Assembly: GCA_964016885.1 (NCBI GenBank)
Contig: OZ024746.1
Coordinates: 34,534,001 to 34,598,000 of the forward strand
Length of the DNA: 64,000 bases
Direction of reading: 5' to 3'
Source of the DNA: Eledone cirrhosa
Taxonomy: Eukaryota
The notes under the pieces were generated by a model. The model made no database searches. It was given only the letters and a program-made list of their open reading frames with translations, and was not told the origin of the DNA. A program made the position numbers and the translations under genes. Each line of letters begins with the position of its first letter. Positions within the stretch are counted from its first letter, which is position 1. Below are positions 1 to 64,000 of this stretch, one piece after another.

Positions 1-43
1 TTTGTTTTTATCGTCTCCGCTGAACCGGTACGTACTCACGCTC

Positions 44-78
44 TATGCAAATTAGTCTGCCCACTACTAATTTTCATA
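44..78 (+). promoter_or_regulatory. Octamer ATGCAAAT (45-52) in the 5' arm of an imperfect inverted repeat; present in every 466-bp unit
   Basis: TATGCAAATTAG-11 nt-CTAATTTTCATA. The motif is seen directly; its function is inferred. Confidence 0.45.
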
Positions 79-137
79 GAAAAAGCATATAACGATATGT
101 GCTTTTACGATTCTCTAGAAAGGCCGGAAGATAGGTA

Positions 138-182
138 AATATTGCTGATGAGATGTAACAACATCGAAACTAGTCCAATATT
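138..182 (+). ncRNA. Minimal type I hammerhead ribozyme, copy 1
   Basis: Stem I AATATTG/CAATATT, core CTGATGA, stem II GATGT-aaca-ACATC, GAAA, palindromic stem III ACTAGT, GTC cleavage triplet ending at 175. Confidence 0.92.
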
Positions 183-603
183 CCTTGTCTGGCTTTCTGG
201 AGAATAGAGGAAAGGTGTTTCCTCGAAAACCAGTATGACTCTAAAAACCGGTTTGTCTGTGTGTTTACATACAGAATAGCTGGACACTCACAGTAAAGTG
301 TCCAGTGAAAAACTCGGTACATCTACATATGTACACGTGTGTGTATTCATATGCATACTAGTATTTCAGTATACATATGTGGATGTACATTTTTAATTTA
401 ATTCTTTAAGCGTCAGTCATACAAAATTGAGTTACAAACGAAACGAAATTTAATTTCGTTTCGTTATTTGTTTTTATCGTCTCCGCTGAACCGGTACGTA
501 CTCACGCTCTATGCAAATTAGTCTGCCCACTACTAATTTTCATAGAAAAAGCATATAACGATATGTGCTTTTACGATTCTCTAGAAAGGCCGGAAGATAG
601 GTA

Positions 604-648
604 AATATTGCTGATGAGATGTAACAACATCGAAACTAGTCCAATATT
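604..648 (+). ncRNA. Minimal type I hammerhead ribozyme, copy 2
   Basis: Same sequence as 138-182. Confidence 0.92.
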
Positions 649-1069
649 CCTTGTCTGGCTTTCTGGAGAATAGAGGAAAGGTGTTTCCTCGAAAACCAGT
701 ATGACTCTAAAAACCGGTTTGTCTGTGTGTTTACATACAGAATAGCTGGACACTCACAGTAAAGTGTCCAGTGAAAAACTCGGTACATCTACATATGTAC
801 ACGTGTGTGTATTCATATGCATACTAGTATTTCAGTATACATATGTGGATGTACATTTTTAATTTAATTCTTTAAGCGTCAGTCATACAAAATTGAGTTA
901 CAAACGAAACGAAATTTAATTTCGTTTCGTTATTTGTTTTTATCGTCTCCGCTGAACCGGTACGTACTCACGCTCTATGCAAATTAGTCTGCCCACTACT
1001 AATTTTCATAGAAAAAGCATATAACGATATGTGCTTTTACGATTCTCTAGAAAGGCCGGAAGATAGGTA

Positions 1070-1114
1070 AATATTGCTGATGAGATGTAACAACATCGAA
1101 ACTAGTCCAATATT
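1070..1114 (+). ncRNA. Minimal type I hammerhead ribozyme, copy 3
   Basis: Same sequence as 138-182. Confidence 0.92.
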
Positions 1115-1535
1115 CCTTGTCTGGCTTTCTGGAGAATAGAGGAAAGGTGTTTCCTCGAAAACCAGTATGACTCTAAAAACCGGTTTGTCTGTGTGTTTAC
1201 ATACAGAATAGCTGGACACTCACAGTAAAGTGTCCAGTGAAAAACTCGGTACATCTACATATGTACACGTGTGTGTATTCATATGCATACTAGTATTTCA
1301 GTATACATATGTGGATGTACATTTTTAATTTAATTCTTTAAGCGTCAGTCATACAAAATTGAGTTACAAACGAAACGAAATTTAATTTCGTTTCGTTATT
1401 TGTTTTTATCGTCTCCGCTGAACCGGTACGTACTCACGCTCTATGCAAATTAGTCTGCCCACTACTAATTTTCATAGAAAAAGCATATAACGATATGTGC
1501 TTTTACGATTCTCTAGAAAGGCCGGAAGATAGGTA

Positions 1536-1580
1536 AATATTGCTGATGAGATGTAACAACATCGAAACTAGTCCAATATT
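1536..1580 (+). ncRNA. Minimal type I hammerhead ribozyme, copy 4
   Basis: Same sequence as 138-182. Confidence 0.92.
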
Positions 1581-1868
1581 CCTTGTCTGGCTTTCTGGAG
1601 AATAGAGGAAAGGTGTTTCCTCGAAAACCAGTATGACTCTAAAAACCGGTTTGTCTGTGTGTTTACATACAGAATAGCTGGACACTCACAGTAAAGTGTC
1701 CAGTGAAAAACTCGGTACATCTACATATGTACACGTGTGTGTATTCATATGCATACTAGTATTTCAGTATACATATGTGGATGTACATTTTTAATTTAAT
1801 TCTTTAAGCGTCAGTCATACAAAATTGAGTTACAAACGAAACGAAATTTAATTTCGTTTCGTTATTTG

Positions 1869-1902
<34 letters not shown>

Positions 1903-1909
<7 letters not shown>

Positions 1910-2269
1910 AAAAAGAGATGAAATCGAAAATGCAACTGAAGTCTTATTTTTTTTAAAAATATATATATTTATTTGGTTCCTTTACCGGTTTCGCAGTTCT
2001 TCTGCTTTTCAAAAGGTGAGTTGAGATGGAGGGTCTGTGGTTTTTCTCACATGGTTTTTTTCAGATGTGAGAAAAACCACAGACCCTCCATCTCAACTCA
2101 CCTTTTGAAAAGCAGACGAACTGCGAAACCGGTAAAGGAACCAAATAAATATATATATATTTTTAAAAAATAAGACTTCAGTTGCATTTTCGATTTCATC
2201 TCTTTTTCTTTATACTTTCACTCGTGTAGGACACCTCGGTTATTTTTTCATTTTGTAAAAAAACCTCAC

Positions 2270-2276
<7 letters not shown>
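1903..2276 (+). mobile_element. Fold-back PLE terminal-repeat (pLTR) derivative: about 150-bp inverted arms, 12-nt loop, about 60-nt tail
   Basis: 1903-2052 is the near-perfect reverse complement of 2065-2214. It is flanked by (TA)n and contains an HHR-like motif. A related, internally deleted copy lies at about 10947-11142. Confidence 0.75.
2101..2138 (+). ncRNA. Minimal HHR with U3:A8 variant core (mirror copy on - strand at about 1979-2016)
   Basis: CCTT / TTGAAAA / GCAG-acgaa-CTGC / GAAA / palindromic ACCGGT / GTA / AAGG. Confidence 0.7.
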
Positions 2277-2321
<45 letters not shown>

Positions 2322-2327
2322 TCATAC

Positions 2328-2409
<82 letters not shown>

Positions 2410-2415
2410 TCATAC

Positions 2416-2477
<62 letters not shown>

Positions 2478-5055
2478 TGAGAGAGACAGAGACAGACAAA
2501 GAGAGAGAGAGATAGGGGAATTAAATACATACAAACAGAGATGATAGATAGATAGATAGATATTTCAAACTCGAGCACAGTGAGGGTGAATTGTATCTCA
2601 CGAAAATGTCTAAATATTAACGAAAATGAATTCAATCAAAAATAACAAATGTCTCTGAATACAGTTGAATTAAGAAATAGTTTCAGGTCATCGGGAAACG
2701 AATTACAAAGATATTTTGAATGTATTTTTATTGAATGAGTCATTTTTCAATACTTTAGTATAATATAAATCTACATATATAATAGAACTAAAATAATTAT
2801 AAATATAAAGGAATGCAAGTATATAATTGCAATTCTAAATCTGTATATTATACCTATTACTGTTGTTAAAAATCTCATCGGTGGGGTGAGCTGTCATCAC
2901 ATAATGTACACTCAATATATAAATGAAAACCTTTTTCCCAACGTGTCTAAGGAAGTTATAACGTTTCTCTTGGGTTTCGTACTGAAGTTAGTTTCAATTT
3001 CTCCCACATTTTGCACCAGCATCACCAAGAGACTTCAAATTGGAAAGCGTTCCTCATGGCACATTATATGGTAATAGATTTAATACTCATAACTCTACTA
3101 TTATAATATCTACACTCTAGCGGAGTTTGCTTCGAACTTAAGATGAATAAAAACAAATATTGTACAACTGTGTTATTATCTCATTGAAGCTAACTATGTA
3201 TATAATGTATATAATATATTACCTATTCCTTGCCACACACCATATGTGTCTGTGTCCGACGATGGCATAGACAGGCTCCACGAATTACATATTAACTAGT
3301 TTAAATATAACACGAGGGGAAATTTCAGTCATATCTTACAAAAAAGATATATGATAATTTTCAATGACAAATTGTTTTCCTGTGAAGACAAACAATACAT
3401 AGCGATCAGTCATTTGAGGCTAGATAAAAAGTGATTGTTACAAGGTGAATCGAAATGAATGGACTAATATACAGCAATGATTTCGATCTAACGCTGTACT
3501 TAGAAAAGCTCTACATATCACAACTTAGAATTAAATTCCGTAGGGACGTTATATTAACTGAACTATTAACACATAGGCGTTACAAAACTTGTCTAAATGA
3601 AGAATATGGAAGTAATGAGCAAGTAATTAAAAATTAATTAGTGTTAACAAAATTCAGTGTGAATGAAATAAAACTGCAAAAATTCATTTCGGATATTAGA
3701 AACTGAGAATCTCTCAACATACCGCATCGATGAAGTTCGCGACAAGTGTCTTTCGTTTTACATTCGCTTCAACATTGATTTAGAAATCCACCTCAAATCT
3801 TTTCGTAGAAAGCTGAATGCAAGTAAGCATAGCAATATTTTACACTAACTCTTTCATTACCACACTTCTATTGAAACAACGGTGCTCTGATTTGTAAATG
3901 ATGTTGAAAGGAAATCTAGAATTTGAATGAATTTAATGAAATAACTGACGTTTTAATTAATGATTTATTTTTGGGACGTCAGCTTTAGAATCTTTTAAGG
4001 ATAAATATGAACGCATTATATCAAACAACTTTGAATTGTTCACCCAAGATCAGTTACTTGTGTGATTAATATGAGAGACTTGCTCTCTTCCCTCTCTTGT
4101 TAGTGGTGGTGGTGAAGTTGGTAGATGTAGTAGGTGGTATTATTCGATGTAGTGCTGGTGATTGGCCACATATCGGAACTTTATTTGATCTGGACAGTAG
4201 TCTGTCTTCTCAGGGTTTTTATGTTTCTTATTTCTGTTACATTACTGCTGCGAGTGACAGAGTTGTTACTTTGCATGCCGTTTGTACTGCGACGCACAAG
4301 TACCATGTAAGCTTATTTGAAAAATGTTATATTCAATGTGATGGACACATAACAAAGTTTGCAATAGATGCTCCCTTTAAAAAGAGATAGTTAGTTGGAT
4401 TCTAATTTAGCACCTGAAAGACAAGTCAATTCCCGCCGTTGGTGGTATAGTCACCAGATATATTGAAGTTGTAATCAAAATACTAACTACTTTTTTTTTT
4501 TGTTTCAGCCTTTCCGAGGAATAAAGCGTGTGATGATATAAATAGAGGTGTTCTCCGTGTCACCAAGTGATTTGCTAAAATCAAGTTGACCTTTAAACGG
4601 TATTTGATCAAACGATCCATTTCATCGTATGTGCAAATGGTTCATACCTTATCGTAGTTATTTGCCAACATATGACCATGTGAATGTTTGCTTTACGTAG
4701 AAGTTTCGTGGTTTTCACGTAGGTCGATCTACTGCCAATAATCGCTACTAATGACACACATGAATGAGCAAAGGCTGTGACATAAGAGAATCACACTCAT
4801 CATAAGATCTCCAAGTAGATACAGTTTCGTCTCTGAAAGAAGTCTAGGGTATGATTTCCCGTCAGTTCCAAGTTTTCCCTCAATTGTTGAACTCAGAATA
4901 TATTCTCTTCAGAAATTCTATACATTATTTGAAAAATATATTAGATTATGAATGTTCGAATAGAATCTGAAACAAAGAAATATGTTAAATTTTAGAGCAT
5001 ATCTGATCACATTTCTTATCGTTTGTACAGAATTGAAATATTCATACCAGATTCA

Positions 5056-5186
<131 letters not shown>

Positions 5187-5972
5187 TGTGTGTATGTATG
5201 TGCGAGTGTGCGGGGCGTTGTTGTAAGATATATGTTAGTATTAGATGTTTTTATTTTGTTGAATGATTAGCGGTATGATCAAAGATATTCCAATCAGAAG
5301 TATCACAATTTCGGTAGCATACATATAGTAACTTTTATCGAATAAAATCTATTTAATTTGGTTTTCCAGATTGGCATGTGCTATTAAATAGATTTGACTG
5401 TTATTACAATCAAGTCGAACTAGTTTGCAACAATAGCTCATTGACTGAATACCCGTTGATCATGTAGTAAAAGGTAAAATTTAATAAGCAAACACTTCCC
5501 GCGATATATCGGCTCTATGAATTACAGTATAGCAGACACTTTCTAACAAACAATGACAACTTAAATAGAATAATATGTCGTCTATCACTTCGTCACCAGA
5601 AATAATTATTTTGTTGAGTTTTCACTGCCATCGTTTAATAGGAAATAGCTAGAATATTGGTATATTTGTAATTACCTTTTATAATTACGGTGTCAATTAA
5701 GCTTCTTTTCAAAGTGTCCTTCTAGATGGAGAAACAATCGATCTAAGAGGAAATGAAATATGAGACTTATTGAAATATTTGACCTTGAAGGCGCATTGGT
5801 TTCAAACAGTCTCTTTTATCATTTAACTCATAAGTAAAATATTGTTTAATGTGTCGATGTATATATTTATATGTGTGCAATACTGTGTATGCTTTTAATA
5901 TAAATGGATGAATGTGGAAAATTCAACAAATATAACCTCATAAATAAATTTCAAAATTGTTTACTACATATA

Positions 5973-6019
<47 letters not shown>

Positions 6020-6290
6020 AAAGGGCATGCTGCGGGGTTGCAAATGGGTTACATATGATAAAATTAGTCCTTCATCAGATATCTTCCAGCCTTCATTGGT
6101 ATTTCATCGCTTTAAACACATCATATATCTGTGGTAGGTGCGAGCAACGGCTAAAGAAAGTCGTTGGGACACGTAAAATAGGGGTAACGAGCGAGACAGT
6201 AAACAAAGAAAGAAAGACGGTAATGCAACGAAAAGTAAGGAAGAAGGAGTCAAGTCCCTGAAATCGATGAACATAAGTTCTGTGAAATCG

Positions 6291-6409
<119 letters not shown>

Positions 6410-6465
6410 GTATATATAATATATATATGTATATATGTATATATACATGTACATATGCATACATA

Positions 6466-6511
<46 letters not shown>

Positions 6512-6645
6512 GTATATATATGTATATATATATATACATGTACATATTCATACATATATATGTGTGTATATATATATATAATATATATATATGTATATAT
6601 ATATACATGTACATATGCATACATATATATGTATATATATATTTA

Positions 6646-6721
<76 letters not shown>

Positions 6722-7202
6722 AACCAGTAAGACCCCGACAGCTGGGCTGAAGCCGTTTCGACGGCTAATTCTGGACTAAATGAAAATTTATCCGGGTATT
6801 TAAATAGCCGATCTTCTCAAGGGGTAATTCCATATATGGTCAAAGTGATTGTCAAAAATCAGTAGTAATTCTGTGGTTGCAAATTAGTAGGGGAGATGGT
6901 GGCTAAACCTGCCAGTAGGAGAAAGAGGGGAGGGAGTGGAGTAGACCCAATCAGGCGTTTGTAGTGCCAGCTACAGCTGGGCATGAGGTCAAAGAAGATA
7001 CAGGGGAGGGGGAGGGGAGGAAGTCGGAACGGTAGGTAGTACAATGGGGGGTAGAAATATATAGGAAAGAAAAAATACTGAGAGTGAAGAAAAGCAAATA
7101 AGTGTAAAGAAAAACAAATGAGTGTAAAGAAAAAAGTAAAGTAAATTAAATTCTACGACCTAGGTCTCTAGCTATTGTTAGGCTAGAATAAATAAATAAA
7201 TA

Positions 7203-8833
7203 AAGACATACTTCACACTGAAGGACCATAAATCCGATTTTGACCGTAAACCTTCTATCAGGCTTATTAACCCAACGAAGTCCGACATAGGGAGAATCAG
7301 CAACAAAATCCTAGACCGCGTGATACCAAAAGTCAAGCAACACACCCGACTTAGCCTATGGATCAACACCCAGGAAGTAATCTCCTGGTTCAGCAATATG
7401 GAGGATAAACGAGAAACTAAATTCATACAGTTCGACATAGAGAGCTACTATGCTTCAATCACCTTACCGCTACTTACTGCCGCCTTGGACTTCGCCGAAA
7501 CACTTGTGCCCATCACCGACCAGGAAAGAAAAATCATCCTCCACGCCAGGAAGACAGTCTTACTCTTTGACGACTCTAAATGGATAAAAAGAGCTCCCGA
7601 CTCACCCTTCGACGTCAGCATGGGCGCCACGGATTCGGCGGAGGTCACAGATCTTATAGGATTATTCCTAATAGCCAAACTCACTGATAGTTTCCTGCAT
7701 TTGGTGGTGGATTGTACCGTGATGATGGGCTCCTTACCCTTAAAGGGTACAACCCCAGTAGTACAGATCGGGTCCGGAAACGATTAATAAGATTCTTCCG
7801 CGACTGGGGATTTAAAATAACCCTACAAACGTCCCTGACCAGAGTAAACTTCCTGGACGTGACCCTCGACCTCGAAAACGACCTGTACTACCCATACAGG
7901 AAACCTAATGACAATCTGCACTACATCCACCGCCGATCAAACCACCCTAGGAACATCACAAACAACCTGGTCAAAAACATCTCCCTCCGCATATCCCGTT
8001 TGTCAGCTAATGAGCGGATATTCGATGAACATGCGCCTTATTACAACCAGGCCCTCCAGCGGAGTGGTTTCCGGGAGGAAATATCCTACTGTCCAGCTCC
8101 CATTAGCGGAACCAGCAGGAGACACCGCCGCTCACGCAATGTAACATGGTTCAATCCTCCCCACAACGCAGAGGTGACAACTCCCATCGGGAAACTATTC
8201 TTTAGGCTCATTGAAAAAGACTTCCCATTACAACACCGCTACCACAACATAATTAACAAAAATACCATCAAATTCTCTTACAGCACTACACCAAACTTCG
8301 CACAAAACATCGTCTCCTCTAACAACAAAAAATGCTACCCCGATGGCAGAAATAACCTAAATAGCAGTGGAGAACCGACCAGGAGGTGTAACTGCCCGGA
8401 TAGATCTATTTGCCCACTCGACAATAGATGCAGAGACCGTAATGTGATCTACCAGTGCAACGTGAGGACGGATGCCTCCAACAAAGCCTATATAGGACTT
8501 ACCGCATGTGACTTCAAGACCCGGCTATACCAACATAGACATACCTTCCGAAACCCGGCCCGGCGTCACGCCACTACACTTTCGGGCCACATATGGGACC
8601 TCAAGGACAACAACATCACCTATGATCTCACTTGGAGATTACTGTCCAGAGCCAATTCTTACACGGGAGGACGCCGTCCGTGCAATTTATGCTCGGAGGA
8701 AACTTTACAAATGCTGTTTTCGACGGACCAACTCCTAAACAAGAAAGATGAACTGGTTACTGCATGTAAACATAGATTGCGTAGGACTTACCTCGCCCTC
8801 AAACCCCATAATGACCCGGGGGGGGGGACGTAG
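7203..8833 (+). pseudogene. PLE reverse transcriptase + GIY-YIG endonuclease, 5'-truncated, one frameshift near 7695
   Basis: Motifs TLKDHK, RLINP, FDIESYY, SMGA, YRDDGL, FLDVTL, WFNPP, CNC-CPL-C linker, IYQC...YIGLT, CNLC. Confidence 0.9.
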
Positions 8834-9971
8834 ACTAGGGCTATAACACCCCACTTGCCGATTTTGCAATGGGTAACCCCTGCTTGCCAAGGGAGACGTA
8901 AGATCTTCTTTGTATTCTTTTATCGCTTCCTTTATTTCCTTCCTTCCCCCTCTCTCCTTAGTCCTTCTACCCCAGCTCTTCTCCTTTGTCGGCGTCTTTT
9001 CTCGCCCACCCGAGGCTGCCCTTTGGCCCCTTGTAGCCTTAGTACCCCCACCCCCTCCCCTAGTATAGGATAGATTTGGCGGACTCCGCCCTTTATAGCA
9101 GTTGGTTTAGACCCCGGATACTTTGTCCCCTTTTTCCGACCACTCCCACTATTCTCTGTGCCCTCTATATTTCTTAGTGGCACTTATGCCTTATTTTTTC
9201 GTTTCAGTATTTCTTTCTTCGCTTTTCTTTTGGGCGGGGTGGATTCTGAATTTATTTTTCCGTATTCTACCTTTACTTCGTACGAACTTTCATGTAGCTT
9301 GTTTTAGATCTTTTAGAGTTAGCATTAGTATATATTTTTCTCGGGACTCAGAATTATTATCTCGTATTAGTTCACTTTGCTGCACTGGGTGGTTGCTGGA
9401 ATTGTGCCCGGGATGGAAACCTTTATTGTTTATTTCGTGGTAGTCTCTTTAGTATTTTGGCCCCTTTTGTTGACCCGTCACCGTATCATTTACGTACTTA
9501 TACCTCTTAAAAGTGTCCTCGCCTATTTCGTCCCACCTAGTTTTTTTACTTATTTCGTTATTTCTTTATTTCGTCCTTTACTTCTTTATTTATTTATTTA
9601 TTTATTTATTCTAGCCTAACAATAGCTAGAGACCTAGGTCGTAGAATTTAATTTACTTTACTTTTTTCTTTACACTCATTTGTTTTTCTTTACACTTATT
9701 TGCTTTTCTTCACTCTCAGTATTTTTTCTTTCCTATATATTTCTACCCCCATTGTTCTACCTACCGTTCCGACTTCCTCCCCCTCCCCCTCCCCTGTATC
9801 TTCTTTGACCTCATGCCCAGCTGTAGCTGGCACTACAAACGCCTGATTGGGTCTACTCCACCCCCTCCCCTCTTTCTCCTACTGGCAGGTTTAGCCACCA
9901 TCTCCCCTACTAATTTGCAACCACAGAATTACTACTGATTTTTGACAATCACTTTGACCATATATGGAATT

Positions 9972-10065
9972 ACCCCTTGAGAAGATCGGCTATTTAAATA
10001 CCCGGATAAATTTTCATTTAGTCCAGAATTAGCCGTCGAAACGGCTTGAGCTCAGCTGTCGGGGT
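9972..10065 (+). ncRNA. Type I HHR in PLE1 pLTR with U3:A8 core and long stem II (mirror copy at 6732-6825, - strand)
   Basis: Stem I ACCCC/GGGGT, core TTGAGAA, stem II GATCGGCTA...TAGCCGTC, GAAA, stem III ACGGCT-tgagctc-AGCTGT, GTC ending at 10060. Confidence 0.8.
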
Positions 10066-10156
10066 CTTACTGGTTCCTATTACCCACTCTACTACCTCAA
10101 GTATTGAGTACTTTGGTGCGTTATGGTCCACCTGGTTCCTTACCACATTTCCTTCG

Positions 10157-10188
<32 letters not shown>

Positions 10189-10893
10189 GTGTGCACGCGC
10201 AAGGGTGCGAGCTGACGGACAATCACACGTACGTACTCTATGATAAAATAAGCATTGCAATTCTTTACACTTCTCGATCCTAACACACAGGTTTTCTATT
10301 ACAATTTATATTTTTCAAAATTTTTTATATTGGTTGTAACATATACGCATTCTTTATTTGTTTTGCAACCCCTCCCTCACTCCTACCACTTGAAATGTTG
10401 GCAGGATAGATGCCAGCCTACACACATATAATCTTCAGACCATAGCAGCAGCATACTAATGCTGACCTGCTAGATGACTCCTTAACACCACTTCCGTTAC
10501 CAACACAATGGAGGAGGTCAGTAGTACTTAAACATTCTGACAAAAACAACTATACCAGGCTGACTTGCCTCAGAAGGATTTCTATAGACTTTTCACTAAG
10601 GAATGGTCTCAAAACTGACCAATGGGATACGAGTGTGTCCAATGACTCTGAAATTCGTTTGTTGTAGCACATATGATTCCAGTTCCTCGGAGGAATAAAA
10701 GCACTCTCAGCAGCTGGACATTTAGTTGTATTGGCGGAGTGAACACACCTCAACAACACGTGTACCTGTATTTTCCACACCAATTCGGACTGCCTGAAGA
10801 GGTCTCATCCAATGATGGCTGTCACCGAAATATTTTTGCAGTAAATTTATAATTTATAATAAACGAAGCCAAATTTTAGATATTTAACACAAT

Positions 10894-10946
<53 letters not shown>

Positions 10947-10948
<2 letters not shown>

Positions 10949-11142
10949 TAAAAAAAGAAAAAAGGATGAAATTGAAAATGCAACTGGAGTCTTATTTAAA
11001 AAATATATATATATTTATTTGTTTCTTTAACCGGTTTCGCAGTTCTGCTTTTTTTCATCATCTTTTTTTCTTTATACATTCACTCGTGTAGGACACCTCG
11101 GTTATTTTTCATTTTGTAAAAAAAAAACCTCACATTCTAATA
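10947..11142. mobile_element. Internally deleted copy of the 1903-2276 fold-back element
   Basis: Shares GATGAAAT.GAAAATGCAACTG, CCGGTTTCGCAGTTCT and the tail CACTCGTGTAGGACACCTCGG; flanked by (TA)n. Confidence 0.8.
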
Positions 11143-11325
11143 AATATATATATATATATATATATGGAGGAGGTTATAGTTCACTTGAAGCATTGTGTAA
11201 TGAGGTATAAACGTTAGAATATGTGTAATAAGGCCAAGACAATGCAGATATGGACATAGAAAAAGAATGCAATAGTGAGAGATATTGGTGAGAATTAGTC
11301 TTTCACCTTGAATTTATTTAAATGT

Positions 11326-11360
11326 CCTTAATTTTCGAGATAATATCTCTTCTTCGGAGG
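11326..11360 (-). ncRNA. Candidate ultra-minimal HHR in PLE2 pLTR (mirror copy at 14887-14921, + strand)
   Basis: CCT / CCGAAGA + extra A / GAGATA-t-TATCTC / GAAA / palindromic AATT / TTA / AGG. It has a U4C variant and a short stem I. Confidence 0.5.
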
Positions 11361-11733
11361 GAAGTAAAAGTCTCAGACCAGCGTCTAAATTTCCAATGAA
11401 GCCATGCTGACCGGAAATAGTATAGAGTTCTAACTTTAATATCAAAGAATTAAAATTAGGTGGGTAAAGAGTAGTCTCCCTTTAAGAGGGGTTTGTTTAT
11501 GTTTTTGTTGTGTTATGTACATTTTATATGCGTGCCTGTATGTGTGGGAGAAAGCATGAAGGTGTAGGTATGTGTGTGTGTGTGAGTGTGGGAAGATAGG
11601 TCTAATCGTAAAAGTGGGGGGTAGGTGTTATCTGGTGTTAGAACTGGTTTTGTGTGTGTATGTGTGAGAGAGAATAAGTGGGGGTGTGTGCGTGCGTGTG
11701 TGTGGGGTGTGTAAAGTGGGGCTAGAGGCCCTA

Positions 11734-13698
11734 TCAGGTTATAAATTGGGTGTTGAGCTCTAGTCTATTATTGATTGGTGGATGTGTTCTATCTATAATG
11801 AGTGCTTCCTTGATTCTAAGATTACCGAGGTTTCTTTCTTTAGTTTCTATCCTAACTGTTATGTTTTTATCAGTGTTTTTGCATTTAACTAGGTGTTTCT
11901 TAAATGAGGAAGCGTTAGTATTGAGGTGTTCTTTTATTCTTATGTGGAGTGGTCTGGTGGTGCTACCTACGTAGAAGTTGTTGCATTTGTCACACTCTAG
12001 TCTGTAAACTACGTTAGCCTGGTGGCATAGGTCTGTGTCGTTGATGGGGCAGTTGGCTAGTCTGCAGCAGTTGTCATGTCTGGTGGAGTGTCTCTTAGCT
12101 AGCCGTCCACGCAAAGAAGGACCCGAATGGGCCAGTTGAATATCCAGACCTTCTCGTCTGATGGCTCTGCGGATGGCTGTTGTTGTTTCTTCACTGAAGT
12201 GTGGGAGCTTCAGGAAGCAAGTGTTAGTGCCTCGGGTGTGGTGTCCTCTGTTCTTTCTGGCACGGTTTGTGGTGGATGTCGTGTATCCGTTCAGTTTGAG
12301 TACTTCCAGGAAATGTGTGGTGTGTGTGTCTCGGTCTCTGGCGTCGGTGCATTTGTTCTTGATACGTGCCAGTTCGTTCTTTATGTATCCGAACTTGGCA
12401 CCGAGTGGGAGGGCCGATCTGAAATGTACGAACAGGTCCCTGCTGGCGGATTTTTTATAGAAGCAGGTGTGGATGTTGCCTTCCTCTGTTACCCTGAGTT
12501 GGAAGTCCAGCAGGGATAGGGATCCGCGGTCATCGGGGTGTTCAATGCTGAACTTTATACTGGCGTCCATGCTGGAGAATGTTGTGTATATTTTCTCTGC
12601 CTCTTCACGGGATGATGTAAGGATGAGTATGTCATCTACATATCGGGTGAAGAAGGCATGGGAATGGCAGGTGTTGAGGGCTCGGCATTCTAGCTGGTTC
12701 ATGTAAGTGATGGCCAGCAGGCCAGAGAGGCTGGATCCCATGGGTAATCCTGTTGTCTGTCTGTATGTGTGGTGGTGGAAGGTGAAGTACGTGTTGTCTA
12801 CCGTGAAGGACAAAAGTTGGTGTATGTCCGTCGGGTGGAGGCCGTAGCAGTGGATGTTCTCTGCGACCACGCAGTCCGTCAATAAATCGACAGCTGGGTG
12901 AGCGGGGACTGTAGTGTAGAGGGAGACAACGTCGAGGCTAAAAGCGTATTTATTAAGTTTAAGTTGTTCTGGCTGGAGTTGGTGTAATCTACGTATAACT
13001 TCGTCGGAGCTACTGACATGTCCGGGGAAGGTGGAGAGTAGAGGCTTGAGGACCTGGGAGAGAAGCCAGGAAATTTTGTATAGGGGTCCTTCTATGCTAG
13101 AGACGATGGGTCTTATATGCGTCTTAGTGCTATTCTTGTGGGTCTTGATGAGGTGGTAGAAAGTGGGCAGTCTGCTATTTCCAGTGGTGTAGTTGAGTTT
13201 AATTTTATTCGGGAGTTGTCTTCTCCTACAGATATCGAACCAAATGGAGTTGGTCTGTTTTTCGATTTGGGCTGCGGTCATGTCCGGGATCACTGTGTAC
13301 AGTTCACTGTCGCTTAGGTGTTCGAAGGCTAGGTTATTGTATGTGGCTTGAGAGATGACGCAGAACTCTTTACCTTTGTCGGATGGTAAGTAAATAAGTT
13401 CCTTATTCCGTAGGTTCTTCAGGGCGAGTTGTTGTGTCCTGGAGAGGTTAGGGGCCATCTTCTTCTGTTTCCGTAAGATGTTAAATACGGAATGTTTTAG
13501 TCTCGAGAGTTTATCTTCCAGCTCGCGGTTGGCGGGCGGTGGATAGAGTGGGCGATCTAGTTGGTATATCGGGAATCTGGGTGTGGTGGATTCCGTGGTG
13601 TTGTTGTCGAGAGTCGATATCCATTTCAGTTGGTAGGCAGCTCGACAGAAATTCGTTTCTATGTCGAGCCATAGTCTGTCGTCCAGTCTCTGTTTCAA
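11734..13698 (-). CDS. PLE RT + GIY-YIG endonuclease (654 aa, uninterrupted, N-terminus probably truncated)
   Basis: Motifs PSDKG, IKTHK, IRPIVS, SLDVVSLYT, GLPMGS, RYVDD, LLDF, VVYRLEC...YVGST, IKEH. Confidence 0.92.
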   Translation of the reverse strand: MKQRLDDRLWLDIETNFCRAAYQLKWISTLDNNTTESTTPRFPIYQLDRPLYPPPANRELEDKLSRLKHSVFNILRKQKKMAPNLSRTQQLALKNLRNKELIYLPSDKGKEFCVISQATYNNLAFEHLSDSELYTVIPDMTAAQIEKQTNSIWFDICRRRQLPNKIKLNYTTGNSRLPTFYHLIKTHKNSTKTHIRPIVSSIEGPLYKISWLLSQVLKPLLSTFPGHVSSSDEVIRRLHQLQPEQLKLNKYAFSLDVVSLYTTVPAHPAVDLLTDCVVAENIHCYGLHPTDIHQLLSFTVDNTYFTFHHHTYRQTTGLPMGSSLSGLLAITYMNQLECRALNTCHSHAFFTRYVDDILILTSSREEAEKIYTTFSSMDASIKFSIEHPDDRGSLSLLDFQLRVTEEGNIHTCFYKKSASRDLFVHFRSALPLGAKFGYIKNELARIKNKCTDARDRDTHTTHFLEVLKLNGYTTSTTNRARKNRGHHTRGTNTCFLKLPHFSEETTTAIRRAIRREGLDIQLAHSGPSLRGRLAKRHSTRHDNCCRLANCPINDTDLCHQANVVYRLECDKCNNFYVGSTTRPLHIRIKEHLNTNASSFKKHLVKCKNTDKNITVRIETKERNLGNLRIKEALIIDRTHPPINNRLELNTQFIT

Positions 13699-13750
13699 TA
13701 TGAACTTGGGACCCAGGCTGAGGAGGTCTAATTCCTCTCGGGAGAGGTAA

Positions 13751-14513
13751 CAGGGTAACAGAGGAAGGCAACATCCACACCTGCTTCTATAAAAAATCCG
13801 CCAGCAGGGACCTGTTCGTACATTTCAGATCGGCCCTCCCACTCGGTGCCAAGTTCGGATACATAAAGAACGAACTGGCACGTATCAAGAACAAATGCAC
13901 CGACGCCAGAGACCGAGACACACACACCACACATTTCCTGGAAGTACTCAAACTGAACGGATACACGACATCCACCACAAACCGTGCCAGAAAGAACAGA
14001 GGACACCACACCCGAGGCACTAACACTTGCTTCCTGAAGCTCCCACACTTCAGTGAAGAAACAACAACAGCCATCCGCAGAGCCATCAGACGAGAAGGTC
14101 TGGATATTCAACTGGCCCATTCGGGTCCTTCTTTGCGTGGACGGCTAGCTAAGAGACACTCCACCAGACATGACAACTGCTGCAGACTAGCCAACTGCCC
14201 CATCAACGACACAGACCTATGCCACCAGGCTAACGTAGTTTACAGACTAGAGTGTGACAAATGCAACAACTTCTACGTAGGTAGCACCACCAGACCACTC
14301 CACATAAGAATAAAAGAACACCTCAATACTAACGCTTCCTCATTTAAGAAACACCTAGTTAAATGCAAAAACACTGATAAAAACATAACAGTTAGGATAG
14401 AAACTAAAGAAAGAAACCTCGGTAATCTTAGAATCAAGGAAGCACTCATTATAGATAGAACACATCCACCAATCAATAATAGACTAGAGCTCAACACCCA
14501 ATTTATAACCTGA
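13751..14513 (+). pseudogene. Inverted duplicate of the PLE2 C-terminal part (RT thumb + GIY-YIG)
   Basis: ORF 14133-14513 matches the end of the 654-aa protein. Confidence 0.9.
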
Positions 14514-15034
14514 TAGGGCCTCTAGCCCCACTTTACACACCCCACACACACGCACGCACACACCCCCACTTATTCTCTCTCACACATACACACACAAAAC
14601 CAGTTCTAACACCAGATAACACCTACCCCCCACTTTTACGATTAGACCTATCTTCCCACACTCACACACACACACATACCTACACCTTCATGCTTTCTCC
14701 CACACATACAGGCACGCATATAAAATTTACATAACACAACAAAAACATAAACAAACCCCTCTTAAAGGGAGACTACTCTTTACCCACCTAATTTTAATTC
14801 TTTGATATTAAAGTTAGAACTCTATACTATTTCCGGTCAGCATGGCTTCATTGGAAATTTAGACGCTGGTCTGAGACTTTTACTTCCCTCCGAAGAAGAG
14901 ATATTATCTCGAAAATTAAGGACATTTAAATAAATTCAAGGTGAAAGACTAATTCTCACCAATATCTCTCACTATTGCATTCTTTTTCTATGTCCATATC
15001 TGCATTGTCTTGGCCTTATTACACATATTCTAAC

Positions 15035-15104
<70 letters not shown>

Positions 15105-15106
<2 letters not shown>

Positions 15107-15304
15107 CAAAGGAAATGTGGCAAGGAGCAGATGGACCATAACGCACCAAAGTACTCAATACTTAGGGTAGTAGAGTGGGTAGTAGGAACGAGTAGGACCC
15201 CGACGGCTGAGCTCAAGCCGTTTTGACGGCTAATTCTGGACTAAAGTTTTAGTCCAGAATTACCCGTCGAAACGGCTTGATCTCAGCCGTCGGGACCCTA
15301 CTCG

Positions 15305-15308
<4 letters not shown>
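15105..15308 (-). mobile_element. Short fold-back derivative of the PLE1-family pLTR
   Basis: Matches 10018-10158 in reverse, then folds back at CTGGACTAAA-g-TTTTAGTCCAG; lies in (TA)n. Confidence 0.85.
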
Positions 15309-15369
<61 letters not shown>

Positions 15370-16697
15370 CGAGAGACATAGCCAGCCCATTAATGTTTGT
15401 CCGTTTTGGTCACAATTATGTCTTTAACACCAGCCTGCTTTCGAATCCAGGTCTTGCTTTTCTTGTTACGCAAGGTGATGCCGAGCATAATCCTTTTCAT
15501 TTCATTTCATGCTGGGCCACTGTAAGGGTCTATGCAGTGGTGGTGTGGAGTTTTCATGTCTCACTTCTATAAGTCATCACCAAAAAAAACATATTCGTTA
15601 AAAAGCTCTCTTTTGATTACGAGTGTTGTCTTTTAATGATGAACTTTCTAAAAGCCGCCCAAACAAACACAATCATTTGTTGACACCCGGAAGTAGGGAA
15701 TCATTCTTTGCAACCTTCTTTTCTCTGTACACATAACTGTCTACTTACTCGGTGGTCATTTTATTTACAACTTCAAATGGTTTAGCGTTGCTGTTAAATA
15801 TGAGATTTGTTTCCAAAGATGCAAGTTAAGGACTACATGCTGATAGCATGTAACGTCTGGAAATCTGTCATTAATATATCGAACTGCAGGCATGTGTCGA
15901 CATAACAAAGTCAATCGTTTTGATGAATTCTTACACTCTGATCAAATGGCAAGCTATTCTCTCTTACGGAGTATCAAAACTAGCAATTTTCAGGAAAATA
16001 TGCAGAACTTCGTTAAGTATAACTTTCTTTATTTATATATCATTTAGGGTTACTGAATAATATATAACCTTGCCACATATACCGTCGAATCATGACAATG
16101 TATAACCAAGAGGAAACCATTAAACATTTGGCAACTGTAATACTGACATCAGTACACATTCAAAATTAACCAAGTATAACTATGAGATCTACACTCAGCT
16201 GTCAACATGCTAAATTTAGCTGAGTAATTTATTTCTCACTGAATCAAAATGGCTTCTGGCACAGTAACTATGCAGTTTTTTCTCGCCTCCTTTGGACAGC
16301 TTATGTGCCACAATACATTATACTATATATACGAAATACTACAAGTATATGTCAAAAATATTTATATGACGGGTGGAAGAAAGACATCTATGATATAGTT
16401 CATGAAATATTTTGAAGAATATCAATAAATGAAGTTTAATGAAAATGCATATGAAGGCAATTGAAACGGTATCTGGGAACTGTGACATTTTCTTCCTTAC
16501 AGGGAGAAATTCTTCATTCAGATGGAGGAGTTATATAAGTGAACAAAAAATGCATACATAATCACAGGGACAACTAAGGGTTTGGGCATGGTAGTCATAA
16601 ATACCTAACTAAATAAATAAATAAATCTGTCCCTAATTATATACATATATATTTATATATATATGTATATAATTAGTGAAATATATATATATGTATG

Positions 16698-16761
16698 TAA
16701 TAGGAAAAGGGTCAGAACCACGACGGCAGGGCTCAAGCCGTTTCGACAGCCCTTTCTGGAA

Positions 16762-16807
<46 letters not shown>

Positions 16808-16858
16808 ATAGCTGTAGAAACGGCGTGAGCTCTGCCGTCAGGGTTCTGACCCTTTTCC

Positions 16859-16863
<5 letters not shown>
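16698..16863. mobile_element. Inverted pair of pLTR fragments related to the PLE1 family, separated by (TA)n
   Basis: About 16698-16759 and 16803-16863 are imperfect reverse complements. They contain the 3' half of the HHR (GAAACGGC...GCCGTC). Confidence 0.7.
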
Positions 16864-16898
<35 letters not shown>

Positions 16899-17604
16899 TT
16901 AGGGAACGAATCATATCGAATAGAATGAACACAGCTTCGGTCGTTTCCTAACTCACTGAATAGATTAATTAAGACCAAATTATCAAATTTCAAACATAAC
17001 CAATAATTAAACGTTAATTAGTGAAGAAGACGACTCCGTGTGGATAGGAAATTTATCGCACCGATGCACCAGTTTCTATGATTCCGATCTGATGTATGTG
17101 TGCGTAAGAGCATTTAATTTTCATTCGTTCTTTAGTTTTCATACAACTGCTGGTTATATGTATCTCATTGTATATACTAATCTTTTAATATATGCTTCTG
17201 TATCTGTATTAAATTGTGTGTGATTGCTAGACTATTTGCATCTTCCTGATATGTTTTACATTTCTATCACGGTATATCCCCACAGGGCCAAATATACAGT
17301 CTATACACAGTAGGGAGCAACCGATATATATTTAATAGTAAATTTATAATGACAAGTGAATGAATTCTAATAAGGTAAATTGCAAGATAGAAATACAATA
17401 GACCGCTTGTGATGGCTGGGATCTGCTTATCAGATTTAAATCAACCTCATGCAATAGATGTCTAAACCAGCTTCCGTAATATTAAGGACAACTATAAAAG
17501 CAAACCTATCAACTAACAGGTGACCATAAGAATGATGACGGCAATGATGTTATATTCACAATGTGTTAAAGCTTAAAATACATTACAACAATAAAACATC
17601 AGTC

Positions 17605-17760
17605 GCAAGGCCAGTAATTTAGGGTGAGGAGAAAATCGTTTATACCCACACTAGTGCTTGAGTAGTAAATTATATTACCGAAAACCTCATGCTGAAGAGC
17701 GAATTTGAACTTGGTAGGATTTGAACTCTTACGTTCTATAATTCTGGTAATCCACTGCCC
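17605..17760 (-). mobile_element. Degenerate tRNA-derived SINE
   Basis: GGATTTGAACTC (B box on - strand) and GCAAGGCCAG end, similar to 42545-42733. Confidence 0.5.
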
Positions 17761-17767
17761 TCAACGA

Positions 17768-17798
<31 letters not shown>

Positions 17799-17871
17799 AA
17801 GAAGAAGAAGAAGAAGAAGAAGAAGAAGAAGAAGAAGAAGAAGAAGAAGAAGAAGAAGAAGAAGAAGAAGA
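17768..17871. repeat. (AAG)n microsatellite
   Basis: Seen directly. Confidence 0.98.
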
Positions 17872-19796
17872 GAATCAAACATTCTTTTTTTTTTCTTTTT
17901 CTTCTTCTTCGACTTCTTCTTCACCTTTTCATCTTCTTTCTGTTTCTTCTTTTTTTCTTCGGATTATTGTTCGTCTTGGAGGATGGGAGGTTAGTGGATG
18001 CAGAAGTCCAAACTTTTCCCTCAGCGGATATTTTCAGAAGCAACTAACTCCAATACATCCGACTGATGTGACCCCCAAGTGAGACCAGCCGTGCTGATGC
18101 ATGTTATCCAACTATCCTATTCGGAGTGTAAACATGCGTCTTCTGCCGGTCGATTCTGCTCGTAAAATCTTTCTGTAACCACATTCTCGTAGTATTGGGG
18201 CAGTCATCTCTCAATGCGGAGAAATAGCGTCTCTACCTTTGGCGACTCTCTGATCACTGAACTAAGCACTCTATTTATATACATCACATAAAATCCGATG
18301 AAAATGTGGTACACCTAACACAAACGTCAATGTATTAGGACGATCGAAACTTGCTTGTTTCAGATGATAAGCAAATAAACATACTGCCTCTGACAGTGAG
18401 ATTATTTTCACGAGTCATTGTCAATGAGATTTACGCCAAACACATACTCACAATTTCTTAAATATCAAGAACTTAGACAGAGTACAAATCATTGAAATTA
18501 AAGTAGATGTTGGGAAGGAATATTATATATTAATAATTAAAACAGATAAAAGCAATTCAAAAGATACTCGTATATTCAAACCCTAGATGAACGGAGGCGA
18601 GACAACGAAGAAGAACAATTTAGATTACACGAATCAATGTTATAACAAAGTAACCTATATAGAACAAATACGAGGAAGTATAGCCAACTACAATTTCAAC
18701 ACAGCTGTTAAATATATGATGCAAGAGAACAAACATATATACATAGAGAGAAGAAAATGAAAAAATTAATTATATATATATCGCCACCATATATCATAAA
18801 AATTAAAAAAAAACATTTGTTTCTACTTTCAGGGAAAGAAACCCATAAATAGGATAGGGAAATTACAGTTTTGTGGGAATAAAGAAAAATAACGCGAAAA
18901 TCTAAGTTAAAATTTGGGATACTGAAGTGTAAGACAGAAAGAGAAAATTAATCTAGTTTTGGTTGTAATTCTAGATAAATGGTCTTTCAAAAGAATACAT
19001 CTAAAGCATATTATGATTCAGAGTACGCTATGATCTGCAGAAACCAAGAAAGCTAATGGCATATAACAATTACATTGTCTCTGACTGTGTGTGCTTTAGG
19101 AGTGATTAACATTATGCAAGCGAATGCATATTGAAAATACTACGACAAATAAACACAGGCAGATCACTGAACACGAAACATTAAAACACATCAATCAGCC
19201 TTATAAGTTAGGGTACTGAGAAATGAATGGAGGTAAGTTATGGTCCCGTAACTCCTGAGGGACTCGTTGGGGCGAGGTATTGACATACGGCATTTCTTGT
19301 GCATTTGAAGTCTAGCGGAGCCCATCCCTCTCCAGGCCTAAGTACAACATATTTCTTCTAAAGAAGGATATAAAGTGAGAGAGAGAACGTGAGAAATATA
19401 TATATGTATAGGAACAATTGATCCCAGTTCAAGATGTTTTCTTTTATATCTACTTCGTAAAGAAAGATAGCAACGTTGACCTCGATGGGGTTTTATCTCA
19501 CCGCAAATTATTCGAACGAGTGTGAGAAATAAATATGAATTATAAAACGCAAACAAAGTATTATGTGTAACCAGTATGCTCAGTGATGTACACAACAGTA
19601 GGTGTAGTTACGTAATCGAATAAGACAACTGAAGACATGATTTTAATCATTATATTACACGGAAAATAAAGGTCTGAGCGGCCGATGAGGGGTCTGTTTT
19701 GAAGAGGGTCCTCCACTATAGAGTAGTAGGCTTAACTGTACCCTGAAACATAAGGTCGTGCATATATGTTAAGTACATCAATTTTTTTAATAGTAT

Positions 19797-19845
<49 letters not shown>

Positions 19846-19851
19846 CTCGGT

Positions 19852-19888
<37 letters not shown>

Positions 19889-19893
<5 letters not shown>

Positions 19894-20090
19894 ACCGAGT
19901 AGGACCGCGACGGCTGAGCTCAAGTCGTTTCGACGGCTAATTCTGGACTAAATTTAGTCCAGAATTAGCCGTCGAAACGGCTTGAGCTCAGCCGTCGTGG
20001 TCCTACTCGTTCCTATTACCCACTCTACTACCCTAAGTATTGAGTACTTTGGTGCGTTATGGTCCATCTGGTTCCTTACCACATTTCCTT

Positions 20091-20093
<3 letters not shown>
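19889..20093 (+). mobile_element. Short fold-back derivative of the PLE1-family pLTR
   Basis: Loop-less palindrome centred on CTGGACTAAA|TTTAGTCCAG (19952/19953). The right arm carries the 80-nt tail. Flanked by (TA)n. Confidence 0.88.
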
Positions 20094-20127
<34 letters not shown>

Positions 20128-20295
20128 CATATACATTATTCGGGCATCGTAGTTTGAGTAGTGCATAATTGAGCGTGATTTGATCGCTTTGGCGAAGATG
20201 ATTGCCTGCTTAGAAATTCAGATTGATCATTTCAAAGCGTCTCCATGCATGCGTTTCTCATTCTCTCACACTCTCTCTTTCTCTCCCACTCTCTC

Positions 20296-20343
<48 letters not shown>

Positions 20344-20693
20344 CATATATATGTGTGTGTGTGTGGGCGTAGGTATATGAATGTGTGTAGATATGCATAT
20401 GTGTGTGTCTGCGTGTGTCTGTCTTAGAATAAGCAATAGGCAAATATTCATGGGCGTTTGTGTTTAATGACCGTATTAGACTCCACTGTGTTTGTTTTTG
20501 TACGGGTATTTAATAATTAAATACAAAGTTGATTACCTAGCAACCACTTAGATACAAGATACAAATTATGCAAGCCTGCACATATGAAGTCTGAAAATAT
20601 ACTACCGGCCACACATCCGCTTGCACATACATATCTATCTACGTATTTAATTATCACTCTATATATCTATCTATAAATCAATCAATCAATGAA

Positions 20694-20774
<81 letters not shown>

Positions 20775-20874
20775 AATGTAACGTGTAGGTCTGTAGGTTC
20801 AACCGAGTGAGCAATCGATGCGTAGTCTCCATTCGGTAAAAAGGTGAATAACTAAACAGAGTGTAGTTATAATA

Positions 20875-21060
20875 ATTGTTTCTACTTTTTCTCACAAGGT
20901 CAGCAATTATCTCAGTGTATTACTGGTACTTTATTTTATCTACCCCCATAAGGAAGAAAGGCAAATTTAACCTCGGCACGATTTGAGCTCAGACTGCAAA
21001 GGGATGTAACTCTATGCTGTAAAGCATAGCGTCCGACCATCTACCGATACTGCCAATCCA
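20875..21060 (-). mobile_element. tRNA-derived SINE
   Basis: Same family as 42545-42733 (CAGTGTATTACTGGTACTTTATTT, GAAAGGCAAA, GATTTGAGCTCAG). Confidence 0.8.
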
Positions 21061-21513
21061 AATGGGTTCATTAAGTGGAGACATTCGTTTTGTTATTTAT
21101 TGAGTTCGAGTTCAAAGTTCGATCTGTATTAATCTAGCCCGACTCTGGAATCCTAAGCTCGTCGAGCCTCTGCTGTGCTAATTACAGAATTAACCTGGAG
21201 GGATTAGAAATGTCTATAACGATTCACATTCATTTATGGTGGTTTTGATTAATGTTTGTTTTGATTGGTGGTTTTGCTATGAGGACTATTTTGGTAGGTG
21301 TGATAGGTGGAAGGGTAGGATCATAATGAAGAGGTAGTGGGGAGTGGTGGTGTGATTTGTGAGGGTGTGGTGTTTTGGCTGTTTCATAGACATTGTGGCA
21401 TATATGTGGTGAGGCTGGGTGTGGGCTTGGAGGTGGTTATGAGCTATGCGGGATGGGAGTGAAATAGTGTCGTCCTGTTCTAAGGATGGGGAGTTCTGTT
21501 AGTCAGTGGTTGA

Positions 21514-24500
21514 TCAAAGAGGAATAAAATAAAATGTCGAAGTGGAGTCTCCGCTGATTGCCGTTTCCGCTTCGTAGAGGGCTGTGAGCGCCTGTAGGCA
21601 CTCGAGGTGCCAGGCATCCATTTTCGGTCTTCGCTTGACCCAGGACTGCAGCTCAGTTAGTGAGACGAGTTGTGAAAGAGCTTGTCTCACAAACGACAGC
21701 CACACCGGTTCACCGGTCAGGAATACCTGGAGATTGCGTAGCCTCAGCGTATGTTTGCGGATCATCAGCCACGGCTGCCCAGCCCTCCGTTAGAAGGTTG
21801 TTGACAGCAGATGGATCTCCTCACCAATGGAGCCTGTTTCTTCCAGAGGAACTTGAAGAGTAGGCGTTCCATTTGGTGAGATGTTCGCGGGGGCAAGGCA
21901 CAACTGTCAAGCGGTAGTAGATGACGGACGCTATGTAAGTTTTCTCCACCTCCGCTTGACCTTTCAATGTGAGTGTTCATTCAGCCCACTTCTGGCTGAG
22001 TGCAACACCTTCGCCGTGACATCGTTCCAGTTCTTGTCCACCTGGATGTCTGAACCGAACCAGACCCCGAGCAATTTCACCGGTCCTTCCGTCCAGCGTT
22101 CAACGAGACTGTCGGAAGGCATGGTTTTGCCTCTCCATGTGCGAGTTGCAAACCGACGGACTTGTTTCGCTTTAGTCTTGCTCCTGTCAACGTTTCGTAT
22201 TCCTGTAATAGGTTGCCGATTACCCTGATTTCCGAGGTTTTCGACACCATTACGGTTATGTCGTCGGCATAGGCTGACGCTGCTTTCCGCAGTCCTGGTT
22301 CGATCGGGATGCCCTGCAACAGTTCCAATTTCCGCAGTAACGGCTCAAGAGTCAGTACATACAGAATGGAGGAGAGAGGGCATCCCTGACGGATGGAACG
22401 CAGAATTTGGAATGGCTCTGATAGGTAGCCATTCACCTTGACTGCCGAGCAGATGGTGGTGTGCATGGCAGCGATCCAGCCTCTAAAGACGGGACCCGAG
22501 CCGGCCGCCTTGAGAACTGCTTCCAAGTATTGATGGTCGACCCTATCTAAATTGATCAGAGCCCCACCGAAGCCAGGTTTACCACCCAACCCTCTCTCTG
22601 ACGTATCGCAGGAGGTGGAGGTTGTCGTGTATGGACCTGATCGGGATTGCACACGTTTGGGCTTCCCCTACCAGGTTCTCGACGACAAGCGCCAGCCTTG
22701 CTGCTAACACCTTGGCCAAAATCTGTAACTCCGTGTTGAGCAGAGTTATGGGCCTGGAATTGTTTATCTCATCCTCCTTGTTCTCATATTTCCTTATCAG
22801 CCTTACTATGCCTCTGCCTACAGAACTGGGAATCCTCCCGTTCTGCTGCCAGTTACAGTAGACCGCTTCGAGGACGCCAGAGAATAAGTCTGGCATGCCT
22901 ATGTAAATCGGGTGATTTGCGTTTCCCGCAGCGGCCTTTCGCAGCTCTCCGCATCCGTGCTCGAGAGTCGAGGTACGCCGTCGAGGTAGGAGCTGAAGTC
23001 CATCACCTCGCTCGATGTACCGCTTTGCCCGAACAGTTGTGCAAAATGCTGCTGGAAGGCCGCGCACATCTGCTTGGATTCAAGTATAATGCGTCCATCT
23101 TTGTCTTGCAAAGACCGAATTGTGGATTTGTTGCCAATTTACGCCTCTGCCACTCGGGCCCAGCTAACAGCTTTGGCTCCCTCGTTTCTTAGAGCAGGTG
23201 TTCTACTTCTGACAATACACCCTTCTTACTTCACGCGAAGAACTGGTCTAGTGCCGTTCTCGCCGCTAGCACATCAGCTGTACTGCCATTCCTAAGTGCC
23301 CCTTCTATTTTAGCTACAAGTTCCTTTTCCGTTTTGTTATATTCTAAAGCTACTTCCTTGATAAATGCTATCGATTCTATTCTAATTGCTCTCTTGAGAG
23401 AGCTCCACCACCTGTTGTTGACGATCGGCCCCGTCAACTGGCACTTTATTAAAGTGCTAATCCGTTTACTGTACGCCTTACGCGCCGGGAGCGACCTGTT
23501 TAGCTTCCAGTATCTGGGTACATGTCTATGTGTTCTATCAAGGTTGACTACGCAGGTGACTAATTTGTGGTCTGAATAAGCAACCATGTGCATTTGTGGA
23601 CAGTTTAATGTTTCCTTATCATTCTGTCTAATTAAAGATCTATTTAATACGATCTAGAAGACCCAGTGCGGTTGCGTACGTCCACAGTGGTGCACTTGGG
23701 AAGTCTAGTCGATGTCTATCAGCCATTTGGAATTGGCTGATGAAATTCTTTGAGGCTATTACACCCCCATCTATTATCACAAGATCCTACATAGTCCCAA
23801 ATTGCGCTAAGATGCCGTTCCAGTCCCCCGCTAACACTAAGGAGCGAGACGTTCCCAGGAATGGCTCAAGACGCTTGAAGAACTCTGGATGCTATGTCCT
23901 AGTCGGGGCATATACGGCTACCAGTCGGAAAGCTGCACCATCACTACCATTCACGTCCAGGTCTACCAGGCTGCCCTCCGGATCCTAGTGAATCGTCTGT
24001 ATTTTGAGATCCAAGTTTTTTCGAAACAGAACAGCAACTCCCCCTCCACCTCCTGGCTGACAGAGAGATGCGTAGATCTCAAAATCATCGAACATGGGCG
24101 CCAGCTGCTGCTTGTCGTGAATCCTGGACTCGGTGATGGCTATCACATCTATACAATGTGACCTGCCATCATTTAAATGCTGGCCCTGTTTCCAGGACAT
24201 GCCCAGGCCACGTACATTGGAACATCCAGCTTGTATAGTCACCATGTTGGGGAAGAAGAGTTAAGGAGCCAAAAGGCAGGAACACTTACCTTTTCGTTTC
24301 CTGGAGGTCAGGTTGTTCGATCTCCATGTCCAGATTGGTGGTGTTTGGGGAGGGAATCCTTTTAGCAGGACACGGTGAAGGGGCTTTTTGCAAGGGGGCC
24401 CACATCATGTGAGAAGTTCTCTTTTAAAGTTTCATATTGTAGGGTTGTTACCCTGATAAGTTTGAGGTTTGGGGGTGGGTCGTAGGTTCGGGAAGGTTTT

Positions 24501-26127
24501 CCCTTCCGTTTGTATTGTGGGGTCTTTTCGGACAGTTTCCACCAGTTCTTTGTTTCTTGTTTTTATGTATGTGTAGTGTGATTTGTTTTTGATGTGTACT
24601 GTTTCTCTTTGTAGTTTTCTTTTTGTGGTTGGTGTTTGTTTTGTTGGTGGTGTGGGTGTTTGTTTTGTTGGTGAAGTGTTTGGTTGTGTTGGTGGTGATT
24701 GTGTTGTTGGTGTATTTGTCGTTTGTGGCGGTGTGTTTATGGTGGGGTTAGTGTGTGCGTGTTTTCTGTAGAAGTTTTTATCTTTTTTGTGTCTTTTTTG
24801 TTTTTTGGATTTTTGGGGTTCCTCTTCATTCTCACTTGGAGATGTAGAGGTTCACGTATTTGAGACTTCTGAATCAGAGGTAGATGGGAGGGTTATGTTG
24901 TGTGGTGGAGTTGTTTGTGCAGGTGTTTGTGGAAGTATTTGACAGGGGGGAGTGGGGCAATCGAGGGTTTTTCAGTGGGATTTTGTGTGTGTGGTTGTCT
25001 CTGGTCTGTGAAGGTGTCGGAGTGGATGTTGCAGTTGTTTGTGTTGTGTTTGGTTTGGAGTGTTGATGTTGGGGTTTTGGTGTTGGTAATAACACCTTCT
25101 TTGTACTCGGCTTGTTTAAGAAAGGGCTAAAGGCCTTTAAGTGTGTGGTTTTCCCACACTTATGGCACTGAGGTCTTTTCCCCTCCACTAACATGTAGAT
25201 GACATATTCCTAAAGGACGATCCTGTCCGGTATTTTTTCAACTCTCTCTGGCCTCATTTGTACCAGAACCTCTATGCAGGTTCCAAACCAGTTATGCCGG
25301 TATGTCCTGTCTACAGATAGGAAGGTGTCCTCATCTTTCTTCAGGATGAAGCGTAGGATCCACCATATGTTGACCTCTGCTGGGATCCTGGTTATTTTTA
25401 TTTTGTAGGATCTTCTTCCCATGTATGTGGGGAAGAAAATGTGTTGATCCGTTTTTATTGGGTGAACCGAGTGTTTATGTGCCAGAGTTTCGCTCTTAAA
25501 GAGCACTGACACACTTCCATACTGTTTAGCCCTTTGGAGGTATGCCACGTCTGGCTTGATGTCTTTTAGTGCAGCTTCGATATTGCTTGTTGGGAGCGTT
25601 ATGGGTTTTTGGTAGTGATGTCAACTGTTCTATAAATTAGCTTTTTTTTGTCTGTCATTTCTCTTACTTTTGGGGGTAGGTGTATGTGTGGGTGTCTCCC
25701 TCAAACGTCACATAGTTGGAAGCTTCTTCCAAATATTGGGACTTTTGGGAAATGTCCATGGAGTAGTATTTAAAATCCTATTGCTTAGCAACTGTTGCTG
25801 CAAATGAAATGTTGTCATTGTTGTTGTTGGTGGTGATGATGGTCTCATTCGTTGTGTTGCTGATTTCTTTTGTTGTGTTGTTGTTGTTGATTGTGTTGGT
25901 GTTAGTGTTTGCTACACATACTTCCTTCTGTGTGTGGGTAGACGTGACGTTTGTGACGTCAGGCGTCTTCAGTCTCTTACACGCAGCTGAAGCTTATTCA
26001 TCTTCTAAATGTTGAGGCGATAATGTGGCATTCCTTTGTCCATGTCTGCTACTACCTGCTGGGCAAATAGGCATGGCTTCCCATCTTCTTGTTTTGATAA
26101 AGAAGTAGATGCCTTTGCTTCAGCCAT
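21514..26127 (-). pseudogene. Decayed L1/Tx1-like LINE (ORF1 with CCHC knuckle, APE endonuclease, RT); many frameshifts, 3'-truncated
   Basis: Fragments NVRGL, YSDHK, YWKLN, RPITLLN, IRQGCPLS, AYADD, CHKCGKTTHL, collinear with 27059-32360. Confidence 0.92.
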
Positions 26128-26427
26128 TTAAAAAAAAATTGAAGTGTTTTGCAAACATTTTTTTTAAATATTTAGGATTTTTTTGCCCTGAAGGGCACGA
26201 TATTTTGGGTGACTGACCAGATCAAAATTTGACCTGTCAGTCACTCTACAAATTGGTATAAAAATAAAAGTTCACAATGACGAATTTCTAAAGAAATTTA
26301 AACAAAACTTACCGAGCAAGTTTAATACATGTGTCCATCCCAGAAGGAAAGATAGATAGATTGATAGATAGATAAATAGATAGATAGGTACATATAGTTA
26401 TCGATGGATACATGTGCATATATATAC

Positions 26428-26509
<82 letters not shown>

Positions 26510-26989
26510 TAAAACATGTCAATAGAATCACAAGATAAAATATATTCTATTTCCTCTCCCAAATAGCATAATTAACTATAAAAAATCGAATAGACCAGGC
26601 TATACGAATGAGGCTTCTATGAAGGAATCTCCGACAAATAACCAAATCTAGCGCTTCGCGTCCGCCGTAGCGGAATATATATATATCCCATTACTTTGTA
26701 CTTAATACAAATAGCCGCCTGCACTCGTTATCCCAGAGCAAAATTTACATTTATAAATGCCACGCAATCTATAAAGTTATAAGTCATCAATAAACCACAA
26801 TATAGTATAAAAGTAAAACAATTCAGACAGATCCTCGTCTCTCACACACTTCAAATGGTTAAAAGCCAATATGACACTCGTGCAAATAAAAAGAAAATCA
26901 TACACAAGCATATAGGCATAAACGCAGATAGATAGACACATACATATTTAGATTTACTTGTCCACACGCATCCATCCCTCTATATATCC

Positions 26990-27041
<52 letters not shown>

Positions 27042-27058
27042 CTCTCTCTCTCCATATA

Positions 27059-28634
27059 CACCAATAACAATAACAATAACAACAACAACAAGACCAATAA
27101 CGGTGACAACAACAACAATGATAACAACAACACCACCAACGACAACAACAACACAAACAAACAAAATTTCTCCTTCGCCGAGACGACAAGGAAAACCCTC
27201 GACTATCTGCCAGTAGATATAACAAAAGCGAAGGAGCTACTGGCGGATGCGAAAAAATATATAGTGTACGGGGAAAATGGTTCATTCACAATCCATTCCC
27301 CCCCGGAACTAAAAAGCCAGAGACTCCTAAACACGGTCATGTTTAGGACAATCTCGAACATAAGTAAAAAACCAGCTCAACCATCACAGAGCGAGATAGA
27401 GCTGGTTTTAAAAGACGTCATGAAGGACATCACCTTCATTCAGAAGGATAGACTCTACGGGAGTCTATCCATTCTCATGAAGGACAGGGACACAGCAGTG
27501 AAACTGTCCATCAAACCAATCACATCCACCGCATACACCTTCTACCCTACGTACATGGGTAGAAGAACACAAAAAATAAAAATCCACACCATCCTGCCGA
27601 TTATGGACATATGGTGGGTTTTGACAGGTTTTCTGGACCTGGAGGATGACATGCTGGTGTCCATGGGAAAGGCATCGGGTGACGCGTTCAGTGGAACGAG
27701 CCTCGAACTTGTAGTTCAAATGAGGCCCGAAAGGATCGCCCAGATCCCTGAACGCGTCATACTGGATGATCTAACCTTCATCAACATTACCGTTGAGGGT
27801 AGACGGCCCTCGTGTTACCTCTGCGGAACCAGAGGTCACCTGAGGGCTGTCTGTCCCCAACTTAATAAGAAAACCCCAATCCTGCCTACACCACCAACAA
27901 CTGCACAACCAACACAATCACCACAACTACCACTACAAAAACAACCACCACAGCTCAAACCAAAACAAAACAATGTCCAACCCATCCCCTCCACTCAAAA
28001 AACAAAAACAATTTCCAAAACACCCGTACCGCAAACACAACCCGAAAATATACCCCTCCCCTCCAACGCGGAAGATGACCCTAGTTCGTCGTCAGACGAG
28101 GAGGAGCACTTCCACACAATCAAAAGAAAAAAAAGAAAACACACCTCAGACACACAAATGAAAAAAAACCCTCCCCAAAACATAACACGGACACCAACAC
28201 AAAAGAGCTCACAACAACAACAAACAAAAAACACCACACAAAAACAAAAACATGCATACACATACATAAATACAAGAAACAAAAAACTGTTAAACATTGT
28301 GTACAACAACAATCTAATAAAAACACAAGGGCCTAACTTCACCCAGGCAGGGGATTTCCCCCACCTCAAAATGATTAAGGCCCCACAGGACACCTATAAA
28401 ACTTTAAAAAACAATTTTAAAGAGGACGTGGGTCCCCCCTGCGTCGGGCCCATTAACCGCGTCCTCCTAAAAAACTATCCCACCCCCTCCCCAAACACCC
28501 ACACAACTCCAAGCTCCCCAACCACACATCACACTGATGCCCCCACACTTCCACAAACCACCACCCCACCCAACAACCCATCCCCCACCCTAATGGAAAT
28601 TGTGCAGCCCGATACCCGGGACGCAGAGAGGTAA
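27059..28634 (+). CDS. LINE ORF1: gag-like zinc-knuckle protein with P/Q/T-rich linker; native start codon lost
   Basis: CYLCGTRGHLRAVC (CX2CX4HX4C); homologous to ORF1 remnants of the other two LINEs. The track's N-terminus is microsatellite read-through. Confidence 0.85.
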
Positions 28635-28658
28635 GTGCCTTTTCTCTTCACCACCAAC

Positions 28659-31600
28659 ATGGCTATGCTAAGAGTAGGCTATTTAAATGCGCGTGGCCTG
28701 GGCTCAACTTGGAAGCAAGCAATGCTTCTAAATGACCTCAGGTCACAACGTATAGATGTGATGGTTATTTGCGAGGCCCGGATCAGCAACGTGCGACAGC
28801 TGGCCCCCACCTTTGATGACTTTGAGATGCACGCATCTCTCTGTCAGCCCGGAGGCGGGGGTGGAGTTGTCGTTCTGCTGCAAAAACATCTGGGTCTCGC
28901 AACACAGATGGTACATTTGGACCCGGAGGGTCGACTAGTGGTTCTGGACCTTGGCAGTGGTAAAGGCGGAGCGTTTAGGTTGGTAGCCGCCTACGGCCCT
29001 TTCGGGTCAATGCGGCCGGACTTCTTCCATCGTCTGGAGACTTTTCTAGGGACGTCCCGCTCCTTGCTATTAGTGGGGGACTGGAATGGTATCCTAGATG
29101 CACGCTGGGACTACGTAGGGGCCTGCCCCGATAGAGAGGGGTGTAATAGCCTCAAAGGGTTAATCGGTCGATTTGACCTGGCCGATAGATATCGACTAGA
29201 TTTTCCGACTGCGCCAACCTGGACTTGGGCAAATCGTAGCGGATCATCTAGGTCGTACCTAGATAGGTTCTTAGTTAGAATTAAGGATAAGGACTTTTTA
29301 AGTTGTCCAAAAATGCGCATGGTTGGCTATTCAGACCACAAATTAGTGACCTGCATGGTCAACCTTGACAGAACTCATAGACAGGGCCCCGGTTACTGGA
29401 AGCTCAACTTGTCCTTGCCGGCAAGTAGAGCCTACAGGAATCGGATTAGTACGTTAGTTAAGGAACGGTTGACTGGAGCGATCGTCAACAGCAGGTGGTG
29501 GGTATCTCTAAAGAGAGAGATTAGAGTAGTCTCGATAGAATTTAGTAAGGTTCTAGCTGCGGATAGGAATAGGAAGGAAAGGGAGCTAATAGATAGAGTA
29601 GAAGAGGCAATTAGAAGCGGCGACGTGGCCAGAGTGCTAGCGTCGAGAACGGCTTTGAGCCAGTTTTTCGACGCGAAGCACGAAGGCTGCGTTGTCCGAA
29701 GTAAAATACGTGCTCTAGGGAACGAGGGGACCAAAGCTGTTAGCTGGGCCCGCGTGACAGAGGCCAACAGTGGAACTAAATCCACCATCCGGTCTTTGCG
29801 AGACCTGGATGGACGAGCGATTCTTGAGCCTAAGCAGATGTGTGAGGCCTTTCAAAGGCACTTTGCCCGACTGTTCGGGAGGGGCGGGGAGCCGGTTGGG
29901 AACGTGGACTTCGGTCCATACCTCGACGGCCTGCCGCGCCTCTCGGACAGGGAGGCGAAGTCCTGCGAGGAGCCGATTTCGGCCGCTGAGATAGAGGACG
30001 TGCTGAGCCAATGCGGCAAACGCAAATCCCCGGGTCTCGATGGTCTTCCTTACGAATTATATCTAGCTATGCCGGACTTGTTCCCCGATCTCCTCGAGGT
30101 GGTCTACTGCAACTGGCAACAGAACGGGAGAATTCCCTGTACTGTGACCAAGGGCGTAGTCACGCTAGTGAGGAAGGACGAGAACAAGGGGGACGAAATA
30201 AGTAACTTCAGGCCCATAACACTGCTAAATACAGAGTTACAGATTTTGGCCAAGGTGCTAGCAAAGAGGTTGGCGCTTGTCGTGGGCAACCTGGTGGGAG
30301 ATGCGCAGACATGCGCTATCCCGTCCAGGTCCATCCATGACAACCTCCACCTCATGCGATACATCATAGAGAGGGTTGGGAACGAACCCGGCTTTGGTGG
30401 GGCTCTGATCAACTTGGATCAATCTAAGGCGTTCGATAGGGTCGACCATGGTTACCTGGATGCGGTGCTAGCGGCGGCAGGCTTCGGACCCGTTTTCAGG
30501 GGCTGGATCACTGCTATGCACAGCAGCCGCATCTGCTCTAGGGTCAAGGTGAACGGCTACCTCTCGGAGCCGTTCAAAATCGCGCGGTCCATCCGACAAG
30601 GGTGCCCTCTCTCCTCCCTTCTGTATGTGTTGACTCTCGAGCCACTACTGCGGAAGTTGGAGTTGTTGCAGGGCATCCCTTTGGAACCGGGATTGCGGAA
30701 AGCGGTGTCGGCCTACGCCGATGACGTGACAGTAATAGTGTCGACGGCCTCCGAAATCGAGGCGGTCGGCACCTTACTGGAGGAGTACGAAAAGTTCACA
30801 GGGGCTAAGCTGAACCGGGAAAAGTCGATCGGTTTGCAACTCGGCACGTGGAGGGGCAGACCGATGCCCTCCGATGGCGTCGTCGGACGCTGGACGGAGG
30901 GCCCGGTGAAGTTGCTCGGGGTCTGGTTCGGACCGGACCTCCAGGTGGAGAAAAACTGGGCGGAGGTTACGAACAGGGTGTTTGCACTGACCCAGAAGTG
31001 GGCCAGTTGCAAACTATCCCTGAAAGGTCGGGCGGAGGTGGCGAACACCTACATAGCGTCCGTCATCTACTACCGCCTGACCGTAGTGCCCTGCCCAAGG
31101 GAAACCCTCACCAAGATGGAGCGCGCGCTCTTCCAATTCCTTTGGAAGAGGCGGGCTCCTATGGTGAGGAGATCCATCTGCTGTCAACACCCTTCGAAAG
31201 GAGGGCTGGGGATGACGTGGCTAATGATGCGTAAACACGCATTAAGGCTACGGCACCTCTACGTATTCCTCACCGGACAACCGGCGTGGGCCTCGTTTGT
31301 GAGACGAACCTTTCCCAGACTCGTCTCACTCACCGAGCTGCAATCCTGGGTCAAGCAAAGACCGAGAAAACTGGGCGCCTGGCACACTGAGTGTGCCCAG
31401 GCGCTCACCGCCCTCTGGCAGGCGGATCCGGTTATCAGTGGAGACTCCACCGCAACATTCTATAGAGGGCTGGTGCGCAGCAAGTGCGACGACGCCCTCG
31501 GAGAAGCCCTAGACATGGAGGAGGACGAACTGGCCAGCCTGTTCGGTAGGACATTCAGCCCGGGACCTATGGACAACTTCCAGAAGTCCCTGGCCTGGCA

Positions 31601-32096
31601 GTGCTACCGAGGGGCTTTACCCGTTCGAGAAAGGCTCTACAGACACGGGCGCCCGGGTAGGGACCCCGCCAAAAAGATCTGTCCCAGATGCGTGTGCGAC
31701 GAGGAAACCGTTGCACACGCATTAGTACACTGCTCGGGCGTAGCCGATGTGTGGGGCTATGTCGAACAACTGCTGTCAAGGGTGGGACCGATCCGGTTGA
31801 CCACCGAGTCTATTGTAATGATCAAGCCGCCTCCCCCCTTCAAAGATGAAGCAGAGGCGGTGTTTCTGTACGTAATAGCCATGGCGAAAGAGGTTGTATG
31901 GTGGACGCGTCTGAAAGGACTGAGGTCGGGCACCTTTCTCTCTGGCCAACAACTGGTCCGTTTCTTCCGATATCATTTCGGAAGAAGGATCAGGATGGAG
32001 AGAGAGGTGCTGCACCCCAGCCGTTTCTATGAAAGATGGGTGAAAGTGGCGAGAATGGCCCGTGTGAATGGGCCTTCACTCTACATCAGACTATAG
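28659..32096 (+). CDS. LINE ORF2: APE endonuclease, RT, C-terminal zinc-finger region
   Basis: NARGL, GDWN, YLDR, SDH, KSPGLDG, DQSKAFD, QGCPLS, YADD, CPRC...ETVAHALVHC. The ATG at 28659 is in a CAACATGG context. Confidence 0.96.
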   Translation: MAMLRVGYLNARGLGSTWKQAMLLNDLRSQRIDVMVICEARISNVRQLAPTFDDFEMHASLCQPGGGGGVVVLLQKHLGLATQMVHLDPEGRLVVLDLGSGKGGAFRLVAAYGPFGSMRPDFFHRLETFLGTSRSLLLVGDWNGILDARWDYVGACPDREGCNSLKGLIGRFDLADRYRLDFPTAPTWTWANRSGSSRSYLDRFLVRIKDKDFLSCPKMRMVGYSDHKLVTCMVNLDRTHRQGPGYWKLNLSLPASRAYRNRISTLVKERLTGAIVNSRWWVSLKREIRVVSIEFSKVLAADRNRKERELIDRVEEAIRSGDVARVLASRTALSQFFDAKHEGCVVRSKIRALGNEGTKAVSWARVTEANSGTKSTIRSLRDLDGRAILEPKQMCEAFQRHFARLFGRGGEPVGNVDFGPYLDGLPRLSDREAKSCEEPISAAEIEDVLSQCGKRKSPGLDGLPYELYLAMPDLFPDLLEVVYCNWQQNGRIPCTVTKGVVTLVRKDENKGDEISNFRPITLLNTELQILAKVLAKRLALVVGNLVGDAQTCAIPSRSIHDNLHLMRYIIERVGNEPGFGGALINLDQSKAFDRVDHGYLDAVLAAAGFGPVFRGWITAMHSSRICSRVKVNGYLSEPFKIARSIRQGCPLSSLLYVLTLEPLLRKLELLQGIPLEPGLRKAVSAYADDVTVIVSTASEIEAVGTLLEEYEKFTGAKLNREKSIGLQLGTWRGRPMPSDGVVGRWTEGPVKLLGVWFGPDLQVEKNWAEVTNRVFALTQKWASCKLSLKGRAEVANTYIASVIYYRLTVVPCPRETLTKMERALFQFLWKRRAPMVRRSICCQHPSKGGLGMTWLMMRKHALRLRHLYVFLTGQPAWASFVRRTFPRLVSLTELQSWVKQRPRKLGAWHTECAQALTALWQADPVISGDSTATFYRGLVRSKCDDALGEALDMEEDELASLFGRTFSPGPMDNFQKSLAWQCYRGALPVRERLYRHGRPGRDPAKKICPRCVCDEETVAHALVHCSGVADVWGYVEQLLSRVGPIRLTTESIVMIKPPPPFKDEAEAVFLYVIAMAKEVVWWTRLKGLRSGTFLSGQQLVRFFRYHFGRRIRMEREVLHPSRFYERWVKVARMARVNGPSLYIRL

Positions 32097-32399
32097 GTGA
32101 GGAAGATGAAAGACCAAGGGAGCACCTCTTCTCTGTGCTCCTGAGGAGAAGGGTTGCACACCTTTTTCGGGGGTGTGTGCGACCCCCCAAGGCGCCTCCT
32201 CTCTATTGAGGATTTTGTTAAAAATTTATTTTTTGTTATATCTTATTTTATTTTTATATTTTGTTATTGCCTCCTCCTTATTGAGGACGCCTTTTTGTGT
32301 AAACTCCCCCCTTTGTACTTGTCCCACTTTTGATGCCCTAGTGGCAAATAAAAGAAATATATCTATCTATCTCTCTCTCTCTCTATATATATATATATT

Positions 32400-32440
<41 letters not shown>

Positions 32441-32747
32441 TCATATACAGAGCTGGAAATTCATCACTATAGTATACATCTGCATGTATACATACACACA
32501 CACATATATATATATCGTTATATCCCGTTGTCAAGAAGACTGAATCTATGCAATAGCTGAATATATACACCTGATTACATAAATGTATAGCCTTGTTCAT
32601 ATAGTTATACATACATGATCGTATACCTAAATATACTTAGATTGAACCACACGTACGGAAAAATCCATACACAAACATGTATGCAAATATATATACGTCA
32701 ATATATATATTCTGTTACTTCCTTACATTCTCTCTTCTCCATGACAG

Positions 32748-32803
32748 GTTCAATTGATGACAGCCTGGTTTTACAGATCCAGTGTTTGATCAGCAAGATG
32801 GAG
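32748..32803 (+). CDS. Possible small host-gene exon (SIDDSLVLQIQCLISKME)
   Basis: Long pyrimidine tract + CAG acceptor, GAG|GTTAGG donor, open frame. No homology recognised. Confidence 0.25.
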
Positions 32804-33036
32804 GTTAGGCAAAATTGGAGTTGAGTAAACAATATCGTTTAACATACATGGCATTGAATGATTTGTACAGTTGTTCATATACCTGCAGAATAAACAGAAA
32901 TCACAATACGTTTTTCGTCCTTAATTAAACACACATATACACATACTTACACACAGATACTCACAAACATATTTACACACACACACATACACACACACAT
33001 GCACACACACACACACGCACACACACACGCGAACAC

Positions 33037-33170
<134 letters not shown>

Positions 33171-33854
33171 CGAAGCGACATTGAATCTAATAAACAAATA
33201 AAAAGACATATATATCCACCATAGACTGACATCAAGAAACTGATCAAAGCGCCCTTGAATATTGATAAATTATATCTCAACTCACTCAGTTTATTCAGCT
33301 ATTAGGAAATGAATAGAGGATGTGTTTGACTGAGCGACCGACTAGCAATATAATTGCGTTGTTCACCATATTGCTTCCGGTAGTTCGATGCATTAGCTGC
33401 TAGCCGTCTAATATCGTTCGACTCAGTAAATATTACATGTATATTGTGTGGGACACTCTATCATCCTCTCACAATATCTCATCCACCTCATCCTCTCTAT
33501 CTCTATATTTCTTTCTCTCTATCTCCTCCCCTCTGTGAATCACTGCTGTGCGTATTAATTCTCTTTGTTTTTCCGTTTCTCATATTTTATTTTACTCATG
33601 ATACATACGGCTAATGTCCACCAGCTGCGTTAGAACACATTCTGTAGAAAATATTATGGATTAATAGACATACAGGTGCATGTGAATACACACACGCACG
33701 TATATTTATATATGTGTGTGGGGGGGGGGGGGGTTGTCTAATAGGTATGTTTATATATGTATATATAACAAATAGGCTGTTTCACTTAACACACCGATCT
33801 TTTCCTTTTTCTTCCCTTGCATATTTTAGGCGCCTAATGACACACACACACACT

Positions 33855-33994
<140 letters not shown>

Positions 33995-34457
33995 TATAAA
34001 ATAACATGTATACTTAAAACAACATTTTGCTGGTACTTGCTGTTACACATGTTATATTATAGGTATCACTTACTGAAATCTGTGCTCAGATATTGTAGTT
34101 GTCTAGCTGAAATCTTGTCGGTTGGATCTGTTTAAATGATATAATTCGTTGCTTTAACGTCTGAAAACTTGCTATTCTCCCTTGTTCTGGTTAGGTATTC
34201 ATACCTGGTTATCTTTATTCACCAGATTACATGCGTAAATATATTATACATAGTGTTAGACATATTTGACACGATAGTAACATGGAGCTGCTGAATTTCT
34301 TAAATGTCATAGTTTAGGACAATTACACAAACGAATGTGTTCATATACAGAGTTGGAAATTTATCACTGTCGTATTTATGGTATGATAAGAACAACGTAT
34401 GTTCCCATTTAGGTATACGTTTGCAAAAACATCTCGGCCCTCTCATAATTGTATCTG

Positions 34458-34620
34458 CTTTTAGCACAAGGCTAGAACTTACCCCAGTGCATTACTGGTA
34501 ATTTATTTTATCCATCCCGTAAGCATGAAAGGCCAATCTAACCACTCCAGGATTTGAACTCAGAATGTAAATCGCCATAACTCTATGCTGCAAAGCATGG
34601 TATATGACGCTCTACCGCAT
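34458..34620 (-). mobile_element. tRNA-derived SINE
   Basis: Same family as 42545-42733. Confidence 0.78.
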
Positions 34621-35660
34621 CATAATGTTCAACAAAACTTTGCAAACATGTCCTCTTCATATTTCAGCAGAAATTGAAACATCAGAATAACCCCAAATAA
34701 AAGTTTAATATAAAATAACAAGCTAAAACATAGAAAAGGAAATAAACATATATATGCCATTTTGGATAATGCATCCGGAGAATCGGCAAAGATTCTATTA
34801 AGTAGAACGTCAATATTATTTTATTTTAATCTTTTTTCAAAGTTTTCCGTTGAGCAAAATATTCCACTGCCCTTTTAAATATTCGACCAACTGTTTCACC
34901 ACTAAGAACAAGATTTGAATCTGGCAGTGATATGTAAATTAAAAGCACCATTTTCTAAATACCATCTATGGGGTACACGTCTAATCACACGTACTTTAAG
35001 CACTGGGAGGTATCTAATCGAATTACACCGATTAGATATATATCCGTTTGTTAATGACGGTCTGGATGAAAACATCTGCAGGCAGATGTTTTCATCCAGA
35101 CAATATAACAATACTTTTGATTTGACAGCTATTTACTGATATGTTAGGAGGAACGGAATTGTATCCGCATGATGTATGACAGGAAAGGCAACCCTGCATT
35201 GATTCGCAAATTGATACAAACCTATTTTTTTCTGTTACGACAAACATAAACAAAAAATCTACATATATATATGACGTCCTTTCTTTCATTCAATGTTTGT
35301 AAAGTGGATATTCATTTTTTCTGATAAATACAATTTACATCTATTACAAACGGTGCACGTTAAATGTTTTCCCATGATATTCCAGACACAATATACAATA
35401 TGTCTATATAAATTACACATATTTATTCTTGCTGTGAAATCTTTAAACTGTGATAATATCACATCACTCTTAATATTGCTGTAAGAACCGTGAATGTATG
35501 TATCTAAGAGAGACATCGAGTTATGAGAGATATTAAAGTATGATATATTTTGTAAAGCTTCTTTCCTTGTAAAGGTAATTATATATAGTCCAAGTTTGAA
35601 TTGTTTGTGTTAATTAACAATAGTTAGAATATATATATATTTAAATATATATATATAACA

Positions 35661-35700
35661 GCACTGATGAAGAGTAATAACCAGATACATTACTGTCTGC
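35661..35700 (+). ncRNA. Degenerate HHR relic
   Basis: GCA / CTGATGA / eroded stem II / GATA in place of GAAA / ACA-ttac-TGT-C / TGC. Confidence 0.4.
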
Positions 35701-35918
35701 AGTTTTGTTTACATGCCAACACAAGAGCAAAAATGAGGAGCTCATTCTTCTGACATGGCTTTAAAAATGTGGCTTGTTTTCATAATTGCAAACGAATCAA
35801 ATATTATTATTAATATTCGAAAAACTCAGATTACATTTATTAGAGCGAAACATTTTTTTCAGTTACTATATATATATATATATATAAATGAAATCATTAT
35901 TATTATTATTATTATTAT

Positions 35919-38900
35919 TGGCGACCTACGTAGTAAATCGTATCATCGTGAGCTCCGCAAAGGTTTGTTATTTCCGTTTGTTAAAAATTGTCATTTATGG
36001 AAAATGTTATTGTTAACTGTTTATAAGCGCACATACATTGTTTTCCGAAAAGGACACCCAAAAAGATTGGGGCCTTGTGCCCAAAATTTAAACTTTTATT
36101 ATTATCAAAAAAATTTCTTTGAAAAAAATGGCTAATTCACCTCTGCACGAAGCAGCTGAAAGCCTTCCTCACAAAATAACACCTCACACCGACACCACCA
36201 TTGTAAATGTTACTACGTTTGCCAACACAAAAAAAAATATAAGCACTAGCAATATTTTAAATTTGTCTCAGGCAGACATTCATTTCCCGCCATTACCAAT
36301 GACTGCAGGTGTTAAAGCCTCCACCACCACCACCACCGCGACAACCACCACCACCACCACCACCACCGCGACAACAGAAACAAAAGAAGAAAAAAATAAA
36401 TTAACTCGTGATGTCAAAATAAAATCAAGCAAAATGGACTCTTCCCCACCAAAGACGACTGACGTCACCACCACCACAACTGAAACTAAAATTAATATTA
36501 ACACAAATAACGATAGCAACAACAACAACAATGACATTATAAAAACGCCCCTCAGTTAGAAAATGCCAGACAGATGGTAAAGAAAGTTGGGTACAGGGTC
36601 AGCCTCACCCCCCCCCCCCCACACCTAATAAAATGGAGCATCGGCGCCTATGCACCGTGTCGTATAGAACAATAAATGTAAAATCGCGCCGAGTGGAACG
36701 GGCATCCGAGTCCCATGGGACATGTGTGGGCAAGAAAAACCCACATCAAACGTGGGCAAAAGTATGGAACCGTGGACGTGTTCTTTGAAACACCAGAGGA
36801 GGCTAGAGAACACTCCATGGCCCCATTAAGAAGTGACGACTTCACACTCGTCCCAACCTATTGTGGCCAGAGACTCGTAAAGATCAGGGTGACCCACGTT
36901 CCACCGGCCATCGAAATTCCCTGGCTAATAGCGGCTGTCCTCGCCGGCATCGGAGCCAACACGAAAATAATAGCAATAGCAAAAGAAAAGCAGGAGAACT
37001 GGTCCGGATCTGAGATGGAGCTCCTGATCCAAGCGGACCAAAAAAGCATTGAGGAGATCCCAGAGGTAATAGACCTCACTGACGGCAGCCACCTCACGGT
37101 AATTGTCGAGGGCAGAAGACATAGGTGTGTCGTTTGTGGTGAAGGAACCCACCTAAGGGCTTTCTTCCCTCAGGCTAAAAGGTTGAAGCCACTTCTCCTA
37201 CCCACCCCAGTGACACAACCATCAACACCACCAGTAGCAGAAATGGCAGCAACAACTGTAGCAGCAACAAGAGAAGCAACTATAACAGCAACAACGCCGG
37301 CAACAGTAGCAAAACCACCACCACCACCACCACCAGCAAAACCAACACCACCACCAACCAACGCTTCAGAACTAGCACCAGCGCCTACACCATCCACCAC
37401 GCCACAACCAAAACTAACGGCTGTGGAGGATTTTCCACTCCCCGGCCTATCACAACTGGAGATAGATTGTGACGACGAGGAGTGGGAAACGATATCCGGA
37501 AAAAAAAAAGAAACCAAAAAAGAAAAAATTCTCTTCCTTCCCCCTCCAAAAACAAAATAGAGGGAAACAAATAAATTAAGAAACAAAAAAGTTAGGACAG
37601 ATATGCCACTATCCACACCAGCATCACCAACCCCATCAACCCAAACACCAACACCACCACCATCATTAACCCCAACACCACCATCACCTACACCACAAAA
37701 GTCACCAAAATGTGAAACAGAAACAACCCACAACAAACGCAAACAAAACAAAACAACCAAAACGATACACACTACACAGCATTAAATTTGAACAACAAGC
37801 AATTATTACACTACATCCAACACAACACCAGCATCACAGAAAAAGACTACACAACAACCCCAAAATTCACACCACCTCCACACATACAAATCACTCGCAT
37901 CACACAGAAAACGTACATGACACTAAAACAAAAATTCTCCAAAGACATCGGAGACTTCCGACAAGCACTCTCCAGGAGGATTTATAAGGACATCCTTCCT
38001 GAGGAGGCCACAAGCAGTGAAAAGGATGGAAAACCCGTCCTTCCCCTACGAGAAGTAAGGTAAGTGGTCTTTCCCCATCTTTTCCACTCCTTTTCAACAT
38101 GACCTCACTCAGAATAGGCAGCATAAATGCGCGTGGCTTGGGGTCGTCATGGAAGCAGGGCCACCTGCTCAACGACCTCAGGTCACTAAACATAGATGTA
38201 GTGGCCATCAGCGAGACCAGAATCTCCGAAGCACAGTCTTTCGCACCGATCTTCGGCGGCTACGATGTGTACGCATCTCCCAGCAGTCCGGGATCGGGGG
38301 GAGGAGTTGCTGTGCTTTTTCGGAGAGGTTTGGATCTTGCCATACGGGCCATCTTCCTGGACCCAGAAGGTAAGTTGGTGGTGCTGGACGTGCCAAGCTT
38401 TCAGGTTAGTGGCCGTCTATGCCCCGACAGGAGCAGGGCGGCCTGATTTCTTCCGGCGTCTGGAGACCTTTCTTGGAACGTCCCGCTCTTTAGTGTTAGT
38501 GGGCGACTGGAACGGGATCTTAGATGCACGCTGGGATTGTGTGGGATTAGTGGATAGGGAAGGTGGGTGCAAGAGTCTCACCAACCTGCTCAGACGTTTT
38601 GAACTGTCTGACAGGTACCGAATGGATTTCCCAAATGTACCAATGTGAACTTGGACAAATCGCATAGGGTCATCCAGATCATATCTAGATAGAGTATTTT
38701 GTAGGGAAATAGATAGGTCTAGCATAGGCTGTCCACAATTCAAGATAGTCAGCTACACGGACCACAAATTCGTGATTTGTGTGCTTGACTTAGATAGGCT
38801 TCATAGATGAGGACCCGGCTACTGGAAGCTAAACGCGTCCTTACCAGCGCGCAAGGCCTACAGAGACCGGATTAGCGAACTAGTTAAGCGGGCGTTGACG

Positions 38901-41755
38901 GGGGCCATCGTCAACAACAAGTGGTGGTTTGCTCTGAAAAGAGCAATTAGAATAGAGTCCATTAGGTTTAGTAAGACTTTAGCAATAGAGAAAAATAGAG
39001 CAGAGGGAGAATTAGTTAGAAAATTAGATGAGGCGCTTAGCAAAGGCATCGCGACCGACGTACTTGCGGCGAAATTGGCCCTTGACCAATTCTTCAATGC
39101 AAAGCACGAAGGCTGCGTTGTCAGAGCTAGGGTGCGTGCTCTCAGACACGAGGGGACGAAAGCCGCTCAATGGGCCCGAGTGGCGGAGGCGCGTCGTGGC
39201 AACAAAGCCACGATCCGGTCTTTGGTGGACCACGACGGGCGCATGCTACTCGATCCCGGGCAAATGTGTGAAGCTTTTCAGCGACACTTCGCTCAACTGT
39301 TCGGGGGCAGTGGCGGGCCGGATCGAGGGATGGACTTTAGTGTCTACCTCTACGGACTGCCACGGCTTTCGGCCACTGAGGCGGAGTGTTGCGAAAAGGC
39401 TATAACAACCGCTGAAGTACGGGATGCAATGACTAGTTGTACAAGGGGTAAATCGCCTGGTTTAGATGGTCTGCCCTATGAACTTTACGTACAAATGCCA
39501 AACTTGTTCGGAGGCCTCTTGGCGGACGTCTACTGCAACTGGCAACAGAACGGGAGAATTCCCAGCTCTGTGAGCCGAGGAGCGGTGGCGCTGCTGAGAA
39601 AGGATCCGAACAAGGGGGATAACGTAGATAAGTTTAGGCCCATAACTCTGCTAAACACAGAGTTCAAGATTTTGGCCAAGGTGCTAGCAAAGAGGTTGGC
39701 GCTTGTCGTTGGTGGTCTGGTGGGAGAGGCACAGACATGCGCCATTCCCGACAGATCCATTCACGACAACCTCCACCTCATGCGATACATCGTAGAGAGG
39801 GTAGCTAGGGAACCTGGCACGGGTGGGTCTTTGATCAATTTAGATCAGTCGAAAGCCTTCGATAGGGTCGACCATCGTTACCTAGCGGCAGTCCTGAGGG
39901 CGGCTGGCTTTGGGCCCGTCTTCAGAGGCTGGATCGCTACCATGCACAGCGACATCTGCTCTGTAGTGAGAGTGAACGGTCACCTTTCGGAACCGTTCAA
40001 CATCATGCGCTCGGTCCGCCAAGGATGTCCCCTCTCGTCCCTATTGTACGTATTGACTCTCGAGCCATTACTGCACAAACTGGAGACGTTGAGGGGGGTC
40101 CCGCGCGAACTAGGATGCGGAAGATCCGTGTCAGCATATGCCGACGATGTCACCGTAGTGGTGTCGAACGCCAAACATATCGAGGCGATCGGCACTATAC
40201 TAAGAAAATACGACGCGGTGACAGGAGCAATGATGAACCAGGAAAAGTCAGTGGGCCTGCAGCTCGGCACCTGGAGAGGCAGGTCCATGCCGTCCAACAG
40301 CGTCGTCGGGCGCTGGATGGACGGACCGGTTAAATTGCTAGGGGTCTGGTTCGGTCCAGACCTCCAGACGGACAAAAACTGGGACGAGGTGACGAGCAGG
40401 GTGGCTTCTCTCACCCAGAAATGGGCCGAGAGGAAGCTATCCCTGAAAGGTCGAGCAGAGGTGGCTAACGCGTACATCGCGTCCGTCATCTACTACCGCC
40501 TGACCGTCGTACCTTGTCCTAAGCCTCACTTGACTGCGCTGGAGCGTTTGCTCTTTCGCTTCTTGTGGAAGGGACGCGCTCCGATGGTCAGGCGGTCCAT
40601 CTGCTGTCAACACCCGCTACGTGGAGGGCTAGGCATGCCGTGGCTGATGATGCGCAGACACGCGCTCAGGCTACGACATCTCCACCTCTTCCTCGACGGT
40701 GAACAGGTGTAGTCGCCGTTTGCTAGACACGTTTTTCCCCAGCTGGTCTCCTTGACGGAGCTGCAGTCCTGGGTCCAGCGAAGACCGAGAGGGAGCGCTT
40801 GGAGACTGGAATGTCTTCAGGCGCTCACAGCCCTCGACCAATCGGGAAATGTGATCGGTGGAAACTCCACCTTGGCGTTCTATAGGGGATTAGTGGAGGG
40901 GAAGAGCGACGACGTACTTGGAGAAACTCTAGACGTCGACGAAAATCAACTAGCCAATCTCTTCGGAAGGACTTTCGGGCCGGGGCCTATGGACAACTTC
41001 CAGAAATCCCTGGCCTGGCAGTGCTACCGGGGTGCTTTGCCAGTTCGGGATAAACTTTACAGGCATGGAGGTGCCGTCAGCCGGGCATGTCCGAGATGCG
41101 CACAGGGCGACGAAACCGTCCTGCACGCACTCGTCCAGTGTCCGAGCATTGCTGACCTGTGGATTTATGTCGAACACCTTCTGTCACGTGTAGGACGGAT
41201 CGAGCTATCAGCTGAGTCCATCGTGAGGATTGCCCCGCCCTCTTCCTTTAGCCAGGAAGGGCAGGCAGTTTTTATCTGCCTGGTGGCCATGGCGAAAGAG
41301 ATAGTATGGTGGACACGTTTGAAAGGGCTGAAGACGAGCACTTACCTCTTCGGTGATGCCCTGATTAACTTTTTCAAATTTCATCTGAAAAGGAAAATCA
41401 GGGTAGAGGGGGAAGTGCTCTCTTCCCAGCATTTTGTTGAAAGATGGGTGAGAGAAGCAAGTATGGCCCGAATAAATGGGCCTTCTCTGAGTATGTGTCT
41501 GTAAATTAAAGGTGGAAAACTGGGAGAGGGCACTTGCCCTGGTGGTCAGGGCCACTGTGGTCTTTTAATGGGCTTTCTCCACAAATGTCCCTCGGAAGTC
41601 TCCCCCCCCCCCCCCTTATTGGGGAATGTTTCTTTGTTATTTTATTTCATCCTCTGTTTTTTTACACGCAGAAATGCCCATTTGTACCGTCCTGTATTGT
41701 CCTGTACTGTCTTTAATGTCTACTTTATGTAAACCCTTGTGGTTAATAAAGAAAA

Positions 41756-41756
<1 letters not shown>
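35919..41756 (+). mobile_element. Full-length but decayed L1/Tx1-like LINE inserted in (TTA)n
   Basis: 5' UTR follows (ATT)n. ORF1 runs from 36129 to 38063 (frameshifted); ORF2 runs 38099-41504 with frameshift and stops. AATAAA is followed by (TTA)n. Confidence 0.93.
38099..41504 (+). pseudogene. LINE ORF2 (APE + RT + zinc finger) with frameshift near 38395 and stops near 38648, 38810 and 40712
   Basis: Highly similar to the 1153-aa ORF throughout. Confidence 0.93.
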
Positions 41757-41800
<44 letters not shown>

Positions 41801-41806
41801 CATTAT

Positions 41807-41988
41807 TCTTTGAGTCTTAGTCATTGATGTTATTTAACTGGAGAGTTTGTTGAAATGAATATCAAGCCGCTACCTGCAGTGTCAGATATTCAGGACGTTT
41901 CGGAGAGTTCTTGCGGTTCCCAGCAACCATGCCTTTTGAAGTGTTCCAAAAAGCGGGGCTGGACTAATTTTCTTTAACCGTCCTTGGT
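41807..41988 (-). mobile_element. 3' end of an R4/Dong-type non-LTR retrotransposon
   Basis: The minus strand encodes LQKAWLLGTARTLRNVLNI*, the typical R4/Dong C-terminus. It is embedded in (TAA)n, the known Dong target. Confidence 0.75.
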
Positions 41989-42035
41989 TATTATTATTAT
42001 TATTATTATTATTATATTATTATTATTATTATTAT

Positions 42036-42104
<69 letters not shown>

Positions 42105-42171
42105 CAGTAGTAGTAGTAGTAGTAGTAACAGCAGCAGTAGTAGCAGTGTTAGTAGTAGTAGCATCATCATC

Positions 42172-42217
<46 letters not shown>

Positions 42218-42242
42218 ACAGTAGCAACAGCAGCAGCAGCAG
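41989..42242. repeat. Compound (TTA)n/(AGT)n/(AGC)n microsatellite
   Basis: Seen directly. Confidence 0.97.
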
Positions 42243-42544
42243 TGCGCAAACAGAATCTGCAGTCGCATTTGTTGTAGTAATTTTGTGGTTGTTATAATGG
42301 ACATAGAATTTGCGTTCGTTATTATTTAGACGTCATTGTATCAGCAGTAGTGTTTGTTATTATATTTGACGTAGTATTATTTAATCATATGTATTATGAC
42401 ATGTGATGAGAATTTTGAAAAAATCGTCTTCGTCTAGTATTTGACATAATAGTTGTATTTTGAAATTTGTTATTGATATGAGTATTATATATCATATCCT
42501 GTTCATAGAATGGTGGGTTTCATTCCGATAAATCATATTTAATT

Positions 42545-42733
42545 AATTGTTTCTACGTTAGGCACAAGGCCAACAAGTATTCAGTGTATTACTGGTACTT
42601 TATTTGATCGACCCCGTAAGGATGAAAGGCAAAGTTAACCTCGGCGGGATTTGAACTCAGAATGGCAAGGGCCGTAACTGTATGCGCCAAAGCATGGCAT
42701 CCGACACTCTACCAATATTGCCAATCCACCGCC
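42545..42733 (-). mobile_element. tRNA-derived SINE with a central domain resembling the Meta/Sauria-type core
   Basis: Minus strand: A-box-like TGGCAATATTGG, B box GAGTTCAAATCCC, then GCCTTTCATCCTTACGGGGTCGATC...AGTACCAG. At least four copies in the window. Confidence 0.85.
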
Positions 42734-42818
42734 TACATCATATTTAATTAATATTGTTCGTACATTCATGCGTAATTATTTTTAAGAATACCTATGTGTG
42801 TGAATATATATATATATG

Positions 42819-42897
<79 letters not shown>

Positions 42898-42992
42898 ATA
42901 TATAATGGAAAATTTGAACAGGAACAAACGAGAGAGGCAGTACAACGAATGTTTATTAATTTCACGCTCTGGAGAGTGGGGTGTTGGTGGGG

Positions 42993-43026
42993 AACGACGT
43001 TTCGGGCATAAGCCCGTCCTCAGGTG
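42993..43026 (-). ncRNA. Minimal HHR at the end of a GT-rich, probably PLE-derived segment (about 42905-44215)
   Basis: CAC / CTGAGGA + extra C / GGGC-ttat-GCCC / GAAA / palindromic ACGT / GTC / GTT. Stem I is weak. Confidence 0.65.
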
Positions 43027-43330
43027 AGAAGTGTGTGGGAACAGAGTTCAAAGGGTGTGAAGGGGAGTGGTGGAGAGACATATAGCGAAAGGAAACGGTG
43101 CGAATGGAATTAAAAATAAAAATAAAAATAAAAATAAAGCATGATCAAAATACGAGGAATGAAATAAATTTAAATATAAAAGCATGATCAAAATAAACTG
43201 AAATTAAAAGGGGGGTAAAACAGGTGGTGGAAGGGTGTGGGGTGTGTAGGGGCGGTGGCGGGTGGAGTGGGGAGAGGGATACGGGGTGTCCGAGCGGGGA
43301 GGGCTGAAGGTGGTGTGTGTGTGTAGGTGT

Positions 43331-43367
<37 letters not shown>

Positions 43368-44215
43368 TAAGGTTTGGGGGAAGAACGGGGTTGCATGTTC
43401 AGGAAGAGTTGTTGGGGGGGGGGGGGGGGTTGTAGGTCGGAGTAACTGTGCGTGTGTGGATAGAGGGGGGGAGAGGAATCAGGAGGCTGACGGTGTAAAT
43501 ATGTGGTGGAAAGCACGTGTGTGTGGGGTTTAAGTGTGTTGTGGGTGTAGGTGGTGTGTGTAGAAGAAAAAATGTTTGGGGTGTGCATGTGGGTGATTTA
43601 TATAGGTGATTACGTAAGAGGATGGTTGAAAAGTTGGTAAAATCCGATGATGTTTAGTGGATTATGTGCTGGTCAAGTTCTCCGTACGAGTATTCCATGA
43701 AGCGATGGTCGGAAGAGGAGAGATGTGGGGTGCGAGCGCAACAGGAAGTCGTCAAGCAGTGGGAGTGCTGTGTGTCTGTTTGTGCTGGGAGGTGGTCAGA
43801 GTGCATAGCAGCAGTCGGTGGAATGGTAAAGGGGCGAGGATGGGTTGGTGTGAAAGTTGGAGTGAGGAGGGTGTGTGTGTGTGTATTAGTAGAGGTGTTA
43901 TTGGGATAAGTGAGTGTGGAGCGAGGGTGTGGGTGGAGCGGGGAGAGAAGGGTGTGTAGTTCTATGGAGGGAGTGTGGTGTACTGGTGTGTGTGTAGTTT
44001 GAAGGGGTGTTAGTGGGTGTTAGTATACGGGAGGTGGGGAGGGGTTGAATGCAGGTGTGAGTGGGGGTTAGTGGTGGTAGGGTGTGTAGAGTTGGTGGTG
44101 TACGAGGGTGTGTGGTTACGTGTGCGTGGGGTTGGGGGTGTTAGTGATGTTAGTTGCGTGTGGGGTGGGTGGTGTAAGTGGGTGCGTGTGTTCGTGTGCT
44201 TGGGGTCAGCGGATG

Positions 44216-44284
<69 letters not shown>

Positions 44285-45249
44285 CATAGGGCTTCCTTTT
44301 CCGTGGCCATCAAAAAAGAAAATTTTATAATAAATCCCTTGTTAACACAAAACACTTGTTAACCATATGTAAAATGGGATCTTTAGCATTACTTGTTTTG
44401 TTCGTGTTTTAGCCGTATTTTTCTCCTTGGATCTTCTAATCCGCTCAGTATTGTATAGATTTCTTTTTCATTAATCCGTTCTACAACAATCACCATGTTC
44501 TGTGGTAATATACGTTCATCTTACGATCGTACTTGAAAAATAAAGATATTGATATTATTTTGCAAAGAATGTATGCAAACTCCGAGGTAAAGCCCAGTTA
44601 TAGGTGTTTAAAAGCGTGGGGATAAGTTATTGCCGTGCAAAACTGTAAAGCAGCAACTAATTCTATCCGGTAGCATCTGGTCTCCTCCACTGGTTCCCGC
44701 TCCTTTGCTGTTCTTACAACAACGTTTTAATTACCAATAGCAATGGTTTGGTCCGCTTTAGGTCCTCTTTGGCGTCTCGAACTACGTAACATTTGTATAT
44801 CTGTACCACGCCTCCCAGGAAAGGCCGCAGACCTAGCACCATATCTTGCAGCGTTGGAATGTATTATATATAGACGAACATGTCCCTCTGCATAAAGCCT
44901 GACCGCATCCTTTTTATCCCACAAAAGGACGATGTGGTATGGATGAATTTACTGTTTTTTATCTAGCCATATTGCAGTGTTTTGGTGGTTTTAATCGCCT
45001 TCTGTTAGCTGGGAAAGGCAGGCTTTTTGTAAAAATGTTGATGAATGTAGCGAATATGACCGCTGTGAATGGCCCTACTATGACCATGCGGCTGTATCCA
45101 GGCTGATGTGGAAAGGAGGGGGCATCCTCATCGGGTTCTCTTGGAGCGTCGGGTGTTTTATGATTTGTGGGGTCCCGATTTGGACCTATTTAGTCCTCCC
45201 CAATATCGGAATTTTATTGTTAGTGTATATTTTTTTCTTTTCGTGCTTG

Positions 45250-45353
45250 CGAGGGCACGTGGCCTAGTGGTAATGTTGTTCCTCTTACGATCGCAATGTT
45301 GTGGGTTCGATTCCTGGGCGTCGCTGCGTTTTGTGTTCTTGAACAAAACACTT
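45250..45353 (+). mobile_element. tRNA-headed CORE-like SINE fragment
   Basis: A box TGGCCTAGTGG, B box GGTTCGATTCC, then GTGTTCTTGAACAAAACACTT resembling the CORE start. Confidence 0.7.
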
Positions 45354-45765
45354 TTTGTATAAGATACGATTTCCTTGTAAATCCTTACTGTCTCTCTCTA
45401 TTGTATTGTTCAAATTATGACGGCCTTGGCTCTTGTAGCCACTGAAGAAATTATTATCATAAATATAATTAACAGTAGTAGCAGTAGTACTAAATTATTA
45501 CATTTATTTTACAGGCGCAACTACTGCAACATAATGCAATTGTAGAAAAATTGTTAATTTTACTGTATTACAAATTTTACTGTAATAGAATTTTTAGAGG
45601 GTAATGAAAATTAAGACAATAATGCAACATTACTCAATAATCCCTGTCCGCATCTATTACCACCAAATGATTTTCCAAATTAGAAGTCATAATTGTTGTA
45701 GACTGTTGACACCTCCTACTTTCAATTATTTTTCCATAATTTGGACGAATTTCTTTTTTTTTCAG

Positions 45766-46356
45766 GCGAAATTGAATTGCATTTGCAAAAAATCCAAGAG
45801 CTGCATGAAATAATTTGTTATCCAGGTATATGAGAATCCGATTTCAATATTAATTTGCGTTTGTAAATCTTGTCCTAAAAGTAATATATAAAGAATATAA
45901 CATCATTAAGTATATATGTTATTTTAGATAATCGTGGGTCAACTTAAAAACACAGAATCTTTAAAAGTCGGATTCATGGATAATTCTCTGCTGGTGAAAT
46001 GTCCACTGTCATTACAATTTAGGATGTTTTAGAATGCAGTGCTTCTCTTCCCAGTGCATTATTAGCCTCCATAGGAAAGAACTATTGGGGATTAAAACAG
46101 AATTGATACTGCCCAAAACTACACCGTTACAAGTCACATATTTTGGACACGATGCACAGGGAAACAAAACGAAAAGTATTATTTTATGTACTTGAAACAT
46201 GCAACACAAAAATTGCAATATGAACTTTTGTTTTACATTTAAGTTGCTGAGATTCCTGAACTGAAATCGAATGTGCCCTCATCAGAAACAATTATGATTT
46301 CTGGAAATCACTCGCTTTGCAATCGTTTACCTATATTTCAAACAATGAATAAATAA
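45766..46356 (+). CDS. Candidate last three exons of an unidentified host gene (45766-45825, 46023-46175, 46244-46356)
   Basis: AG/GT boundaries, all phase 1, joining into one open frame EIELHLQKIQELHEIICYP-GCFRMQCF...GNKTK-IAEIPELK...TMNK*. Confidence 0.4.
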
Positions 46357-46494
46357 ATATTCCTAGCTGAAGCAAGAATAGTCTGACGCTGTATTAAAGA
46401 AGTGTCGAATAAAGGAACTATGTAATCAGGAGGAGATAAGGTGAGCTAAGTGGGAGGAAATAAATATTTAGAAGACCTTTTGTTACATTAATAA

Positions 46495-47246
46495 CACTGA
46501 TCAACAATTTTCTTTCTCTGCTGACCAAAATTTGAGATCTGTTCTTGAGTAATTTGGGACAGTATTGTTTTCTAGCACGTCAGTCCTAAGTCAAAAATGA
46601 ACATTACTTGATTTACTTTAAGATTAAATTTGGTGCTCGGGATAAATCGTGGGCCCAGCACAATGTATGTTCTCCATGAGTCGAAAATCTATGCCAATGG
46701 ACAAAGGGCACAAGGAAACAACTAGCATTTGGCATGCTTCAGGTATGGCGGTAGCCAAAGAACCAAGCAGAATATTGCTACATTTGTCTCACAAAGACTT
46801 CTGGTTATAGCACGAAACCTCGACAGAGCACAAGTTATAAAGATGATAGAGGAGAGATATGAAGGTAAATTGAACACATTCATGAAGTCACACTACTGTT
46901 GGAGTATTCAAAGAGGTTATGTAGACACGAAACACTCCAGTCTCTCTAGTATTCCATGCATAAGTTGGTTAGTGTAAGATTGTTAGTGCTTTAACCATTT
47001 TATTTCAGAATTAAAAATATGTATTAACGAAATGAGATGTTATCATATCAGATTATATTGACATAACTTATGGTGTCAAGCTTTAAGACTTAGTAACACA
47101 TCCTAAGTAAATTATATTATCCGTACAGTGCATAATAAAATACGTTCATGTCAGGGCGAAATGGATACCATGTATGAAATCGACACTACAAAATTAGCTA
47201 AAAACAACAGCAGAGCCTTAGTCACCAAAAAGCGTGCTGACCAGGG
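46495..47246 (+). mobile_element. Internally deleted DNA transposon relic, Chapaev3-like
   Basis: Imperfect termini CACTGATCAACA...TGCTGACCAGGG. Peptide remnants DKSWAQH and IEERYEGK..MKSHYCWSIQR resemble the DKSWAPH and ERRYQG..MADYCW motifs recalled for that transposase. Confidence 0.6.
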
Positions 47247-48170
47247 TAATCTACGAAAGACATGCTACATTAGAATACGATGGATATATGTGAATGTGTA
47301 TTTGTAGTACATGTATCTATAAGTGTGTGTTTTTAAAATGCGGCGAGGAAATGAAAGCATATGTAATGTAATGTGTAGATAGTAGTACACACACACACAC
47401 ATACTCACACACACACATGAACACATACACACACGCACATATACGCACACACGCACTCATACACACACATATATGTACAAACATACATATGCCACCAAGC
47501 TGCAAAATCACACATATATGCGTATGTATAATAAGGTGTGAATAGCATTTCCATACACGGCGTCATCACTTAACAATTGTGAGCAAAGTTAACACACAGT
47601 CTCACATAATATAATATCTTTAACTTATCACGCTACAACAGAAGTTAAGTTACCGTTTCATATAAGCAGCCAGCCAAAAATTTAACAAGGTGTAATTTAC
47701 GTGGTTATCACTGACAACTCACACTACAGTATGAGGTTTGCATTTTATTTCACTTTGACACCAATAACGACATGTTTCCTGACGTCATGTGTGAGTGTTT
47801 TCACGCTCTAATCTTTCCAAATCTGAATATCGTGGCTGCCATAACAGCAGAGAATATAATTACTATGCACTGTCGATATACAACGAAACCATTATTATTG
47901 TGAGATTTGTTTAGTCAAAGTGTCTATCACAATTCGCCTCAAGGATTTTTCTCTCTTTATTCAACTTCATATATATGTATATATATACACCCCCCCCCCA
48001 CTCATATATATATCTATATATATAAAAGAAATATGATTTCGCTTCAAGCATAGCTTTATACAATATGTATAAATATTTCGTATCTCCAATGAAATACGGT
48101 TTTAGGAAGCCGTAGCTATGCAAACAACGTTAACGCCGTCTGGTGATGTCCAGTAGAAGCAAGGGGGACA

Positions 48171-48214
48171 ACCGTCTATGCATTTCAGACTTAACTGGCC
48201 TTCGTCAGGACGGT
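48171..48214 (-). ncRNA. Minimal type I HHR
   Basis: Stem I ACCGTC/GACGGT, core CTGACGA, stem II AGGC-cagttaa-GTCT, GAAA, palindromic ATGCAT, ATA triplet. Confidence 0.88.
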
Positions 48215-48493
48215 CCCTCCCACCGGTTGCGACTGCTGGACTAGAAGACAGCCGAGCATATATACATTTCTCGTCTGTGTAAATGAGGTGATTAATCTCA
48301 TTTGCATATGAAGCTGCATAAGTTGGCTCAACTTATAATAAAAAAGAAATAGGATTTCGCTTCAAGCATAGCTTTATACAATATGTATAGATATTTCGTA
48401 TATCCAAGGAAATACGGCTTTAGGAAGCCGTAACTATGCAGACACCGGGGGGCTATCGCCCTCTGGTGATGTCCAGCAGAACCAAGGAGGACA

Positions 48494-48537
48494 ACCGTCT
48501 ATGCATTTTAGGCTTAACTGGCCTTCGTCAGGACGGT
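48494..48537 (-). ncRNA. HHR, second unit; GAAA changed to AAAA (probably inactive)
   Basis: Same as 48171-48214 but with a G12A change. Confidence 0.75.
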
Positions 48538-48934
48538 CCCTCCCACCGCTTACGACAGCTGGACTAGAAGACAGGCGAGACAAAATACTATTCTCGTCTG
48601 TGTAAATGAGGAGATTAATCTCATTTGCACATGAAGCTGCATAAGTTGGCTCAACTTATAATAAAAAAGAAATAGAATTTCGCTTCAAACATAGCTTATA
48701 CAATATGTATAAATATTTCGTATCTCCAAGGAAATCCGGTTTTAGGAAGCCGTAAATATGCAAACACCGGGGGGCTAATATATATACGAAGATAGATGAA
48801 CGAAAGGAGAGAAAGAAACGGAAAACTTTTTATGGAAACTGCCTGTATGTGAATCAGCCATTTTAGGAAGCCCTCCCGCTACATTCTCTTTTTGTTGTCA
48901 GCTAATGCATGTGGGATGCTTTTTCTACTATAGT

Positions 48935-49134
48935 NNNNNNNNNNNNNNNNNNNNNNNNNNNNNNNNNNNNNNNNNNNNNNNNNNNNNNNNNNNNNNNNNN
49001 NNNNNNNNNNNNNNNNNNNNNNNNNNNNNNNNNNNNNNNNNNNNNNNNNNNNNNNNNNNNNNNNNNNNNNNNNNNNNNNNNNNNNNNNNNNNNNNNNNNN
49101 NNNNNNNNNNNNNNNNNNNNNNNNNNNNNNNNNN
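48935..49134. other. Assembly gap (200 N)
   Basis: Seen directly. Confidence 1.
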
Positions 49135-49629
49135 ATTGCTAACAGATTCTTCAAATAATTAGATGGTTTCTCTATCATTTTATTAAAAATTATGATTATT
49201 GATTATAAGAGATGTTTGTGACTTAATATCCTTGTACGACATAACATTCCAATTGAGCCGCCAGTCAACATTTTACCGATCAACTAATCGATAATTTGCA
49301 AAACATAATGACACCGTAGTCATCCAGTTTTGACAACAGGCAATCAAAATTCCCGGCTACACGACGTTATATCTGGTCAATAAAAGTAAAGACATCAATT
49401 ACATCCAGCCGCTAAAATTCTTGAGAATAATATGGAGATTTTAATGCACAAAATATTAGTAAATAATGGCTCAGGGCAAAACATATGCACGAATGAGATT
49501 CATTAATTTCCCAAGCGCTTGGCAACTTACGGGATTTTCTCACCAAAGATGCTATTTATTAATTGTCATCAAATACGTCATATTATAGTTGTTATAGGGT
49601 ACAAAATAAATATTCTATACAACACAACA

Positions 49630-49810
49630 TGAGACCAGGATCACTACCGTCTATAATTCCTCCAACTACGCCGCCGAAACAGCTACCAAGTTTAACGAAA
49701 ATTAATAATTATAAACCTCCTTTCAAAATGAAAGTTTAAAATATTTGGTGACATGCATAGCTTTCCGAGTGATATTAGTCCTATTAAGGGTCGACTTGTC
49801 AATCTTCTGG
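49630..49810. repeat. Unclassified interspersed repeat; diverged second copy at about 54585-54760
   Basis: Shared GCCGA.ACAGCTAC, GAAAATTAATAATTATAAAC and CTTTCAAAAT blocks. Confidence 0.7.
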
Positions 49811-49888
49811 CTATTTAGTAACAGCCTTATTAATCCTATGTGTGTTTAACTGTTGAAGTAATATAATTTGATTATTTTAACAAAAAAA

Positions 49889-49969
<81 letters not shown>

Positions 49970-50099
49970 TACAGTGGCGGACCGGGCCACGTGCCTGGTT
50001 ACCCATAATGCCAATTGGGCTCCAGCGCGCCCACGGTATGCTGCGACCCACATTACCATTTCAGGGCCCCCAGTATTGTTTTAGGGGCCAATGCTTAGC

Positions 50100-50830
50100 T
50101 TAAAATGCAGAGGGAATACGAAGAAAGCAAGAACACTGGAGGGGGGAGTTCCCTCATCAATTTTCTACTTGAGGGGAGGGGGTCTTGGATATTTATACGC
50201 TTTAAAGAGAATATACCACTTCACCCCAGGGCGTCAATAACTGGATAAGTTATTGAGAAAACAAAGGAAGGAAAACAAAGGGGAAGAAAACCAAAACAGT
50301 AACAAGTCAGCGAAAAAAAAAACACAAACCGAGCAATGTGCGAGCAACTATAGGTAGGAAATCCAAGACCACTCGATATTAGAACTTAAGTTCGAGACCG
50401 AGTAAAGACAGAGAAAAGGCACACGTCCGATCGCCGCAGTTGTAAGTGAGAAGAGAACTGCTAAACGGTCAGAGGAAAGTGAGAGGGAGAAAGGGAGAGG
50501 AAGAAAGTGGGGTAAGAGTAAATAGTGAGAAAGGGAGGGGAAGAAAGAGGGGCGAGAGTAGAAGTGGCGAAAGAGGTAAGTAGAATGGAAGTGAAGAATG
50601 GTCACAGTGAAAGACATGATGAAATATATGGGGAATAGAAATGGTTGTGTAGATGCTATTTAAGGTAACTTAAAATGCAGTGGGAATACGAAGAAATAAG
50701 AACATGAGGACGCGGGGGGGGGGGGCTCTTCATCAGTTGTCTACTGGGGGTTTGGGATATTTCTGCGCTTTAAAGATAAGATACAGGGCGTCAATAACTG
50801 GATGAGTTATTGGGAAAACGAAGGAAAGAA
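50100..50830. repeat. Diverged direct repeat of about 170 bp (50100-50275 and 50670-50828) around a purine-rich spacer
   Basis: Shared TAAAATGCAG.GGGAATACGAAGAAA and CAGGGCGTCAATAACTGGAT.AGTTATTG. Confidence 0.8.
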
Positions 50831-50871
50831 TATATATATGTGTGTGTGTATGTGTGTGTGTGTTGTATATA

Positions 50872-50926
<55 letters not shown>

Positions 50927-50940
50927 TTAATATAGATGAT

Positions 50941-50987
50941 ATTCTACAGGACTAGAATTGTTTCATTCTTTAGAAATCATCAGGAAT
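50941..50987 (-). ncRNA. Type I HHR, partly eroded; probably the pLTR of the PLE relic at 52985-53610
   Basis: ATTC / CTGATGA / tTTCT-aa-AGAAt / GAAA / ACA...TGT / GTA / GAAT. Confidence 0.65.
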
Positions 50988-51439
50988 CTGGGTATCAAAA
51001 AATAAATATGGTATTTATAGGTCTCTACAAGTGGTAGGAGAGGGTGGGGAGTGGGATGGGTGTAGGTCATTGGTTGATAGAAAAGGAATTCATTAAAAGC
51101 TAATTCTACAAAGCTATAGTTTATTTTTATTAATTTTTGTTTTTAGTAACAAAGGCAGACAGAATTCTATAAATAGGTTCCGGGTGGCATAACATTCCTT
51201 GTCATTAAGTTTCTCTTAAGCTAACATATGTCTATAAGATCAGTGGGGGGTCAGTCATGGTAGATAGAATGAAAGGAAAGGGAGATTCTTTAAAAGCTAA
51301 ATTCATTAAGGTTCTACCAAGTGACAAAGGTTTAGAGAATTCTGTAGACAGATTCAAAATACTGAGTGCATATCTTACAATTATCTTCGAACTTCTCTTA
51401 AACTAATCAACTATATGCCAAAAATCAACAGACACATTC

Positions 51440-51553
51440 ACAAAAAAACACACTCACTCACACACTCGCGCGCAACCATAAACACACATACACATACACA
51501 TATACACACATAAAAACACACACACATATATAAATATATTTATATATATATAT

Positions 51554-51624
<71 letters not shown>

Positions 51625-51822
51625 CACACACACACACATATATATATACACATATATAAACACTCACACACATACATACATACACACAAATATACATGTG
51701 TATAAAAATACATACATATACACATACATATATAGATATATACATATATATATATATATCTATATATAATACATACATATACACACATATATATATATAC
51801 ATATACACACACATACACACAA

Positions 51823-51905
<83 letters not shown>

Positions 51906-52087
51906 CATATACACATATATATATATATATATATATACAAATATACATATACACTTATATATACACATACACACACACACAATATATATACACATATATA
52001 CATATACACAGACACACACATACATACACACACACACATACATACATACATACATACATATACAAATATATATACATATATACATAT

Positions 52088-52135
<48 letters not shown>

Positions 52136-52220
52136 CACATATATACATATACACGCACATATATACACACACACACATATACACATATATACACACAGAC
52201 ACACACACACTTACACATGC

Positions 52221-52251
<31 letters not shown>

Positions 52252-52411
52252 CATATATACACATACATACACAGACATATACATAAATATACACATATAT
52301 ACAAACATATATACGCATATATACACACATATATACATATATATATATATACACGCATACACACATACACACACACACACACAAATATGTATACACACAC
52401 TCTCTCTCACG

Positions 52412-52450
<39 letters not shown>

Positions 52451-52498
52451 CTGCACGCACACACATATATATATACACACACACACACATACACACAT

Positions 52499-52577
<79 letters not shown>

Positions 52578-52624
52578 CATATACATATATACATACATAC
52601 ACATACACATACATACACATATAT

Positions 52625-52671
<47 letters not shown>

Positions 52672-52805
52672 TATACATATATACATATATATACATACAT
52701 AAATATACACACATAAAACGCATATACACACATAGATATATATATATATATATATATACATACACATACATATACACACATACACACAAATATATACACA
52801 TACAA
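51440..52805. repeat. Long compound (TA)/(CA)/(TACA) microsatellite
   Basis: Seen directly. Confidence 0.97.
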
Positions 52806-52984
52806 ATAAATAAGTACTCAATAAATATACGCATATACGCAGGCACATAAAAACACCTCTACAGGCAGAAAATGTAGATAGGAAAGAGGTACTCACATAA
52901 CCATAGTGGCCGTATTTCAGGTAGAGGAGGGGTGGGGGTAGAGTGGGAAGGAGGTATAGGGGGCAATAGGGGGAGGTCGTTTTT

Positions 52985-53610
52985 AGCCATCGGGCTTTAA
53001 CACTGGCTTAAAGTGTTTGAAAGTTGCAAAGTTCTTGTGCATGCATTTCGGGCAGTGTTCAGAGAGTTTGTTCAGTAGCGGGCCCTCGGCGAATAAAATT
53101 TCGTAGCTCTCTGAAATACAAAGGTTGCAGCCCTTGTGTCCTCCGTTGTAAGAGCGCGCTTTCTGGAGTATTTTCCATTTAAGCGTGAAGGGGGTGGAGT
53201 TCCTTTTGAGGTCCCAAACGTAGGAGGCGAGTGTTGTCTGATTTGATTTGTCCGGTCATCTGAAGGAGTGGGTATGGGCATACCAACGGGTCTTAAAGTT
53301 GTTGAAGGTCATGCCGATGTAAGTTTTTTTGCAATCCTCGGTGCCCGAGATGACATCGCATTTGTATACGATATCATTTGTGAGGCATTTGTTTTCCAGT
53401 GGGCATGCTTCCTTATTTAGGCAATTACGTAGAGCCCAGTCCGGGGATTGGGTTCGGAGATGGTTGGCTTATTTAATTTTTTAGATTTGTGGTTGGCTAT
53501 ATTCCTAGCTAGGTTAGGTGTGGTGGAGTAAGACAGTCTTGTTGTGTTCTTATTAAAGATGGTGTGGTACCTATGTTGTATGGGGAAGTGTAATTTCAGC
53601 AAAGTGAAGA
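52985..53610 (-). pseudogene. PLE 3' fragment (linker + GIY-YIG), related to PLE1
   Basis: FPIQHRYHTIFNKNT, CPLENKC, IVYKC...YIGMT, CNLC; contains a frameshift and a stop. Confidence 0.85.
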
Positions 53611-53817
53611 AAATATATATATATTGACTGAAAAAATAGATATATATATTGACTGAGCGGAAAAGAGCAAAGTTCATTATTGAAAGTCTCTGGATTTCAC
53701 AAAATATATTCATTCTTTATAAAAATTAATTTATAGCATTCTATATGTAGGTGGGCCCCTTCATCTCCTGGCAAACATTATTTTTAGACCAAGTTCGCCA
53801 CTATATATATATACAAA

Positions 53818-54000
53818 TAATTGTTTCTACTTTTGGCACAAGGCTAGCAATTACCCAGTACATTACGGGTACTTTATTTTATCGATCCCGTAAGGATGAA
53901 AGGCAAAGTGAACTGCGGCGGGATTTGAACTCAGACCGTAAAGGGACGTAACTATGCTGGAAAGTATGGCGGCCGACCCTCTACCGATACTGCCAATCCA
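53818..54000 (-). mobile_element. tRNA-derived SINE
   Basis: Same family as 42545-42733. Confidence 0.82.
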
Positions 54001-54090
54001 TATAATGCCAATCATTGTAAGTTTGAATCTAACTGACATGCAAAGTCATTTATATATGTATAAGCCCAAATCATGGTAGATTCAAATATC

Positions 54091-54216
<126 letters not shown>

Positions 54217-54837
54217 GGATGGGAGAAATGGGGTGCAACAGAAATGAAACATTCATTACAGGTTAAAATATAGTCCAGTTAGATTAGAAACAAAATGAGG
54301 ATGTAGCTTATGGAACATCCAAATGAATTAGACATTAAGTAGGAGCACAGCATTTCGTATAGAACATTTTGAAAGTAGGTTTATAAGTATGAATTTTCAT
54401 TAGGTTTTCGTTGTTGTCTCTGTGGCCTTGCGGTAGGTACGATAGATGGTGGAGATCCTGGACTTGAGTTCAATCCTAGTACCGTGGTGCAAGTAATTTT
54501 TTCAATTTTATTTTACATCTCATAGCAAAAAAACTGAAATGGTTTACCGGGAGCCCTACTCCTGACCAGGAACGAACTTCAGACCAAGACTCCTATGGTC
54601 TATGATTCCCCCAAATAGGCTGCCGAGACAGCTACTGAGGTATAATGAAAATTAATAATTATAAACGTACTTTCAAAATCAGAGTTAAAAAGGTGTGGTG
54701 TCGTTCATGGCTTTCCTAGAGACATTAGTCATATTTAGGGTGGATTGTCAAACTTCTGCCAGGTTCAGCTCCCCCTTCCTCCCACAAATTGCCATGATAG
54801 AATTATGTGTCTCAACAACAAACTTTTGACCAATCCT

Positions 54838-55056
54838 TGTGACAATCACTTTTACCATATATGGAATTACCCCCTGAGAAGCTCGGCTATTCATATACCA
54901 GGATAAACATTTTTCATTTAGTCCAGAATTAGCGGTCGAAACGGCTTGAGCTCAGCCGTCGGTGTCCTACTCGTTCCTATTACCCACTCCACTACCCTAA
55001 GTATTGAGCAATTTGGTGCGTTATGGTCCAACTGGTTCCTTACCACATTTCCTTCG

Positions 55057-55058
<2 letters not shown>
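54838..55058 (+). mobile_element. Solo PLE1-family pLTR end with a mutated HHR (54869-54965)
   Basis: Collinear with 9941-10158. The core reads CTGAGAA (C3/A8 mismatch) and the stem I 3' arm is GGTGT. Confidence 0.85.
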
Positions 55059-55127
<69 letters not shown>

Positions 55128-55147
55128 TATTACATATATATTATTAT

Positions 55148-56047
55148 ATAAATTTCATTTCCCACTCCTAGTACGGCTGTTACTTAAATATAAGTATGTA
55201 CACGTACATACATATATGTATACAGACATACAGTAGTATGTATATATATATACATACATGCACACATATATATATATGTACGGATGGATTCACCGAACAT
55301 TTATTATAATGCTCGGAGTGTTTGTAAACAAGCATCCCGTATTAAGCCGTAGTGTCCAGCAACCATCGTTGCTCGTTTGTTCAACACTGACAAAGGAACG
55401 CTGTACTACTTTCAAGCTTATTAGCTATCATCAGCAACGTATACCTTCCTGCCAGATTGTTGAACGTATATACTTACCTTATGCATATTAACGGCTGAGT
55501 AGCCCAATTTGCATATCGAGTGGGTTAATCGGCCGGGTGCACCGAATACGATAAACAGGAAAAATGAAACGAAATTTCATTTGCCACTCTTAGTACGACT
55601 GTTACTTAAATATAAGTATGTACACGTACATACATATATGTATACAGACATACAGTAGTATGTATATATATATACATACATGCACACATATATATATGTA
55701 CGTATATGTATACATATATATATGTATACAGACATACAGTAGTATGTATATATATATACATACATGCACACATATATATATGTACGTATATATATACATA
55801 CATATATATATATACGTATATATACATATATATACATACATATATATATGTACGTATATATATACATACATATATGTATACAGACATACAGTAGTATGTA
55901 TATATATATACATACATGCACACATATATATATATGTACGTATGGATTCACCGAACATTTATTATAATGCTCGGAGTGTTTGTAAACAAACATCCCGTAT
56001 TAAGCCGTAGTGTCCAGCAACCATCGTTGCTCGTTTGTTCAACACTG
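55148..56047 (-). repeat. Head-to-tail partial dimer of a retrozyme-like unit, related to the 466-bp family
   Basis: AAATTTCATTT.CCACTC.TAGTACG recurs near 55151 and 55572. HHR and octamer are on the - strand. Confidence 0.85.
55398..55440 (-). ncRNA. Minimal type I HHR
   Basis: Stem I ACGTTG/CAGCGT, CTGATGA, tAGCT-aata-AGCTt, GAAA, AGTAGT (one change from ACTAGT), GTA. Confidence 0.82.
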
Positions 56048-56173
56048 GACACTACGGCTTAATACGGGATGTTTGTTTACAAATACTCCGAGCATTATAA
56101 TAAATGTTCGGTGAATCCATACGTACATATATATATGTGTGCATGTATGTATATATATATACATACTACTGTA

Positions 56174-57020
56174 CGAAAAAGCCCAGTATTACAATGAAGC
56201 GTTAGCTAGAGCAGGATATAGTGATAAAATTATGTACATAGATAATAATAGACAAACTAACCAAAATAACAACAATTTTAATTACGGCAACAACTTTAAC
56301 AACTATAATAGAAAGCATTACAATAATTCCAAAAGCCAAAAAAGAAATAGAACTAGGAATATAATATGGTTTGCCCCCCCTTTCTCACTAAACATTAAAA
56401 CCCACATCGCTAAACTATTTTTTAATGCTCTTGATAATCGCTTCCCTAGAACACATAGGTATCACTCAATTTTCAATAGACCTACTATAAAATTAACTTA
56501 CTCATCCACCAAAAATTTTGCACAAAATATTAATAGAATAAATAATAGGAATTTAAAACCTAGCCAAAATACCGATAATAGCATAAATAATATCCAAGTA
56601 AACAAATGTAACTGTAGAGATAGATCTAAATGTCCGTTAAATAACAATTGCTTAGTTAAAAATATTATATACAACTGTAATGTTAAAACGGACTTAAATT
56701 CTTTTAACTATGTTGGTTCCACCTCGACAGAATTTAAACTTCGCTATAATAACCACAAGCATTCTTTCACAGATCCAAGCAAAACATCTTTAACATCACT
56801 ATCAGGCTTACTCTGGCAACTTAAGCATGATAACTTGGATATTCGACGGCTTGGAATATAGTCTCAAGAGGGATTCCTTTTAATTCATCCTCTGAGACAT
56901 GTGACTTCTGCGCGGAGGAGATATTCTTTATACTAAAATCTAAAAATTCCCTTAATTTACGGACAAATTTATTCAGTTGCTGCAGACATAGATTGAACTC
57001 AACTTTTAAATATAAATATA
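56174..57020 (+). pseudogene. PLE 3' fragment (RT end, linker, GIY-YIG), AT-rich, frameshift near 56845
   Basis: YYNEALARAGY, RNIIWFAPPFS, CNCRDRSKCPLNNNC, IIYNC...YVGST. Confidence 0.88.
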
Positions 57021-58044
57021 AATTTTAAATGTAGTATATTTACTTATGTTTTATAATTATTTATGAAACTCGCCGATAAATCTTTCGATTTCTTTTTTTT
57101 TTTTTTAAACATTCTTCATGAATAATTAGACTACCCTAAAAGCTGATGCTCCAAATATATCGAATAAAGTTTACACTAGATAAACTTCTATAATAAATAT
57201 AAGACCATCTGTAGATCAAATGGGTATCCTAAACTTTTGGAATGATTTCTGCTAGACAGGATTTGGTAAATAATTTTGGTTTTGTTTGCTTTTGATTCTG
57301 ATGCTTATAATGAACTTGGCAATATATTGTCAATTAATTTTGAAGGTTTGATCTCTGTGGTTGATTTGCGGGGCATACTGTGTTTTATTTTTAATAATTT
57401 TTAACTTTTTAATATTTTTATTGATATATTGATATCTGTTGTCTATTTATGCTTTAACGATAATCATGTAGAGTAAAGACAAGAATAGTATTGTTAAAAT
57501 TAAAGTAGATTCTATATATATTTGTGTGTATGTACACATATATGTATACTAGAATTTTTATAGCACAATGAGAATGTTTTCATGTGAAATAGGAATTTGC
57601 AGAGTTGATCACGTAAATTCACATGGAAGTCTATAGTATCGAATCTGGGATAACCTTCTATTTTCTTTTTCTTTTTCTTTTTTCATGAAAGTGCATATAT
57701 ATTTATGTATTTCAATTTTTTTTCAAGTTTTTTATCTCAGTTTTTTATCTCAGTTTTTTATCTCAGTTTTTTTATTTCATTTTTACTCCGTTCTGATATA
57801 AACCTAGGAATTTTAAACTAGACATATGATCATTATTTTTCACACATTATTGATACGTGTCTCATTCATGAATACTGATATTTACATTATAATACCTAAT
57901 TCATACGAATTGATATTTTTACATTGATGAAACATAATGTTTTAAATCTGCCTCGTTTATCTCTGGATATTTTTCTTTTCTCTCTATGTAACGGCTGTTT
58001 TCTCTCCTAACCACATATATCTCTCTCTACCTTAATACTAGAAC

Positions 58045-58075
<31 letters not shown>

Positions 58076-58156
58076 ATATATCATTGATACGTCATTCAAC
58101 TGGTGCCCAACTACCTATTTTCTTTCTCTCTATCTCTATCTATATCTATCTCTCTC

Positions 58157-58251
<95 letters not shown>

Positions 58252-58514
58252 ATCCCTCTGTGTTTTTTCTCTCTCTATCTATCACTCTCTGTTTCTTTAC
58301 ATGAATTTCTTCTCTCTATCTATCTCTCTATATCTATCTCTCTCTGTTTAGTTGCATGCATTTCTTCTTTTTCTTCGCTTTTTTTCTTTTTTTTTCTTTC
58401 TTTCTTTTTATAACTGTCCCTAACATTTTTCACTACCAAATCAACTTTTTAAATGGAAGTTGAAGTTGTAAGGTATGTCAAATCTATCTATTTATAAGAC
58501 TGTTTATATTGTAG

Positions 58515-58572
58515 TTTGTCTGAAGAAGGCATACCATATTTTTAATATGATATCCCTGAAATATATATAATG
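58515..58572 (+). ncRNA. Eroded HHR, probable pLTR end of the 56174 PLE
   Basis: CTGAAGA, 14-bp stem II AGGCATACCATATT/AATATGATATCCCT (2 mismatches), GAAA, ATATAT. Stem I register is unclear. Confidence 0.5.
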
Positions 58573-58617
58573 AAATAAATATGGTTTTATAAATATAGTT
58601 TCCATTTATTTAATATC

Positions 58618-58646
<29 letters not shown>

Positions 58647-58653
<7 letters not shown>

Positions 58654-61600
58654 ATACTTGGGGAGGGTCATATTTGCGTAATATTGCCAGAATTAATAAC
58701 AGAACACACTCACTGTTTGGTTGGTTTTCGCTTCTCGCTGTCTTTTATATCTGCAATCTAACTTACTCGGTCCTCAATGTTGCCATTGACTGACCGACGG
58801 TCAAAAATAATACAGATACAATATAGACACAAACACATATATATAGTTTACATAATTTACATAAATCTTTCGGTGCACATCTGCAACATCGTCAGTGGTG
58901 TTATATTCTTTGTTCCTCCTGTTGTGTTGTATGTCTACGCCATTTTTTTATTCAGTCTGTCTATATATTTATTTATTTATTTGCTTGTTTGTGTATCTTA
59001 TATTATTTTGTCTTCTTTGCGCATGCGTTTGCGTGTGTGCATAGTGTTATGTGTGCTGTGTGACTAGTGTGTATAGTGTTGTGTCTGCTGGGTGACTAGT
59101 GTGTGTTTATGTGCTTGTTGTTATTGTGCTTGTGTATGTATTTATTTATCTTATTTTATTTTATTTTATTTACTTATTTATATTTCTCTTAGGTCAGTGT
59201 TGTTTGTTTGGGTGTTGTTGTTGTTCCACTCATTCTATCTGTTTAGCTTTGGTCTTCTAATTTCTATTTCACTGGCCTCTCTGATTTGCCTATCTGCTGG
59301 GTCATTCCTATGTTTAGATATTATTCTAATTTCTATGTTGTCTATGTTACCGTCATGTTGTTGTCTAGCATGTTCGTATAGTACTGACTTGTTTGTTCGT
59401 CCTTTTAGTTCCCCCCAGTGTTGGTCTATCCTTTCACCTATGCTACGAGCTGTCTCACCTATGTATGATGTTGTCATGTTTCTGAAAGTACCCTCTGTAC
59501 ATCTTATGCTATAGATTACGTTTCTAGTTTTACAGTTTATCCGGGGGTTCACCTTACATATGATACATTTCCTATTGGTACAGTGGGTTTTCTTAAAAGG
59601 GTAAGTTTCGCTGATCAGGGATTTTATGGTGGTTCCTGGCTTTTCTACCACCTTTATGTTTAAGTGGGTCTTTCTCAGGGCCTTTCTACACTGGTTAGCT
59701 AATTTCCCTCCAGGGGTGGCGTCCACAAACATGACACTCTGATATCTCTGGTTGTCGTACCATGATGTGGCCTTCCCTATCTTATGTCTAGCCCTATCTA
59801 AGCTATTCCATGATTTGCTCCTGCATAGTGGGCAAATTCCTTTCATGTCCAGTTCTATGAGGGTCTTATACTTTTCCATGGCTCCTTCGTATACTCTGAC
59901 TCTGTCTCTTTGGTTGTAGCCAGAGAACTGCATGCGGTTGATGCAGTGTTGGATGTGTCTTTCCATTTCTGTTGGGTCGCACATGCTGGACACATTCTTC
60001 ATCACTCGTACCAAATCTGCGATCAGAATATTAAACTTAGCACTACTGGACATTGCTGAGTTTTTGAGTATCAGGTATTTGGAGGCCATGGGTTCAGCAT
60101 AGTGTGAGTGGAGAATTTGGGCTCTCTCGTCTATAGTGTTAATCCAGAGTTCTGTGTCTAATACCGGTAGTCTATTGTTAGGGTGTTTGGAAGGGAAGTC
60201 GATAGTTACAGTTATACTCTGGTGTATGGAATTAGCTATCTGCTGGATGCTTTCCAACGTGCTACGTTCTAAATCAAACCTGTTAATGCTCTCTAGTGGG
60301 GATGTTCTTATAACTATATTGATATCGTCTACATAACGAGAGTACATGATGAGGTCTATGGAGCTTTCATTAAGGAGATCTTTAAGTCTCCTTTCCCACC
60401 ATACCATGAAAAGGTTGGCAACATCACCAGCTATGCTGACGCCGATGGCTGCTCCCTCATTTTGGGTGTAGATTTTCTCATTGAACTTAAATATGTGGCC
60501 CTTTAGGGTAGTTTTGATACTAGCCCCTATTGCATGTGCGACAATTTTTCTTACCTGATCAGTCTTTTGGGGGGTCCGTATAGCTTTGGTCCACCCAATC
60601 CACCTTCCTATGGGAGTCTTTTTAGCCATTGAGGTTATGGTGGGGGGTCTACCTCTTATATGTCTACTAGGGCAGAAACATCTAAGGTCATGGCTGTCTA
60701 GGTAGTCAGTGTCGTAGGTAAGTTTAAGTAGGAGGCCCAGTTCATCTGTGTCGACGTCGCAGAACTCCACTTCACTCTCAATGATCATCTCCACACATCT
60801 TTTCACAGCAAAATCAATGTTAATGGATGGGTACAGTGACACCACATCCATACTGCCTATTATGCAGTTGGATAGGCTCCTGTTTTTGTTGCACTCACTG
60901 ATTCTGCTGAGAAGGTCCTCTGTACTTTCACATACATATGGGGACATCTTGATTATGGGGCGTATAACCATTGAGAGGAAGTAGGAGATCCTGTAGTTGC
61001 TAGCTATATTAGCTCCGCATACGTGTCTTATTGGTGGTCCTGTTGTCGGGTCGTCGACTGTCTTGTGGTCTTTGCAGAGCCCATACAAGGGTGGTATGCC
61101 ATTGTTAGACGCCTGGAAGTTGTTGGCAGTGCGTCTGCTTGGCTTTAGGATGTCAGTCCACATCATCATGTGAGCGTTGAGGATTTTTTCTCTCCCATCA
61201 TGTGTTTGTTGTGCAACCTCGCTCGTGTTGGTGATGTGGGGTTGCATAGCCTCGATGTAGTTCGGCATGCTATCTATTGACATCCTACCAGACTTATCTG
61301 TGGGTAGACACACTACCTCACCATCCGTTGTGCGCTGCTTGAGGCTAACCAAGCCTTCTACATGTTTTCTCCCAAGTTGTTGGGCTTCTGGTCTGCTCTG
61401 TCTCATAGTATACCTGTCTACTACTTGTCTAATCTTATTTCTAGCTATGGTGCACTGTGCCTCCGTCTCGTCATCTATTTGCTGTGGTATGCAAACTCTT
61501 TTATTAAAGGGTAACCTCGTAGGATAGATATTACCCATCTTATATGTTTTGTCAGCTGGGTTGAAAAATAGTTTCTCTAAGGGGTCGTCGTTATATCTAT

Positions 61601-62528
61601 CGTCATAGTTGTGTGTGTTGCTATTATTGCTATCATGGTGGTTGTTGTTGTTTCTATCATTAGCATTATTATTATTGTTATGATTGCTAGATGTATTGTT
61701 GTTTACTTCACCGTTATTGTTGTTGTTGTTACTGTTATTTCTACCATTGTGGTTGTTACTATTATTATGTTTCTTGTTTTTGTTGATGTTGCTACATGTA
61801 CTATTTCCATTATTACCACTGTGGTTATTGTTGTTGTTGTTCGTATTGTTACCGTTATTACTACTGTGGTCACTGTCGCTGTGTCTGTGGTTAACGTTTC
61901 GATTATTATTATTATTGTGGTTGTTGTTGTTCCGTCTATCGCTAGTATTATTGCCATTATCACTATTTCTCACTTTCCTGCCATTGTTATGGTTATGGCT
62001 GTTATTTCTATACCCAGAGTTATTGTTTATATTACTACTACCGTTATTATTGTTGTTGTTGTTTACCTTTGCATTCCAACGTATTTTTGTGAAACACTTT
62101 TCCAGCTCCGTTTTGCATTCCATAGGGTTAATCTTTTTGTAGATGGCAAATGTTGGTGGTAACCTTAGGATTTGTTGTTCTTGTTCACTGATTAAAGTGT
62201 TCCCATAGATATTTACTGTGTGGTCATTGGTAAATTCTTCCGGTAGTTTTACATCAGTCATACGGATATTGTCGATGATATCTGGGTATTTTTGAGAATA
62301 TTCGATTTTCCTTTCTTGTAGTTTTTTCTTGTTCATCCATTCTAATTTCTTCTTGAAATGCCTACAGGATTCGTTTCGAGCGTATTTCGTTTCGCGTCGG
62401 ATGACGCTCATGAAGTCATCTCTCTCGTTTGCTGTGATGAGATTTCGGATTTCCTTACCGTTAATGCGTTTCTGTTATTAATTCTGGCAATATTACGCAA
62501 ATATGACCCTCCCCAAGTATAACAATAT
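58647..62528 (-). mobile_element. Penelope-like element 3 bounded by 58-bp inverted repeats
   Basis: 58647-58704 is the reverse complement of about 62470-62527. Confidence 0.9.
59235..62411 (-). CDS. PLE RT + GIY-YIG (1058 aa) with an Asn-rich insert
   Basis: PTDKSG, KDHK, MDVVSLYP, GAAIG, RYVDD, LPVLD, C-X4-C-X2-C linker, VIYSIRC...YIGET. Confidence 0.9.
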   Translation of the reverse strand: MSVIRRETKYARNESCRHFKKKLEWMNKKKLQERKIEYSQKYPDIIDNIRMTDVKLPEEFTNDHTVNIYGNTLISEQEQQILRLPPTFAIYKKINPMECKTELEKCFTKIRWNAKVNNNNNNNGSSNINNNSGYRNNSHNHNNGRKVRNSDNGNNTSDRRNNNNHNNNNNRNVNHRHSDSDHSSNNGNNTNNNNNNHSGNNGNSTCSNINKNKKHNNSNNHNGRNNSNNNNNNGEVNNNTSSNHNNNNNANDRNNNNHHDSNNSNTHNYDDRYNDDPLEKLFFNPADKTYKMGNIYPTRLPFNKRVCIPQQIDDETEAQCTIARNKIRQVVDRYTMRQSRPEAQQLGRKHVEGLVSLKQRTTDGEVVCLPTDKSGRMSIDSMPNYIEAMQPHITNTSEVAQQTHDGREKILNAHMMMWTDILKPSRRTANNFQASNNGIPPLYGLCKDHKTVDDPTTGPPIRHVCGANIASNYRISYFLSMVIRPIIKMSPYVCESTEDLLSRISECNKNRSLSNCIIGSMDVVSLYPSINIDFAVKRCVEMIIESEVEFCDVDTDELGLLLKLTYDTDYLDSHDLRCFCPSRHIRGRPPTITSMAKKTPIGRWIGWTKAIRTPQKTDQVRKIVAHAIGASIKTTLKGHIFKFNEKIYTQNEGAAIGVSIAGDVANLFMVWWERRLKDLLNESSIDLIMYSRYVDDINIVIRTSPLESINRFDLERSTLESIQQIANSIHQSITVTIDFPSKHPNNRLPVLDTELWINTIDERAQILHSHYAEPMASKYLILKNSAMSSSAKFNILIADLVRVMKNVSSMCDPTEMERHIQHCINRMQFSGYNQRDRVRVYEGAMEKYKTLIELDMKGICPLCRSKSWNSLDRARHKIGKATSWYDNQRYQSVMFVDATPGGKLANQCRKALRKTHLNIKVVEKPGTTIKSLISETYPFKKTHCTNRKCIICKVNPRINCKTRNVIYSIRCTEGTFRNMTTSYIGETARSIGERIDQHWGELKGRTNKSVLYEHARQQHDGNIDNIEIRIISKHRNDPADRQIREASEIEIRRPKLNR

Positions 62529-62589
62529 CTGTTTCGACATACGATTTCATATAAAAAACCTCGCTAAACTAATTCATCGCCGCTATATA

Positions 62590-62661
62590 TATATCTATAT
62601 ATATATATGTAAGTATGTATGTATATGTACATACATATATGTATACAGACGTACAGTAGCA

Positions 62662-62721
<60 letters not shown>

Positions 62722-63126
62722 CATATATGCACGCATGAGTTTAGCGGACGCTTATTATAACGCCGCTTTGTTCGTTTGTAAACAAACTGAACAGCCTGAA
62801 TTTATGCCATACGGTGTTAAGGCAACCACGTCACCTTTTTTTTTTTTTTTTTTTTTCGTTCAACACTGACACAGGAACGATGTACTAGTTTCAAGCTTGA
62901 TAGCTATCATCAGCACCGTATACCCATCTGCCAGACAGTTGAACGTTCGAAAGTATATACTTTCCTTATGAAAATTAACGGCTGAGCAGCCTAATTTGCA
63001 TATTGAGTGAGTTAAATCGGTCAGGCATACCGAAAACGATAAGTTGAAAATATACATACATAAGTTACATTTAAGTAAGTGCCATACTAAGAGTGAGAAA
63101 TGAAATTTCGTTTTCATTTTTTTCAA

Positions 63127-63131
<5 letters not shown>
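62590..63131 (-). repeat. Retrozyme-like monomer of the 55-kb/466-bp family with a short 5' inversion
   Basis: Collinear with about 55190-55555. HHR and octamer (62994-63001) are on the - strand. Confidence 0.82.
62877..62919 (-). ncRNA. Minimal type I HHR
   Basis: Stem I ACGGTG/CATCGT, CTGATGA, tAGCT-atca-AGCTt, GAAA, palindromic ACTAGT, GTA. Confidence 0.87.
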
Positions 63132-63187
<56 letters not shown>

Positions 63188-63198
63188 TTAGAAATTAG

Positions 63199-63384
63199 AA
63201 GCTTTCACCGTATTTTAGACTAAAGAAATTTCTAGCCTGATAGTGGGGTTTATAACCCTCGGAGAAATGGAAAAACATGAGTGTTGCCGTACATGGCAAC
63301 ACTCATCTTTTTCCATTTCTCCGAGGGTTATAAACCCCACTATCAGGCTAGAAATTTCTTTAGTCTAAAATACGGTGAAAGCTT
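63199..63384. repeat. Near-perfect hairpin, 90-bp arms, 6-nt loop
   Basis: 63199-63288 is the reverse complement of 63295-63384 with about one mismatch; adjacent to (TA)n. Confidence 0.93.
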
Positions 63385-63475
63385 ATATATTTCTTATTTC
63401 TAATTTTGAAACTCGCGCACCGTTTCAAAAACATACTTACATGTTTACATTTATAATTTGCTTGTTTATATATAT

Positions 63476-63614
63476 AACAAAGGAATTATGGTAAGGAACA
63501 AGATGGACCATAACGCAACAGAGTACTCAATACTTAGGGTAGTAGAGTGGGAAATAGGAACAAGTATGACCCCGACGGCAGAGCTCAAACCGTTTCGACG
63601 GCTATTTCTGGACT
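63476..63614 (-). mobile_element. PLE1-family pLTR 3' fragment
   Basis: Matches the reverse complement of 10021-10158. Confidence 0.85.
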
Positions 63615-64000
63615 CCTTCAACCAATTTCAAAACCATGGCAAGTAGACGTGGTGATAATGTGTGGTAAAAAATAGCTACTCTTAACACATGTTCTTAAAT
63701 TATCGTGATCTATCAACTCATGTGGAAAGATGCATTTGGAAAAAAACCATCAAACCTAGGTTTGTCTCTACATTTGTGTCTCCATATGGGTATCAATATA
63801 GACCACCTAATGGGCCATCTGATACTGTTGCGTCATGGATTGTGTCATGTTATCATGACATAACGATTTCACCAAAGATATACGAATTACGGCCAACTCC
63901 ACGATCAAACAAGCTGCGAACTCTAATGTAAAGTTAATGTATGTGTGTGTATACATATATATATATTGTGCAGTAAGAAGCACATACACACACACCCACA

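Follow-up and report, generated by a model that had tools for sequence, protein, structure and literature searches.

A conserved U1-type 5′ splice-site motif at the end of ORF1 in L1/Tx1-like LINEs

Results

The three LINEs in the 64,000-nucleotide stretch of DNA analysed here (the window) end ORF1 in a perfect 5′ splice-site consensus, AG|GTAAGT, which we term D2. The motif has been kept in a distant family over saturated silent sites and with a different placement around the stop codon, and its conservation ends at +6. Sequence comparison therefore supports well that selection maintains the junction motif as a U1-type 5′ splice site, to which, we infer, U1 binds. Probably, the motif lets the element excise ORF2 or use U1 to control expression.

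Copy A (27052..32358, + strand) has an intact ORF2 and a 5′-truncation inside ORF1. Its ORF1 (27052..28634), which has lost the start codon, consists of a CCHC knuckle, a low-complexity linker, and a conserved C-terminal domain. The stop TAA (28632-28634) was read directly from the open frame 26952-28634, which carries the ORF1 end. D2 occupies 28629..28636 (GT at 28631), and a pyrimidine-rich, in-frame spacer of 24 nt with CAAC at its end (28635..28658) leads to ORF2 (28659..32096; 1145 aa), which encodes APE endonuclease, RT, and zf-RVT. The 3′UTR (32097..32358) is T-rich. Copy B (35920..41757, +) is full length and decayed, with a frameshift near 38398 and internal stops. Its broken ORF1 (36128..38063) runs from ATG 36128 to TAA 38061-38063, and D2 (38058..38065, GT at 38060) follows an out-of-frame TAA, the arrangement that the distant family shows. 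A pyrimidine-rich spacer of 35 nt, also ending in CAAC (38064..38098), precedes the broken ORF2 (38099..41504). Copy C (21529..26340, −) is heavily decayed and lacks its 3′ end. Its ORF1 (24286..26127), likewise broken, extends from ATG 26127 to TAA 24288-24286, with D2 at 24284..24291 (GT at 24289). The 40-nt spacer (24246..24285) is again pyrimidine-rich with a terminal CAAC, and ORF2 (21529..24245) is partial and frameshifted. In B and C, where ORF1 is interrupted by stops and frameshifts, the ORF1 stop was assigned via the frame carrying the conserved C-terminal domain or tail.

By sequence, the copies are non-LTR retrotransposons of the L1 group and L1/Tx1-like, a label taken from the L1-Tx1 class reported for Octopus vulgaris (PMC13282606), and the RT tree holds no named reference elements. 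Pfam recognised Exo_endo_phos, RVT_1, and zf-RVT in ORF2, whose best match among solved structures was human L1 ORF2p (E 3e-47). ORF1 is separate from ORF2 and matched no Pfam domain; its CCHC-type knuckle is visible in the alignment, and its Atlas look-alikes were CCHC and ZCCHC3 RNA-binding clusters (0.90-0.92). An Rfam scan of the whole window gave no match. Both 3′ ends contain AATAAA (32347-32352 in A, 41745-41750 in B). Copy A is flanked by TCTA/TC microsatellite in a target-duplication-like arrangement and B by ATT repeats; with the same microsatellite on each side of either copy, target-site duplications cannot be delimited there.

The initial annotation had claimed that a perfect AG|GTAAGT holds the ORF1 stop in all three LINEs, and the coordinates and ORF1 frames confirm this. 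The sequence AGGTAAGTG, at 28629-28637 (+), 38058-38066 (+), and 24291-24283 (−), contains the stop TAA in 3/3 LINEs. The 9-mer was counted four times in the window, compared with 0.2-0.55 expected; the fourth copy lies at 41347 (−), antisense within ORF2 of B. On the sense strand of A, and likewise of C, D2 is the sole site with at least 8/9 matches to the donor consensus, and neither copy, like the related loci L005 and L014, has a second perfect donor on this strand. The spacers of 24, 35, and 40 nt followed by CAACATG (at 28655, 38095, and 24249(−)) were also found as described, with cores that are 85-89% pyrimidine and free of AG and ATG. The claim that the spacers do not preserve the frame holds for B and C, where alone the frame shifts across the spacer; the ORF2 frame of A (28635-32096) continues straight from the TAA. 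ORF1 ends and spacers had been called otherwise divergent, which is not the case for the ORF1 ends of A and C, whose tails are homologous. Simple read-through from ORF1 to ORF2 was rejected, with the frame kept in only one of three copies.

With 59-69% ORF2 identity, the three copies are related to one another and, thus, alone provide weak evidence for selection on the motif. Since 104 of 256 fourfold sites are identical across A, B, and C, the bases after the stop could persist by descent, with p ~0.07 for three free bases and p 0.005-0.01 for five to six.

A contig scan gave 45 loci, fetched by ORF2, 43 of which were used in the junction and end counts. L041 and L042 (26-28% identity) were excluded; L042 has no ORF1/ORF2 junction, and L041 bears nothing better than a weak AA|GTAAAT. 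The distant family shares 40-41% ORF2 identity with the window copies, and 63/221 fourfold sites are identical where 25% is expected at random, i.e., these sites are saturated. Its arrays show 92-97% ORF2 identity and so count as one lineage. The survey of related families that the initial annotation had proposed revealed AAG|GTAAGT in 52 of 55 distinct ORF1/ORF2 junctions, whereas 0.14% of shuffled 90-nt junctions held the motif. Here, it lies directly 3′ of the ORF1 stop, and neither the pyrimidine spacer nor CAACATG is present. Of the motif as first described, then, the donor 8-mer extends to the distant family, and the sequence comparison assigns spacer and CAACATG to the window copies as family features. 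The invariant stretch runs from −2 to +6, and position +7 varies (28 G, 18 C, and 6 T among the 52 junctions). This 8-mer is the exact reverse complement of U1 nt 3-10 (8/8; U1 sequence from locus L041, another organism). The TAA occupies +2..+4 in the window family and −4..−2 in the distant family, and in every case the motif is within ~10 nt of the ORF1 stop. The three junctions without the motif have a TAATG stop-start overlap instead (the L001 family).

ORF1 tails served as a proxy in further relatives, which came from a profile search (a word-index search gave none). Two of eight tails end in GK or GKS before the stop, corresponding to the motif in the third frame (p ~0.004; protein sequences alone). 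One, with a W end, is compatible with the window register, and five are uninformative, including two distant-family members, whose motif follows the stop. P0046 and P0032, which both end inside the domain, were left out of this count.

Donor-like sites were also found at the ORF2 stop and in the 5′UTR. All 47 ends carry one after the ORF2 stop (GTAAGT in 25, GTGAGT in 22), placed 0, 14, or 40 nt past the stop and varying solely between A and G at +3. In copy A, the donor-like site D3, AG|GTGAGG (32095..32102, +), overlaps the ORF2 TAG, with donor-like sites at the matching position in related loci; the ORF2 stop of B is without a good donor. Donor-like motifs occur in 37 of 41 5′UTRs. Copy C has such a site, D1, CTCG|GTAAGT (26307..26316, −; GT at 26312). 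CTCG|GTAAG recurs in distant-family 5′UTRs, and B is without a 5′UTR donor. As evidence, the 5′UTR motif is weaker, with GTAAG in 19% of shuffles. D1 of L005 forms one arm of a 15-bp stem, and only 25/41 5′UTRs have a YAG 25 nt or less from the AUG.

The AG|GTG reported at or just after the ORF2 stop is present in both copies with a 3′ end, as the TAG stop itself in A (32095-32099) and 7 nt past the stop in B. These sites do not align, neither is among the top 12 acceptor candidates, and that of A reads as the second donor, AG|GTGAGG, described above. The idea of an acceptor at the ORF2 stop was therefore rejected. That the motif itself is a 5′ splice-site (U1) signal under selection is well supported. 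Acceptor candidates sit further into the T-rich 3′UTR. In A, they end at 32285 (GAG, weak) and 32341 (TAG). The top candidate of B (41640..41671, +) is a T tract followed by CAG, its last intron base, 41671, being 73 nt upstream of AATAAA; 9.5% of shuffles score equally. All eight 3′UTRs scored had candidates, which were matched by 5-61% of composition shuffles on a rough ad hoc score, and the candidates of A do not align with those of B. In the distant family, an acceptor-like tract ~250 nt after the stop has TAG in 65/65 matches (overlapping loci counted).

No trace of splicing was seen in these genomic copies. Each of the 69 sequences matching the exon flank of D2 runs on into GTAAGT, with no spliced junction among them. 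Among 45 complete 3′UTRs, one was short, and its deletion has no GT..AG ends. Beyond those of the three copies, the window holds neither ORF1 ends nor 3′ ends. Retrocopies precisely lacking ORF2, which the initial annotation had suggested looking for, were found neither among the fetched units nor in the window; as loci were fetched by ORF2, ORF1-only copies would be visible only as neighbours. Poly(A) hexamers showed no consistent enrichment over shuffles, and no depletion of GTRAG was found. A conserved hairpin at the junction was rejected, with no common RNA structure in six junctions (z −1.35 to +0.63).

Discussion

How much ORF1p and little ORF2p are balanced from a bicistronic LINE RNA is described as an open question in passages of PMC3894237. 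ORF2 excision and U1 control appear to be the two leading mechanisms in which the junction motif could act; every step beyond a selected donor motif is what we infer. We favour, at somewhat less than an even chance, that D2 is a partly used donor joining the ORF1 end to a 3′UTR acceptor, which would yield an ORF1-only mRNA as in Ty1/copia elements. U1 snRNP would read D2 as a U2-type 5′ splice site, and the spliceosome would, part of the time, join the ORF1 end to an acceptor in the T-rich 3′UTR, removing ORF2 as one retained-type intron of ~3.6-3.7 kb. The short ORF1-only mRNA would supply the bulk of ORF1p. The unspliced RNA would serve both for ORF2p, made by reinitiation at its own AUG in good context, and as the retrotransposition template. 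Since the spliced RNA would encode no ORF2p, it would not be copied in cis, and the element would keep the intron; passages of PMC5860796 offer a precedent for cis-preference. The weaker donor past the ORF2 stop would be a competitor of D2 for this acceptor. Splicing in the window family would drop the stop and alter the last ORF1p residues; distant-family copies keep the stop, which suggests that the splice does not serve to create a new C-terminus.

NMD tolerates a stop-to-junction distance of 50-55 nt, and donors so close to the ORF1 and ORF2 stops would thus fall inside this tolerance. A broader conjecture, which we regard as doubtful, is that these LINEs are disguised intron-bearing genes with one donor in the 5′UTR and one at the stop of each ORF, where the two stop-codon donors compete for the 3′UTR acceptor. 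ORF2 would then be a regulated retained intron, alternative splicing, not translation alone, would set the ORF1p:ORF2p ratio, and the sister family without the junction donor would use UAAUG coupling.

Several observations speak against the partly used donor. No spliced product was seen, and the 3′UTR acceptors neither stand out from composition shuffles nor align between A and B. Cis copying of an RNA spliced at the ORF2-stop donor should lead to intron loss, and none was seen. ORF1 is the first cistron and translatable without a separate mRNA, the L001 family does without D2, and B lacks a good ORF2-stop donor.

The main alternative, possible though we would not bet on it, is that U1 binds with little or no splicing. 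With a donor-like site opening every non-coding stretch (5′UTR, junction, 3′UTR), an RNA free of introns would pass for one that has them, elongation would be sustained, premature polyadenylation would be suppressed, or the RNA would be retained in the nucleus. The motif indeed stands at all three stations, the arrays show no intron loss, and acceptors do not exceed composition. Two, six, and three poly(A) hexamers lie in the A-rich ORF1 upstream of D2 in A, B, and C, respectively, and passages of PMC5580714 ascribe to U1 a second role of this kind at the EVD donor. However, hexamers are not consistently above shuffles, and ORF2 of A contains none, nor does L005 before its 3′UTR, which leaves little to suppress. 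The closeness of both donors to the stops would also go unexplained, given a 3′UTR of ~700 nt.

Less probable is a signal acting on DNA or translation (a factor-binding or core-promoter element that would drive a transcript of ORF2 alone, or a signal for termination and reinitiation), with donor likeness a coincidence. Its location 13-44 nt upstream of the ORF2 AUG would suit such a role. The TAATG overlap of the motif-less family, a SART1-type coupling signal according to passages of PMC3894237, hints at a link to ORF2 expression, and in human L1 a 5′UTR donor is maintained as a RUNX3 site (PMC5860796, in part). Yet the conserved bases are exactly the U1 pairing window, the ORF2-stop site changes only between A and G at +3, the position relative to the stop shifts, unlike that of a termination context, and the six junctions share no RNA structure.

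We consider it very unlikely that the motif AG, or the spacer-final AC, is the acceptor of a recursive-site-like or U12-type intron whose removal takes out ORF1 and gives an ORF2-only mRNA. 5′UTR donors exist, and the spacer of C contains CCTTAAC, but this is absent from A and B, purine-rich sequence with several AGs lies upstream of the motif AG, the 5′UTRs of B and C lack a U12-type 5′ site, and an acceptor has no need of GTAAGT. The U12-type intron in particular was rejected, the donor being GTAAGT and the branch-like site occurring in C alone. A short intron of 42-53 nt running from D2 up to the first AG in ORF2, fusing ORF1 and ORF2 in frame, is hardly tenable: that AG is in frame with ORF2 for A (42 nt) and B (53 nt), downstream of a donor followed by a pyrimidine tract, but C is out of frame (60 nt), the distant family, whose ORF1 stop precedes the donor, could not form such a fusion, AUG and context are retained in all copies, and no clear fused protein was recognised among 12 ORF2 matches of 691-1155 aa. 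Equally hard to credit, and already largely refuted, is an inherited accident without function, for although the window copies are kin, TAA provides 3/8 motif bases, and the arrays are one lineage, the motif was retained over saturated divergence and in another register to the stop, at the low shuffle rate given above.

A LINE lineage that has retained a perfect ORF1-stop donor while diverging to saturation would be a case of a non-LTR element evolving either the copia strategy or a way to use U1 without splicing. The L001 family, without D2, offers a natural control. If the donor is used, copies in host introns would act as exon traps.

HAL1 (half-L1) elements are ORF1-only LINE derivatives and resemble the expected retrocopy of a D2-spliced RNA; none was among the units examined here. 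Human L1, according to passages of PMC5860796, keeps a 5′UTR splice donor, G98U99, over long times and gives rise to SpIREs. This donor parallels D1, and the structural sequestration proposed there has a counterpart in the 15-bp stem of L005. It differs in lying in the 5′UTR, in being explained by a RUNX3 site, and in that its usage is a dead end; the passages on G98U99 name no donor at the ORF1 stop. In SART1, UAAUG stop-start coupling (PMC3894237, in part) also acts at the ORF1/ORF2 junction, and the related L001 family has TAATG, whereas the window copies have spacers of 24-40 nt, no overlap, and a donor consensus. Drosophila TART is a non-LTR element as well, and its subfamilies share the positions of sites that fit the splice consensus well, but its introns lie in antisense UTR transcripts, not at a sense donor at the ORF1 stop; the same passages (PMC1636488) name introns in L1, Tad, and Penelope transcripts.

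The Ty1/copia elements offer a further close parallel. According to passages of PMC5580714, they make a GAG-only RNA by splicing (shGAG of EVD in Arabidopsis; copia in Drosophila, with a 3-kb intron). There, a conserved U1 site ends the structural-protein ORF, splicing yields an mRNA for the structural protein only, and the unspliced RNA serves as template and enzyme mRNA, as we propose here; U1 also blocks premature termination. Those are LTR elements with a single gag-pol ORF, in which splicing creates the GAG stop, whereas the present elements are non-LTR and have two ORFs and their own ORF1 stop, and their splicing is putative. On this comparison, the window LINEs are not members of the Ty1/copia shGAG system, but they may work alike.

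Three related LINEs in the window

Three related LINEs, each with two ORFs, lie in the window. Copy A (27052-32358, + strand) is 5'-truncated with an intact ORF2 of 1145 aa, copy B (about 35920-41757, + strand) is full length and decayed, and copy C (about 26340-21529, - strand) lacks its 3' end. Their ORF2s carry endonuclease, RT, and zf-RVT domains, with human L1 ORF2p as the best solved match; the named relatives of ORF1 belong to Octopus bimaculoides, O. sinensis, and Argonauta hians, which makes an octopod source for the window probable. We provisionally label the clade L1-Tx1, a class name taken from O. vulgaris, where passages of PMC13282606 describe it as recently active. A, B, and C are kin, with ORF2 identities among them of 69, 61, and 59% and identical bases at 104 of 256 fourfold sites across all three.

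A splice donor consensus at the end of ORF1

As the initial annotation had reported, AGGTAAGTG is present in all three copies (A, 28629-28637; B, 38058-38066; C, 24283-24291 on the - strand), and its TAA is the ORF1 stop in each. The pyrimidine-rich spacers of 24, 35, and 40 nt, ending in CAAC, were also recovered, and contain neither AG nor ATG. The claim that the spacers break frame fails for A, whose spacer is in frame, and the ORF1 ends, described as divergent, are not so for A and C, which have a common ORF1 tail. From the window alone, survival of the motif by descent has a p of 0.07 to 0.005, depending on the number of bases taken as free. No shared RNA structure was found over the junction. 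The pyrimidine spacer may aid U1 recruitment; U-rich tracts 3' of donors help to recruit U1 through TIA-1. Two extra donor-like sites lie early in ORF2 of B (38368-38375 and 38403-38410) and are absent from A and C.

Recurrence of the motif in a distant family

A scan with an ORF2 alignment yielded 45 loci, 43 of them from one MAG record (CAXXMW). The CAXXMW contigs are head-to-tail LINE arrays, evidently eukaryotic DNA in a bacterial MAG record. Their ORF2s are 40-41% identical to that of A, and fourfold sites are near random relative to the window (63/221, 60/220, and 65/207; random expectation 25-26%). Their ORF1s match the window ORF1 profile (E 2e-15 to 4e-17). The contigs (L003-L045, 13-94 kb) contain 6.4-6.8 kb units without spacer, several 5'UTR/ORF1 types on near-identical ORF2, and also 5'-truncated units, an arrangement that recalls telomeric or self-targeting LINEs.

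After removal of overlaps, AAG|GTAAGT was found at 52 of the 55 ORF1/ORF2 junctions in these loci. The remaining three junctions, which lack the motif, all belong to the L001 family. In the distant family, the ORF1 stop lies 5' of the donor, the ORF2 AUG follows 13 nt past the GT, and pyrimidine tract and CAAC are both absent. Base +7 varies (G 28, C 18, T 6), and the 8 invariant bases are fully complementary to U1 nt 3-10 (U1 gene taken from locus L041). The 52 junctions were counted as one lineage (ORF2 identity 92-97%); the evidence thus consists of two lineages at saturating divergence and, in addition, two ORF1 proteins. The latter, P0015 of Argonauta and P0019, known from protein alone, end in GKS* and GK*, which fit the motif in the third frame (2/8 ORF1 tails, p about 0.004). 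P0019 is a complete ORF1 of 603 aa whose contig measures just 2209 nt; this is the size of an ORF1-only transcript, but a broken assembly could also explain it.

In the tree, the L001 family clusters with the arrays (support 96/94), though a long-branch warning applies. Its ORF1 stop overlaps an in-frame ORF2 AUG (TAATG), and its sole perfect donor is located after the ORF2 stop. CAAC before the ORF2 AUG is best read as a putative initiation context, given that ORF1 is likewise preceded by CAAC-T-ATG in several array types.

Donor-like sites at the ORF2 stop and in the 5'UTR

GTRAGT lies 14 or 40 nt past the ORF2 stop at 47/47 distinct ORF2 ends of the scanned loci (GTAAGT 25, GTGAGT 22); shuffling the first 60 nt after the stop produces it in 2-3.5% of cases. 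In A, AG|GTGAGG overlies the ORF2 stop; inspection of the ORF2 stop region of B revealed no convincing donor-like site. Among 46 unit starts, 5 were left out (no ORF1 AUG 250-500 nt downstream), and among the remaining 41, GTAAG is present in 37 5'UTRs. Copy C carries CTCG|GTAAGT at 26312. The 5'UTR sites are weak evidence, because GTAAG occurs by chance in 19% of 5'UTR shuffles, the 5'UTR of B has no GTAAG-type donor, and in the array locus L005 the site forms part of a stem (z -5.1). This 15-bp stem (L005:1480-1552) pairs GTAAG with a downstream complement; both arms are kept in L003, L008, L010, and L011, with variable loops.

Acceptor candidates and spliced products

An acceptor-like tract was present in 8/8 scored 3'UTRs (in B, the top candidate ends at 41671), but 5-61% of composition shuffles of these 3'UTRs scored equally on our rough home-made score. 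The candidates of A and B did not align. In the arrays, a candidate acceptor ~250 nt past the ORF2 stop keeps its TAG in 65/65 matches (overlapping loci included). AG|GTG after ORF2 in A and B, initially proposed as the acceptor, was discarded for lack of alignment between the copies and poor acceptor scores.

Retrocopies precisely lacking ORF2, the suggested trace of splicing, were not found among the fetched loci. On the exon side of the junction donor, all 69 matches continue into GTAAGT. In the one short 3'UTR among 45, 45 nt are deleted, and the deletion lacks GT..AG ends. Loci were fetched through ORF2, so ORF1-only copies would be visible just as neighbours. By eye, we saw small 3'UTR hairpins with a TATT loop, a possible ORF2p recognition element, in A (32190-32290; CCTC/GAGG stems, twice) and B (41610-41625; CCCC/GGGG).

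Other elements

A Penelope-like element (11206-15041; ORF 11734-13824, - strand, RT and GIY-YIG) has a 1291-nt inverted copy of 99.9% identity. A 1079-aa Penelope-like ORF (59235-62474, - strand) with a long Asn-rich stretch resembles the 11734 ORF (E 1e-16). A further Penelope-like ORF (7200-8833, + strand, within 6717-10080) runs in two frames between 495-nt inverted repeats, and a fragment lies at 56115-56861. At its start (1-1875), the window has a 466-nt sequence in four identical tandem copies; these and a 323-nt tandem repeat (48015-48778) adjoining the N gap 48935-49134 may be assembly features. A SINE-like dispersed repeat of ~190 nt (20871-21063, 34445-34617, 42535-42728, and 53809-54003; 77-83% identity) gave nothing with ARAGORN or Rfam. 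Outside the window, locus L041 contains a distant two-ORF LINE (ORF2 26% identical), flanked on one side by a U1 snRNA gene and on the other by a partial copy of U1 (L041:2104-2267 and 9029-9205); this element possibly targets U1 arrays.

Discussion

On the basis of sequence comparison, we conclude that the ORF1-end donor is a real, selected feature and that its consensus is under selection independently of the stop codon. Very probably, it is read by U1. Partial splicing from this donor to the 3'UTR, which would yield an ORF1-only mRNA part of the time, is a tentative proposal to which we give somewhat less than an even chance. We favour it partly because the donors at the ends of ORF1 and ORF2 both lie very close to stop codons, as would be expected under the 50-55 nt rule of nonsense-mediated decay. 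In addition, the spliced product would lack ORF2 and would therefore escape cis-retrotransposition, the cis-preference of LINEs being described in passages of PMC5860796. The third reason is the precedent of Ty1/copia elements.

U1 might instead bind without much splicing, which is the leading alternative but less probable. Against it stand the lack of a consistent enrichment of poly(A) hexamers and the locus L005, where no such hexamer lies upstream of the 3'UTR. That the motif is a DNA-level or translation signal seems improbable, and an acceptor role for it scarcely plausible. We give hardly any credence to a short intron fusing ORF1 to ORF2, which would be in frame just in A and B and is impossible where the ORF1 stop lies 5' of the donor, as in the distant family, or to an accidental origin of a motif that just 0.14% of shuffled junctions of this kind contain.

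In the literature searched, which includes few subscription papers or Repbase reports, no title or opening of an abstract described a conserved donor at the stop of a LINE ORF1. A copia-like or U1-based strategy, a function that we infer from sequence, would be new for a LINE. Partial splicing as proposed here for the LINE ORF1 would match what Ty1/copia elements, in the passages of PMC5580714 concerned, do with GAG.

Follow-up and report, generated by a model that had tools for sequence, protein, structure and literature searches.

At the locus described here, the minus strand carries about 1.57 monomers of a hammerhead retrozyme (55150-56047). Via an inverted copy of a part of itself, this retrozyme is connected to a 5'-truncated Penelope-like element (PLE), and it occupies the place that an inverted partner takes at other PLE 5' ends of the window. 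All positions refer to the window, i.e., the complete stretch of 64,000 nucleotides of Eledone cirrhosa DNA that was analyzed. Retrozymes, Hydra PLEs and inverted PLE junctions are already known, while the retrozyme-PLE fusion at this site is a real junction that varies a known insertion pattern; it is suggestive and does not amount to proof. In our preferred reading, the arrangement stems from one PLE-driven insertion into (TA)n in which both target ends were primed on two different RNAs, and we assign this reading a probability of about 0.5.

The retrozyme cassette and the PLE fused to it

The following features are referred to throughout (coordinates, strand, description):

55058..55149, no strand: (TA)n/AT-rich tract, left end of the cassette and likely target
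55150..56047, minus: retrozyme, about 1.57 x 422-nt monomer plus 236 nt of extra TA-rich repeat units
55379..55465, minus: type I hammerhead; stem I is extended, the core is at 55434, and cleavage is predicted between 55404 and 55403
55887..56017, minus: left arm, the portion mirrored by the inverted copy (+45 to +175)
56018..56044, no strand: unmirrored loop of 27 nt, containing most of a 6-bp hairpin (+30 to +45)
56045..56047, no strand: CTG microhomology at the strand switch, 3 nt common to the forward copy and the inverted arm
56045..56173, plus: right arm, a retrozyme copy of 129 nt that shares the orientation of the PLE
56174..57028, plus: 5'-truncated PLE ORF of the Hydra clade with the end of the RT thumb, CxCx5C linker and GIY-YIG endonuclease
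57029..57640, plus: PLE 3' UTR, with multi-copy read coverage up to 57640, the end of the checked portion
57641..58618, plus: presumed remainder of the PLE 3' UTR, by analogy with other PLE ends, with a hammerhead-like sense motif at 58520
58619..58649, no strand: (TA)15, presumed right end of the cassette, common to the 3' end of the next PLE
6720-7186, 13751-15037, 62470-62525, 15248-15307 and 19892-19953: head-to-head PLE pairs

With a period of 422 nt, a GC content of 37.9% and 1.57 copies, the retrozyme unit lies within the range given for non-coding tandem units (about 150-450 bp, GC below 50%). After subtraction of the 236 nt of extra TA-rich units, the left cassette measures 662 nt, which equals 1.57 monomers; on the monomer scale its 5' end lies at +15 from the cleavage site and its 3' end at +254. 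The core and stems I and II of a type I hammerhead are recognizable (fold z -3.0); a cut at the predicted GUA site on the minus strand would make 55403 the first base past it. A G at 55409 breaks stem III in this copy. The copy at 62913 has a C at this position, as do the family reads, whose palindromic stem III is intact. There is a single hammerhead in 55150-56047, as compared with the two consecutive units with complete hammerheads by which Li et al. define active elements; what is seen here is a truncated offspring. With Rfam, a score was obtained for the related array at 1-1872 alone, and this was below the gathering score, the focal hammerhead being left unscored; miRNA matches of Rfam in the window were discarded as TA-repeat noise. 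Read depth of the retrozyme family was 21-25x that of the PLE ORF (runs X12 and X1). A scan of metagenome contigs for the retrozyme motif gave 0 matches.

Several further retrozymes are located in the window. The array at 1-1872 consists of four 100% identical 466-nt units with an HH9-like hammerhead (38.9 bits, below gathering); it is very young and runs off the window. An older minus-strand array at 48024-48777 comprises 2.4 copies of a 323-nt unit with 90% identity and has one hammerhead without GAAA. A second retrozyme subfamily is represented at 62609-63128 (82% identity over 185 nt). Its sense arm reads from about +261 through the hammerhead to about +219, and its inverted arm (63050-63128) covers about +195 to about +270; each arm stops where the other begins, with overlaps of 12-13 nt, and together they amount to approximately one monomer. 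Such an arm pair is what twin priming on circular RNA would be expected to leave. A run of about 22 A occurs in the same element on the minus strand, 26 nt past the cleavage site (62834-62856).

The two arms at the focal junction, 55887-56017 and 56045-56173, are reverse complements; over 131 columns they are set apart by a single substitution and a TA indel of 2 nt. Position 56047 is equivalent to 55389, one monomer away, and thus to +15. The preliminary description had placed the start of the retrozyme at 56047, 14 nt past the point of hammerhead cleavage, and had described a switch through CTG microhomology into an inverted copy of about 130 bp; the +15 position with its 14 missing nucleotides as well as the arms and the shared CTG were found accordingly. 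Unlike the primed ends, the end of the right arm at 56173 is not accompanied by a (TA)n tract. Four runs with low coverage yielded no read or contig across either junction among the matches listed, and the joints 55940/57523 and 55971/56055 seen in reads were dismissed as repeat artefacts.

The PLE ORF carries one frameshift near 56835-56860. Its product is 40% identical to PLE protein P0002 over 220 aa (E 1e-45), the homolog search returned three proteins with 34-40% identity, and a Pfam search of two PLE peptides gave no match. The 5' truncation removed the RWK and DKT motifs together with the RT core. Inspection of the translations by eye revealed the CxCx5C linker, a C-terminal GIY-YIG domain and CxxC as well as CxH, which flank conserved E and N, but no CCHH. 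Judged from these motifs by eye rather than from a tree, and following the clade criteria in section 11 of PMC8557442, the truncated PLE is assigned to the Hydra clade. Contigs of related PLE copies align only from 56180 onward and extend upstream by 243 letters of other sequence. Because they diverge upstream of this position, the PLE start can be placed at 56174-56180 and the fusion is specific to this locus rather than a feature of the family. The PLE frame starts right past the arm, in agreement with the direct fusion of the inverted copy to a 5'-truncated PLE that had been proposed. From the codons, 0-1 nt of microhomology is expected at this joint, the homologs being too distant to fix its letters. 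On the other side, analogy with other PLE ends suggests that the PLE ends at 58618, past the hammerhead-like motif at 58520 and ahead of (TA)15; the fold of this motif is not significant (z -0.11), and read coverage was checked to 57640.

The retrozyme shows no detectable similarity to five PLE 3' UTRs of the window, so that the mobilizing family is not named by sequence. Compared with 57026-58618 it scored 21 against a shuffle mean of 22, and the inverted partner does not originate from the PLE's own 3' end; a TA-rich match at 57513-57551 was discarded as low complexity. A role of the retrozyme as pLTR of the focal PLE was ruled out on the basis of the lacking 3' UTR similarity and of the family contigs that run upstream into other sequence.

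An inverted copy of the element's own 3' end, arranged head-to-head, accompanies five other PLE insertions in the window, those given in the last line of the list. Three PLE pieces (54837, 63614 and 53614) are devoid of an inverted partner, and two of them, 54837 and 63614, join non-TA sequence. As partnerless pieces can join such sequence, direct fusion is no proof of a single event. Independent elements cluster at the same (TA)n tracts within the window.

Further PLEs, at least three types among four elements, are found at 7187-10157, 11210-15037, 58650-62525 and 53031-53614, and an open PLE frame of 1079 aa (59235-62474) contains an asparagine-rich insert resembling those described in PMC3846280. 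Two PLE 3'-end stumps (15106-15307 and 19892-20093) are palindromes with loops of 0-2 nt, the short arms of which stop where the inverted copy at 6720 does, 80 nt before the end of the long arm. Long palindromes at 1907-2210 (86%) and 63181-63403 (95%) adjoin (TA)n, and a relative of the first resides at 10954-11117. Three LINE copies of about 70% identity with endonuclease-RT frames were also observed (21529-24266, 28635-32096 and 38095-41504), the second with an open frame of 1153 aa.

A proposed single insertion primed on two RNAs

The window contains five retrozyme 3' ends, and each of them has a (TA)>=3 tract no more than 6 nt away; the background for such a tract within 5 nt is 3.1%. One of them falls inside the retrozyme's own TA-rich part. 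The other four precede the next cleavage site by 168, 167, 170 and 159 nt, the monomers measuring 323-466 nt, and none coincides with a cleavage site. These ends, at 55150, 1872, 48024 and 63128, stem from three retrozyme families; all adjoin (TA)n and map to a GAAAT...TTTC hairpin or to a position just beyond it. The hairpin region about 159-170 nt upstream of the cleavage site is therefore put forward as a candidate internal priming site, and the 3' ends, though small in number, fit the internal priming chemistry of PLEs. In the one PLE system that has been purified, from Anolis, the protein nicks AT-rich DNA on both strands and extends them, initiates cDNA synthesis within the RNA at a stem-loop and can dispense with ribozyme cleavage, its main template being unprocessed RNA (PMC11167929). 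Hydra PLEs insert into (TA)n (PMC8557442).

A rare allele informs on the source of the inverted arm. At 55975, all three retrozyme pieces (monomer 1, monomer 2 and the right arm) have an A, while T is present in 8052 of 8108 first-mate-plus reads of run X12 and in nearly all contig depth of runs X1, X2 and X5; the allele of the window accounts for less than 1% of the family reads. Since it is common to the three pieces, the inverted arm and the left cassette must have a common origin, be it one molecule or one source locus, and the arm does not stem from a random RNA of the family. The monomers differ at 5 of 301 sites (0.5-3.9%) and the arms at 1 of 129 (0.02-4.3%), and the PLE deviates from the family majority at no fewer than about 14 near-fixed sites out of 1461 (0.5-1.6%; 40 of 285 rows considered). 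Going by these values, with their wide intervals, the ages of retrozyme and PLE appear compatible. Identity within other inverted or tandem pairs of the window ranges from 100% to about 86%. The differences of monomer 1 were rejected as a date for the inversion: 55990, the one that falls in the portion compared with reads, is not among the differences listed, and they look private to this monomer.

In contrast to several neighboring elements of the window, no (TA)n spacer is present at 56173/56174, and a retrozyme remnant was not found in 56174-62583. The lack of (TA)n at the joint between arm and PLE, the lack of a remnant and the compatible ages favor a single event. Counting against it, a target-site duplication is unreadable in (TA)n, where both cassette ends lie, the PLE 3' end beyond 57640 is placed by inference, and none of the listed reads or contigs spans the junctions.

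While the anatomy of the sequence, the common source of the three retrozyme pieces, the clade of the PLE and the pattern of ends are established, the course of events is a model. A single insertion could have proceeded in four steps. First, the PLE protein would nick both strands, as nicking and extension of both strands are established for another PLE. Second, the left 3'-OH would prime cDNA synthesis on retrozyme RNA at the internal hairpin 168 nt upstream of the cleavage site; this cDNA would read through one hammerhead, on a circle or uncleaved multimer, and halt at +15 within the long stem I. Third, the right 3'-OH would prime cDNA on the RNA of a Hydra PLE, with a halt at 56174-56180. 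For the fourth step two routes can be envisaged that are inseparable from sequence. Either the retrozyme cDNA snaps back via CTG/CAG, copies 129 nt and is joined to the PLE cDNA, or it is the PLE cDNA that changes template: it jumps at +175 onto the retrozyme RNA already in use and copies back to the hairpin at +45, after which the two cDNA ends anneal via CTG/CAG; self-cleavage would not be required. Snap-back copying has been described at R2 5' junctions, on cDNA or, less often, on nearby target DNA (PMC11371274). The jump, on the other hand, would explain why each of the two 5' ends coincides with a helix of the RNA, namely extended stem I for +15 and the 6-bp hairpin for +45, and why a 3-nt match was used despite nearby 5- and 6-nt snap-back matches. 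In its full form, which we regard as doubtful, one PLE RT copied PLE RNA and then jumped to retrozyme RNA and copied it. A second active site, starting at the opposite target end, would have used this same retrozyme RNA as its template and gone round a circle, and the retrozymes of this genome would have their priming site inside the RNA, about 160-170 nt ahead of the ribozyme cleavage site. If true, the partner PLE clade (Hydra) and the structure by which the retrozyme recruits the RT would be identified by such fusions.

The preliminary description had explained the locus by a self-cleaved retrozyme RNA, a 5' inversion of the PLE type and co-integration with PLE cDNA. The marks typical of PLEs (TA-rich 3' end, head-to-head inversion, microhomology joint), the filled place of the partner and the missing remnant support the inversion of the PLE type; co-integration is a likely rather than a demonstrated part of this explanation, as a nested insertion would give the same sequence, and the self-cleaved template is its weak part. 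As a single locus, the fusion is compatible with the pasting of retrozymes by PLEs and provides a lead rather than proof of arrival in the same event.

Alternative readings

It is possible, without being the expected course, that two events took place: the retrozyme would have inserted alone as a head-to-head pair of a long left and a short right arm, and a Hydra PLE would later have hit its TA-rich right end, which was trimmed to 56173. A nested insertion of this kind gives an identical sequence, and an inverted arm that is not joined to any PLE is seen at the retrozyme of 62609-63128. Moreover, the right arm stops in a TA-rich hairpin, which Hydra elements would target, independent insertions cluster at (TA)n in the window, and 5' ends of partnerless PLEs can adjoin non-TA DNA. 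However, several neighbors have the (TA)n spacer that is missing at 56173/56174, the absence of the displaced remnant makes a deletion necessary, and the PLE is not visibly younger than the retrozyme. Were there two events, PLE machinery would probably still have made the retrozyme copy, while the fusion would carry no information on one RT copying both RNAs.

A further proposal concerns the template and is a sub-case of either the one-event or the two-event reading, exclusive of neither. In its strict version, the template was a linear RNA with a 5' end generated by hammerhead cleavage and an uncleaved internal ribozyme; reverse transcription proceeded to this 5' end, and trimming then removed 14 nt. 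We consider this unlikely. With 1.57 monomers the template was longer than one unit and thus a circle or a partly uncleaved multimer. The 5' end at +15 does lie close to the site, a position within 17 nt being expected by chance in 4% of cases under a uniform model with a distance chosen post hoc; yet +15 is inside the extended stem I, where an RT could stall. A further strand-switch joint at 56044/56047 (+18/+15) is represented by 80 reads of run X12, but these have a single start and ambiguous orientation, and a hot spot at this position would be explained just as well by a stall. A hammerhead was read through in making the copy, and its cleavage could have been blocked by the stem III change if this was already in the template; the change may, however, post-date the insertion, and which site it blocks in a dimeric hammerhead appears ambiguous (PMC4209133, with our own inference). 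A 4-nt match would have been available to an intact cleaved end at the site in question, but it remained unused, and the 3-nt match at +15 was taken. The count of retrozyme 5' ends near the cleavage site that the preliminary description had called for genome-wide was carried out for the window: the start of the 323-nt family at +45 is in favor of the strict version, whereas the finding of only two of the four independent ends within +45 (P 0.065) counts against it. The PLE of Anolis needs no cleavage (PMC11167929). The earlier claim of a self-cleaved RNA is thus weakened by the hammerhead that was read through, the better match left unused and the location of +15 in a stem.

Still less probable is a repair scar, i.e., a plain tandem retrozyme that was hit by a PLE and whose upstream target end snapped back and copied 129 nt as DNA, with the rest being lost. 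Snap-back of target DNA has been seen at R2 5' junctions (PMC11371274), and the lower divergence of the arms (1/129 vs. 5/301 for the monomers) has the direction expected of a younger arm, but this difference is not significant (P 0.37). A break at +15 is not TA-rich, unlike the target of Hydra elements, the upstream part of the retrozyme is missing on the far side, and the 3-nt match that was used is weaker than nearby 5- and 6-nt snap-back options. An assembly or long-read fold-back artefact is very improbable, even though no listed read or contig spans the junctions and the region is rich in simple repeats, as the arms differ by a substitution and an indel, the mirror ends after 129 nt and gives way to a different element, and the same head-to-head design occurs at other elements in the window.

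Comparison with known systems

The mobilization of metazoan retrozymes by PLEs has been proposed from co-occurrence, shared ribozymes and pLTR phylogeny (PMC7229834; bioRxiv 10.64898/2026.07.22.740005; see also PMC11722881 for a proposal on indirect grounds), in line with the preliminary description, in which the published case was regarded as mostly indirect. The focal element resembles the metazoan non-LTR retrozymes (Cervera & de la Pena 2020, PMC7229834; Li, Clavereau & Pollet 2026) with respect to its non-coding, low-GC tandem unit, 422 nt here, its type I hammerhead, its very high copy number and its location beside PLEs. It differs in that the copy is physically fused to a PLE and has ends of the PLE type, that no similarity to local PLE 3' UTRs was detected, and that a single hammerhead with a changed stem III is present. 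A search of the largely open-access literature found no retrozyme-PLE chimera.

An inverted 5'-truncated partner is a known design of endonuclease-bearing PLE insertions, for which capture of other sequences in trans has also been described (Arkhipova group, PMC3846280; Craig et al. 2021, PMC8557442). The head-to-head arrangement, the near-palindrome at the junction, the microhomology joint and the AT-rich target are shared with the locus studied here, whereas the partner is a separate non-autonomous RNA and is not enclosed by pLTRs. With the Poseidon PLE of Anolis studied in vitro (Frangieh et al. 2024, PMC11167929), the locus has in common what would be nicking and extension of both strands at AT-rich DNA, an internal start at a stem-loop and independence from cleavage; that element belongs to another clade, and neither a foreign RNA template nor junction formation is known to have been reported for it. 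The snap-back and extra-template 5' junctions of R2 (PMC11371274) are similar with regard to fold-back copying from the cDNA 3' end.

For the question of which enzyme spreads animal retrozymes, marks at the level of a junction constitute a different kind of evidence from the published case for PLEs. If head-to-head retrozyme-PLE fusions and a fixed internal priming site hold genome-wide, a candidate enzyme, a Hydra-clade PLE, and a candidate RNA signal would be named. L1 twin priming and U6-L1 chimeras provide a precedent for a non-coding RNA fused to the cDNA of a retroelement, the extra RNA being collinear with L1. In contrast to these L1-type chimeras, most of the retrozyme at the focal locus is located on the opposite strand and has its own primed end.
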